Shown: in pieces, positions 1 through 64,000 of the stretch
Layout of the letters: the number at the start of each line of letters is the position of its first letter
How positions within the stretch are numbered: position 1 is the first letter of the stretch
DNA from: Mobula hypostoma
Taxonomy: Eukaryota
Length of the DNA: 64,000 nucleotides
Direction: 5' to 3'
Assembly (NCBI RefSeq): GCF_963921235.1
Contig: NC_086097.1
Location: 34,534,001 to 34,598,000, forward strand
Translations under genes and position numbers: made by a program
Notes under the pieces: generated by a model
What the model was told of the DNA's origin: nothing
The model's input: the letters and a program-made list of their open reading frames with translations, nothing else
Databases searched by the model: none

Positions 1-213
1 TTCCATGCACTCACCACTCTCTGCATAGTAAACTTACCCCTGACATCTCCTCTGTACCTAGTTCCAAGCACCTTAAAACCGTGTCCTCTCATGTTAGCCA
101 TTTCAACCCTGGGAAAAAGCCTCTGGATATCCACACGATCAATACCTCTCATCATCTTACACACCTCCATCAGGTCACCTCTCATCCTACCTCGCTCCAA
201 GGAGAAAAGGCCA
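1..213 (-). mobile_element. CR1 LINE 3' fragment
   Basis: Resembles the RT C-terminal/3' region of the other CR1 copies in the window (e.g. 38813-39300). Confidence 0.65.
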
Positions 214-1426
214 ATATATGTGAGAGGGTTGAAAGTCATTAAATAGAATGGTTCTTGCTCATTGCTGACTCCTAACAGATAATATTTTTGCATGGAAAGT
301 AAACCAACACTGGAATAAATGATTCATCAATAAATGATGCACTAGTCAACAAGTAGCTTTTAGATAGGATACCAGACATTTCTTTAATCGGTCAACACAA
401 TGGGATTAGAATAGCCCATTCCACTTTATGAGCTTTCTCCATCGTTCAGTTAAATCAGTTTTATCCTGTCTTTCCTCTGTATCCCATAAGATGTACCATA
501 TGCTCAGCTTAGCCATCTTTCCTGTGTCCCATAAGCTCAGCTTTCCCACCGTTCCTGTGTTCCGTAAGATATGTACCCATTAAGAAAGTTAAAAGCTTCA
601 CATTTCTCCAAAGAAAATTGAAGATGTAGTCCTCACTTTTTTTCCACAAACTGTCCCTGATGAACAACTCCATCCCCCTCCCCGGCCTGACAGTTAACAA
701 CGTGAGCTGAGCTTCCATTCCGTAATTTCTAGTTATGGTGGCTGAATTAATGGTGTTAAGTAGGATAAATGAACTTAATAAGCCATTGCTTATATGAAAT
801 TTAAGAATAATCAATATTAAGAACTAAATACCCAGGCTACTTGTAAATCAAAGAACTACAGAAATGAGAAGACTTGAGCAGAGAGAGATTGCTGCACTGA
901 AAAATGCAATAGTATTACAGGATGGATGCAAGGATATATTTGTTGGTTAACTCTAGAATTAAGAATCACAAGCTCAAAATCAGGAATTAACCATCTTAGG
1001 ACTGAAAAGATGAATATTTCAGATTTTCTACCCAAGACAACTTAACATTCAAAATTGAAATTGATAAGATTTTTGGACATTGGAGGAATTTACAGATTTG
1101 GGGATAGGGCAGAGAAATTGTACTGAGGTAGAAGATCAAACATCTTACTGAACAATACAACAGACTTCAGCACTCATCATCTATAGTACACCAACACCAC
1201 GACAATTTTTAAACTACAAGTGAATTTTGGGCAAACTTACAACAGAAAATTTGTCAACCAACAACTCCTTTAAAATTTCCATCAAGACTTCATTATCAGT
1301 ATTTTTACAATGCTCCAAGATCTTCAATCACTTCTCCAATTCTTGTATCTTCTCTATCACTACCACAGCTGCCTCACCTTCAGTTATCCAGCTCTAAAAT
1401 AAGTTTTATAGATAATTTTTCACTTA

Positions 1427-1585
<159 letters not shown>

Positions 1586-1974
1586 TCAAATAAACAAAGA
1601 CCACTGGCAAAATAAAAAAGACCAGTATACAAAATCATAATTTTATATAGTTTAAAAAGCACAAAATGCTATTATAATTGTTCATTTGAAAAGCTTACGG
1701 ACAGGAGCTAACTCCAAAGATGACCATTGACTAATTAAATGCAATGGGTTTCAGACTATTAATCCCTCTCTCATGGAGCTTCTGTGGCTGTATGAATATG
1801 GTCTTTCAGGTGGACTAAAAAATTTGCTGGATGAACTCAGAAGTTCAAAAAGCACGAAGAAAGAAATTGTCAACATTTCAGGTCAAAATCCTGCGTCAGG
1901 ACCAAGAGTGGTAAGGTGAGATGACTAATATTAAGAAAAGGGCTGTGGTGAAAAACGAGTCCAAGGTGATTGAT

Positions 1975-2818
1975 AAACATGAGAAATTCTGCAGATGCTG
2001 GAAATTCAAAGTAACAAATACAAAATGCTAGAGGAACTCAGCGGTCAGGCAGCTTCTACAAATTAACAGTCGACGCTTTGGCCGAGACCCTTCCCAGGAC
2101 TGGACAGGGATAAGATGCCAGAATAAGAAGGTGGGGGGAGGGGAAGGAGGCTAGGTGAAGCCAGTTTGGTGGAAAAGGTAAAGGGCTGGAGAAGAAGGAA
2201 TCTGATAGGGGAGGAAAGTTGGCCATAGGAGGAAGGGAAGGAGAAGGAGACCCAGGGGAGGTGATAGAGGTAAGAGGCTAGAGTGGGGAAGAGAAGGAGG
2301 GAGAGGGAGGAGGGAAATTTTTCACCGAAAAGAGAAATCAATTTTCATGCCATCAGGTTGGAGGCTACCCAGAGAGAATATAAGGGGTTGCTCCTCCACC
2401 CTCATCATGGTACAAGAGGAGGCCATGGACTGACCTGTCAGAACTGGAATGGGAATCTGAATTAAAGTGTTTGGCCACGAGGAAGTTCTGCGTTTGGCAG
2501 ACAGAGCGGAGGTGCATGAAGTGGTCCCCAAATTTATGATGGGTCTCACTGATGTAGAGGGGGCCATATCAGAAGCACTGGACAAAATAGACAACCCCAG
2601 TAGATTCACTCTGGCCTCACCTGGAAGGAGTGTTTGGTGTCCTAAATGGAGGCGAAAGAAAAGGTGAATGGGCAGGTAAAGCATTTCTTCCACTTGTAGG
2701 AATAAGTGTCAGGAGTCCCTGTAGAAAGTGGGGAGGGGGAGTGTAATACATTTGGTGGTAGGATCCCCATGGAGATGGTAGAGGTTACGGACAATGATGT
2801 GTTGGATGTGGAGGCTCA
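1975..2818 (-). mobile_element. Penelope-like element, inverted 3' segment (GIY-YIG end plus pseudo-LTR)
   Basis: ORF 2322-2693 ends in EEQPLIFSLGSLQPDGMKIDFS, the same C-terminus as the intact GIY-YIG ORF at 50726. The reverse complement of the pLTR tail is at 1975-2100. Confidence 0.8.
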
Positions 2819-2825
2819 AAGGAAC

Positions 2826-4803
2826 CCACCTCCACTTCAGCACTCCTCTCTCCTTACTCCCTCTGAATGCACTGTCCTCCACTCTCTCCACCTTAGCATC
2901 AAATCTACAGACAGAGGTGTGGCACACTGACCTCTGCTTTGCTGAGGCCAAGTGGCAACCCTCAGACCTCCTCATAACCACCCCTCGAAGAGGACCCCCC
3001 CCAGACCATCAGAAAACTATCTCCAACACCATCGCTGACCTCATCACCTCTGGAGAACTCCCATCCACTGCCAAATTCATAGTTCCCTTACCCTATACTT
3101 CCTACCCAAGATCTACAAACCCGACTGTCCACGTAGGTCCATTGTCTCTCCCTGCTCCTGCCCCACCGAACTTGTGTCCCCATACCTTGATTCCATTCTA
3201 TCCCCCTTACTTCAGTACCTTCTCACCTACACCCACAATTCTCATGCTCTCAATCTCCTCCCAATTTTCAATTCCTTGGTCCAGACTGCCTCCTTTTCAC
3301 CATGGATATCCTTTACCAACCAGTTCCCCTCCACTACCACCCTCCTCAGTCTGGCAGCACTGGTCCTTGCCCCTCAACAACTTTCCCTTTGACACCTCCA
3401 ACTTTATCCATGGGCATACGCTATGCCTGCCTTTTCATTGGCTATGTAGTACCGTCCATGTTCCAAGCCTTTCTTGATAATGCTCCCCAACTCTTCCTCC
3501 ACTACACTGACAACTGCACTATCGCTGCTTCATGCTGAGCACGTCAATGTCATTAACTTTACCTCTAACTTCCACTCCGCCCTTAAATTCACCTGCTCCA
3601 TTTCTGACACCACCCTCCCCTTTCTCAATCTCTCTGTCTCCATCTCTGGAGACCAAATGATGACCAACATCTTTATAAATCTACTGATTCCCATGGTTAT
3701 CTTGAGTATAGCACTTCCAACCCTGTCTCCTGTAAAAATGCTATTCCCTCTTCTCAGTTCCTTCGTCTCTACCGTATCTGTTACCAGGATGTGGCTTTCC
3801 TTTCCAGGACATCAGAGATGTCCTCCTTCTTTAAAGAACAGGGTTTCCCTTCCTCCATCATTGATGCTTTCCTCTATTTCCTGAACATCCACACTCACTT
3901 TGTCGTCCCACCCCCATAACAGTGATACATTTCCTCTTGTCCTTATCTACCACCCCATGAGGCTCTGCATCCAACACATCATCCCCACAATTTCGGCCAT
4001 CTCCAAAGGTTTCTACCACCAAACACATCTTTACCTCGCCCCCTTGCTCTGCTTTCCGCTGAGATCGCTCCCTCCGAGATTCTCTTGGCCATTTGTCCTT
4101 CCTCACTCATCTCCCTCCTGGCACTTATCCCTGTAAGTGGAAGAAGTGCTACACCTGCCTATTCGCCTCATTTCAGGGCCCCATACAGTCCTTCCAGGTG
4201 AGGCAACACTTCAGTTGCAAATCTCCTAGGGTGCCCAGTGCTCCTGATGCAGGCTCCTTTACCTGTTGTAAATTGGGTGACCACTTCATCAAGTACCTCT
4301 GCTCCATCTGCCACAAGTAAGAAAGCATAGCGGCCAAACATTTTAATTTGATCCCCATTCACATTCCAATATGTCGGTTCATGGCTTCCTCTTGTGCCCC
4401 AATGAGGCCATCCTTAGGGTGGACGAGCAACACCTTATTTTCCAACTGGGTAGCCTGCAACCAGATGGCATGAATATTGATTTTTCCTTACAGTTAAAAA
4501 AAATTCACTCCCCTTCTCTCTTCTTCTATTCCCTGCTGGCCTCATCTCTTCTCACCTCTCCCTGGATCCACTCCTCCTTCCTTTTCTTCTAGGGTCCACT
4601 CTCCTCTCCAGCCCTTTACCTTTCCTACCCACCTGGCTTCACCTGTCACTTTCTGTCAATCCTCCTCCCACCACCTTTTTACTCTAGCGTCTTGCCCTAC
4701 TTTTCCAGTCCTGATGAAGGGTCGCGGCCCAAAACGTCAACTGTGTATTCATGTCCACATGTCCATAGATGCTGCCTGGCCTGCTGAGGTCCTCCGGCAT
4801 TGT
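2826..4803 (+). mobile_element. Penelope-like element (decayed RT + GIY-YIG + pseudo-LTR)
   Basis: Fragmented RT-like (MGIRYACLFIGYV...YTDNC; LPFLNLSVSI) and EN-like (PPGTYPCKWKKCYTC; EQHLIFQLGSLQPDGMNIDFS) ORFs. pLTR with degenerate hammerhead at ~4705-4743. Lies in inverted arrangement with 1975-2818, as is typical of PLEs. Confidence 0.85.
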
Positions 4804-4895
4804 AGGTGATTAGTGGGCTGAGGCGGGGTGTCGGATGACAAGCAAGTCGTACCAGGTATGGGAAAGGAGTACTGAAATGTGAATGATGGAAAGAG

Positions 4896-5352
4896 TTATA
4901 TCATATGGGACCATCATATGTTGAAAGATTGGAGCGACTGGGCTTGTATACACTGGAATTTAGAAGGATGAGAGGGGATCTGATTGAAACATATAAGATT
5001 ATTAAGGGATTGGACATGCTAGAGGCAGGAAACATGTTCCTGATGTTGGGGGAGTCCAGAACCAGAGGCCACAGTTTAAAAATAAGGGGTAGACCATTTA
5101 GAACGGAGTTGAGGAAAAACTTTTTCACCCAGCGGGTCGTGGATCTGTGGAATGCTCTGCCTCAGAAGGCAGTGGAAGCCAATTCTCCGGATTCTTTCAA
5201 GAAAGAGTGAGATAGAGCTCTTAATGATAGCGGAGTGAAGGGATATGGGGTGAAGGCAGGAACGGGGTACTGATTGTGGATGATCAGCCATGATCACAGT
5301 GAATGGTGGTGCTGGCTCGAAGGGCTGAATGGCCTACTCCTGCACCCATTGT
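4896..5352 (+). mobile_element. CR1 LINE 3' end
   Basis: ORF 4905-5210 (LGLYTLEFRRMRGDLIETYKI...TRGHSLK...FFTQRVV.LWNALP) is the canonical CR1 ORF2 C-terminus, followed by a 3' UTR. Confidence 0.9.
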
Positions 5353-5559
5353 CTGTTGTTAGACAAAAAGAAAATGAATTAAAAAGTTGGAGGAGGAGGG
5401 AGGGAAGGTTTGACAATCCCATTTCCAGAAGGGACATTAAACTGACCCAACTTATCTAATGGACAAACCCCCTCAGCAGATCGAGCAGCATCTGTGGGAA
5501 GGAAAGTTTTGGGCCGAAACCTTGTATCAAGACCCTTTGAAGAAGCTAACGCTTCCCTT

Positions 5560-6420
5560 CACTGAACTCACGGGCAAGTCAGGTTAATCTGTTTTCAGTC
5601 CAACAGCCACCGTCGACAACAAAGATGATCCGGTGGTTGGTAACTGGGTGGCCTGCTCCCCTCACGCGCTGTACTTTAAAACCTCTTGCGTTCCATCCTA
5701 GGCCCGAGTATAATGAAGAGTGCGGGGATCCTCACTACAGACACGCCGAGACCGAGACCGAGCCCGGGGCGCGGAGGTCGCAGCAGCCGGAGATCCCACC
5801 GCCTCACATCACAGGGCAGGCCCACCACCCGCGCGCCGAGCTCTGCGTCACCGGGTCACGGGGTTACGGACTCCACCATTCACTCACTCTCCACCCACAC
5901 CGTTCTTTTCCCACTCCGGTTCTCCGGAAATAATTAGTTTTCAGAGTGGAACTTGTGTCTAATGGCAATGAAGTGGTGTATCAATGGTTAAACCCCAGGT
6001 TTATCTGTATGACATTTATCATTCACCCCCCCCCTCTCTCCACGATGGTAAGGCGGTCCGCTGCCCTTTGCCCCGGTAGTAGTCGGAGTCTCCGCGGCCT
6101 GGGTCAGTGCGGACGGGCGATTTGGGTCGCTCAGGTGGGTTATGATGGAGTGAGGCGGCGAACCGATGCTCACCGGACAGATGGGTGTGATCGCGGCCCA
6201 GCCTTACCGGGAGGCCGTCCTTTGGGTCGGGCTCCCCGGGAGATGAGCCCGGCAATTCCCTTGCCGGCTCTTCCAACGTTAACCAGTCCCGGTGACTGCG
6301 CTCTCCTTGTCGCTCGTCTCCCGCGGCCTGTCCCCTGGTGCTTGGCGCTGCCGCTAAAGGTCAGCTCGGGGACGATGCTGCCGTCAGGACAGGATTTGGT
6401 TAAAGTAGGCACGGCGTTGA
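5560..6420. promoter_or_regulatory. CpG island, putative bidirectional promoter and non-coding first exons of CPSF2 (-) and NDUFB1 (+)
   Basis: Unique CpG-rich sequence between two divergent genes. ETS/GABP-like CCGGAA at 5924-5929. Candidate minus-strand donor GTGAGT at 5571-5566; candidate plus-strand donors GTAAGG at 6048 and GTCAGC at 6360. Confidence 0.75.
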
Positions 6421-6974
6421 TAAAACAACCGGGACTTTAAATACAGGGCAACAAAATGTAGACAGTTCGTTTCTCCCACAAATTTTGCTGAGTGCCTCTT
6501 AACAGATTGTTGTTGCTACAGATTCCAGCCTCTGCAGTCACTTGTGTCTTTACATGGTCGTGGGGGGGGGGGGGGGTTGAGGTTATAGATAGGAAAATAA
6601 GTGTTTGATGTTTAACGTGAAGCAATAAGTGTAAGGGAGAGTAAAATATAGAAAGCGAAGTGGCATCACATTGACCTTTAAGGCAGCATTAATGTTGATT
6701 ATGGGATTCATTTACGAGATGCAGCCAATTTACTGTTCATTATTGTTCGTTATCATTGAGATGTTGCAGGATGAATTACCCACACACTGTCGGTAGGGAA
6801 AGTAGTTTCACAATTCTGGTGTATGGAAGATGTAGAATATATGACAAATTTTTTTTTTACCTCCATTGTATGCTTGTTGGTTGACCTAATCATATCTATG
6901 TCTGAAATCCTGCTGGTCTGCACAACTACTTTTTAGATTAACTGTTATTTTGTGATAATGAAGGCTCAGAGATT

Positions 6975-8350
6975 TAGACCGTAAGACATAGGAGCAGAAT
7001 TAGGCCATTCAGCCTTTCAAGTCTGCTCTGCCATTCTGTCATGGCTGATCCCAGATCCCACTCAACCCCATACACCTGCCTTTTCTTGCCATATCTTTTG
7101 ATGCCCTGACCGATCAGGAAACAATCATTTTCTGCTGTAAATATATGCACGGACTTGGCCTCCACCGCAGTCTATGGCAGAGCATTCCACAGATTCACTG
7201 CTCTCTGGTTTAAAAAAAATTCCTCCTTACCTCTGTTCTAAAAGGTCACCCCTCAGTTTTGAGACTGTGCCCTCTAGTTCTGGATACCCCCACCATAGGA
7301 AACATCCTCTCCGCATCCACCTTATCTCGTCCTTTCAACATTTGGTAGGTTTCAATGAGATTCCCCACCTCCCCGCATTCTAAATTCCAGTGAATACAGA
7401 CCCAAAGTTGCCAAACACTTCTCATGTTAACCCCTTCATTCCTGGAATCAGCCTCGTGAACCTCCTCTGAACTCTTTCCAATGACAACACATGCTTTCTG
7501 AGATATGAGGCCCAAAACTGTTGCCAATACTCCAAGTGTGGCCTGACTAGTGTCTTATAAAGCCTCAACATTATCTCCTTGCTTTTATATTCTGTTCCCC
7601 TTGAAATGAATGCCAAAATTGCATTTGCCTTCTTTACCACAGACTCAACCTGTAAATTAACCTTCTTGAAGTTTTGCATGAGGACTCCTAAGTCCCTCTG
7701 CACCTCTGATGTTTGAACCTTCTCCCCGTTGAGATAATAGTCCGCACTATTTTACCAAAATACGTTGTCATACATTTTCCATCGCTTTATTCCATCTGCC
7801 ACTTTTTTGCCCATTCTTCCAATTTAAGTCCTGCTGCGATCGCATTACTGCCTCAGCACCACAACTCCCTGACACTCACGGACCTGTGAAACACTGCTAG
7901 TGTCTTTCACAGTGTAGAATGATGCAAAGTACCCGTTATGTTCATCTGCCATTTCTTTGTCCCCCATTACTACCTCACCAGCATCATTTTCCAGTGGTCC
8001 AATATCAACTCTCACCTCCCTTTTACTCTTTATATAACCAAGAAAACTTTTAGTATCCTGCTTTATATTATTGGCTAGTTTGTTCTCATTGTTCATCTTT
8101 TTCCTTATAGCTTTTTTAGTTGCCTTTCTTGGATTTTAAAAGCTTCCCAATCATCCAACTCACTTTTGCTACCTTATTCCTTTGCGACACTGATACATGT
8201 GACTTGTGCTTCTCCCTCTCAAATTGCAGTATGAATTCAATCATATGATCACTGCCTCCTAAGGGTCCCTTTACATTAAGCTCCCTAATAAGATCTGGAT
8301 TATTACACCCAATCTAAGATGGTTTTTCCCTGAGTAGGCTCAAGTACGAG
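6975..8350 (-). mobile_element. CR1 LINE, decayed 3' half
   Basis: ORF fragments 7845-8096, 7422-7703 (LYKTLVRPHLEY) and 7246-7527 (TRGHSLK). Confidence 0.88.
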
Positions 8351-8994
8351 CTGCCAAGTTGTGTAATGTGATTTTTATATTTAAGGTGGCATAGAACATA
8401 GAATGCAGCCCTTTAACACAAGCTGTTGTTCTGACCTATATAAACCTACTGTACAATGAATCTAACCCTTCCCTCCTACACAACCCATAATGCTCCATTT
8501 TTTGTACATCAATGTGCTTATCTGAAATTGTTTCTATTGTATCAGCCTGCACTACCCTGCCAGGCAGTACATTCTGGGCACCTGCCTTTCGCTGTGCATG
8601 TTGCTGAGGGTGACATTTAAATAAATGAATAGGTCCTTACAGGGGACAATTCATTAAACTTTCAAGTAATTTGTAGAATACTTAAAACTAATAAGCTTGA
8701 TTATGCAGGCAGTTAAACCCAAATTAAACAATCGTTATCTCTTTTGTGCCTCCTATCCCTTCAACTCTTCCTCTATTTGCCTTCCCATCTGATGTTGTTA
8801 TCTGACTTTGTATTTACAATTTGTCGTCTTTCCTCCTGTCCTTCCCCTCATGCCAGGATTTCTGTAAGTAGTTGCTGAACACTGAAACAGGCCCTTCGGC
8901 CCACTGACTCAGTTCTGACGATCAAACATGCAATCATGCCAATTGTGCATTATTCTCCATTCTTCCATACATTCTTATCAAGTTCAACGTTGAA

Positions 8995-9840
8995 AAAGTT
9001 CAAAGTAAATTTATTATCATAATATGTATATGTTGCCATCTATAACCCGAGATTCATTTTCTTGCAGGCAAACTCAATAAATCCAATAACATCATAGAAT
9101 CAATGAAGGATTACACCAACAGGGTGGGCAACCAGTGTGCAAAAGATAACAAACTGTGCAAATACAAAAATAGAAAAAAAAATAATAAAAATAATGAGCA
9201 ATAAATATTGAGAACATGAGGTGAAGAGTCCTTAAAAGTGGTTGTGAGAACAGTTCAGCAATGGTGGTGCAGTGGCGCAGTAACATCAGTGCGGGACTCT
9301 GGAACGGGGGTTCCCCAGTTTGAATCCAGTCAGGCCGCTCCCGAGTACGCTTTCCATCCGTGCCGGGTTGAGTGTTGAGCTCCCAACTCAACCTCGTAAA
9401 ATAAAGAAAAACACTGCGAAATGTCTGTGCAAGGAGTGGCGTTCCACACAGCCTTCCAGTCCGCACCTTGTAATGCATGAAAATGCCCGACGCTGGCCTG
9501 TCAGGCCTGAGTCGACATCGTCATCATCATCATCATCATCAAGTGAAGTTGAGTGAAGTTATCCCTTTTGGTTCAGGAGCCTGATGGTTGAGGGGGTTAT
9601 AACTCTTCCTGAATCTGATGCTGTGAGTCCTGTGGCTCCTGTTGAAGGCAGCAGCACGAAAAGAGCATGACCTGGGTAGCGGGAGTCCCTGATGATGGAT
9701 ACTGCTTTCCTGTGACAGTGCTCGATGTAGATGTGCTCACTCACTGGTGGGGAAAGCTTTACCTGTGATGGACTGGGCCATATCCACTAGTTTTTGTAGG
9801 ATTTTCTGTTCATGGCATTGGTGTTTCTATACCAGGCTGA
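8995..9840 (-). mobile_element. Rex/L2-type LINE 3' fragment interrupted by a plus-strand SINE (~9262-9541) with (CAT)n tail
   Basis: ORF 9559-9744 resembles the C-terminus of the 25190-26560 element. The internal insert has a tRNA-like head and a tcatcatcatc tail. Confidence 0.65.
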
Positions 9841-10903
9841 TGTAAGCAGCCCTTTATCCCCAGGTTCTAGCACTCACCTACTTTAAAGGGGAATTTTACA
9901 GTGATTTATTAAACAGGATGTGGGAAACAGCGGAGCACTTTGGACTCTAATACAGTCATGGAAAGAATTTTAAATTCCAAATAGATACCACTGGAGGTCA
10001 GGATTGAATCTTGGTTGTTGGGACCATAAAGCTATAACTCTAGTAGTTGTGCCATAGTTCAGTATGTAATTATAGTTTACTAGAAACTGCCTCTCTGGGT
10101 TATGAACACCTGACTTAAGGTCACTCCTGCATACTAATGAGCTCCCATGATATTAAATACAACAATCCAGAATCGGTTCATTCCTCAAGATAACTGTACT
10201 AGTTTACCGTAATTGTTCTAGCAAATGTTCTCATTAAGCCTTGTGTTATTACAATACTGTAACAATGTGACCTTTGTGTGTTTTCCAACTTGTGGACAAA
10301 AATCGACTCATGAAGCAACCTGCAAAATCCATGTCACTACAGTTTTGCTGCACTGACTACTGAGATCTAAAATGAACTTCTTTTTGTTCTAATTGTGGTT
10401 TCCTGAAAAAATTGTGTATAATGTATATTTAATTTTTCTAGTGAATGCGGATGTTCGTGCTGCCTTTCTTTTCTTTCTTGGTTTCATGGCTACACGGAGA
10501 ATTGAAGAATTTCAGAGTTGTATACTTTGTTAATAAACGAGCCTTGAGCCTTTGTATGATATGTGCTTGTGACGCTGTTTTTCTCATTGCATTTCTGCAT
10601 ATGACAGTAAACTTGGCTTTGGAAAATGGAACCCAAAAATGGCCTGTATTGTTTTATTTAAAACTGACTTTCTTGTTTTTTTTCTATAATATTTTTAAAT
10701 GATATCACTTGTACAGATACAGTTCACTCTCAAATAAGCTAGCTAAGGTTACTTTGGCTCCTATGAGTAAAGTTCGTATAGCCAATTTTTTTTTAGACCA
10801 AATTATCTTTTGTTTTAAAAAAGGAGAATTCAGTTATGTATTTAGGAGTACATCATTGTGTGTTTTGTCATTAGTAATTTATTTTTTTTCCCTCCTTAGC
10901 ACA

Positions 10904-11040
10904 ATGAACCTGGTTGGTATTGTACGTGATCACTGGTATAATATCCTCGTCCCTCTGGGTTTTGTATTGGGATGTTATTTTGACAGAAGGAATGATGAAA
11001 GGCTTACGGCATTCAGAAACAAAAGCTTACTGTATCGACG
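10904..11040 (+). CDS. NDUFB1: NADH:ubiquinone oxidoreductase subunit B1, coding exon 1
   Basis: [45 protein letters not shown](R). Polypyrimidine-AG acceptor ending at 10899; GTGAGT donor at 11041 (phase 2). Confidence 0.96.
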
Positions 11041-11245
11041 GTGAGTATAAAATTTAACATTTTGATTTTGCAGCCACCTAAATTAAATGTGCTACTCAAT
11101 GTCAAATTGAGCTACTCTACTAGTTTGAGCAATCAATTACAAAGTTAAAATTGTAAGAGAGTAGAAAGATATTACATTTAATACTTATCTACTTCTGTCG
11201 TTAAAATGCCTGGCATTTAAATTATTTGTTATCTTTCCTTTTTAG

Positions 11246-11282
11246 GGAACTGAAACCAGGTGAAGAAGTGACCTGGAAGTGA
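11246..11282 (+). CDS. NDUFB1: NDUFB1 terminal coding exon
   Basis: After the ctttcctttttAG acceptor it reads (R)ELKPGEEVTWK-TGA, phase-compatible with the previous exon. Total protein 57 aa. Confidence 0.96.
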
Positions 11283-11365
11283 GAATCAATGTTTTGCTGA
11301 GAAAATGAACATTAAAATTGTCACTGCAGAAGTTTAGTCTTGTTCAATTTTCAATTAAGAATTCA

Positions 11366-11371
11366 ATTAAA
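11366..11371 (+). terminator. Candidate NDUFB1 polyadenylation signal (ATTAAA; alternative at 11311-11316)
   Basis: ATTAAA followed about 20 nt later by GT/T-rich sequence. Confidence 0.5.
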
Positions 11372-12606
11372 GTGTATTTAAAAGTGCCACTGTTGTTCCA
11401 TCTGTATTTTGATCCATCTGTATTTTGATCCATCACTAGAAATATCTACAATAATTGTGACAGATAATAAGTAGTTTAGAATTCACAAATCTGCCAACGT
11501 TTTCCTCTCCCTTCACTGGATGATAAAATGTAGGTAAACATGGTGACCATTTCACTGTACTTACCACTTCAGTAAATTGAACATATACATTGCTGTATAA
11601 CACAATATTTTTGATCCTCACTTTTAATTTTAGTGAAATGTTAAGTAATTGCGCTTTCCATTCTCTTGTAGGGGAAAATATATTTATTTAAGAAATAATT
11701 TCCAAATGATCACAGTGCTGGTGATGGAGAATGGTTGATGTGTTTTATTAGGATATCTTCTTTTTACTTTCAATGATCTTTGGTTTCCTATATTAAATTA
11801 TTTTGTTGTTAAAGGTCAGAAGTTTTACTTGTAAGACACTTTATTGGTAGAGCATACAAGCCTAACTAAATAAAGGAAATGCTTCTCAAGTTAAAGGATT
11901 ACTGAGGAAATAGTCACATGAAATGGGTTAACTTCAGGTCTGAATTGTCTACAAACAGCTTTGTCATCTTATTCATTTCATCAGTAACCCTTTGATTTTA
12001 GCATAAGTTGATAGACTGTTTTGAAGAAAGGTTAAAAGTCATTTTATTATGTTTGTAGATACTCTGATCTTCTTTTGGATTTTTTATTTTTGTCCCAAGA
12101 TTGGATTGGTCGAGAAAGATTTGGGGGTTTTGAAATTCTGGATCTAGGCATACATTGCAAATCATTTAATTTCAAAGATCTGTGAATGGAATGTGCTGTC
12201 CTGCCCAATTTCAATAAGATACTTAGTTGACTTTAAATGTTGATAACCTTCATTTGCCTTTTAGATGTTTTAGTTTTTTTACACAGTTATCAATCTTTGA
12301 GAATCCTATTAACGCTGTGATTTTTAAAATACTCTTGAGATGAGTTTTAAAAAGTGAAACTTGAAAAGTCTAGATGGTTTATGTTTATAAGCCATCTATG
12401 ATGTTGGATCACAGTGAGGTACAGATATATTTTATTTAAAGCCAAACATAACATTATGCTGCTAAGGTGAAACTAATTTCCTCCAATTTTCAGTAGGTAT
12501 TAGATGAGGGCTGTTTAATTGCTGTTAAAGCAAGTAAGTCAGGGTAAATATTTTAATGTCATTATTGAGTCATCTCAGTTAATAGACAAACTAGCTTCTG
12601 TATCGA

Positions 12607-13815
12607 GAACACGAGATTCTGCAGATGCTGGAAAGTCAGCAACTAACAAAATGACGGAGGAACTCAGCAGGTCAAGCAGCATCTATGAACATGAATAAAC
12701 AGTTGATGAGTTGGAATGGGGATATTGATTAAAATGCTTGGCCACTGGGAAATTTTGCTTTTGATGGTGGCCAACCACTTTATTTCCTACCCCACCCCTG
12801 TTCTGACATGTCAATCCATGCCCTCCTTTTCTGCCATGATGAGGCCACCCTCAGGGTGCCCATAAGATGTAGGAGCAGAATTAGGCCATTTGGCCCATCG
12901 AGTCTGATCCATTTCCCTCTCAGCCCCAATCTTATGCCTTCTCCCCATATCCCTTCATGCCCTAACCAATCAAAAATCTTTCAACCTTTGCCTTAAATAT
13001 ACCAATGACTTGGCCTCCACAGGCACCTGTGGCAATGAATTCCACTGAGTTACCACTTTCTGTTAAAGAAATTCCTTCTTATCTCTGTTCTAAATGGATC
13101 TATCTCTATTCTGAGGCAGTGCCCTCTGGTCTTCCCCACAATAGTCTTCTCCACATCCACTCTATCGAGGCCTTTCAACATTTGATAGATTTCTATATAA
13201 GATTCCCCCCTTATTCTTCTGAATTTCAGTGAGTACAGGCCCAGAGCCATCAAACGCTCCTCATGATAAGCCTTTCAATCCCAGGATCATTTTCATGAAC
13301 CTTCTTTGAAACCGCTCCAATATGAGCACATCCTTTCTTAGATTAATGGACCCAAAACTGCTCACAATACTCCAGGTGAGTCCTCAGCAGTGCCCTATAA
13401 AGGCTCAACATTACATCCTTGCTTTTATAGTCTAGTCCTCTCAAAGTGAGTGGAGGAGCAACACCTCATATTCCGTCTAGGCAGCCTCCAAGTGTTGATT
13501 TCTGCTTTTCCTTTTTTTCTTTCTTCTCCTCCTCCTTCCATTCCCCACTCTGGTCTCCTACCACTTCTCCTCACCTGCCCTTGGTGCCCTTTCTCCCATG
13601 GTCCACTCTCCTCTCCTTTCAGATTCCTTTTTAACAAGCCCTTTATCCTTTCTCATCCACCAGGCTTCACCTATCACCTTCTAGCTTGTCCTCCTTTCCT
13701 AGCCCCACCTTTTTATTCCAGTGTCAGTCCTGCCGAAGGGTTTCAACCCGAAATGTCTGTGATACTCTTCACAGATGCTGCCTGACCAGCTGAGTTTCTC
13801 CAACAGTGTGTTGCT
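12607..13815. mobile_element. Inverted Penelope fragments with a nested minus-strand CR1 3' end (~12864-13448)
   Basis: The PLE motif DEATLRV|EEQHLIFRLGSLQ is split by CR1 sequence (ORF 13050-13253 LGLYSLKFRRIRG...TRGH). pLTR arms at both ends. Confidence 0.75.
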
Positions 13816-14585
13816 CTGTATTGAGAAACTGCCTTTGTAATGTAATTTTTGCAGGAAATGTGTACCAGGCATTGTTTATATAAAAATTCAGTCAGTAGCA
13901 TATTTTCTATTTATTAAATTTACCTCCTGTTTATCTTTCACTGAAGTAAGCAAAGTTGAAAGGGGTGAAAGTGCTTGTGAGAATCTCAAAAGGACTTGAA
14001 GTATTTAAATATTTTACCTCATAATAAATTTATAATGGGCAATTATAAAATGGGACAATCATTTTGCACAGCGGATGGTTATAAGGTTGGCTATAAAACG
14101 ATTAATATATTTGAGAAATCAATACTGATTAGAATATTATGGAGAAATCACAGACTTTACCACAAAAAATATCTGGAACTGAGGCTTAGTATCTTAGCTG
14201 AAGAAAATCAGGAACTGCAGTACGCTGTGTTTTGGCATGCCAGCCTAGTTATAGTTCTCAGTCTTTCAAAAATACGGAATTTACAATGATCTCACCTCGA
14301 TGGAAGGCTGAATTATGTCATAATTAGAAGAATTCATTCACATTTGATGCCTTACATTGACAATCATTTGCAAATATGGTTCGAGTTTTATGGGTTCGAA
14401 TCAAATCTTGCAGAACTATTGAAACTGCATTTCCTTCGGAGAATCTCTGGAATAATACATATATCCGGTAAAACTTTAAAATTTACGGAGCTCATCTCTC
14501 CTATCACGGAGAGTGTTTCCAAGGCAGAATCCTGCCCTCATCGCCAAAGAGGCCAGAACACTGCTTTTATCGCGATAATGGCCCC

Positions 14586-15189
14586 ACTGGACTAGTCAAA
14601 GAACACTGAGGCTGTCTGCAAGAAGGGTCAGAGCCGTCTCTATTTCCTGAGGAGACTGAGGTCCTTTAACATCTGCTGGACGATGCTGAGGATGTTCTAC
14701 GAGTCTGTGGTGGCCAGTGCGATCATGTTTGCTGTTGTGTGCTGGGGCAGCAGGCTGAGGGTAGCAGACACCAACAGAATCAACAAACTCATCCGTAAGG
14801 CCAGTGATGTTGTGGGGATGGAACTGGACTCTCTGATGGTGGTGTCTGAAAAGAGGATGCTGTCCAAGTTGCATGCTATCTTGGACAATGTCTCCCATCC
14901 ACTACGTAATGTACTGGGTGGGCACAGGAGTACATTCAGCCAGAGACTCATTCCACCGAGATGCAGCACAGAGCATCATAGGAAGTCATTCCTGCCTGTG
15001 GCCATCAAACTTTACAACTCCTCCCTTGGAGGGTCAGACACCCTGAGCCAATAGGCTGGTCCTGGACTTATTTCATGGCATAATTTACATATTACTATTT
15101 AACTATTTATGGTTTTATTATTATTTAATTATTTATGGTGCAACTGTAACGAAAACCAATTTCCCCCGGGATCAATAAAGTATGACTAT
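14586..15189 (+). mobile_element. Rex-Babar/L2-type LINE, 5'-truncated
   Basis: ORF 14683-15054 (LRMFYESVVASAIMFAVVCWG...HPL...SFLPVAIKLYN), then AT-rich 3' UTR, AATAAA and a tatgact tail. Confidence 0.85.
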
Positions 15190-15242
15190 TGCGGGGCTCG
15201 GTTTCCCCCATCCACGGGCCACCGCCGAAAGTGTTCCCAGAT

Positions 15243-15840
15243 CGGAGCTCGGTCCTCCTATCTCCGACCGTGACCCCAGTGCGGAGCTCGGTCCTCCCAC
15301 TTGCGACCGTCACCCCAGTGTGGAGCTCGGTCCTCCCACTTGCGACCGTCACCCCAGTGTGGAGCTCGGTCCTCCCATCTCCGACCGTGACCCCAGTGTG
15401 GAGCTCGGTCCTCCCATCTCCGATCGTGACCCCCCACTGCGGAGCTCGGTCCTCCTATCTCCGACCGTCACCCCATGCGGAGCTCGGTCCTCCCATCTCC
15501 GACGTGTCCTGAGGAGCTCGGTCCTCCCATCTCCGACCGTCACCCCAGTGCGGAGCTCGGTCCTCCCATCGACCGTGATCCTAGTGCGGAGCTCGGTCCT
15601 CCCATCTCCGACCGTGACCCCAGTGCAGAGCTCGGTCCTCTCATCTCCGAACTTGTCCTCAGTGCGGAGCTCGGTCCTCCCATCTCCGACCGTCACCCCA
15701 GAGCGGAGCTCGGCCCTCCCATCTCCGACCGTGTCCTCAGTGCGGAGCTCGGTCCTCCCATCTCCGACCGTGACCCCAGTGCGGAGCTCGATCTTCCCAT
15801 CTCCAACCGTGTCCCCAGTGCGGAGAGCCGCTTCCCATCC
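15243..15840 (+). repeat. 39-bp GC-rich minisatellite, ~15 units plus one degenerate unit
   Basis: Consensus CGGAGCTCGGTCCTCCCATCTCCGACCGTGACCCCAGTG. Unit starts at 15243, 15282, 15321, 15360, 15399, 15440, 15478, 15512, 15551, 15587, 15626, 15665, 15704, 15743, 15782, 15821. Confidence 0.97.
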
Positions 15841-15958
15841 CTTATTTAACTCTGTTTACGTCGTCAGGACGCCAATGTGCGTGTCCCGGCCGCTGATTGG
15901 TTCGTGGGGTTTGACCCGGCGGGATCACGCCGCGCAGGACGATGGTCCATTATCTACC
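15841..15958 (+). promoter_or_regulatory. ATXN3 proximal promoter / 5' UTR
   Basis: CpG-rich. CRE-like half site CGTCA at 15862-15866, CCAAT at 15872-15876, inverted CCAAT (ATTGG) at 15896-15900, directly upstream of the ATG. Confidence 0.65.
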
Positions 15959-15982
15959 ATGGAGGCGATATTTCACGAGAAA
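15959..15982 (+). CDS. ATXN3: Ataxin-3 coding exon 1
   Basis: accATGG Kozak context, MEAIFHEK (24 nt), GTAAGT donor at 15983. Confidence 0.95.
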
Positions 15983-18554
15983 GTAAGTTGATGCGGAAAT
16001 TGTATTTAAAAACGTCGACGGTGGTGGCGGAGAGGTGCGGCGGGAATATCCCGTGGTGTTAGAGTGAAAGGTGGTTGCTGTGAAGCAACTGTAGACTCTC
16101 TGATAGCGAGAGACAGAACTATAGCTTAGTAATGTACTGAAGTCCTGTATCTTAGGGCTTCTTATCGGGAAGTGGGTGTCTGGTATCGGGTGTTTAAAGT
16201 CTGGGTGTGCAGGACAATAAGGAGACAAGAGGGGGCTGCAGATGCTGGAACCTGGAGCAATACGCAGAATGCATCTGTGGAGGGAAATGGACGGTCGAGA
16301 TCCTTCCTCTGTAGTCCAGATAAAGTCCATATTGAAGGGTCTCGACCCTGAACGTCGATTGTCCATTTCCCTCCACAGGTACTGCCTGATCCGCTGCGAT
16401 TTTTCCAACGCCTTTGTGCGTTGCTTGCAGGATAGTAACTTCATTTTTCCAAGGTGGTCAGAATGAAAAAAAATAGTGAAACGGGTTTAAAGCTGAATAG
16501 GCTGGGAAAGCTGAATGCTAATTTGAAGGTTCGACACCCAGAAATGCAGAACGGGTGGTCAAATGAATGATCAAAGAGATTTTAGGAAGTGTCTGAAAAA
16601 TCAGGATAAAAATAGTAGTGAGACAAAGGAATGGATGTACCCGATTTGGAATGGGTTCAATATCGAGGGTGGGGGGGAGGGGACTAAGTGGAAATTTAAA
16701 ACTTAATTTGGCAGGTAAATCACATACAGAGTAGGAGATGATAAACAGCCATATGTAGAAGAAAAGCTAAGTTTCAGGCTTATGGGATGAGTAGAAAGCT
16801 GGATTTCATCCATTATAACAGGATCTGGCTAATGAACTGAGGATGATTATAGGTATGTTAACAGATTTAGCAATACAACGTTACAGGGTTTAGAACCTTT
16901 GTGGGGAAGATGGTATGCTAATGAGGATTAATTGCAATGTTGAACAAGAAGTCCATTATTGCATTAAGGAGAGAGGATATTTCTAGACACTATGGGGACA
17001 GAGTTCAGAAAAAAAAATAGCGGTATACCATCGATAGTTAGTAGTAGTTGGAAGTGCAGTCACGTAATCAAGTTACAGAGAAGGTCCTTGTGGTGAACAG
17101 CAAGTATAAATTGGAAGTTAAGGTCCTGATTTGGGAGAAGGCTGACTGGCGTTAGACAAGCACGTGTGTAGGCAGTTGGGATTAGTTTGAATTGGTATCG
17201 TGGTTGGCACAGATGTGGGCCAAAGGATCTATTCCTGGTGCTATACTGGCCATATATGTTATTAGAAACCATAATCACAATTTGTGCTTGTCTCAAAGGC
17301 GAATTTCTCATCTGTATTTACTACAGAGATTTGAATTTACTGTGGCGTACATAGCAGTTGGAAAATTTGGAGGGGGAATTCTGGAACGAATTAACATTGA
17401 AACAGAAGAGAATCTGTATGAATAGTGAACTTAAAGGTGGATAAATCGCAAGGGCCTGATGAGATGTATCAGTGAATGAAAAGCAAGGAAATAAATCCCT
17501 GGGGCTCAGTGAAAATTTCAATCTTCTCTGGCCATGGATGAAATGCCAGATGACGGGACCAGCAAAGTCAGTACCTCTGTTCGAAAACTGCAGTACAGTT
17601 TAGCCAATTTAGTCTAATGTAAGTGGGGGGAGGGGAATAATGGAAACAGTTCTGAAGAGAACTGCATTTAGAGAGGCACAGAGAGGTTGTGCTAAGGACT
17701 GTCATGAATTATTTAATTGATTTTTTTCTCACACACTGGGTCATTGAGAGTCGTATGTTTGATAGAATCTAAATAGACTTTAGTCAAGATCCCACATGGG
17801 AGATTGATGAAAAGGATAGAACCCAGTGGATACAGGGCAGTTTGGCTTGGTGATGGGTATTGGTTGAGAGTTGATTTTGTGATTAAAAGTCTGTTGGTTT
17901 TGGTGCATTGCAGAGATCAACAGTGGGATGTTATTTGTTACATACACTAAAAATCCAGATGTGAAAGGAGGAGGTCTGATTAGTAAATCAGTAAATGACA
18001 TTAAGATTGGTGCTGTATAAAGTGAATGGGGAGGATGGGCTGAGTAGTTGATGATGTGAGGTGATGTGCTTTTAGAGGACTAATACGGTTACATTATATA
18101 GTATGAATTGTAAAACTCAAGAAGTAATAAAGAACAAGAATCGTGGTGTACGATAGCAAATATCACTAAAGACAGCAAGACAAGCAAAATATGATACTTC
18201 CCTTCAATAGCTAAATCAGAAAGCTGATGGTATAATGTTATAAAACATTTCGGCACATACGGTGAAGTGTCTGTGGAGCTAAGGAAGGATATGATGGAAC
18301 TGAAGGGAAGCAGAGCAGGTTTGCCAGGATGTTGCTGGTAAGGACTATTTCAGTCGAGAGGAGAGACCAGACAGTTTGTGCTTATTTTCTTTGGAATGGA
18401 GAAAGCTGGTTGGGGGAGGGGAAATGTGCTTGGGGTATACAAAGTTGTGAGGACCATAAAGTACGAAGTGAAAAACATTTCTCCTTGGCAGAGGGCTTCA
18501 GGTAATGGATATGAGATTTTTTTGAGAAGTATGCCAGATGAAAAGTGAAATGTG

Positions 18555-19186
18555 TGTAACACTCACTTTGCCAAGTGACATAATCTTGGGGGTGGTAACC
18601 TCCCTGCCCAGCCAAATTTTAGAACTCCCATTTGGGTGGATGCTGCGTGAAGTGTCCCCTGTGTCAAATCAGTACCCCAAAATAACAAACGGTACACAAT
18701 ATTCGGTAAACAAGTAAGATTTTATAACTCTTACTTGGACTATGAGACTAGTAGAGGACAAAATATAAAATAAAAGGCGCCAAGAATTTATTTAATCAGT
18801 TCGTGCACAATTCGTTGGAGTTCACGATTTTCCTTCGCTGATTCCTCCTTCGATCGGCGTCAATCACTGTCTCCTGCCGGAGCCCGGAGGGTCGGGCAGC
18901 CCACCGACTCCTCAAGTCGCGTCTCCTCTCTTCATTCCCCTCGCGCCTTCTGCCCAAAGCCCGCGAAAACCAACAGCTTTCACACAAACAAGAAAGAATA
19001 AAATCTTGCCCGTTGGTTAGCAACTGAATTCCAAAGTCCCGTTGTCTCTACCTATAACCCAAACTTGCTGCTACAGAGAACCCATTACCCCAGCAGTTAA
19101 CATTACAGAGAAGCCATTTTATTATAACACTACAGAGAAGCCATTTTATTAGCCTTAGCAGTTAACATAAAAGAGAAACACTTACA
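18555..19186 (-). repeat. 3' LTR
   Basis: tgtaacac...cttaca, direct repeat of 22687-23297. Adjacent polypurine tract GTGGGGGGAGAG (minus strand, 19187-19198). Confidence 0.93.
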
Positions 19187-19290
19187 CTCTCCCCCCACTA
19201 AATTTAGTCATGTCCTCATGACGTTGAGATAATTCGCCAACCCTTCCTGCAAACACAAAAAACCCAATCCAGGTACCGACGGTGACATCG

Positions 19291-19803
19291 TAAACATAAA
19301 ATACTCTGCAGATGCTGGCGTCAAAGCAACACTTACAACACGCTGGAGGAACTCAGCAGGTCGGGCAGCATCCGTGGAAATGATCAGTCAACGTTTTGGG
19401 CTGGAAACGGAAGAAGGAATAGGGGAATTCTCCAACTTCCGGTAATTCCCTCCCCCTCCCTTCCCCTATCCCTATTTCACTCTGCCCCCTCCCCCAGCTG
19501 CCTATCACCTCCCTCATGGTTCCACCTCCTTCTACTACCCATTGTGCTTTCCCCTATTCCTTCTTCACCTTTCCTGCCTATCACCTCCATGCTTCCTCTC
19601 CCCCACCCCTTTATATTTCCCCTTACTGGTTTTTCACCTGGCACCTACCAGCCTTCTCCTTCCCACCCTCCCCCCACCTTCTTTATATGGCCTCTGCCCC
19701 TTCCCTCTTCAGTCCTGACGAAGGGTTCTGGCCCGAAACGTTGACTGATCGTTTCCACGGATGCTGCCCAACCTGCTGAGTTCCTCCGGCGTGTTGTGAG
19801 TGT
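19291..19803. mobile_element. Short foldback Penelope element nested in the LTR element
   Basis: Inverted pLTR arms (~19326-19408 vs ~19728-19803) and a degenerate 17-bp flanking duplication (taccgacggtgacatcg 19274-19290 / taccaacagtgacatag 19804-19820). Confidence 0.8.
19709..19748 (+). ncRNA. Minimal type I hammerhead ribozyme motif (Penelope pLTR)
   Basis: Stem I TCAGTC/GACTGA, core CTGACGA, stem II GGGT-tctg-GCCC, GAAA, then CG-TT. Confidence 0.7.
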
Positions 19804-20221
19804 TACCAACAGTGACATAGCTCCCCAACAATAGACCTCACATCCTGCTCCCCAGGTGCTACACAGGCCAACCTATCTGGGAGTTTCCTAATCCTCTGAG
19901 ACCTCCGTACCCCCTCACCTAACCCTTCAGGCTTGGACACTACTGGGGATACTTCGGGTCTGCTTGCCAAATCCTCTCTTAGTCTATCACTCATGCCCCC
20001 CTGCAACTCAGAACCCCCTGTCTCGTGTTCAGGCCCCGCTGTCTCTCCTTCAGGGTCCTGCAGTAACCCAGACTGCCCACAGTTAGCCTCCCCCCCACCT
20101 CACCTGACTCAGTGGGAGAAGGGCCGGGAGTCTCTTCCTCAAACAAGGGGAAGCTAGCAAAAGGCAGCAGGTACCGCACCTCCACCTCATCATCCATCCA
20201 ATCCGTATTCTTCTCCTTTTC

Positions 20222-20805
20222 CTCCATTTGTAGCTGCTGTTTGGTTTTCTCCAAGCTGGAGCACTTGGCCTGGGCTGCTTCTGCAGCCTCTTCAGCCTCC
20301 TGTAATCGAGATGTCAGCTTCATCTTGGACTCCTCCAACTCTCGCCGCAGTCACAGCAGTTCTGACTCACGCTTCTTGTTCATCTCTATCTGGAACGCAG
20401 TTACTCCACCATCTTCTTCCAATCTATCAGTAAGGCCTTCTAGTTCCCTGGTAAGATCAGCTCGCCGTTTCTCGACCTTGGCTCTCATAGCTCGCTCTGC
20501 ATTCAACTTCTCCTCCAGTTCCTCAGCCTGGGCCTGATAATCTTCCTCTGAAGAGCAGCAGTTAAGGATTGTTCATCCTCTAGTTTAGTGCTCACTAAAC
20601 TTATCTCCAGCTATTTCTTCTTAATGACTTCTTCCAGGTCAGCCTTCAGTTTTCCCATTTCATTTAGGCTGTCAGTGGTCATCTCCAGGTCTCCTGCAAG
20701 CTTCCGCTTCCCTCTTCCGAGATCTGTCCGCAATTGCTTCACCTCCTCTGAATTGTATTCAGATTCCCCTCTCTGTGCTCTCAGTTTTCTGTTGGCCTTA
20801 GTTGT
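20222..20805 (-). pseudogene. Captured sarcomeric myosin heavy-chain rod fragment (MYH16-like) inside the LTR element
   Basis: Translates to TKANRKL...[123 protein letters not shown]|[36 protein letters not shown], with 2 stops and 1 frameshift. Confidence 0.92.
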
Positions 20806-22665
20806 TGGGATCTGGTAACATCCACTCCTCAGATCCAGTACATTAAACCACTTCTCACCACAAAGACAGACCAGCGCGTCTTCGACCCTCGGGACCGCAT
20901 ACTGGTCAGGGATGGTGCACCTGTTCAGAGTCCTATGGTCCACACACATGCGTACCTCCCCTTTCTTCTTCCTGGCCACTACCAGTGGGGATGCAGAGAG
21001 GCTTCGAAACCCAGTGATGATCCCCTTTTCCTTCAACTCACACAAATGCTGCCGTGCAGCCTCCACACCTGCAGGGACCCGTCGCCGCGACCTTTCCACA
21101 AACGGGGTGTCCTTAGCAGTCAACTCTTCCCCCTCATGGTATTCCGGAACGCCCACTATGAGGGCTTCTTTTTCAGACACTCCGGGAAATTTTAGAGTCC
21201 CCATCACTGTTGATACTTCCCCGGGCTGTAACACCATTGACTTTGACTGGGTGAACCACACAGTCCCTCGTTTAAATTCGGTACCCAGCCCGCTGCTGCC
21301 ACACATGTCCCCAAGCAGCTCTCACCTGCCTTCTTCCTACAGGCCCCCATGAGCCTCCTCACCAGCAGGGTGTTGGTCCCCTCCAGAATCGAAGCGCTGC
21401 CCGTCTTGACAGTGTCGGGCCACGTCAGCACTAACGATTCCCGAACCTCAGACACCCACACACCAGTCTCCGAGAACTCCAGTTTCATTGACCAATAACC
21501 GTCATATGGATAATCACCAGCACTGATACCCCAAAACTCCAGTGCCCTGAATGGTGTCAAGGGTAAATGCTTCAAATACCAGTGGTAAAATGCGTAGTAC
21601 AGTAACTTGACCTGCGACCCAGTGTTGAGGATGGCTTTAGCATAGTTTCCATCTATCCGTAACGACACACCGGAGTGTGGTCCCACTAAGCCTTCATGAA
21701 TAGGGTCCTTTTCCTTTGGGAGTTCCTTGGTACATTGCTGGGAACGTGTTCCCCCAGAGACACCAGGCCATTTGACCAGCTGAACAAATGGGGGAGGGGC
21801 TATCTGATCCATCCTTAACTTATCCACCTCAGCCGTCTGACTGACCCACCCCCCCACGCCGCAACCAACTTAGCTGTCTCTCTAGCCGAAAAAGATACGA
21901 TGAAAGCTTTTCCCCATTCTCCTGACTCATGTTTTGAAACACCACCCCGAGCTGCATTTCGCTCCCAGAAGAACCAAACGCCTTGTCCCGCACTTGCAGA
22001 TAACTGGCAGCTGTCACTACAGGGTAATGGAACCTGCCCGTTCTAACAACGTCAGCGGCCTGCCAATTCAAACTTTTAACCAACCTCTTGTCGCTTTTCG
22101 TCATCCAAGCACTGCGCCTCATCTGACAACTGAGAGGTCTGTTCTGCCCACGTCTCATACGCCTCCGCTCCTTTAGCGGTGGGCATTATTCCACAAACCA
22201 GGCAGAACCTGCCATAGCTGGAACATTTATTCACCAAAGAAACAAAGGCGGACACTACCTCAGAATTCTCACTCTTCACTGGTGGATGAGGACTAATTAA
22301 ACATACCAAATCCGACCACTCTTTCCCCTCACTCCTGACAGTATGGACAGCCCATGGCCCCACCTCACCTGGGGCACCAATAGACACTGGCAATCCCAGC
22401 TCCGTGACATCAGCGCTAGTCTGCACTAAAGCAAGGTCTGAGCCTGCCATTTTATTCAACTTTCGCGCTACGATTTCAACTTTGCCAACAGCTTTAACCA
22501 TACTCAAAAATTAAATTAACAATCCATCCGGGGTACAAATATCCATCCCACTGAACCCGTTACTAACCGCAACACCACAAAGGCACACATTACTAACCAC
22601 AATCCCAGAGAGGCACACCAGCACTGATTTAAACAGGTCGATCACACGGCATCCCACAGAATCGA

Positions 22666-22683
22666 ATCCCAGACAAGCCCCCA
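22666..22683 (-). other. Primer-binding site, tRNA-Pro
   Basis: Minus strand TGGGGGCTTGTCTGGGAT matches the tRNA-Pro PBS TGGGGGCTCGTCCGGGAT with two CpG-type transitions. Confidence 0.9.
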
Positions 22684-22686
22684 CAT

Positions 22687-23297
22687 TGTAACACTTGTTT
22701 TGTCTAGTGGCATATCTCGGGGGTGGTAACCCCCCACCTGCCCGGCCAAACTTTAGAACTCCCGTTCGGGTGGATGCTGCATGAAGTGTCCCCTGTGTTA
22801 AATCAGTACTCCAAAATAACAAACAGTACACAATAGGTGGTTAAACAAGTAACATTTTACTTGGACTACGAGACTAGTAGAGGACAAAATATAAAAGAAA
22901 AGGCGCCAAGAATTTATTTAATCAGTTTGTGCACAATTCGTTGAAGCTCACAGTTTTTCTTCACTGATTCCTCCTTCGATTGGTGTCGACCTCTGTCTCC
23001 TGTCGGGCAGCCCACAGACTCCTCAAGTCGCGTCTCCTCTCTTCATTCCCCTCGTGCCATCTGCCCAAAGCCCACGAAAAACAACAGCTTTCACACAAAC
23101 AAGAAAGAATAACATCTCACCCATTGGTTAGCAACTGAATTCCAAAGTCCCATTATCTCTACCTATGACCCAAACATGCTGCTGTAGAGAACCCATTACC
23201 TCAGCAGTTAACATTACAGAGAAGCTATTTTATTCTAACACTACAGAGAAGCCATTTTGTTGTCCTTAGCAGTTGACATAAAAGAGAAACCCTTACA
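22687..23297 (-). repeat. 5' LTR
   Basis: Direct repeat of 18555-19186; PBS 3 nt inside. Confidence 0.93.
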
Positions 23298-25189
23298 TGT
23301 GGAACACTTGATTGAGGGGTAATGGAGACAGGTACTCTTGCAGTATTTCAGGCATATTTAGATGATCATTTGAAACACTGGTGGAGTTGCTTCCAGTTAC
23401 AAAGGTTCGATCCTGACATCTGGTGCTGTCATTGTGGTGGTTGCACAATCCACATGTTGCTGTAAGGGTTTCATGCAGGTGTTCCGAGTTCATCTCACAT
23501 CCTAAGTTAGAGGTTCTCAACCTGGGGTCCTTGGACCCTTGGTTAATGGTAGGGGTCCGTGACATAAGAATGATAACTTGGTGCATTAGTGTGCCATGCA
23601 AATTGCCTCTGGTGTGTATGTGAGTGATAGCATCTGGCAAGTCGATGGGAATGTGGGAGGAATAGATGGGGGTTGGTGAAAAATGCCTGTCTGACAATCA
23701 ACATGGGCTGGAGACCCTCTAACTCTGCTTGACACTATAAGGCTAAGGTTTGAATGCAAGAAAATGCGATTAGTATGATTGATACTTGATGGTTAGCACA
23801 ACCACGTTCGATCAGTTTCCATGCCGTTTATCACTAAGACGGTTTGGATGAGGTATTCCAGAGCTTAAAATTGGGCATTTGGGGATCTGAATTCCTCAGT
23901 ATTGTGTAGATTGAGAATTCCTGAGGTGGAGGGGAGCAAGGATGAGATTTGCAATGCAAATGTATGTTTGAGGTATGTTGAACCAGCAGACTGGTAGTTT
24001 GTTGATTTTGGAGATTGACATCTGAGTTTGGATAGTCTCAAGTGGAGATATAGTTCAACCATCTGTAAGCTTAAGATCACTTGAAAACCCTGCCACAGGT
24101 ACTGCCTTTCACCAAGTTATATTTAATTATCATACCACTGCTTGTTGACACATGTTGCTTTCCAGTTAAGCAATCTCTTGATTTTAAAATCCTCTTTCTT
24201 GTTTGCATACCCTCCTTGGTCATCCTTGTCTATCGCTAATTTCCTACATTTCTATAATTCTCAGAGATAACTGTGCACCTTAGATTCTGCATTCTTGGTT
24301 GCTCTACCACTGACCTATGGTAATTTCTGGAATTTCTACTGTGAACCTCTCCACTTCTCTGCTCTGCTCATGTAACGTGTTGTTTAATCAAACTTTTGGT
24401 CATTTCCCCTTGGGTTTCCATTGAGGTGTCAGACTTTGTTTTATCATGCTCCAAAGGCGTTTCCTGGTGCTTGGGGGGAAATTCAAGCAGCATCAGCACT
24501 GAAGGACAAGTAATCGGCTTGAATTCCAGCTGTTGCTTGTCAAAAGTCAGAAGCAAAAAGCACACCCTCCTCCCCTTTGCATTTGTAGAACACATTGTTT
24601 TATTCTAGGGGCTTGGGGGCTGGGGGGGGCGGGGACATGTGCATTTTGATAGGCCTCTGTAGACTACGTGACTCTGTTCTACCATGAACCACCTGCTGGG
24701 GACCATGCTACCATCAACCATGCTGGGAAGAGCTCCAAAAATTGTTTTAAATTTCTTTGTGAGATCAATGTGTCTAACAGGCAACTTCTACTATACGCAC
24801 AATCCCAATAAATATTGCAAATTGTGCTATATATTCAGAGGAACTATTTTAATAAAATAACTTGGAAATATTTTGTATCTACTATCTATATTAATACAAA
24901 TCAAAGCTACATCTTTTGAATAAAAAAGTACAAATGCTGGGAAAATTTGGCAGGCCAGGCAGCACCTGTGAAAATAAATAATTAAAGAGGGATTATTGAC
25001 CTGAAATGTTAATTCTTTCTTTTTTCAAAATGCCAAGATTTTTTTCCAGATTTTTCTGCTTTTAATTCAGATTTCCACTGTCTGCATTTTTTGAATGTAG
25101 GTTTGGAAATCTAGCTCAAGGGTTTACCATATTTGCTTGATTTTCCTCAATTCTGCTTCAATGGCTATAGCCCAGTAACAGTTACATCC

Positions 25190-26560
25190 AGAGTCATGGT
25201 GTTTTGAGAGGTTGGTGATGAAACATACCACCTGCTGCCTCAGAAGTGACTTGAATCTGCTCCGGTTTGCCTACCTACACAGCAGGTCTACAGCAGATGC
25301 CATCCCATTGGCTCTTCACTCAACCCTAGAACAGCAAAGATGCATACAGCAGGATGCCCTTTATCAACTACAGCATCAATACCAAAAACTAACCAATAAG
25401 CTCCAGGACTCTGGCCTCAATACCTCCTTATGCAATTAGATCTTCAATTTCCTCACTTGCAGATGCCATTCAGTTCGGATTGGCAACAACATCTCCTTCA
25501 CAACCTCCATATGCACAGGTGCACCACAAGGCTGTGTACTGAGCTCCTGCTCTACTCACTTTACACCTATGACTGAGGCTAAGCACAGCTCCAATGCCAT
25601 GTTCAAGTCTGCTGAGGACACCATTGTCATAAGCCGAATCAAAGATGGTGACGAGTCAGCATACAGAAGGGAGATTGAAAGTCTGGCTGAGTGGTGCCAC
25701 ATCAACAACCTCTTACTCAATGTTAGCAAGACCAAGGAGAAGGAAACCAGAGATCCACAAACCAGTCATCATCAGAGGTGGAGAAGGTCAGCAACGTTAA
25801 ATTCCTCTGTGTTATTATTTCGGAGGACCTGTCCTGGGCCCAGCACATAAGTGCAATTGTGAAGAAAGCATGGCAGTGCCTCTACTTCCTTAGGAGTTTG
25901 CGGAGATTCGTCACGATACCTAAAACTTTAACTAACTTCTGTAGATGTGTACTGGAGAGTATAATGACTGGCTGCTTCACAGCCTGGTATGGAAACATAA
26001 TGCCCTTGAATGGGAATTCCTACAAAAAGTAATGGCTAGGCCCGGTCCATCGCGGGTAAAGCCCTCCCTACCATTGAGCACGTCTACATGAAATGCTGTC
26101 ACAGGAAAGCAGCATCCATCATCAGGGACTCCCAGCACCCAGGTCTTTCTCTCATCTCACTTCTGCCATCCAGAAGAAGAAGGTACAGGAGCCTCAGGAC
26201 TCACACCACCAGATTCAGGATCAGTTATTACCCTCAACCTTCAGTTCTTGAACCAGAGGGGATAAATTCATTCACCTTCACTTGGCCCATCATTGAAATG
26301 TTCCCACAACCAATGGACTCACTCTCAAGGATTCTTCATCTCATGTTTTCGATATTTATTGCTTATTTATTATTTCTTTTTATTTGCACAGTTTGTTGTC
26401 TTCCGCAGTGTGATTGAACGTCCAAGTTGGGCAGTCTTTCATTGATTCTGTTATTGTTATTAGATTCTGTAGATTTATTGGGAATGCCTGTGAGGAAATG
26501 AATCTCAGAGTTGAATATGATGACATATGAAATTTGATAATAAGTGTACTTTGAACTTTA
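25190..26560 (+). mobile_element. Rex/L2-type LINE, decayed RT and 3' UTR
   Basis: ORF fragments 25212-26417 (FAY...STADAI; KSAEDT = YADD remnant; LLLNVSKTKE). Confidence 0.85.
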
Positions 26561-27734
26561 TTTTTGCTGAAACCTTTGGGTCAAGTGATAGTCGGTGATA
26601 GTTAATTAGTTAAGAGTCCTTTTAGAAATTTTTTTGCAGTAGAGTTCCTGATATTACTTGCAGTGCTGTGGTGTGGAACTGAGTACAGATTTTTCATGTT
26701 GTAGAAGGAAAATTGGCCTTGACCTGAGTGATATTTTTGTTTTTTTTGTACTTAGCTCGGAAGTTTATGCTACAATTTGCTTGAAATTGGAATGTATCAT
26801 TACTCCATTTGACAATGTTGCCACAAACCTGAAATAAATCAATTCCTACACTTTGAAAAGCAGCTTGTGACAAAATTGGATTTTTACTTTCATTGCCACT
26901 GTACAAAGCACTTACAGGCCAAACACATACTTTTATCACCCAGGTTGTGTTGGAGTAACAGCTCATTTGAATGAGAAATTCTCTAATAAACCTGCAATTT
27001 GGCCAAGCTCAGATTTCTTTTAAAGAGATAGCATAGAACACTTAAAAAGAGCGTTAAGAAATCAAAGCTGAAATGGGCCATTCAGCTCCTCATTTCTACT
27101 ATATCATTTAGTAAAGCCTTCTTAACACAATCCCCTTATCCCTTCTCTCCCTCATTACCTAGAAATCATACATTCTGTGATGATAGAGAATTTCTCATTT
27201 TATATATGTACATTAACATTTACTTCCAGCTGATCAGTAAAATGTGGTGATAGTTAAAGGGATAAAGCAACCTTACCTCAGGAGAGAGTAAATAATTGGT
27301 GTCTGAAGATCTAGGAGAGAGGACTTGACAAGGAATTGAAGTGGATAAAGACTGGAGAAGGAATAGGAGGGGGCAGAAGCCTAAGAAAGGGTGGTTGAGT
27401 TAAAGAAAGAGATGAGAGAAGAATGGGCTGAGCAGAGAATGGGAGCGGAAGGAAGGCAGAATGAGAGAGGGAACTGGGGTGTGGCGGGATGCAGGAGAAA
27501 TCTGTGTGAAAGAGAGCATTTGTATGTATGGTTGTGAAGATGTTACATCCATGCAGTAGAGTTAGTCTTCAATTATTATGAGTAATAAGTGTGGAGAGGA
27601 GGCAATAGAATTTCAATTAATTTTGACTTGGGACGGGTGAAGAGCACCTACATGGAGTGCACTGGGAGAAGTTTGGGCGCCACGGTAGCAGAGCCATTAG
27701 CGAGACGCTACAATGACTTTGGGTGTTCCGGAGT

Positions 27735-29030
27735 TATTCAACCTCCGAGTACTGTGAGGGAAATACAGCCAGCATCAACAGGACATCTTCCACGTGTTCA
27801 TAGACTTCAAGAAAGTATTCACTAGGGTGTGGCATGATGCTCTCTGGGCCACAGTGAAGAGGTACAACCTGGGCCAGAAGCTGACCCAAACCATCAAGCA
27901 GCTTTACACCAAAGCTAACAGTGTGGCACTGCCAAAGGGTCTTGGCCCGAAATGTCAACTGTACTTTTTTCTATAGATGCTGCCTGGCCTGCCGAGTTCC
28001 TCCAGCATTTTGTGTGTGTTGCTTGGATTTCCAGCATCTGCAGATATTCTGTTGTTAGTGCAGTACTTGTTCAAGGCACAGGTGGAGAGTGGTTCCACAC
28101 ATCAGTTAGAATCCAACAAGGCTGCCTCCTTTCACCCACGCTGTTCAACATTTTCTTGGAGCAAATAATGACAGATGCCCTGGACCATGTCAGCACAGTC
28201 AGTATCGGAGGACAGATAGTAACCAACCTCAGGTTCACTGATGACATTGTGGGCTGGCAGGGAGTGAGGATGAACTGGCCCGCCTTGTGAACCATCTGGA
28301 TGGTACATCTAGCAGATATGGCATGGAGATCAGCACAGAGAAAACCAAGCTGATGAGAAACAGCGAGGATCCAATCACGGCAAAAATCACAGGCAGTGGA
28401 CAAGAACGAGAGACAGTCAAACAGTTCAAGTACCTTGGCACCACCATCAACCAAGAAGGATCAAAGCCTGAAGTCCTTCCAGGGCAATCCAAACAACAGC
28501 AATGCTGGCTAACCTAAAACCAATCTGGAGAGACAACAATATCACTCTCAAATCCAAGTTGAAACTCCGTCACGCACTTGTGCTCTCCATCTTTTTGTAT
28601 ACATGTGAATCATGGACTCTGACAGCTGAACTGCAAAAGAAGATCCAGGCAATGGGAATGAGATGTTTCAGAAGGCTCCTCAGCATCTCCTATACTGACC
28701 ATGTCTCAAACGATGAAGAGAAAAGAACCATCACCCAGCACATGAGACAAAGATCTACTCTCCACAGTAACGAAAAGGAAACTGAAATGGTATGGCCACA
28801 TGAGAAGATCAAGTGGACTCTCAAAGACCGTTCTTCAGGGAACAGTGCAAGGGGAAAAGAAAAAGGGGCAGACAGAGGAAGAAATAGACAGACAACATTG
28901 CAGAGTGGACTGGAGAGAGCTTTGCCACAACCCAGGCACTCGCCCACAACTGTGAGAGATGGGGACAACAGGTGCAGCTCTCATCTGTACAGCACTCCTA
29001 CAACCCAGGCAGGTTGCGGGATCTATAACT
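27735..29030 (+). mobile_element. RTE-clade LINE inserted into a V-SINE (27675-27734 + 29030-29265), with a Penelope pLTR nested at ~27925-28056
   Basis: ORFs FIDFKKVF, QQGCLLSPTLFNIFLE, NLRFTDDI, FKYLG, YTCESWTL. The SINE head and body are split around it. Confidence 0.82.
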
Positions 29031-29837
29031 GCAACACTTCAGAGTTCAATTCTGGCACCGTTCTGTAAGGAGTTTCTACACATCCTCCCCGTGGAATGTG
29101 TGGGTTTTCTCCGGATGCTCTGCTCTCCTCCCACTGTCCAAAGAAATGCCGTGTAGGTCAACTGGTCATTGTGAATTGTCCCATAATTAGGCTAGGGTTA
29201 ATTGGGGCTGTGGGGTTGCTGGGACAACAAGGCTCAAAGGGTTATATTGCTAAGTAAATAAAATAATGTTTCATCTGATGATCAGTGGAAATATAGACAG
29301 CGATGAAAATCAATTGCCACAGTTATGGACAAGACGTGGGTTTGAACCTTAGCTTTTTGAAGCAGGCCGTTTATGATTTTTATTTCAACTTGAACAAATG
29401 GTCAAACAAAAGCATGCAGCCGGAGAGTTGAATGTTATTCAAAGTAACATGTATGGCGAAGTGGAGGAAGCCCTCCCACTATTTGCAGAGTTGTGTACCT
29501 CCGTCATGGGTTGGAGTTTTCTCCAGAGTTTGATTGCTAAATCCTTGATTGCAATACACAAAGAGCATTATACTATTGGAAAGGCCACTTTCTTCAAGAG
29601 AAACATTCCAGTTGCTGCTTTGTTTGCCCAACTGCCACAGCACGCATTGGAATAGAGGTTCCCCCCCCCCCCCAGCTAATGACATGGTTCTGTTCCTGTA
29701 AATTGTTCAGAACCTGAGTTGTTCATAAGCTGGAAACACGGCCCTGAACCATGCTTCCAACCCGCAGAAGTTGCCTGCAGCCCCACAGAATTTGGTAAGT
29801 TCATCTACGAGTCTCCCAAATGATTATTTGTATGACA

Positions 29838-30250
29838 GACGAGAGAATCTGCAGATGCTGGAAATCTAAGAACATAAGGACATAAGAAATAGGAGCAGGA
29901 GTAGGCCATCCGGCCCATCGAGCCTGCCCCGCCATTCAATAAGATCATGGTTGATCTGTCCGTAAACTCAGCTCCACCTACCTGCCTTTTCTCCATAACC
30001 CTTAATTCCCTTACTATGTAAAAATCTATCTAACTGTATCTTAAATATATTTAGTGAAGAAGCTTCAATTGCTTCCCTGGGCAGAGAATTCCACAGATTC
30101 ACCACTCTCTGGGAAAAACAGTTTCTCCTCATCTCCATCCTAAATCTTCTCCCCTGCCGAAGGGTTTCGGCCTGAAATGTCGACTGCACTTTTTTCCATA
30201 AATACTGCCTGGCCTGCTGAGTTTCTCCAGCATTTTGTGTGTGTTGTTTA
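29838..30250. mobile_element. Penelope pLTR pieces flanking a minus-strand CR1 3' end (~29868-30150)
   Basis: Chimeric ORF 29968-30327 joins pLTR-derived sequence to CR1 FSQRVVNLWNSLP. CR1 tail taagaacataaggacataaga. Confidence 0.7.
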
Positions 30251-30449
30251 TTTGAAAGTGTGGGTTTTACATGATTGGACATTTGCAAGCTGGAAGGACG
30301 TGCAAAGCAAATTAGATCAGCTGTCACAATGCAGCATTTTATGACTCAAGAGTATTACAATATTTTATTAGAGAACTACAATATCAGGCCCAGACTTTGG
30401 ACTGTGACCCATTTCTATGTTGTATATTGAGTTCTTTGTTAAAGTGCAT

Positions 30450-30700
30450 GGCAGTATAGTGGTTAGTTCAACACTTTACAGTGTAGGTGACTGGGATTCA
30501 ATTCCTGCCACAGCCTGTAAGAAGTTTGTACATTCTCCCTGTGACTGCGTGGGTTTCCTCTAGGTGCTCCAGTTTCCTCCCACAGTTAACTGGTCGTTGT
30601 AAACTGCCCCATGATTAGGCTAGGGTGAACTCGGGGGATTGCTGGGCGGCGCGGCTGGAAGAGCCACAAAGGCCTGTTCTACCTTGTATAAAATAAAATG
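30450..30700 (+). mobile_element. tRNA-derived V-SINE (HE1-like)
   Basis: A/B-box-like head (gtggttag, gattcaattcc) and conserved body gagtttgtacattctccc...gcgtgggtttcctc, similar to the copy at 35295. Confidence 0.75.
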
Positions 30701-31014
30701 AAAAGAATTTAACCATTTTCAATACTGCATTTCATTTTTCCAAATTTCAGCATATGGTCTTCAGCACCAATTAGGACATTTTTTTCCAAAAGCAAAATGA
30801 AACTGATGCTTGAAATCTGAAATAAAATAGAAAGTGCCGAAGGTACAGACCAGGTCAGTTAGCATTTGTGGAGACAGAGACAGAGTTAATCTTTCTGGCA
30901 AATATCTTGTTTATACAAGACCTGTAACTTCTATGCTCTAAACTTGAGGTCCATGACCTTCTTAATGCGTGTTATATTGGTCTGATTTAGTTTTAAATAT
31001 TAGACCCTGCCTCA

Positions 31015-32070
31015 AGTCACAGAGTCATAGTACAGAAACAGGCCTTCAGCCCATCTAGTCTATGCCGAACCATTTAAACTGTCTACTCCCGTTGACCTGC
31101 ACCAGGACCAGAGCCCTCCGTATCCCTGCCATCCACGTATCTGTCCAAACTTCTCTTAAATGTTGAAATCGAGCTTGCATGGATTGCTTGTGCTGACAGC
31201 TTGTTCCACACTCTCATGACCCTCTGAATGAAGAAGTTTCCACCTCCTCATGTTCCCCTTAATCTTTCACCTGTCACCCTTAACCCATGACCTCCAGTTG
31301 TAGTCCCACTCAATCTCAGTGGAAAAAGCCTGCTTGCATTTACCCTATCTATACTCATAATTTTGCATACCTCTATCAAATCTCCTCTTAATCTTCTACT
31401 TTCTAAGGAATAAAGTCTTAACCTATTCAATTTTTCCTTACAACTCAGGTCATCCGAACCCGGCAACATCCTTGTAAATTTTCTCTGTACTCTTTTGACC
31501 CTATTTATATGTTTCCTGTAGGTAGGTGACCAAAACTGCACACAATACTCCAAATTAGGCCTCACCAATGCTTTGATAAGCTTTAACATACATCCCATCT
31601 CCTGTAGTCAATACTTTGATTTATGAAGGCCAATGTGCCAAAAGCTTTCTTTATGACCCTATCTACCTGCGCTGCCCCTTTCAGTGAATTATGGACCTGT
31701 ATTCCCAGATTCTTTTGCTCTACCGTACTCCTCAGTGCCCTACCACACTCCTCGGTGCCCTACCGTTCACTGTGTAAGACCTACCTTGGTTGGTCCAATC
31801 AAAGTGCAACACCTCGCACTTGTCTGCATTAAATTCCATCTACCATTTTTCCAGATGGTCCAGATCCTCTGCAAATCATGATAACCTTCCTCGCTGTCCA
31901 CTACACCCCCAGTCTTGGTGTCACCCACAGATTTGCTCATCTAGTTAACCACATTATCATCCAGCACATTGATATAGATGACAGGCAACAACAGGCCCAG
32001 CACTGATCTCTTTGGCACTCATTAGTCACTGGCCTCTGGTTAGAGAGCTCACCCTGTAGAACCACTCTGT
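31015..32070 (-). mobile_element. CR1 LINE 3' portion
   Basis: ORF 31248-31598 (ALVRPNLEYCVQFWSP...RRLRGDLIEV). Confidence 0.88.
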
Positions 32071-32844
32071 AGGAGGCAGATCTAAAGGGAGCTAGTGGGA
32101 TTCTATTTATACTGTACTGATTGTTAATGGAAACTTTGTCAGAACTTTCTCAAATAGTACTGCTAAGTTTTACTACTAAATAATATTAATGACATTGCAA
32201 ATAACTTCAGCTTTTATCTAGGATGTCTGAATTGCTGGTTCTTGTTAGAGGGAAAGATTTGTTTTAATCTGGAAATGTAGGAATGTCAATGAGATTAATT
32301 GGTTTGTTTGCCAATTCTGTCCCCAGAGTCAGCACAGACAGGGAAAGGAATGACGGTTGTTCAACATTACTTTGGTTCACTTAATTCACTAGTTAGCCTC
32401 GTCTTTGTGGTTTAATTCACCTCTACTGTGCTTACAGTTCATGTGCAATAACCTAAAATGAATAATTGCTATTAAAAAGATTTGGGGAATCTCAAAACAA
32501 TTTTTTTCATTTGGATCAGAGAGCAGGCTAATGTACCAAGGATAATGTCTGTTCTGTAATTTCATTGCTAATTTCCTTTGTAATTATCCTATTAAATAAT
32601 GAATAAGTGGAATGTGCTGATATACATAGTTCATCAGACTAATGTTTCTGCTACATCTAGTACATGCCCCAAAAATATAAGGAGTAATATTTCATCATGC
32701 AATCTGCTATTCCACATAATTAGCACATAATGCCAGAGTTGTTGTCGTTGTCCTTAGTTTGCCCCTTTGAAATGAGAATGACTTGTTTTCCTCAGTTTTT
32801 GTGAGTTCTAAATGAATTACAACTCTGGGACCTGGAGACTGGCC

Positions 32845-33328
32845 CAAAAATGGGCAGGAGGTGCCTGATGGGAAGTCCTGCAAGCAATCCATCACAGACA
32901 AAGTCCTCCCCACCATTGAGCACATTTACATGGAGCGCTGTTACAAGAAAGCAGCATCCATTATCTAGGCCATGCTCTCTTCTCGCTACTACCACCAGGC
33001 AGGAGGTACTGGAGCCTTGGGTCCCATACCATCAGGTTCAGGAACAGTTATTACCCAACAATTATCGGACTCCTGAATCGGTGTGGGTAACTTCACTCAC
33101 CATAACTGAACAACTCACAAAATCACTTTCAAGGACTCTATAGCATATGATCTCAATGTTATTTACTTTTTATTTGCATAATTTGTCTTTTGCACATTGG
33201 TTGTTTGACGGTCTTTGTTTATGTATAGCTTTTCATAAATTCTGTCGTATTTCTCTATTTTCCTGTAAACGCCTGCAAGAAAATGAATCTCAAGGTAGTA
33301 TATTGTGACATATACATATTTTGATATT
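32845..33328 (+). mobile_element. Rex/L2-type LINE 3' fragment
   Basis: Similar to 26040-26560. Confidence 0.65.
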
Positions 33329-33329
33329 A

Positions 33330-34800
33330 GTGGCATAGACACCACAGCACAGAAACAGGCCCTTCGTCCCATCTAGATTGTGCCAAATTTCTAATCTGCC
33401 TAGTCTCATTGACCTGCACCTGGATCATAGCCCTCCATAACCCTCCCATCCAAATTTCACTTAAGTATTGAAATCAAACTTGGATCCACCAATTCCACTG
33501 ACGGCTTGTTCCACACTATAAGTGAAGAAGTTCCCTTTCATGTGCCCCTTAAACATTTAGCCAGTCACCTGTAACCTATGACCTCTAGTTCTAGTCTCAC
33601 CCAATTTCACTTGAAAAGCTTTCTTGCATCTACCCTATCTGTGCCTCTCATAATTTTGTATATCTCTGTCAAATCTCCCCTCATTCGCTCATGCCCCAGG
33701 AAATAAAGTCCTAACTTGTTCAGCCTTTCCCCATAATTCAGGTTCTCCAGTACGGGCAATGTCCTTGCTAATTTTCTCTGCACTTTATCAATCTTGTTGA
33801 TATCTTTCCTGTAGGTAAGTGGCCAGATCTGCACACAATACTCCAAATTAGACCTCACCAACATCTTATACAACTTCAACATAACATCCCAACTCCTGTA
33901 TTTAGTACTTCGATTTATGAAGTCCAGTGTGCCAGAAGCTCTCCTTATGATGCTATCTACCTGTGATGCCACTTTCACGGAATTATGGACCTGTATTCTC
34001 AGATCCCTCTGCTCTCCTACACTCTTCAGTGCCCTACCACTCACTGTGTAAGACTTACGCTGGCTTTAATTTCCCATTAAGTTCCACCTACCATTGTTCA
34101 GCCCATTTTTCCAGCTGGTGCAGATCCCACTGTAACCTTTGATAGCCTTCCTCACTGTCCACTACACCACCAATCTTGGTATGAGCTGATCCAGTTTACT
34201 ACAATGTCATCTAGGTCATTGATATAGATGACAAACAACAATGACCCATCACTGTTCCCTGTGGCATACCAGTAGTCACAGGCAACCATCTACTACCACT
34301 TTCTGACCTCCCTCGTGAAACTAATGTGTAATCCAGTTTATGACCTCATCCTAAATGCTAAGCGACTAAACCTTCTTGACTAACCTCCCATGCGGGACCT
34401 TGTCTAAGGCCTTGCTAAAGGCATCATTTACCACGCAAAGAAACATCCCTAATCAGTTCCTGTCTATCCAATTACCTATATATCTGGTCTCTTAAGAGTA
34501 CATTCCTATAACCTATCCACTACTAAAGTCAGACTCACCACTTTCCTAATTTCCCAGCTTATTCTTAAAGCCTTTCTTCAACAACAGAAGATCCAATCCT
34601 CCGGCACCTCATGCATTGCTAAGGAGGTTTTAAATATCTCTGCTAGGGTTCCTGTAATTTCTGCACTCGCCTCCCACAGGTTCCGAGGGAATATCCACCC
34701 TAATTTGCCTCTAGACAGTAAACAGCTCATCCCCTAATCTGTATACTGTCCATGACTCAGTGTTGTATTGCCTCACTTCTATGGACTCTGTGTCCGTCAG
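33330..34800 (-). mobile_element. CR1 LINE 3' portion
   Basis: ORF 33607-34044 (LYKMLVRSNLEYCVQIW...RGDLTEIYKI). Confidence 0.88.
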
Positions 34801-35291
34801 GTTGATAAGCACAGAGTATAATAAATACTCATTGACTTTGACTTGACTTTCTCTGATTATTAACAATTTCTAGGTGTTCCTGATGCGCAGCTTTCAGAGT
34901 TCTTAATTTCATCGTGTATGCTTCTCCTCAGGAGGAATGTGGGCCAAATTCAGGCAAGGGGAGGGGAGTGCTAGCTCAGGAATGCACCTTGGTCGGCATA
35001 ACATGTTGGGCTGAAGGGCCAGTTTCATTCTTGTATAACGCTATAACTTTATGGTTTTAAGATAGTTTGAGCAGTTGTGGGTCAGATATTCCTACGAGTC
35101 AGTGAGAATGTTGCTCTTTGAGGAAAATTGGAACGCATCTCAACATGTGGGTCATAGAAAGTATACGGTTTTGCTTCAATCCATCTTGGCAAGAGGGTCA
35201 GATTGCAATATGGCTACTCAATCTCCACTGCGGAAATTAGAGCAAAACTTGTATGCATTTTCAATCAGTGAGTAATGAGTTTTTTTTGGGA

Positions 35292-35565
35292 AGTGGTAGC
35301 GTAGTGTTTAGCACAATGCTTTACACTACTAGCGACCCGGGTTCAATTCCTGCTGCTGTCTGTAAAGAGTTTGTACGTCTCCCCATCACTGCGTGAGTTT
35401 CCTCCAGGTGCTCCGGTTTCCTCCCACAGTCCAAAGACGTACCGGTTAGTAGGTGAATTGGTTATTGTAAATTGTCCTGTGATTAGGCTAGGATTAAATT
35501 GGGGGATTGCTGGCAGCGCAGCTTGAAAGTCCTGAAAAGCCCACTCCACGATATGTGTCAATAAT
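35292..35565 (+). mobile_element. tRNA-derived V-SINE (HE1-like)
   Basis: tagcgtagtg A-box-like motif, ggttcaattcc B-box, conserved V-domain-like body. Confidence 0.8.
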
Positions 35566-35650
35566 TAAATATTGACATTTTCACAACAGTACAAGAGATG
35601 GCTGTCACCGAGTTTACATAAAGAATTGACTGTTTTGATTGCTCCTGCAG

Positions 35651-35815
35651 CAAGAAGGGTCCCTCTGTGCTCAGCATTGCCTCAACAATTTGCTTCAGGG
35701 CGAGTACTTCAGCCCCATAGACCTGTCTACAATTGCACAGCAGTTGGATGAAGAAGAGCGAGAAAGAATGGCAGAAGGAGGAACTACCACAGAAGAATAC
35801 AGAATATTTTTACAG
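35651..35815 (+). CDS. ATXN3: Ataxin-3 coding exon 2
   Basis: QEGSLCAQHCLNNLLQGEYFSPIDLSTIAQQLDEEERERMAEGGTTTEEYRIFLQ, 165 nt, AG/GT bounded; contains catalytic Cys14. Confidence 0.98.
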
Positions 35816-36818
35816 GTAAAATCTGCAGCTTAAATTGTGTTAACTTCAATTGCTCCTTATAGGCCTTTTCAATAATCCAGTTGCGGCAACTCACATCCAA
35901 GTCATATAGTTATGGGTATGAGCCTTGGTCCATGAACTTAAGAAAGTAACTTTAATTTACACAAATGCTGTTAAGAAATTAACAGTGCTTTAACAGTGCT
36001 GCAAGGAAATTAAATGTTATTTAATCTCCAGTGTAAAGGCACTTTTGGAGTTGGATGTATCAGATTCCAGAACACTACTGAAAGAGATTCTGTGGTCTTC
36101 TGGTGTCCTGTTGACGATGTTTTATCACTCAACTAACTCTTAGCAATATTCTTATAGCCATCTGTAATAGGTATTTGTGTGTACATCATTATGGCTTTCA
36201 GCTTCCTGCGTCTCCAAGTCTCCTCTGCAAAGCAGCTGAGATCAGGAATACATTATGCAGGGATGGGTTGTAGAAAGAGAAAATGTCCTCACCACTTTAC
36301 AGTGCAGAGTATTGGGGCTTTCTTTTACCATTCTCACAAATGAATGAGATTTCTAAATAATCTGATTTAAGACTCTTCCTAGTCTGTCATTATGTGACAC
36401 TAAACACTCAATATAAATAATTTTGTGAAGTTGCATTATGCTGTCAACCGGGGGCAGCATTGTAAAAAAATATCTTATTTCAAATGAATGCTTCTAGCTG
36501 CCAGGTCCTTGAGAAAAAAAATCTGAAGAGAGAGTTGAGTTCCTCAGAGTAACTTGTATTTTTTAAAGATGAAAATTTTACATATGCACTATGGTGCTGA
36601 AACATATTCTCAATTACAGTAGTGATTTCAGACATCAACAGATTTGTTTTCACAGTGTTATTCTTGCACGATGTCCCAATCTTGATGCATTTAGCTCTGG
36701 TTGGTAAAATACATTTTCAAACTTTATGTTTTTAGCACTGGGCATTTTTGGCCTCTTAGTCAATGTACTGTGAACATTTCTATTATCACATTTTTACAAT
36801 TTTTCTTTCATTTCAAAG

Positions 36819-36863
36819 CAACCATCAGGGAATATGGATGACAGTGGATTCTTTTCAATTCAA
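36819..36863 (+). CDS. ATXN3: Ataxin-3 coding exon 3
   Basis: QPSGNMDDSGFFSIQ, 45 nt, AAG acceptor and GTAAGT donor. Confidence 0.97.
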
Positions 36864-38797
36864 GTAAGTGTGTGATTTTAAGCATGTAACCTGTTACTTT
36901 TCGATTAAATTTAACTTTATTTGTTATCCTCCTTGACCCCTGACTCCCCATTTTACAGCATACCATTTGAAAGTGATGAGAAAGGATTATTATCATTCTT
37001 TAACTTTTGTAATTGATACATTTGTTAAATACCGTTAGAAGAAAAAGAAACTAGCAACTTAAAGTTAACTGTGTGTTTTAATTGACTCTTGTTCATTGCT
37101 TGCATAATTCTTTATTTTTGTCATTTTTTCTGGCCTTTTTTCCACAAAATATTCTAAATGCAATATAGTTAGCAATTTCTACATCACATGTCTGATAACA
37201 CTTCCTGAGGGGTATTAGTGATGTTTGCAGAATTTGAATTTCGAACTTTTGTTATCAGTTTCAACCGTAAATGATCTTTAAGTACATGCAATGTTCAAAA
37301 CAATTTGCACCTAACCTAACCCAAAGGATCTGAAAGTGTGGTTGGGTGGGGTTAGCAGTTTTGTTCATTCTGCTGTAGTGGTTAATGTTGTCTCGGTAGT
37401 AATTCTACATTGTTTTAAATATATTTTGATGCTTATACACAAGGGATGCAATGGAATTAATCAGATTTGGTTGGTCAATAATGGATAGCCACATGGACAA
37501 TACTTTCTTCCTTATCCTCCATGTTAATGTTTTGCAATTAACAATAAAGAAAAATAATGTTCTTCAATGGGAAGGCAAAAGGCAGCTTGATATCTACACT
37601 AGTCCATTTCAGAGTTAATGCTGCACAATGACAGACCCTTCAAATAAACCATACCCATGCTCACTATCAAGTCCAGCTTTCCAATTCCTATAAACTTCCT
37701 TGCTTTGGTAGTACACTCAGCTCTCAAAGGGCCTTTCCCACTTTTAGTATTTTATACCTACTGTAACCTCAATTTTTTTCTTTATCCCTTGATATCGCTT
37801 GACACCCCTTGACACAAATTTGTTGGATTTACTGTCATTAACTTTCACCTTTATGGGAATATGTTGGTCTTATGCACGCACCATTTCAATTTTGAATGTT
37901 TCCCTCTGGTCACTCACTTGCAAATAGTTGTTGCAGGTCTACATTAGCAAAGTCTTGGCTTACCACATTGAAATCAGCTTTTTGCCAGTTCAAGACACTG
38001 ATTTCTGATCAATTGTCACTTCCTATAACTGCCTTGAAACGAACAGTTATCGTTGTCTCACTGTCTCTTTACCATTTGCCTGGCTACGTTTCCTAAGATT
38101 AGGTCTAGTATTGACCTTCCTTTGGTAAGATTGTCTAAATACTTACATAGGTTCTTCTGTCTGCATTTTAAAAATTTTACCCTCATCTAATCCACTTGGA
38201 TTTAAGTCCTCCCACTTAACATTGGGAAAGTTGAAAACTCCTATTATTCTTACACTGCTGTGAATTGCTGGCATTTCTGGTCCTCTCCCTCCTGCTGACT
38301 GCAGTGTATTTGAAACAAAGTGACTGCCGCCTTTTCAAACATAAGCTCCACCCATGTGATTTAATCTAAAGACCTTTCCAGGAAATCCTCCCTCATTATT
38401 GTAGTAATGGACTCCTGTAATCAATAATTCAATACCATATCTTATATCCCTGCCCCTACCCTCTCCTTTTTAAACCGTGTCTCCAATGGCAACAATATCA
38501 TATTTCCATTTACTGATCATCCGCTCAGTTCATCACCTTTCCCTGTCATATTTCTTGCATTAAAGTAAATGCAGTTTAATCTGCCTATCATCCCATTTGC
38601 CTGATCGAATCTATATCTGTTCCGCCTACTAGACTGACCTAATGTTTCTTCTATATGTATTTGACTATACCTGCAGTCCAATTGTACATCTATTCTGTGT
38701 CCTATTTGCTTGCAAACTCAACTTAAATCTTCTCATAAGAGAACCAGCAAACCCCTTTGCAAGGATGTTGAAGTGTTCTGGTTAAAGTGCAACTCAT

Positions 38798-41526
38798 ATA
38801 ACCATATAACAATTACAGCACGGAAACAGGCCATCTCGGCCCTTCTAGTCTGTGCCGAACTCTTACTCTCACATAGTCCCACCGACCTGCACTCAGCCCA
38901 TAACCCTCCATTCCTTTCCTGTCCATATAGCTATCCAATTTAACTTCAAATGACAACATCGAACTTGCCTCAACCACTTCTGCTGGAAGCTCGTTCCGCA
39001 CAGCTACCACTCTCTGAGTAAAGAAGTTCCCCCTCATGTTACCCCTAAACTTTTGCCCTTTAACTCTCAACTCATGTCCTCTTGTTTGAATCTCCTCCAC
39101 TCTCAATGGAAAAAGCCTATCCACATCAACTCTATCTATCCCCCTCATAATTTTAAATACCTCTATCAAGTCCTCCCTCAACCTTCTACGCTCCAAAGAA
39201 TAAAGACCCAACTTGTTCAACCTTTCTCTGTAACTTAGGAGATGAAACCCAGGTAACATTCTAGTAAATCTTCTCTGTACTCTCCCAATTTTGTTAACAT
39301 CTTTCCTATAATTCGGTGACCAGAACTGTACACAATACTCCAAATTTGGCCTTACCAATGCATTGTATAATTTCAACATTACATCCCAACTCAGGGAACT
39401 ATGCACCATTATTCCTAGATCCCTCTGTTCTACTGCATTCTTCAATGCCCTACCATTTACCATGTATGTCCTATTTTGATTAGTCATACCAAAATGTAGC
39501 ACCTCACCCTTATCAGCATTAAACCCCATCTGCCATCTTTCAGCCCACTTTTCTAACTGGCCTAAATCTCTCTGCAAGCTTTGAAAACCTACTTCATTAT
39601 CCACAACGCCACCTATCTTAGTATTATCTGCATACTTACTCATCCAATTTACCACCCCATCATCCAGATCATTAATATATATGACAAACAACATTGAAAC
39701 CAGTACAGATCCTTGAGACACACCACCAGACACCGGCCTCCAATCTGACAGACAGTTATCCACCACTACTCTCTGGCGTCTCCCATCAGCCACTGCTGAA
39801 TCCATTTTACTACTTCAACAATTGAACCTTCCTAACTAACCTTCCATGTGGAACCTTGTCAAAGGCCTTACTGAAGTCCATATAGACAACATCCACTGCT
39901 TTACCCTCATTAACTTTCCTAGTAACCTCTTCAAAAAATTCAAAAAGATTTGTCAAACATGACCTTCTGTGCACAAATCCATGTTGACTGTTCCTAATCA
40001 GACCCTTTCTATCCAGATAATTATATATACCATCTCTAAGGATAATTTCCATCAATTTACCCACCACTGACGTCAAACTCACAGGCCGATAATTGCTAGA
40101 TTTACTCTTAGAACCCTTTTTAAACAATGGAACAACATGAGCAATACGCCAATCCTCCGGCACCATCCCCGTTTCTAATGACATTTGAAATATTTCTGTC
40201 AGAGCCCCTGCTATTTCCACACTAACTTCCCTCAAGGTTCTAGGGAATATCCTGTCAGGACCCGGGGACTTATCCACTTTTATATTCCTTAAAAGTGCCA
40301 GTACTTCCTCTTCTTTAATCATCATAGTTTCCATAACTACTCTACTTGTTTCCCTTACCTTACACAATTCAATATCCTTCTCCTTAGTGAATACAGAAGA
40401 AAAGAAATTGTTCAAAATCTCCCCCATCTCTTTTGGCTCCGCACATAGCCATCCACTCTGATTCTCTAAGGGACCAATTTTATCCCTCACTATCCTTTTG
40501 CTATTAATATAACTGTGGAAACCCCTTGGATTTATTTTCACCTTACTTGCCAAAGCAACCTCATATCTTCTTTTAGCTTTTCTAATTTCTTTCTTAAGAT
40601 TCTTTTTACACTCTTTATATTCCTCGAGCACCTCATTTACTTCAAGCTGCCTATATTTATTGTAGATCTCTCTCTTTTTCCGAACCAAGTTTCCAATATT
40701 CATTGAAAACCATGGCTCTCGCAAACTTTTAACCTTTCCTTTCAACCTAACAGGAACATAAAGATTCTGTACCCTCAGAATTTCACCTTTAAATGACATT
40801 ACTACATATTCTCTATTACATCCTTCCCATAAAACAAATTGTCCCAATCCACTCCTTTTAAATCCTTTCGCATCTCCTCAAAGTTAGCCTTTCTTCAATC
40901 AAAAATCTCAACCCTGGGTCCAGTCCTATCCTTCTCCATAATTATATTGAAACTAATGGCATTGTGATCACTGGACCCGAAGTACTCTCTCTGTCACCTG
41001 ACCTATCTCATTCCCTAACAGGAGATGCAACACTGCCTCTTGTCTGGTTCTATGTATTGCTGCAAAAAACCATCTTGCACACATTTTACCAACTCCAAAC
41101 CATCCAGCCCTTTTACAGAATGGGTTTTTCAGTCTATGTGTGGAAAATTAAAATCTCCCACAATCACAACCTTGTGCTTACTACAAATATCCGCTATATC
41201 CTTACAAATTTGCTCCTCCAATTCTCGCTCCCCATTAGATGGTCTATAATATACTCCTATAAGCGTTACTACACCTTTCCCATTCCACAATTCCACCCAA
41301 ATAGCCTCCCTAGACTAGTCCCCTAATCTATCCTGCCAAAGCACCACTGAAATATTTTCTCTGACAAGCAATGCAACACCTCCGCCTCTATCACCTCCGA
41401 TTCTATCACACCTGAAGCAACGAAATCCAGGAATATTTAGTTGCCAATCACACCCCTCCAGCAACCATGTTTCACTAATAGCTACAACATCATATTTCCA
41501 GGTATCAATCCATGCTCTAAGCTCCA
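38798..41526 (-). mobile_element. Relatively young CR1 LINE ORF2 (EN + RT) nested in an older CR1
   Basis: ORFs with VVAISETWL (endonuclease), YRPVSLTS, DFSKAFDKV, QGSVL and YADN. Short tandem tail; candidate TSD AACTCAT (38791-38797 / 41527-41533). Confidence 0.92.
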
Positions 41527-42384
41527 AACTCATCCAGCTGATGTACATCCCAATTTCTTCAGAAGTGGTCCTGATATCCCCAAACTCTCTAATGTCAACC
41601 CTGCTATTCCATTCCTTTAGCCACATGTTCATCTGAGCTGACGTTCTACTCATTGGCATTTGGTACCTAAATCCATGATGCAGAACCTCATTCACCTTAT
41701 TACTTATACTGTTAGTACCAATGTTAACCCTTAGTTCTTGCTGTTTACTCCGCTCCTTGAGAATGCCCTTCATCTGTGCCAGCACATCCTTGACCCGGTA
41801 CCAGAGAGGCAACACAGCATCCTGTATGTATACTTAAAACCTCTGAAATGCCTGCTTGTTCCCTTCTCTATTAAATCACCTATCTCTCTTTCCCTCATAG
41901 TGCAGCTGGTCTTGTCCGAAAACGTTAACCTCTAATATTTTCTATTTCAGAAACAGTTTTGAAGTGAGATGCACTCTGGTGTTTTCCTGCCTTCCCCTTC
42001 CCATCTGCCTTTCTCTAACCGGTGGTCACCTCATCCTTCTCTGAAGATCTATTAAAACTGCAGGATGGCGTCCTCTAAAGCTTGTTATCCACTGAACTAT
42101 CAACGTGGCACCTCCAGCCAGTGATGAATCTCTGAAACCCAGTACTCACACTGTGAAAAGAGAGTATATTTCACTAAGCCCACAGAAAGGGTTTCCAAAC
42201 CCCACATACTGCAGGCTGTACAGTACATGGGAATAGGCATCACACTGTCCTACTGTTTATAATCTAATCCCTATACTTTTCTTGAAAAAGATAAACGGTT
42301 TTGATCTTTTTATTATTTAGAGATACAACACAATAACAGGCACTTCCAGCCCAATGAAATCACACTGGCTAACTATTTTAACCT

Positions 42385-43992
42385 ATTCCCTCCGGAACCA
42401 ACTCATAAATCCCGAGTATCGCCTCTTTCACCACATCATACCTCTGGGCATCTTCTGCGGACAATGCCGAGTAAGCTTGCTGGGCTTTTCCTTTAAGTAC
42501 ACTCTGAAGCAAAACAGCCCACTTATCCCTCGGCCGGTCCTGACTTACAGCGACTTTTTCAAAATGGAGAAAGTACCGATCAACATCGACCTCCTCAAAT
42601 GGGGGAACCAGCCTAACCTCCTGGGTCGCCCTGAACCCTCCACCTTGGCTCGGCATGGGCCCCTGCGCTAGCGTCATCCTTAACTTTTCCAGCTCAAATT
42701 CCCTTTCCCTCTGTTTCTCTCTGTCTTGTCGCTCTAACTGCCTCTTTTCTCATTCTAACTGCCTGTCCCTTTCTTCTCGTTCCAGCTGTTTTACCCGGAA
42801 CTCATGCTCGAGTCTCAATTTTTCAATCTGCAGCTGTACTGCTTCTCCACCACGTTTTCCCATAGATACCACCTCCAGCTCCCTTTGGGGAAACACACCT
42901 TTAGATACATAGTGCTCTATGATAGCTCTGTGCATCTCCACTCTCCTCATTGTTGACTTCCCCTTAAAAAATTCAACCGTTTGGCCACAGTTGCCAATTC
43001 TGATTTCCTGGCATCCTCTAATGCCTCCAAGGTTGGCGCCTGTAGAAATTCCTCAATCTCCATTTCTGCTGTTTGCCCTTTCTTTCTTTCGGGAATTTTA
43101 ACCCAATCAATTTACCTAGTCCCAAATTTGGCGTTCAAAATCGCGAACGGGAACCCCACTTATGTTACGTACCCTGTAACTGGGTTGCCAAACCAGCAGA
43201 AATGGACCACTTAGTTGGAGTCTGGTTTTAAAGAAGCTAATAAAGTTTTTTTAAAGAAATAAGTGACACAGTACTCTAATCGTAAAGATATAAATGCAAA
43301 CAGGTTAGCAATGATAAAACACGCATGTAAACAGAACTAGGGTAATAGAAATCAACCAAGCTCTATCACAGTCTAGGGGTAAAATGATCAGTCTCAAGTG
43401 ACACAGAATTCAGTTCAGCTTAGTACAGTTCGCAGTAATCGCTGTTGTGCCGTTGGAGAGAGAGAGAGATAATATGCAAATCTGATTCAGACAGACCTTT
43501 GTTCTTCGCAGTTAGCTTTCGGGCGAACCCTTTTAATGTCTTCTGTGGTCACCGACCGTGACCCCTCCGTTCTGGATACGACCGTTCTTCTGCGGTGAAC
43601 CCGGCACCCAGGCAAGGGCGGACACACACCAGGTTCCCACCGATCGTACCTTTTCACCCTGGGCGTCTATGGTCGGTTCACGCGACCAGACCTCCAAACT
43701 CCCACCAACTTGTGGGGGCACACCGCTCTTCCAGGGTCTCATTATCTCGTGATCTCGTGGTGTGTGTCGTGTCTTAGCGAACCTGCTCCTTTTATCCCCC
43801 TGCTGGGGTATCGCCTGTCCATCAAACTTCAAACAGTTCAGGTTCAAAGCAACCGGTCTGTCAATACTCGGAACTGTGTGTCTTTTTGTTAATCTCTCTC
43901 TTCTCTCTTATTAGCATTTTGAATGTTTCTCCATTGTCTCCCTTATCTCTCTCATCAGCATCAATCTTCTGATAACTTGGTTTGTCGTCACA
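42385..43992 (-). mobile_element. Truncated Gypsy (Gmr1-like) element: 5' LTR (43163-43992) plus gag N-terminus
   Basis: TG...CA-bounded LTR, PBS-like TGGGGTTCCCGTTCGCGAT, and gag ORFs 42750-42950 and 42378-42677 (LVPPFEE.DVD.YF.HFEKVA...W..LLQSVLKGKAQ.AY). No second LTR. Confidence 0.82.
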
Positions 43993-44398
43993 GTAGACAT
44001 GATCAGAAACATCCCGGACCTTGGCACCTGAGAGGCAAACTACTATCCGTGTTTCTTTCCTGCATCCACAGAATCTCCTGTCTGACCCCCTAACTATAGA
44101 GTCCCCTATCACTGCTGCCGTCCTCTTCCTTTCCCTACCTTTCTGAATCACAGGGCCAGACTGTTGCTTCCCCTAGGTAGGTCGTTTCTCTCCCCGCCCC
44201 CCCCCCACCAACAGTACAGGTTTCCCCCGCCATCCGAAGGTAAGAGCATTCCTATGAAATGCTTCGTAAGCCAGAATGTCGTAAAGTGAAGAAGCATTTA
44301 CCATTTATTTGTATGGGAAAAATTTGTGAGCGTTCACAGACCCAAAAAATAACCTACCAAATCATGCCAAATAGCACATAAAACCTAAAATAACAGTG

Positions 44399-45786
44399 GT
44401 CATCGTCATGGCTATCCCTCGAGGTTGAGGATGATGGTCTTCGTTCTGTTGATCTACTTGTGGGCTCTCAAATGGCTTATGAGTCCAATCTTGGCTTTGA
44501 AAGTTCTTCCACATTCAGGACAGGTAGTTCCAGATGGCAGATCGGGCTTTGGTTGTTGCTGCCTCTCTTTCCATTTTCTTCTCTTTTCTTCTAATTCTGC
44601 ACATCTGCTGGCTTCGAAAGTTGCTGTTCCTTCTCGGATGATGGCTTGCCAGAGTTTCCTGTCCTTGGCATTAGTTTCCCAATTGTTGATTTCAATGTTA
44701 CATTTCTTTGTGTTGGCTTTTAAGACGTCTTTGAGTCTCTTCTGTTGTCCACCTCTTTTACGTTTGCCTTCTTTAAGCTGGGAGTAGAAGATTTGTTTCA
44801 GCAGACGTTCGTCTTTCATCCAAACAACATGACCGCTCCATGTTAGTTGGTTCTTGATGACGTAGGCTTCAGTGCTTGTTGTTTTTGCTTCATTTAGCAC
44901 ACTGACGTTGGTTCTTCTATCTTCCCAGCTGATATTTAAGATGTTTCGAAGACAGCGTTGATGGAACTTTTCAACTGCCTTCAGATGTCGTCGGTATGTT
45001 GTCCAGGTTTCTGATGCATACAGGAGCGTTGGGTTTACCACTGCTTTGTACAGTAACATTTTGGTGTCTGTTCGGATGTCACGATCTTGAAAGACTCTTG
45101 TCGGAGACATCTAAAAGCTGTTCCAGCGCATTTAAGACAATGTTGGATCTCGTCATTAAGGTCAACATTGGAGGAGAGGTGACTTTCAAGATAAGGGAAG
45201 TGGTCCACGTTTTCCAGGGTTGTTTCACCAAGTTGGATTGATGGTTCTATCTGATTTGTCTCAATTAATGACGGTTGATAGATGATCTGAGTCTTCTTGG
45301 AATTGATGGGAAGTCCAAGTTTCGTGTATGCACGGTTGAAGGGAGTCAGAATCTGTTGCAGATGGTTTTCTGAAAGAGCTGCAACACTATTGTCATCTGC
45401 GTATTGGAACTCGATGAGGGAACTTGTGGATGTCTTTGTTTTGGACTTGAGACAGGCAAGATTGAAAAGTTTTCCATCTGTTCTGTAGACAATTTCGATT
45501 CCTGGGGGTAGGTCGTCCTTGATAATGTGGATGATTGTCGCAATGAAGATGGTGAACAAAGTTGGGGCAATCACGCATCCCTGTTTTTACTCCTGATCTA
45601 ACTTGAAAAGGCTCATAGTTACTGTTGCTGACCATGACCGTGGCAAGAATGCCATCGTGGAGGAGTCTCAGGATTCGAATGTACTCTTCAGGGCATCCAT
45701 AGGTGGATAGGACATCCCATAGGAGTTCCCTTGATACCGAGTCAAAGGCTTTGGTGAGGTCGATGAATGCCATGTACAAAGGTTGA
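44399..45786 (-). mobile_element. RTE-clade LINE nested in Tigger
   Basis: FIDLTKAFDSV, APTLF, QYADD, LLYASETWT, and a C-terminal CPECGRTF...SHLRAH zinc finger. Confidence 0.9.
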
Positions 45787-46103
45787 AGTAACATACAGTA
45801 AAAGCAGGAATGATATGATAAATATACAGCCTATATAAAGTAGAAATACTTTTCTACAATCATTGCCACACTGTTCTCCATAGCGAAAATCTCACACAAG
45901 CGCTCTCGGCAGAAACACTTTCTCCAGTAACCTTTAAGCTATGAAGCTGCCAAATCATACCAAATAACGCATAACAATACACAGCCCATATAAAGTAGAA
46001 ATAATGTATGTACAGTGTAGTATCACTTACCAGAATCGAGAAGTCAGCGCCGAGCACACTGATGATGGTGTGTTAGGCTGAGTCGTTGGAGGTTGGGATG
46101 GTG

Positions 46104-46443
46104 CAGTGGTCCCCAACCTCCGGGCAGCGAACCGATACCGATCCGCGGAGAATGCAGCGGTAGCCAGGACACGCCCAGCACATCTTTAAGAAAAAAGCCG
46201 AAATTAACAAGCTAATTAATTAGATGCCGCCCAGCATGTAAATGTCAGCCCAGATCAGAGGTGACGCAGTCGGCAATCGCCTCTGATCTGGGCCGACATT
46301 TACGTGCCGGGCGGCACCTAATTAATTAGCTTGTTTATTTTGGCTTTTTTCTTAAAGATGTGCTGGGTGCGTCCCGGCTACCTGTGCATTCTTCGCGGCA
46401 ATGTATCGGTCCGCGGCCCGGGGGTTGGGGTGGTGGGACACTG
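46104..46443. repeat. ~320-bp foldback / hAT-type MITE
   Basis: Arms 46111-~46264 and ~46276-46430 are reverse complements. Left end CAGTGGTCCCCAACC resembles a hAT-Charlie TIR. Confidence 0.85.
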
Positions 46444-47749
46444 GGGTGTCATCTCATCGTCGTCTGTTTCCATCAGGGCAGGCAGGTCATCTTCTTCTAT
46501 GTGTGCCTGCCTCCATGTCAAAGATCGAGGTTCGTCGTCTGCTGTGGCTGATGTGGAAGGCTTGCTTGACTGCTTAGCCTCGCACATTTTTCTATCATAC
46601 AGTTCTTTGTAAGGACTCAAACCATCTTGCGAGTATACCCTAAATCAACGTACCCTTTCAAAATTAAAGTCGTACTTTCTGCAATAATTGCAGCAAAAAT
46701 CTCACGCAGTTGCTTCACGTTCAGTTCCTGGGCGACTTCACTTTCAGTCCGTTCGCTACTGTATTCAGTTTCGATTGTTATCCTTTCCTCTTCCAATTGC
46801 ATCAGCATCTATCAGTTCTTGGTCATGGGATGCCAAAACCTCTTCAACATCATCTTCTTCAACCTCCACAAACCAAAGTCACTTTGTCCTTCCTTTGTTC
46901 ACCACAATCAAAACGCTTAATTATGTCTAGTTTTACGCTAAGTGTAACACCCTTACGAGCTCTTTCAGGCCGATACCTTAGAACTCATCTTGCTAATGGC
47001 TGCTCACAGGCACGTGTTTAAGCAATGCCGGCTAGAATGCAGTTCCGGGGGAGGAGCTTGGCTGCTCGGGGCGGGCGCTGCCTTTTTTTGTAACAGTGAA
47101 AGTACCTTCTGTTAGCAAAAACAGGTAACTAATGTAGGTCTTTCATAACAGTGAGGTTTTGTAAAGCGAACGTTCGAAAAGCAGGGGACACCTGTACTGA
47201 AACAGGAGTACTCATTGTTAAGGGGGACAGCCACAGGTACTCTCTAGTAATGACTCTTGCCCTTCCCTCTCCTGACTGTTACCCACTTATCTGTCTCCTG
47301 AGGCCCCGGTGTGACTACTTGCCGATAGCTCCTCTCCATCACCTCCTCACTTTCCCTAACCAGACTAAGCTCATCGAGCTGCATCTCCAGTTCCCTAATG
47401 TAGTCCCTGAGGAGCTGCAGCTCAACGCACCTGGCACAGATGTGGCTGTCCAGGAGACATCCCACATCTGACACCCAGTACAGAACAGCAGCCTTGCAAA
47501 CATACTTCCTATTCCTATTCTTCACAAGTAACTTACCTCACTTCGACACGTTATCGCCATTGATCTAATGTGGCAGTTAAGGATCATTACATTAATCTCT
47601 TTGTGTCATGTGTTGCTAATTTACACTGCACAGAAACAGGCCCATGGACCTACAGAGTCCAGACCAACCATTGAACAACCAGCTCTACATCAGTTGCATT
47701 TTTAGTCACTTCACAATCTCATTAAATCTCACCAGGTTCTAGACAATTC

Positions 47750-48535
47750 ATCATCATCATCAGGTGCCATGCCCAGTTTCAGCTTTGACTGCCATGGCCC
47801 ACACACTCCTGTTTCGGGTCAAGTGGATCTATTCATTGGTTTTCATTTCTGGTTCTCCGGCTTCTGTCTCTATCATCATTTGTCTTTGTCTTCCTCTTGC
47901 TTTCTTTCCTTCAATCTTTCCCATAATTACCATGCATTCTAACTCCTCTTTCCTAATCACATGTCCAATGAAGTCAAGTTGTCTTTTCATGATTTCATAC
48001 ATTATTTCTCTTTCTGTGTTTGCTCTGTTCATGACATCCTCGTTAGATATTCGTTTCATCCTTGATATTGTTTGCATCCTCCTCAAAAACCACGTCTCTG
48101 CTGCTTCAATTTGTTTCCTCATGTTACTAGATACTGTCCAACATTCTGAGCCATATAACATAACTGGATAAACGTAACGTTTCAGTACTCTGAGGCGGGT
48201 TGTCATGCCCAGTTTAGTATTGGTCAGTATACTCTTCATTCTCGTAAAGGTGTCACCGTATTCTTTTTTTCATGTCCATGTCGCACCTGCCATCTGATGT
48301 CACCCAGCTTCCGAAGTAGCAAATGTTCTGTACTTGTTTTATGTCTTCCCCGTTTATTCTCAACCTGCAGATAGGATTCTCCTTCTTTTTGGATATCCCC
48401 ATACATTCTGTGTTTTTGCAATTGATGATAGACCCATTTTTGCACTTTCTTCAACAACTATATCAATTAAGTTTTATAGTTCTTCCTCTGAACATGCAAT
48501 TAACACAGTATCATCCGCATATCTGAAATTATTGA
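47750..48535 (-). mobile_element. RTE-clade LINE 3' fragment
   Basis: NNFRYADDTVLIA; MLYGSECWT; GKIEGKKARGRQR; (GAT)n tail. Confidence 0.85.
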
Positions 48536-48724
48536 TTAGACTACATATTAGATTACACAATTGATAATGGCTAACCTCCACATCTTTCCTCCACGTGTCA
48601 GAGGAAATCCATGCAGTCACATGAAGCATGTGCAGACTCCACACAGACCAGGTCAGGACTGAACCTGGGTCTCTGGCACCTTGAGGGAGTGGCTCCACTA
48701 GCTGCACAGCAGTGCTGCCTACAA

Positions 48725-49150
48725 TGGCACAGTGCTTCCTCTACAACAGAGAAACCAAATTCAGATTAGGTAATTATTTTGCAGAACACCTCCTCTTAGT
48801 CCCTGATTTCCTGGATGCCTTGCAGTATAATTCACCATCTCGCTCCAACTCTTGCCTTTCTATTTGTGGCCTTTTGCTTCGTTATGAGGTTCAGCCAAAG
48901 CTTGCGGAACAACACCTCGTCTTCTGCAATTTGCAGTCTGTAGAACTCAGTAGTAAATTCTGTACATTTACATCACTCACTCTTTCTTTCTGTTTGTCTC
49001 TGAATCAGCTATTTCTGAGTCCTGAGGAAGGGTCTCATCCCAAAACGTCGACTGTTAATTCATTTCCATAGATGCTGCCTGGCCTGCTGAGTTCCCCCAG
49101 CATTTTGTGTGTGTTGCTTTGGATTTCCAGCATCTGCAGATATTCTCCTG
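48725..49150 (+). mobile_element. Decayed Penelope 3' end with pLTR
   Basis: ORF 48712-49071 (RLGNYFAEHL; LAEQHLVF) followed by the pLTR tail. Confidence 0.7.
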
Positions 49151-50735
49151 TCCAATGGCAAGTTATCTTTTTTCCCTTTTTTCCTAAGTTTGGCCTGCTG
49201 AGCGTGTCCTACAGTCTTCTCATTAGCAACACAAACAAACAAGCTTAATTTCTGATTTGCACTGCCTGGTAAGGTCATTTAGTCTCAGCCTATCAGAAAT
49301 ATTCACTTTGGACCACCCACTTTTCATCATCTTTCATTGTTAGCTAAACTAATGTGTTTTCTCTCTTTTGCAGTTCTGGTGAAAGATCCCAGCCCTGAAA
49401 CATTAATCCTGTTTCTTTCTGCAGATTTGCGTGACCTGCTGAATATTTCCAGTATTTTCTATTTTTATGTACATTTTATGGTTTAACTTGGCAGGAATCT
49501 GAGTTTTTTGCTTAAAAATAAAAAAAAAGGAAAAGTCGGCTGATGTTTATTTGGCAGTTATAAACTCTTGTACTGATAGCTATATAACAGATGGCTAGAT
49601 TTGTTGAATAGTTTGAGACTAAGCATAATGGTACACAGAGGCAATGACCTCCATTTTGAGTAATGGTAAGCAATGAGAAAAATTGTAAATGAGTTGTATA
49701 CACTGAATATCTAATGTACTTGTTTCTCTAGATGCCATTCATTTGTTACATTGACAATTCAGTTATTCCCAAGGTACATTGAACTTGTGTTTAGGAAAGC
49801 AATATTTCTAATTGCAGTTTATTTTGGGGGGAAAAAAATTCAAGCTTATGTTAAAATTGGCTGGAAATTTAAAATGACCGGATGGCTCTGACAGGGTCAT
49901 ATATCTATGGTACAAAACAAACAGAACTGTAAAATCGTATTTTGCTTTCTCCTGTAGAATGATGTGTAAATCTGAAGAATCCAGCTCAGAGTAATTGAAA
50001 TTTTTTTACATGAATTCTTGATAATAAACTTAATGCAAGATTTGACCTTTTTTGGAATTAAAACTGGAGTTGTAAAATTATTATTCCCATTTTTTAATGT
50101 ATATACCCACCATATACAGTGTGTATTTTATTTGCATCTTTTCTATTAATAGCTGATTATTTCACAGTGAGCGCAGTGATGCATGATTAGTCTTGTGACT
50201 CCTCTATGGCCTCTGTGATTCAACTAGTCATTGATGTGTTGTACTTTGGGAGTCTAATTGAGTTTTTCTGAAATAGTTCTTAGCACTATTTTATGCCATT
50301 TTTTCTCTCCCTAAACTGCCACAATACTCCTCTGATTGCTCTGGCATTCCATTGATGATTTCAGGGAAGATTTTAATTTTTTTTTCATTCAACGGTTTAA
50401 AAATCTTGGATGCTATAAATAGGACAGCAAAAAACCAATCTGGTAATGCGGATGTCCACAGACGTCAGGGTTTGTGTGGATAAGGAGGACAGAAAGGACC
50501 TGGTTCTAAGCTAAATTATTCTGTGAAGTATTCATGACATTGCTCCAACCTCCAACCAAACTACCTCTAGTAAGTCATTGTAAGAAAAATTCTAGTGAAT
50601 TACTTCAATCTGTAAAACCATGATTTGGCATGGTCTACTATAGAAACAATGAATAGTAATCTAACACCCACAATTACAAATGAAGTATTGTACCATTTCA
50701 CCATGAAAAACTCCGATCCTATACCTTGATTTTAT

Positions 50736-51822
50736 CTGCTCTCACTCCATCCTCCCGCCACCCCACTAGGAATAGGGTTCCCCTGGTCCTCACCTACCAT
50801 CCCACCAGCCTCCGGGTCCAACATATTATTCTCTGTAACTTCCGCCACCTCCAACGGGATCCCACCACTAAGCACATCTTTCCCTCCCCCCCTCTCTCTG
50901 CATTCCGCAAGGATCGCTCCCTACACAACTCCCTTGTCCATTCGTCCCCCCCATCCCTCCCCACTGATCTCCCTCCTGGCACTTATCCGTGTAAGCGGAA
51001 CAAGTGCTACACATGCCCTTATACTTCCTCCCTTACCACCATTCAGGGCCCCAAACAGTCCTTCCAGGTGAGGCATCACTTCACCTGTGAGTCGACTGGG
51101 GTGATATACTGCGTCCGGTGCTCCCGATGTGGCCTTTTATATATTGGCGAGACCCGACGCAGACTGGGAGACCGCTTTGCTGAACATCTACGCTCTGTCC
51201 GCCAGGGAAAGCAGGATCTCCCAGTGGCCACACATTTTAATTCCACATCCCATTCCCATTCTGACATGTCTGTCCACAGCCTCCTCTACTGTAAAGATGA
51301 AGCCACACTCAGGTTGGAGGAACAACACCTTATATTCCGTCTGGGTAGCCTCCAGCCTGATGGCGTGAACATTGACTTCTCTAACTTCCGCTGGGCCCCG
51401 CCTCCCCCTCGTACCCCATCTGTTACTCATTTTTATGCACACATTCTTTCTCTCACTCTCCTTTTTCTCCCTCTGTCCCTCTGAATATGCCTCTTGCCCA
51501 TCCTCTGGGTCACCCCCCCCCCGTCTTTCTTCCCGGACCTCCTGTCCCATGATCCTCTCGTATCCCCTTCTGCCTATCACCTGTCCAGCTCTCGGCTCTA
51601 TCTCTCCCCCTCCTGTCTTCTCCTATCATTTTGCATCTCCCCCTCCCCCTCCAGCTTTCAAATCCCTTACTCACTCTTCCTTCAGTTAGTCCTGACGAAG
51701 GGTCTCGGCCTGAAACGTCGACTGCGCCTCTTCCTATAGATGCTGCTTGGCCTGCTGCGTTCACCAGCAACTTTGATGTATGTTGCTTGAATTTCCAGCA
51801 TCTGCAGAATTCCTGTTGTTTT
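50736..51822 (+). mobile_element. Young 5'-truncated Penelope-like element (Neptune-type) with uninterrupted GIY-YIG endonuclease ORF
   Basis: PCKRNKCYTC linker, VIYCVRCSRCGLLYIGETRRRLGDRFAEH...VATHFN. Perfect 12-bp TSD CCTTGATTTTAT (50724-50735 / 51823-51834). Confidence 0.93.
51688..51723 (+). ncRNA. Minimal type I hammerhead ribozyme motif (Penelope pLTR)
   Basis: AGTC-CTGACGA-A-GGGT-ctcg-GCCT-GAAA-C-GTC-GACT; predicted cleavage after C51719. Confidence 0.7.
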
Positions 51823-52851
51823 CCTTGATTTTATGTGTCATCATTGACTTCATTTATCTAATACAAGCTTTCACCTCTTTAAGTTAAGTATAACAGAGGC
51901 ATAAGATTGATGTCCTCCTGTTTACCCTCTCTTGTAATGTCTCTAAATCCTCTTGATTGGAGTCAGAGGGTTAAACTGTGTCAGTGTAGCCTCTATAAAT
52001 AAGTCTTAAAAGATTTGATGATCTAATGGATGGTGACTTGATGTTGCGTCATTATGTTCCCTAAAATGGAATGCACCACCTCCTCTGGGTTCCGTTCTGA
52101 GTTTCACAACATTCTACCTTAGAGATATTTGCAGTCCTTTATCTAAATTCTGGATCTCCCTACTCATTAGCTTTGTGGGAGTACATTCATGGAAAGGACT
52201 GCAATAGTTCAAGAAAGTGGCTCACCTCCTTCTCAAGAGCTGTTAAGGGTGGGTGATAAAACCTAGCCTTTCTCGTGAAGCCCACATTCCAAAAAAGTGC
52301 AAATAATTCAAATAAATCAGTGAAACTTTAGGTCCTGATGAATGTATAACACTGTGAAAAGCAGTCTTAGGCACATACATACAGCTAGCGTTCCTAAAAC
52401 TTTTGCACAATACTTCAGTAATTTTATGTATTGCACTATACAGCATATGTTAGTGATGATAAACCTGATTCTGATACGGGTCTCTATTGTGGTCTGAGAG
52501 TGGGGGGTGGGGGGACTGGAAACATGGTTGGAAAAAAGGGAAGAGAGAGTGGAGGGAGTGGGAAGCACCAGTGAGATATTCTGTAATGAACAATGAATCA
52601 ATAGTTTGGAATCAGATGACCTTCTCAGGGCTGGGTGTGTGTTCACCCATGCCCCAATTCCCTACCCCTGGACCTGGCACTCCTTCTCTGCCACCAATCT
52701 CACACACCCCTTGTGGCAATCCAACATTTTTTGCTCCCACCAGATTTACAAATTTGCTCTCCGCTCCACTTTGACAAATACATTACTGTGCAAATGCCTT
52801 AGGCACCCATATATATATATATATAGATAGGTAGATAGATAAAGATAGATA

Positions 52852-53143
52852 TTATAGGCATCCGTTAGTCTCGTGAGACCATGGATTTGCGCCTTGGAAG
52901 GTTTCCATGAGCAGGCCTGGGCAAGGTTGTGTGGAAGACCGGCAGTTGCCCATGCTACAAGTCTCCCCTCTCCACGCCACCAATGTTCTCCAAGGGAGGG
53001 GCACTAGGGCCGATATAGCTTGGCACCGGTGTTGTCGCAGAGCAAAGTGTGGTTAAGTGCCTTGCTCAAGGACACAACACACTGCCTCAGCAACCTTCAG
53101 ATCACTGGACCGACGCCTTAACCACTTGGCCACGCGCCAACAC
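52852..53143 (-). mobile_element. tRNA-derived CORE-type SINE inserted in an (AGAT)n/(AT)n microsatellite
   Basis: Minus-strand head tggccaagtggttaagg and CORE-like tgtccttgagcaaggcacttaacc. 13-bp TSD ATAAAGATAGATA (52839-52851 / 53144-53156). Confidence 0.75.
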
Positions 53144-54188
53144 ATAAAGATAGATAGATAGATATATATATATATATTCAGTTTTTTAAAAGTTCATTTT
53201 TTTCATGGTAATGCCTACCACAAAAGTACTGGAGTATTTTAAAAATCCATCTGATTCATTAATGGTGTTCAGAGAGAAAACTCTGCTATTCTTGCCTGTT
53301 TTGGTAAATATGTAGTTCCTGTCCCACCAATATGGTTGACACTGGAATGTCTGATAAAACCAGGATGAACAACCAATACTAATATTTTTGGTGCTGTCCA
53401 CATCCAATGCGTGCATGTATTAAAAAAGAATAGGAGGACAGATTCCTGATGGGTCAGAGCATGAAGGGATATGGGGAGAAGGCAGGAGATTGGGACAGAG
53501 AGGAAAATTTGATCAGCTGTAATGAAATGGCAGAGCAGCTTCGATGGGCCAAATGGCCTAATTCTGCTCCTATATCTTATGGTCTTATGAACAGGATTTG
53601 AAGTGTAGAATTACACTACTGAGGAGTTAAAACAAGGGGGACTTTTTGTATGTGCAGGCTTGAAAGAAACTTCGATCTTTTCTTACTGCTCTCCGCACTT
53701 CCCCCTTTCCATCAAGGCTTGTAGCAAAATGGAATCAGTTGAAGGTTAGGATTTAGGGTATCACAGTACACAATTCTTGTGTACTCATACAAGTACACAA
53801 AAGGATACTGAAGGCATACTGGGAAGTGAATTGAAAACTACGTGTGCAAAATTTATAGCTACACTGTTCGTGCATTTAAAAAATCTTCTCTGGTGGCCAG
53901 ACCATTTGCAATTTGTTTGCAGATTGATCATCCAAGGCAATGAGGTCAATTCCATAGAGAAATTATCTACAAACACTGGGCAAGTTGTCATCCTAATTGT
54001 TATATGGTCAGGAGGGTAGCCAAAAATATGAAACCAGTACAAGTTTATTGATAAATATTTTAAATTCCTGCTGAGATTTTTGCATGTGTTAAGAACAGAT
54101 ATTGCTTATAGAATTATTTATTTTAAATGGGCTCCATTGTATCTCTGTAAAAATCCAAAGACCTTTCAAAGAAATTTTATTTCTGCAG

Positions 54189-54274
54189 GTGATTAGTAGT
54201 GCCTTGAGAGTCTGGGGTTTAGAGATTACCCTCTTCAACAGCCCAGAATATCAGCGATTAAGGATTGATCCAGT
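54189..54274 (+). CDS. ATXN3: Ataxin-3 coding exon 4
   Basis: VISSALRVWGLEITLFNSPEYQRLRIDP(V), 86 nt, CAG acceptor and GTAAGG donor. Confidence 0.97.
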
Positions 54275-54527
54275 GTAAGGCACATTTTATATATACATAC
54301 GTAAATACAGTGTGTTGTCATTATTTTTATTTAAATTACAATTACTGTTTATGTGGATCTTAATTTTCAGATTTTGGACTTTTTTTCAAATATACTCTTA
54401 ATACAGTCACAAATGAGCAATAGCCATTTTGTTCAGAAATAGGCATTTTGAAAAATTAAATTGATTCTTTCAACAAATTCCTTGTGAAACAGATTAAGGT
54501 CTATCCACGTGTTTGTTGTTTCCACAG

Positions 54528-54594
54528 AATTGAAAGGGCATTTATATGCAACTACAAAGAACATTGGTTTACAGTACGAAAATTAGGAAATCAG
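54528..54594 (+). CDS. ATXN3: Ataxin-3 coding exon 5
   Basis: (V)IERAFICNYKEHWFTVRKLGNQ, 67 nt; contains catalytic His119. Confidence 0.97.
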
Positions 54595-57080
54595 GTAGTT
54601 TACTCTTTAACATTAAAGAATTGGTATGGAATTTTGAATCTCACCTCCATGGTATGAGAGAAATTAAACCATTCCCTTTACCAATTTTTTCCAAGATTTC
54701 CAATGATTGTTTCATCTCTTTTGGGGACAAGAAACTTCTTAAAAATATTCTCTTCAGTATTCTATTAATGCAGCTTGTTAGACTTACTGCACAGTGTCAT
54801 AGTCCCAGTTTCTCCTTTCTCAAGAACCTTAATTAACAAAATGTGAGCTTGTGTTTAAAAAAAAGTTTGTTGTGAAGATGTAGGATGTTAAAATATTGCC
54901 ACAGAATTGCAGTGTTTGTTAAGTGGATTCTGTCTTTTCTGCTAAGCCAAGTTACTCACTCTCTACACATGAATATAGTCCTATCCAAACTGACATGTAT
55001 GCCATTTTAGCACTCTTTAACATAGTCAATCACATAAGCTCTGCACTCCTTTGAAGTCCACCCTGTACTGTTCATCCCAGGTTGTGGCAGGGTTTTGTTC
55101 CTGTCAACTGTCTGTAAGTCAGAAATATGGCAGTGAAACAAGTTCCCAGGTGGCAGAAGATGTGTGCAGACTCATTGCTCTGTCAAATCCATCCCACTGG
55201 GTTCCGAGGTGATTGAATGTATGGGCTGCATATAACCTGGAGAAGACCTGGAGTCCATTAAATATGAAATGAACCAAGCAGTAATGTCACCATTCCCCCA
55301 CCACCCCGAAGCATCTATTATTGGCTCCCTTTTCTTCACCAACACACTGTGGCTTGGTGGCTTTTACTGCTCATACTGGATAAGTCTGTTTGGTGCTATA
55401 GGCACCAGATGTTCCGGTGTACTCCTAGGCCCAGCCCTCCGCTCCCTGGGTACATGAAGACATTTCGTCTAACATCCAATGAGCTGCAGTTTCCCGAGAG
55501 CAATGTAACATGTAATTATAAAGTGTTCTTCTGTGCTGGTTCACAGAGATGTACTTAATAAATATTGAGGCAAATGAGGTCAAAGAGGAGGTTTCCTGAA
55601 AGGACCAAAGCAATTTGTTTTGGTCCACATTCATAAGTTCTGTACCCTTGTCAGAAATTCCATCTCCCTCACAGGCCACTGCTTCAGATTGGACCAAATT
55701 AGCAAATTTGACAGCTAATTGAATTCTGGGCTGATTCGCTGACACCCTTTCTCATAATCAGTACAGACTACTTGCATCGGTCTATCAGTCACTGCAACCC
55801 TCACCCTTATGCCTTGCACCTCCAACCTTAACAAGTCCAGTGCTGTTTTTGCTAACTGAATCCTACACTTTTCATCAGTTACTTCTGCACCACTTGAAAC
55901 TGTATCAGATTTTATCTTCTTTTTAGGCCCATCACCCCTACTGGGGTATAGGCCGCCCACAGCAGCTCACTAGAGTCCTCCGTCCTGGGCTAGTCTTTCA
56001 AGCTTTCCCAAGTGTAGCCCATCTTCTTGGTGTGTCCTTCCTCTCCCTCTATTTTCTGTAGCCCTGGATTTTTATGGGATGGAGTAGCTAGCCCCTGTTT
56101 TCACAGCCGAGCTTGGGAGTGAACATGGTGGAGTTACTGGATTTTATACTCGCCCATTATATCTGACCACATGAACCACCAATTTCCCAATGCTTCACAG
56201 ATGAACTTTCCAACCTGTTGTTTAAGCCCTTTCTTGATCATTCCATCCATCATCTTTTCCTACCACGAGCCGTACATTATTTGCCTTCCATACTTCTATT
56301 GACTATCCTAACTGTATTTGCCCAATGGCAGTTTGGACTACATTTATCCAGATAGTTCAGCCTCAGCTTTTTACATAGATGCCACAGTCTGATATTACCT
56401 ATATAAATTTGCCCACTTCACTGTATTTATTTAAATGTACTTCTTTAAACATACCTCTGACTCTCATTGCCTGAATATTTATTATTTGAATTACTATGAG
56501 CCAGCATGGAATGGTTCTTTTCTGTATTTAAAAAACATCTTATAAATACATGATGCTCAATGTAAGAAAGTCAGACCTTATACAATGAAATAAAGTGTGT
56601 ATTTCTGCAGTTTTCTTTACCTAACTACTCTACCACAGCGCATTCCGCTCCCCCCCCCCCACCCGATCCCTCTCTCAACCTTGTAGGAAATTTGATCCTA
56701 TCCCCAGTGGTGATGTACCAGGTGACAAGAGGGTTGCTTGATTGCAGGTGACAGGGCAACAACATAAAAACTACTGCCCTACCATATTCAGAACTGTCAA
56801 ACTCATTATAATCAGTCAAGATCACTCAGATATATTCAAAAACTATTAAAACCATTGAAAAACAACATCAAATACTAATAAATTAAGTCTAAATTGATTA
56901 AGAATGTTATTGTACTTTGCAGAGTTTACCACCAGATGGCGCAATTTTTTTCCTCTAGATTTATCAAACAATACGGAATAATTTACATCTCCTTTAAAAT
57001 AAGCTAATGAGAAGATTATGCATCTGTCCAATAAATATGCATAGATGTAAAGAATAACCGATGCTTTCTTTTCTGGGCAG

Positions 57081-57168
57081 TGGTTTAACTTGAATTCTTT
57101 ATTGACGGGTCCAGAGTTGATCTCCGACACTTACCTCGCCCTATTCTTGGCTCAGTTACAACAAGAAG
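57081..57168 (+). CDS. ATXN3: Ataxin-3 coding exon 6 (gene continues past window end)
   Basis: WFNLNSLLTGPELISDTYLALFLAQLQQE(G), 88 nt; contains catalytic Asn134. Confidence 0.97.
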
Positions 57169-58369
57169 GTAACCCTTATTCAATATACTTGTAAATTGTT
57201 TTATTATGAATATGTGTAAAGAACTTTGTATATTAGCTTTTGATGCAATGGACTTGGTATATGAAAGTAAGGAGGTCTTGTTGCAGTTGTTCAATGCTTT
57301 GTAAATACCACACATGGAATATTGAAGGCAGCTTAACTCTCATTACTTGAGGAAGGATACTCTTGTCTTTTGAGGTGGTGTATACTTGGTAGACCAGACT
57401 GATCTCTAGGTGAGAAAATTATCTATAAAATAAGTGTGCGGTTTTAGTCTATATAGAATGAAGGAGAATGAGATAAAGAAATCAGGCAAATGAAATACAT
57501 TATCTGAGAAGAATGCAATGTAATCTCTTTGATTCTTAGAGTGATTGATATGATAGATATTAAAATGGTTTCTGAAAAAATCTAGAAATAGGGAATTTAT
57601 ATTCAGAATAAGGAGTTGATTGCTTAAGACATCCCAGCCAGAGATGAAGCATTTCATTCTCCTAGAGGAACGTGGATGCTCTGTGAGTGAGTGCATGCAA
57701 GCTGAGATCAATAGATTACTAAACACTAAGCAAATTAAGAGGCAACTCCGCCATGGACGGTCCCAAGCCCGGCTGCGAAAGGAGGAGGGGTGACCTTGGG
57801 GCTAACAACCCCATCCCGTAAAATTCCAGAACGACAGAATCACCAACAGAAGCTCCAAAGACCTCATCCTGAGAGAGGAAGGATCTTTGAAAATGTGGAC
57901 AACCTGAAAGACTGGCCCAGGACAGAGGACTCTGGTGAGCTGCTGTCAGCAGCAGCAGCCTATGCCTCAATAGGGGTGCTGAGCTTAAATTAAGGGGCAA
58001 GAGAATCACCGGGGAAGTCCATGATCTTTTACAATCCCTGCATTGCTGAACACCAGAGCAGGTTCTAGTGGCCCATTTTTGTTTTTATTAATTCAAGGGA
58101 CACATGCTCTGCATTTGATAACCCATCCATAATTGTCCTTTGAGAAAAAGATAGTGAACTGCTGTTCTTGAGGTGTGGCTATATTCATAATGCTGCTAGT
58201 GGATTTTTATTCTAACTCTGTAACAGTGAAGGAATAGTGACTTACAGTGAGTAATTTCCTAGTCACTAAGGACCCTCAACATTCAGGATATGCCCTCTTA
58301 TTTCTACCGTTGGGAAGGAGGTGCGGGTGCCTGAAGAATCACGCTCAATGATTTAGGGACGACTTCTAA

Positions 58370-61300
58370 GAATCATAGAGTCGTAGAGCACTGCAACACA
58401 GAAACAGACCCTTCAGCCCATCTAGCCCATCCCGAACTTGTCGTCTGCCTAGGCCCATAAACCAGTACCCGGAACAAAGCACTTCATACCCCTCCCATCC
58501 ACGTACCTATCCAAATATCTTTTAAATGTTGCAATCAAATCCTTATCCAATACTTCTGCTTATTCCATACCCTCACCAGCCTCTGAGTGAAGAAGTTCCC
58601 TCTCGTGTTCCATTTAAACTTTTCACCTTTCACCCTTAACCTATGACCTCTAGTTCTAGTCTCACCCAAAAAGCCTGCTTCTACTTACCATTTCTATCCC
58701 CCTCATAATTTTGTTTATAAATATCAAATCTCCCCTCATTCATCTGTACTCTTAAGACAGTGTTTCCCAACCATTTTTAGCCCAACACCTCCCAATGCAC
58801 TTTCATACTTGCCAACACCCCCTAAAGCACCTTCATACTTGCCAGTGCCCCTCTTCAGTTGACTATAATTTCAATATACATATTGTAAAAACACGTCTAC
58901 CATATGCTAACATGAGAAAAATGATTCTGATTTAATTTTTTATTTGTCTTTAAGCTTAGCTTACACACTACCTGTGCACTGTACAGCAGCTTCGATATCA
59001 ATGCAATCATTGAGCTTGATGGTTTTTAGCAAGAGTTGAAATATCTGGTTCAAGTTGTGACGTAGTTCAAGTTGCATAGTCTAGTGTAGCCTTGTGCTGT
59101 CTCACATAGTCTTGTGTAGTTTTGTGTTGTTTCATGTAGCACCAGGGTCCTGGAAGAAGGTTGTTTCATTTTTACTGTGTACTGTACCAGCAGCTTATGG
59201 TTGAAATGATGATAAACTTGACTTGACTTGACTTGACTTGACAGCAAAAGCCTTAAGTCCCCATGTATAACAATGCCCAAGCTGTTTCTGATTTTGTAGC
59301 TATGTGGTTCACTGCAGTGAAGCCGCTTTCAAGGCAGGAGGATGGAAATGCAAGGAAGAGCAGTTTGGCTCTTCTCCAAAGACCAGGAAATTTTGTTTGA
59401 CTGTGTGGCCACATACCACAAAAGCTGACATTTTTGAAAAATATTTTTGCTTCTTCATCATTCTGAACTTTGATCATTTCTTCTTGCAAGCTATCTTCCT
59501 ATTCCTTCACCTTGCAAAGAAATGGGTTAATTACCCAGTCCAGAATTTCCAAATCGCTCAAATCCATGAATCAATTCTAAACATCCTTCTTCAGTGACTG
59601 CAGGTGTAAACAGTACTCTTGCAAATCACTGTCTGTGAAAGAGAGTGCCATACTTGTCATGCAGGGAAGCTGTGAGAACATTCTTCTCCCAATGTTTCTG
59701 CACTTCTTGCCTGGATTAAATTGAAATTATCACCCTGCAATTTCATATTTAGAATGTTCATTTTGTCATACAGGTCGTCTAGGTATGCCACATCACCACA
59801 TAGAAATTCAATCTTGTTTCCCAAGCTCTTGTCGACTTTGAGCAAAAATTAAACCACAGTGTCAAAAAGATCTAAGAAACAGTTTAGGCAGCAGCCTTTT
59901 GACGGCCAACACACTTCAGTGTGAAGAAGCAAACATTCAAACTCTTCATTGTTATCTTGCCATAACTGGCAAAATATTGTGCTATTTAATGGATGCGCTT
60001 TAATTTTGTTGATAGCAGATATTAGAAGAGTTATGCTTGAAAAAAGTCACTGGCTGAGGTTTTTGGCTGCGAGATGTTGACGATAAATTACACAATGGAT
60101 TTCAAACAGACTTGGAATGTCTTTTTGCATAAGTACCAACAAACCAGCATGGTGGCCTGTCATATATGATGCTCCATCTGTTGCACAAGAAATCTTCTTC
60201 CTAATCAGAATAGTTTTATCCTCAATATACATTTTAAGCTTGTTGTAGATTGATTCTCCATTAATATTTGTTTTTAAATTTTTATAAAAGAGAATCTCTT
60301 CATAAACTTTTCCATTTTTGATAAACCGTGCATATGCCATTGGCAGTGCCTCGTTGTCTCGCACAGTTGACTCATCTAGCTGTATCCCAAATTCTGTTTT
60401 TTGTAGCTCTTTGCATTGTTGATACTCAATGTCTTCACTCATTTCGTCAATACAATAAGCTACAGAGTTATTACTCAGAGGAATTAATTTTAAAATATTG
60501 GTATCCATTTTGAGAACAGTGGTGGGCACTTCTGGTACAGCAGGCATCTTTCACCAATTGCATGAGCTTTTCCACACTTTCCTATCATTTTGGAAATGTT
60601 CTAAGAAGCAATGAGACCACTATCGAGGTCATAAATAAAACAAGTGTGCAACACTTTTCAAATGCTTCTTTCGTCTTCTGAAACTGAGTAATACCAGAAG
60701 TAGCCTTTTCAGAGTGTCTTTTACAGAAGTGTTCCTGCCATCTTAATGGTTTCATGACTTTATTAGACAGTACAGTATTACAAATAAGACAGATGGGTGT
60801 CACTGATCTGACAGTAACAGAATAAAACCATACTCCGGGATTGTAACATTGTATTGACGCAGTATCTGTAGTTTCTGTTTCTTAGCAGGATTAGAATTCA
60901 AGGCTTCACCGCCTTCAGACTCATAGAGATCACACTGTACGTAATTATCCTTCATTAATGGGGCTAAATTAAAATTAAAGATTAACACAAACTGGGAATG
61001 CCTATCGGATGTTGATGACAGCAGCGAGTTGACACAGATGGAACAATGGGAGCAGCACGCAAAGGAACAGTGAGGCAAAGATGAAGACGATTATAACAGT
61101 GAAAATTACATTGACAAGGATTCCGATTGGAATCTGAATGTTAGTCGGAATAGAGCTGGTGTTTGGCAAGCTACTTTTATACTATTCCAGTTAGTGTGAG
61201 TGACCAATCACATAAGGCCTCATGATCCCCACAGATGGTTCTTAACTGCACATATGAAGCCAAGGTCGCTTTGGACATCTCGAGGAATCCACGGTGTTGG

Positions 61301-62390
61301 CATGCTCACTGACTGGTTCTATTTCACTGCCTGTGGAACTATGGTTCTTCCTGTGTTCTAGTGCCTCATCCTTTCTTTTTGGAAGTGCCTGTTCTACTCA
61401 TGGTCGGTCAGGTCTCCTACCTCAAGTTAGGATGCTGCTTACTCTCCCCCACCCCCGCCCCCCACCCCTAGGATCTTGAACACCCCCAACAACCTCTATT
61501 TCCCTTAATGCTCCATTAGGACATGTAACCGTCCCTGTTGGGAATAAAGTCCTAGCTTGTTCAACCTTTCCCAGTAACTCAGGTCCTCAAGTCCTGGAAA
61601 CATCCTTGCCTTGTATTTTTTCTGCACTCTTTCAATCTTTTTGACATCTTTCACGTGTTAGTTGAGCAAAAGTGCACACAATACTCCAAATTTGGCTTCT
61701 CCAACGTATTATACTTCAACATAACATCCCAACTCCTGAACTCAATACTTCGATTTACGAAGGCCAATGTGGCAAAAGCTTTCTTTACGAACCTATCTAC
61801 CTGTGACGCCACTTTCAAGGGATTATGAATCTATATTCCCAGATCCCTCTGTTCTGCATTCTTCAGTGCCGTACTGCTGTCCATGTAAGTCCCACCATGG
61901 TTTGTCCTCCCAAAGTGCAATCCCTCACACTTGTCTAAATTAAATTCCAGCTGGTACAGATTCCGTTGCAAGCTTTGATAGTCTTCCTTGCTGTCCTTCA
62001 CACCCTCAATCTTGGTGTTATTGATAAATGTGCTGATCCAGGTTACCCCATTATCATCCAGATGGTTGATATGCTATAGATGACAAACAGCAATGGATCA
62101 GCACCGATCCCTGCGGCACTCCAGAAATCATGGTCCACCAATCAAAGAGGCTGTCATCGATGACCACTCTCTGGCTTCTCCTGCAAAGCCAATGTCTAAT
62201 CTAATTGATTACCTCATCCTGAATGCTGAGCGACTGAACCTTTCCAGTCAAAGGCCTTGCTAAAGTCCATGTAGACGACATCCACTGCCTTGCCTTCATC
62301 AATTTTCCTGGTAGCTTCCTCAAAAAACTCTATAAGATTGGTTAGGCACAAACTACCACGCACAAAGCCTTGTCCACAATCCCTAATTAG
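58370..62390 (-). mobile_element. CR1 LINE split by the hAT insertion
   Basis: 58370-58757 and ~61541-62390 are collinear pieces matching the CR1 at 31015-32070. Confidence 0.8.
58758..61543 (-). mobile_element. hAT (Charlie/Buster-type) DNA transposon with decayed transposase
   Basis: Left TIR CAGTGTTTCCCAACC, right TIR only partial (GTTGGGAA). ORF pieces PICLIC...MKP...H...H, FGIQLDEST, CATDGA, IHCVIYRQHLAAK, and dimerization domain AKLLFLAFPSS..ESGF. Confidence 0.9.
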
Positions 62391-62399
62391 TTCCTCTAT

Positions 62400-63800
62400 T
62401 GCCCTTACAGTGCATATCTACACAGCTATGCAGCGAGTTAAACAACTTCTGAAAAATCATCCAATGTGGAAGCTTTCTTCAGGGTTTTTAATGAGATCTC
62501 TTACTTATGAAAAGATATTGCTGTTTCAAGGGCAAATAAAGAGAAGATGGAGATGAACATCTTTCCACCTTGTGCTTCAAATCAAATCAAAACAAAACTA
62601 ACCCACACAGGAAAAGATGTAAAATACAGTTTACATACAGGCAGTGATGTTCATACAGAATAAACTGTGCCTCTTGAGGCCAGAACACTCTCTGCCTGGC
62701 ATCCAATAGTCAAACTTAACTATTAAACCTAAAAGTCAAGTGATCACTAAGTCTTTAGCAAAAGAAGGATAGTCTCAGGGAATGGTCTTGAAAATAGTGT
62801 CTTTAACCGTCCTCAGTTCAAAAATACCAGCCTTGATGATGTAAACGCGAAGAAATCTGCAGATGCTGGAATTTCAAGCAACACACATAAAAGTTGCTGG
62901 TGAACGCAGCAGGCCAGGCAGCATCTCTAGGAAGAGGTACCGTCGACGTTTCGGGCCGAGACCCTTCATCAGGAGGGTCATATAAGCTGCTGATGGTCAG
63001 TAGCATGCCACCACATACAGAGGGTCTTTTGGTATCAGTGAGCTGGAAAGTAAGGGTGTGGGTAATGATCCTATCCAAGGCCCACACTTTGCTGCATGGC
63101 GGGACGTCCTGGCCAAGATCAAGATTCTGTAGAGCTTTGGCCAGATCTTCAAATGGGAAGAGAGATTCTTTGATTGCCTCTGGAAAGACATAGCATTTGT
63201 TCAGCCTCTGCCTTAGCATTTGTAAACCCTTAGCTGGATTATTAATGTGAATGCCTCTAACCCTTCTTGCATGTTGCAGTGACTCCCCATCAAGCTACTT
63301 ACAAAGAAGGTTGAGCTCTTAGTTAGATTTGAGACTTAGTCCTTCCACAACATTGCAAAAGCTTGACTTTCGGGACAGATAACTGGCAGACTGGTTCTTG
63401 AACACCTTTAGTCATGTTGTGACTGGATCTCGATGAGCAAGATACCAAGACAAATGTAATGCACCTGCAGCTCCTGAATGAGATCACTGTGGAGACTGGC
63501 TTGCCAAATGTGTGTCCTGGGATGGATGTAAGTTCAGTCTGTCCATGTCTGGGCAGTGGGATTGGCATCACTAGCAACTCTTGACTGAGGTCGTGGTTGT
63601 GGTGGGACTGTGGGGGGGTGGTGGGAGGTTGTGGGTCTTTGCTGCTGTTGACCTTGACTGTCAATACCTGGACAATGTGAAAGGCATGTTGGCTCCCTGT
63701 GGTGTGGACAGCTTCTTGTAGAGCTGGACCCTGTCTTTTTATATCCAAAATGTGTTGCGACATATTTAGTAAGATGCATTGGCTGTTGTGTCAGCAAAAC
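62400..63800 (-). mobile_element. Decayed Rex/L2-type LINE 5' portion, with a short Penelope pLTR inserted at ~62843-62973
   Basis: Endonuclease-like remnants in 62818-63219. The nested pLTR carries a minus-strand CTGATGAAGGGTCTCGGCCCGAAACGTC hammerhead core. Confidence 0.6.
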
Positions 63801-64000
63801 ATAACTGATTCTGGTTATAGACTCACCACTGTCTAAGTCAGCTGCTGCTTCATCCACCTTTGCCTCTGTTGAGGCAGCCTCCGCTTCAGATTCCTTCTTG
63901 AGCGCATTCTTGACCACAATTGAGAGCATCCTGACTGGCTGCATCACTGCCTGGTATGGGAACTGTACCTCCCTTAATCGCAGGACTCTGCAGAGAGTGG

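Follow-up and report, generated by a model that had tools for sequence, protein, structure and literature searches.

A decayed copy of a probable myosin-carrying, non-autonomous Ty3/Gypsy-type element family of rays

Introduction

The copying of host mRNA by LTR elements is a known kind of event, well documented both as LTR-mediated retroposition and in the maize element Bs1. LTR-mediated retrocopies have been described from fly, mosquito, zebrafish, chicken and mammals, where they are young and mostly single-copy; some of the chimeras behaved as non-autonomous elements and underwent retroposition a second time (Tan et al. 2016, Genome Res, PMC5131818). Maize Bs1 is an LTR element without pol that carries host gene fragments, derived from three parental genes. 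It is present in 1-5 copies with the same switch points, which has been read as secondary retroposition, and there is evidence for an expressed hybrid protein. In acutely transducing retroviruses, spliced cellular sequence replaces replication genes and the virus is helper-dependent.

Here we analyze an element within 64,000 nt of Mobula hypostoma DNA (NC_086097.1, positions 34,534,001 to 34,598,000; hereafter the window). We conclude that it probably represents, in decayed form, one member of an old and dispersed Ty3/Gypsy-type family of rays that carries myosin, is non-autonomous and belongs to a lineage with a PNMA-like gag; capture by template switching in the founder and spread in trans are both steps that we infer. 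Like the retrocopies of Tan et al. (PMC5131818), the ray element holds an intronless piece of host mRNA in the same sense within a discontinuous LTR element and has no poly(A). The junctions of those retrocopies lie at short similarities, which in the ray element is clear for a jump internal to the myosin. In contrast to those cases, it is old, occurs in cartilaginous fish, and is spread over many chromosomes across several genera, with structural variants. It shares with Bs1 the loss of pol sequence and the carriage of host gene fragments, but comes from an animal, draws on a single parental gene (in two pieces) and gives no evidence of function. Replication genes are swapped for spliced cellular sequence as in acutely transducing retroviruses, and helper dependence would follow the same pattern; unlike them, the ray element is of the intracellular Gypsy type with no env seen, its cargo is a structural coiled-coil fragment and there is no sign that the host cell is affected.

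Anatomy of the element

The original prediction, made from the sequence alone, was of a fully delimited LTR element, and the LTRs, the TGTG duplication and the purine tract were all found (Table 1). The LTR pair shows ends of the TG...CA type (TGTAAG...TTACA) together with a 4-bp duplication, as is required of a Ty3/Gypsy element. Alignment of the two LTRs over 607 columns gives an identity of 90.6% (K2P 0.10), and 18 of the 57 differences between them are of CpG type. A gap of 3 nt separates the 5' LTR from the primer-binding-like stretch, and both this site and the purine tract are conserved in L002, one of two autonomous relatives described below. The predicted primer, tRNA-Pro, is a putative assignment. 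Neither the window nor the three comparison loci (L001-L003) yielded tRNA genes, and no Rfam matches were found.

Table 1. Features of the element and its flanks, in window coordinates
Feature	Position	Strand	Evidence or remarks
Whole non-autonomous Ty3/Gypsy-type LTR element	18555..23297	-	4743 nt; LTR pair, target duplication, homology to L001/L002
Target site duplication TGTG, upstream copy in element sense	23298..23301	.	matches 18551-18554
Target site duplication TGTG, downstream copy in element sense	18551..18554	.	matches 23298-23301
5' LTR, 611 nt, ends TGTAAG...GTGTTACA	22687..23297	-	similarity to 3' LTR
3' LTR, 632 nt, ends TGTAAG...GTGTTACA	18555..19186	-	similarity to 5' LTR
Primer-binding-like site, begins TGG	22659..22683	-	same kind and place in L002
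Polypurine tract GTGGGGGGAGAG, adjoining 3' LTR	19187-19198	-	also in L002
gag, PNMA-like capsid, broken	21847..22528	-	Pfam and tblastn to L002 gag
pol N-terminal part, broken	20806..21779	-	tblastn to P0160 1-462; Ty3 RT; blastn
Myosin block 1, rod, ~Myosin-7 1019-1184, intronless	20341..20805	-	PDB matches; L003
Myosin block 2, ~Myosin-7 1383-1427	20222..20340	-	PDB E 1e-7; L003 exon ends
pol C-terminal tail, first part, ~P0160 1327-1483	19805..20221	-	BLASTP; blastn to L001/L002
Nested repeat, foreign to element	19289..19804	.	L001 uninterrupted at matching place
End of pol tail and polypurine tract	19187..19288	-	blastn 80-83% to L001/L002

The nested repeat has inverted arms of 79 nt and a fold z of -12.7, lies between the two copies of a 14-nt duplication (19275-19288 and 19805-19818) and is present in further copies in the window. 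LINE-like ORFs are also present in the window.

Remnants of gag and pol

L001 and L002 (ENA ERZ21784934; pol protein P0160) carry RT, RNase H and integrase in order. They resemble the window element in their PNMA-like gag, in the N-terminal part of pol (50-70% protein identity), and in their LTR ends, primer-binding-like site and purine tract, and differ from it in having full RT, RNase H and integrase domains and no myosin. As a helper for the window element they were rejected: because the LTR bodies fail to align with those of the window copy, we treat L001 and L002 as relatives and not as its partner. We also rejected a native origin of the myosin-like stretch within the element lineage, as the autonomous relatives carry RT-RNase H-integrase there.

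The gag of the window element matches the Pfam family PNMA (E 7e-13) and aligns by tblastn, in two frames, with residues 32-315 of the L002 gag at 36% identity; it is broken by at least one frameshift and one stop. The N-terminal part of pol is 72-78% identical to L001/L002 by blastn up to 20807, where the match stops, and this part contains at least one frameshift and lacks a stretch of ~120 codons of the relative. Overall, ~residues 1-462 and ~1327-1522 (the last ~190 residues) of P0160 are kept. Missing are residues 463-1326, that is, the rest of RVT_1, RNase H (644-773) and integrase (936-1102). Both Pfam and the comparison with P0160 found no RT palm, RNase H or integrase in the element, in agreement with the predicted loss of the C-terminal half of RT and of the two downstream domains. 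Since RNase H and integrase are missing, the element is a non-autonomous derivative.

The prediction had pol running from a protease into the N-terminal half of RT, of which the second part stood. In a single-frame ORF of 231 aa (20611-21306, minus strand), residues 92-173 match Ty3 reverse transcriptase (4ol8, 7q5b; E 1e-13), and what the element retains is the N-terminal third of the domain, its ~60 first residues. The protease gave no match in Pfam or PDB sequence searches and is a label by position. A return to a Gypsy pol tail at ~20222 was also predicted correctly: the RRSQRIRKLPDRL stretch corresponds to residues 1443-1483 of the 1522-aa P0160 (54% identity, E 2e-8), and BLASTP matches the first part of the tail with E-values of 1e-4 and 2e-8 across at least one frameshift. 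Stops or frameshifts are found in every part of the window copy.

The myosin insert

Between the two discontinuous pieces of pol, which break off at residue ~462 and resume at ~1327, lies sarcomeric myosin rod with the same orientation as the element, so that the proposed replacement of most of pol by myosin is supported. A single run of ~190 codons had been expected. The length (~195 codons) and the identity as rod agree, but the myosin consists of two non-adjacent blocks separated by an internal jump of ~200 codons. Residues 168-231 of the 231-aa ORF correspond to Myosin-7 1020-1083, and further matches cover Myosin-7 1123-1170 (E 1e-12) and 1386-1427 (E 1e-7). The searches did return myosin heavy chains, with Myosin-7/-4 at E 1e-12, and because non-muscle myosins score only ~5e-3 we take the source to be a sarcomeric myosin. 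The two blocks, which together contain 2 stops and 1 frameshift, join at an ELEE(S/A)K motif found at both sites, and in the MYH gene L003 both jump sites contain the sequence GAGCTGGA(G/A)GA(G/A). The 3' junction between myosin and pol is GGAGGA-rich on both sides.

The matches from a search with a 115-aa ORF were all fragments of true myosin exons, and one of them led to L003. The introns of L003, bounded by AG/GT, lie at ~residues 1131/1132, 1160/1161 and 1383/1384, positions that are those of an MYH gene of another assembly and not of the source genome. The window myosin is contiguous across all three, two of which fall in block 1. As the myosin is without introns, it was copied from spliced mRNA, in keeping with the predicted origin from a cellular transcript. 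The missing introns also speak against an assembly chimera of a Gypsy element and a myosin gene, as does the recurrence of the internal and 3' junctions in models from the M. hypostoma, M. birostris and H. sabinus assemblies, and we consider such an artifact scarcely credible. Equally improbable in our judgement is a processed myosin pseudogene made by a LINE inside an ordinary Gypsy element, with both trimmed by later deletions. The LINE-like ORFs indicate that the machinery for this exists in the genome, but neither poly(A) nor a flanking duplication of its own was found around the myosin, both myosin ends lie within the coding sequence (the 3' end at ~residue 1427 of ~1935, short of the mRNA 3' end), and the same junctions recur beyond this chromosome and this species. 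A later retrocopy insertion, for which a single copy with its own duplication or poly(A) would be expected, is likewise at odds with these findings.

Related copies in rays

Chimeric copies were found in M. hypostoma, M. birostris and Hypanus sabinus. They are known at the protein level, mostly from gene models, in which some sequence may have been passed over as predicted 'introns'. Those of M. hypostoma lie on five sequences (256, 193, 80.6, 70.9 and 66.7 Mb) and those of H. sabinus on two chromosomes (187 and 53.9 Mb). An example is P0069 of H. sabinus, a single uninterrupted ORF of 807 nt that runs from RT through an RNase H remnant into myosin. At the protein level, the internal myosin jump is common to the window copy, P0153, P0155 and P0159, and the myosin-to-pol junction to the window copy, P0152, P0153, P0155 and P0156, in comparisons that draw on those models from the three species that reach that far. 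Scans of the viral_contigs and metagenome_contigs sets found no more copies. A Narcine model has only the myosin part in common; because the match of its element part is weak and unclear (E 0.07), we count the Torpediniformes only as probable carriers of the family.

An amplified, helper-dependent family had been predicted, and related chimeric copies on several chromosomes in rays fit this, although mobilisation in trans is the presumed part of the claim. A single capture could instead have been spread by segmental duplication. The flanks of the other copies are unseen at the DNA level, and a 4-bp target duplication of its own is established for the window copy only, but that copy does have this duplication and its own LTR pair. 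Copies are moreover spread over five M. hypostoma chromosomes, and their gene contexts differ, with one in a VPS13 intron and one in an Ig V-set gene, and spread by segmental duplication is therefore quite unlikely.

One element of the original prediction had to be abandoned, namely that the switch at ~20805 marks the point of capture. This RT/myosin junction was seen in no other copy found; most others keep a longer RT together with a remnant of RNase H, and their myosin starts at least ~50 codons upstream of that in the window copy. Because most copies enter myosin upstream, we regard the junction as a later deletion or switch. Such a change could have been an ordinary genomic deletion, in which a member of the same family lost its longer interior in place. 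The longer interior carried by other copies, the failure to find a second copy with this junction, and the age and decay of the element in other respects are all consistent with that explanation. The junction, however, is in frame within the 231-aa ORF, an outcome that a random deletion manages one time in three, and the family copies vary in structure. We consider in-place deletion a real possibility, though not a probable one.

The junctions in uninterrupted ORFs are all in frame, and NCBI protein models are predicted at several loci, which might suggest that the host has domesticated the chimera, or one of its copies, as a gene for a gag/pol-myosin coiled-coil fusion protein. The in-frame pattern is biased because the copies were found via protein databases. 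Domestication is very unlikely given that the window copy is interrupted in all its parts and that the copies, which inside one species share 27-85% protein identity, are structurally unlike one another. A related idea concerns the founder. With the reading frame preserved across all four family junctions and the private one of the window copy, it is conceivable that the founder encoded a gag-pol-myosin coiled-coil fusion protein that aided its own spread (e.g. by oligomerising in particles), or that the host took over one copy as a ray gene; we hold this to be a long shot. For the window copy itself, no present function is evident.

Proposed history and significance

For the favored reading, a dispersed non-autonomous family, we propose the following history. 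During reverse transcription of the founder's element RNA, synthesis would have moved to a spliced sarcomeric myosin heavy-chain mRNA packaged alongside it and then back, placing same-sense myosin rod where most of pol had been, with one extra jump within the myosin at the repeated ELEE(S/A)K motif. The LTRs, primer-binding site, purine tract and gag were kept, so that copying by autonomous relatives is possible. The reverse transcriptase and integrase of such relatives may have copied the chimera, which would then have reached many chromosomes. The window copy would be a shorter derivative, in which a later switch or deletion joined the RT fingers directly to myosin ~1019. It would have inserted with its 4-bp duplication and afterwards gained its stops and frameshifts, ~9% LTR divergence and the nested repeat.

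With this locus, cartilaginous fish join the animals whose LTR elements copy host mRNA. The family would represent an unusually clear vertebrate case in which such a chimera became dispersed and long-lived as a non-autonomous element, and its copies appear to record several rounds of internal rearrangement. There is also a consequence for annotation. In Mobula and Hypanus, the models named 'myosin heavy chain ...-like' or 'MYH16' represent copies of the element and have to be left out when myosin genes are counted; the Narcine models are probably element copies as well.

A complete LTR element in which myosin replaces catalytic pol sequence

The minus strand of the window holds a complete LTR element, whose features are listed in the table. 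The two LTRs, 611 and 632 nt long, are identical at 550 of 607 aligned columns (90.6%; K2P 0.10) in a global alignment, with CpG-type changes accounting for 18 of the 57 differences. Both begin with TGTAAG and end with GTGTTACA; a putative primer-binding stretch starts with TGGGGGC 3 bases inside the 5' LTR, the purine run GTGGGGGGAGAG adjoins the 3' LTR, and TGTG (plus strand) on either flank forms a 4-base target duplication. The delimited element of the original prediction, with its two LTRs, TGTG duplication and PPT, is present in full.

Features of the window and their coordinates
Feature	Position	Strand	Description
LTR element	18555-23297	-	complete
LTR	18555-19186	-	direct repeat, blastn and repeat finder
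LTR	22687-23297	-	direct repeat, blastn and repeat finder
RT/myosin ORF	20611-21306	-	single 231-aa frame
Second unbroken ORF	19991-20338	-	
Nested repeat	19289-19804		516 nt, in pol tail
Target duplication of nested repeat	19275-19288; 19805-19818		14 nt
Partial copies of nested repeat	near 1974-2149; 12618-12694; 27968-28048; 30145-30249; 49018-49144; 51688-51762; 62856-62974		
Tandem array	15236-15825		39-nt unit x15, 86% matches, within ORF 15182-15991
Retroelement remains	38816-41815	-	
Retroelement remains	45038-45574	-	
Retroelement remains	50726-51481	+	
GC skew +0.33	16001-18000		strong
GC skew -0.42	38001-42000		strong, spans LINE-like ORFs

Pfam profiles matched Myosin_tail_1 and, in the region of gag, a PNMA-type capsid. 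In the RT/myosin ORF, residues 92-173 resemble Ty3 reverse transcriptase (PDB 4ol8, 7q5b; E 1e-13) and residues 168-231 match Myosin-7 1020-1083 (PDB search). Neither Pfam nor PDB searches gave a profile or sequence match to protease in the element, and the protease is putative, placed by position only. Autonomous relatives were found on two short ENA contigs, L001 and L002, through a whole-library search and cluster look-up. Their PNMA-like gag bears a zinc knuckle, and their pol, P0160, is 1522 aa long (RVT_1 400-559, RNase H 644-773, integrase 936-1102). The window element retains P0160 residues 1 to ~462, and matches restart at ~1327-1365 (E 1e-4), 1443-1483 (E 2e-8) and 1480-1522. Myosin stands in place of all catalytic pol sequence between ~462 and ~1327, in agreement with the predicted replacement of the later RT, RNase H and integrase. 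L002 has LTR ends, purine tract and a primer-binding-like site (form and spacing) in common with the window element; its LTR bodies cannot be aligned with those of the window and its pol DNA is only 72-78% identical (blastn), which rules it out as the partner element and leaves it a relative only. In L001 (1-12782) the autonomous relative occurs twice in tandem, with a period of about 6.79 kb, which could reflect LTR-sharing tandem elements or an assembly effect.

The cargo derives from spliced muscle-type myosin

Two further ORFs match Myosin-7 at 1123-1170 (E 1e-12, against only ~5e-3 for non-muscle myosins) and 1386-1427 (E 1e-7), bearing out the myosin heavy-chain identity. While PDB and Pfam matches upheld the described element and myosin content, the myosin is not one stretch; it forms two blocks, with ~200 rod residues missing between them. 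Using a 115-aa ORF as query we recovered myosin exon fragments, one of which led to L003, 20 kb of a real multi-exon MYH gene with exons bounded by canonical AG and GT sites. One L003 exon starts at Myosin-7 residue 1161, the preceding exon is 87 nt, and a further boundary lies between ...ELEEAK and KKLL.... Because the window sequence is uninterrupted across all three boundaries, on an intron map from another genome, the captured template was a spliced mRNA. A LINE-type processed pseudogene, the later retrocopy with its own poly(A) raised as an alternative, is excluded, since poly(A) is lacking from the myosin piece, which stops mid-CDS. Both L003 sites at the inter-block jump read GAGCTGGA(G/A)GA(G/A), coding ELEE; judged from sequence, a similarity-guided switch fits as the event that may have produced the jump.

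Dispersed copies share junctions with the window element

The Hypanus sabinus protein P0069 (XP_059806128.1), one unbroken 807-nt ORF, runs from RT, including the YxDD-position region, through a short RNase H remnant into the same myosin. Word-based searches gave eight further models: P0151, P0154, P0155, P0156 and P0159 in Mobula hypostoma, P0152 within a VPS13 intron of M. birostris, P0153 in H. sabinus, and P0157/P0158, with a myosin part, in Narcine bancroftii. The sequences bearing the M. hypostoma models are 256, 193, 80.6, 66.7 and 70.9 Mb long. Copies were compared as protein, mostly from gene models in which some sequence may have been skipped. The internal myosin jump is common to P0153, P0155 and P0159 (...RESELL-LW-ELEESKKKL-RLQEAEE...), and the myosin-to-pol junction to P0152, P0153, P0155 and P0156 (...KQQL-IEE-GKNTD-DDE...PFA-FP-EEE...). 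The M. hypostoma copies are old, being only 27-85% identical as protein.

The RT/myosin junction near 20805, predicted as the capture junction, was found in none of the other copies compared. Most enter myosin further upstream, at about Myosin-7 932-967, mostly after an RNase H remnant, so the window's junction is secondary. Frame is kept at every junction within the unbroken ORFs (the two in the table and P0069). These are the passages from RT into myosin and from myosin into the pol tail, and those joining RT to the RNase H remnant and that remnant to myosin. As the searches were protein-based, ascertainment may account for the pattern.

Of the three genera, Narcine belongs to Torpediniformes, and Mobula and Hypanus to Myliobatiformes. 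The Narcine models share family-specific residues with the other copies and have 76-80% identity to the window's myosin part. As they have no clear element part, Torpediniformes are counted only as probable carriers. P0069 and P0151-P0159 bear NCBI names such as 'putative uncharacterized protein MYH16' and 'myosin heavy chain, cardiac muscle isoform-like'; on their sequences these models are copies of the chimeric element family, the Narcine ones only probably so, and they are probably annotation artefacts.

The myosin-carrying element is real, and its kind is already known. From LTR-element replication and Tan et al. 2016 (PMC5131818), we infer that template switching between co-packaged RNAs would have captured the myosin, after which autonomous relatives would have copied the chimera in trans. 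The idea of a myosin-transducing non-autonomous family is largely right, and extends to a dispersed family, with trans mobilisation as its conditional part. Maize Bs1 is the classic parallel, with 1-5 copies and identical switch points among them.

Decay and surroundings of the window copy

The window copy is degraded throughout, with at least one frameshift and one stop in gag, at least one frameshift and a missing ~120-codon stretch of the relative in the pol N-part, one frameshift and two stops in the myosin, and at least one frameshift and a nested insertion in the pol tail. Inverted arms of 79 nt that are 91% complementary occur in the nested repeat (DNA fold z -12.7), which is flanked by its own target duplication; partial copies lie elsewhere in the window. 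The window is repeat-rich, and ORFs among the other retroelement remains encode a LINE-like endonuclease and RT, an RT fragment beside a C2H2 finger ORF, and GIY-YIG.
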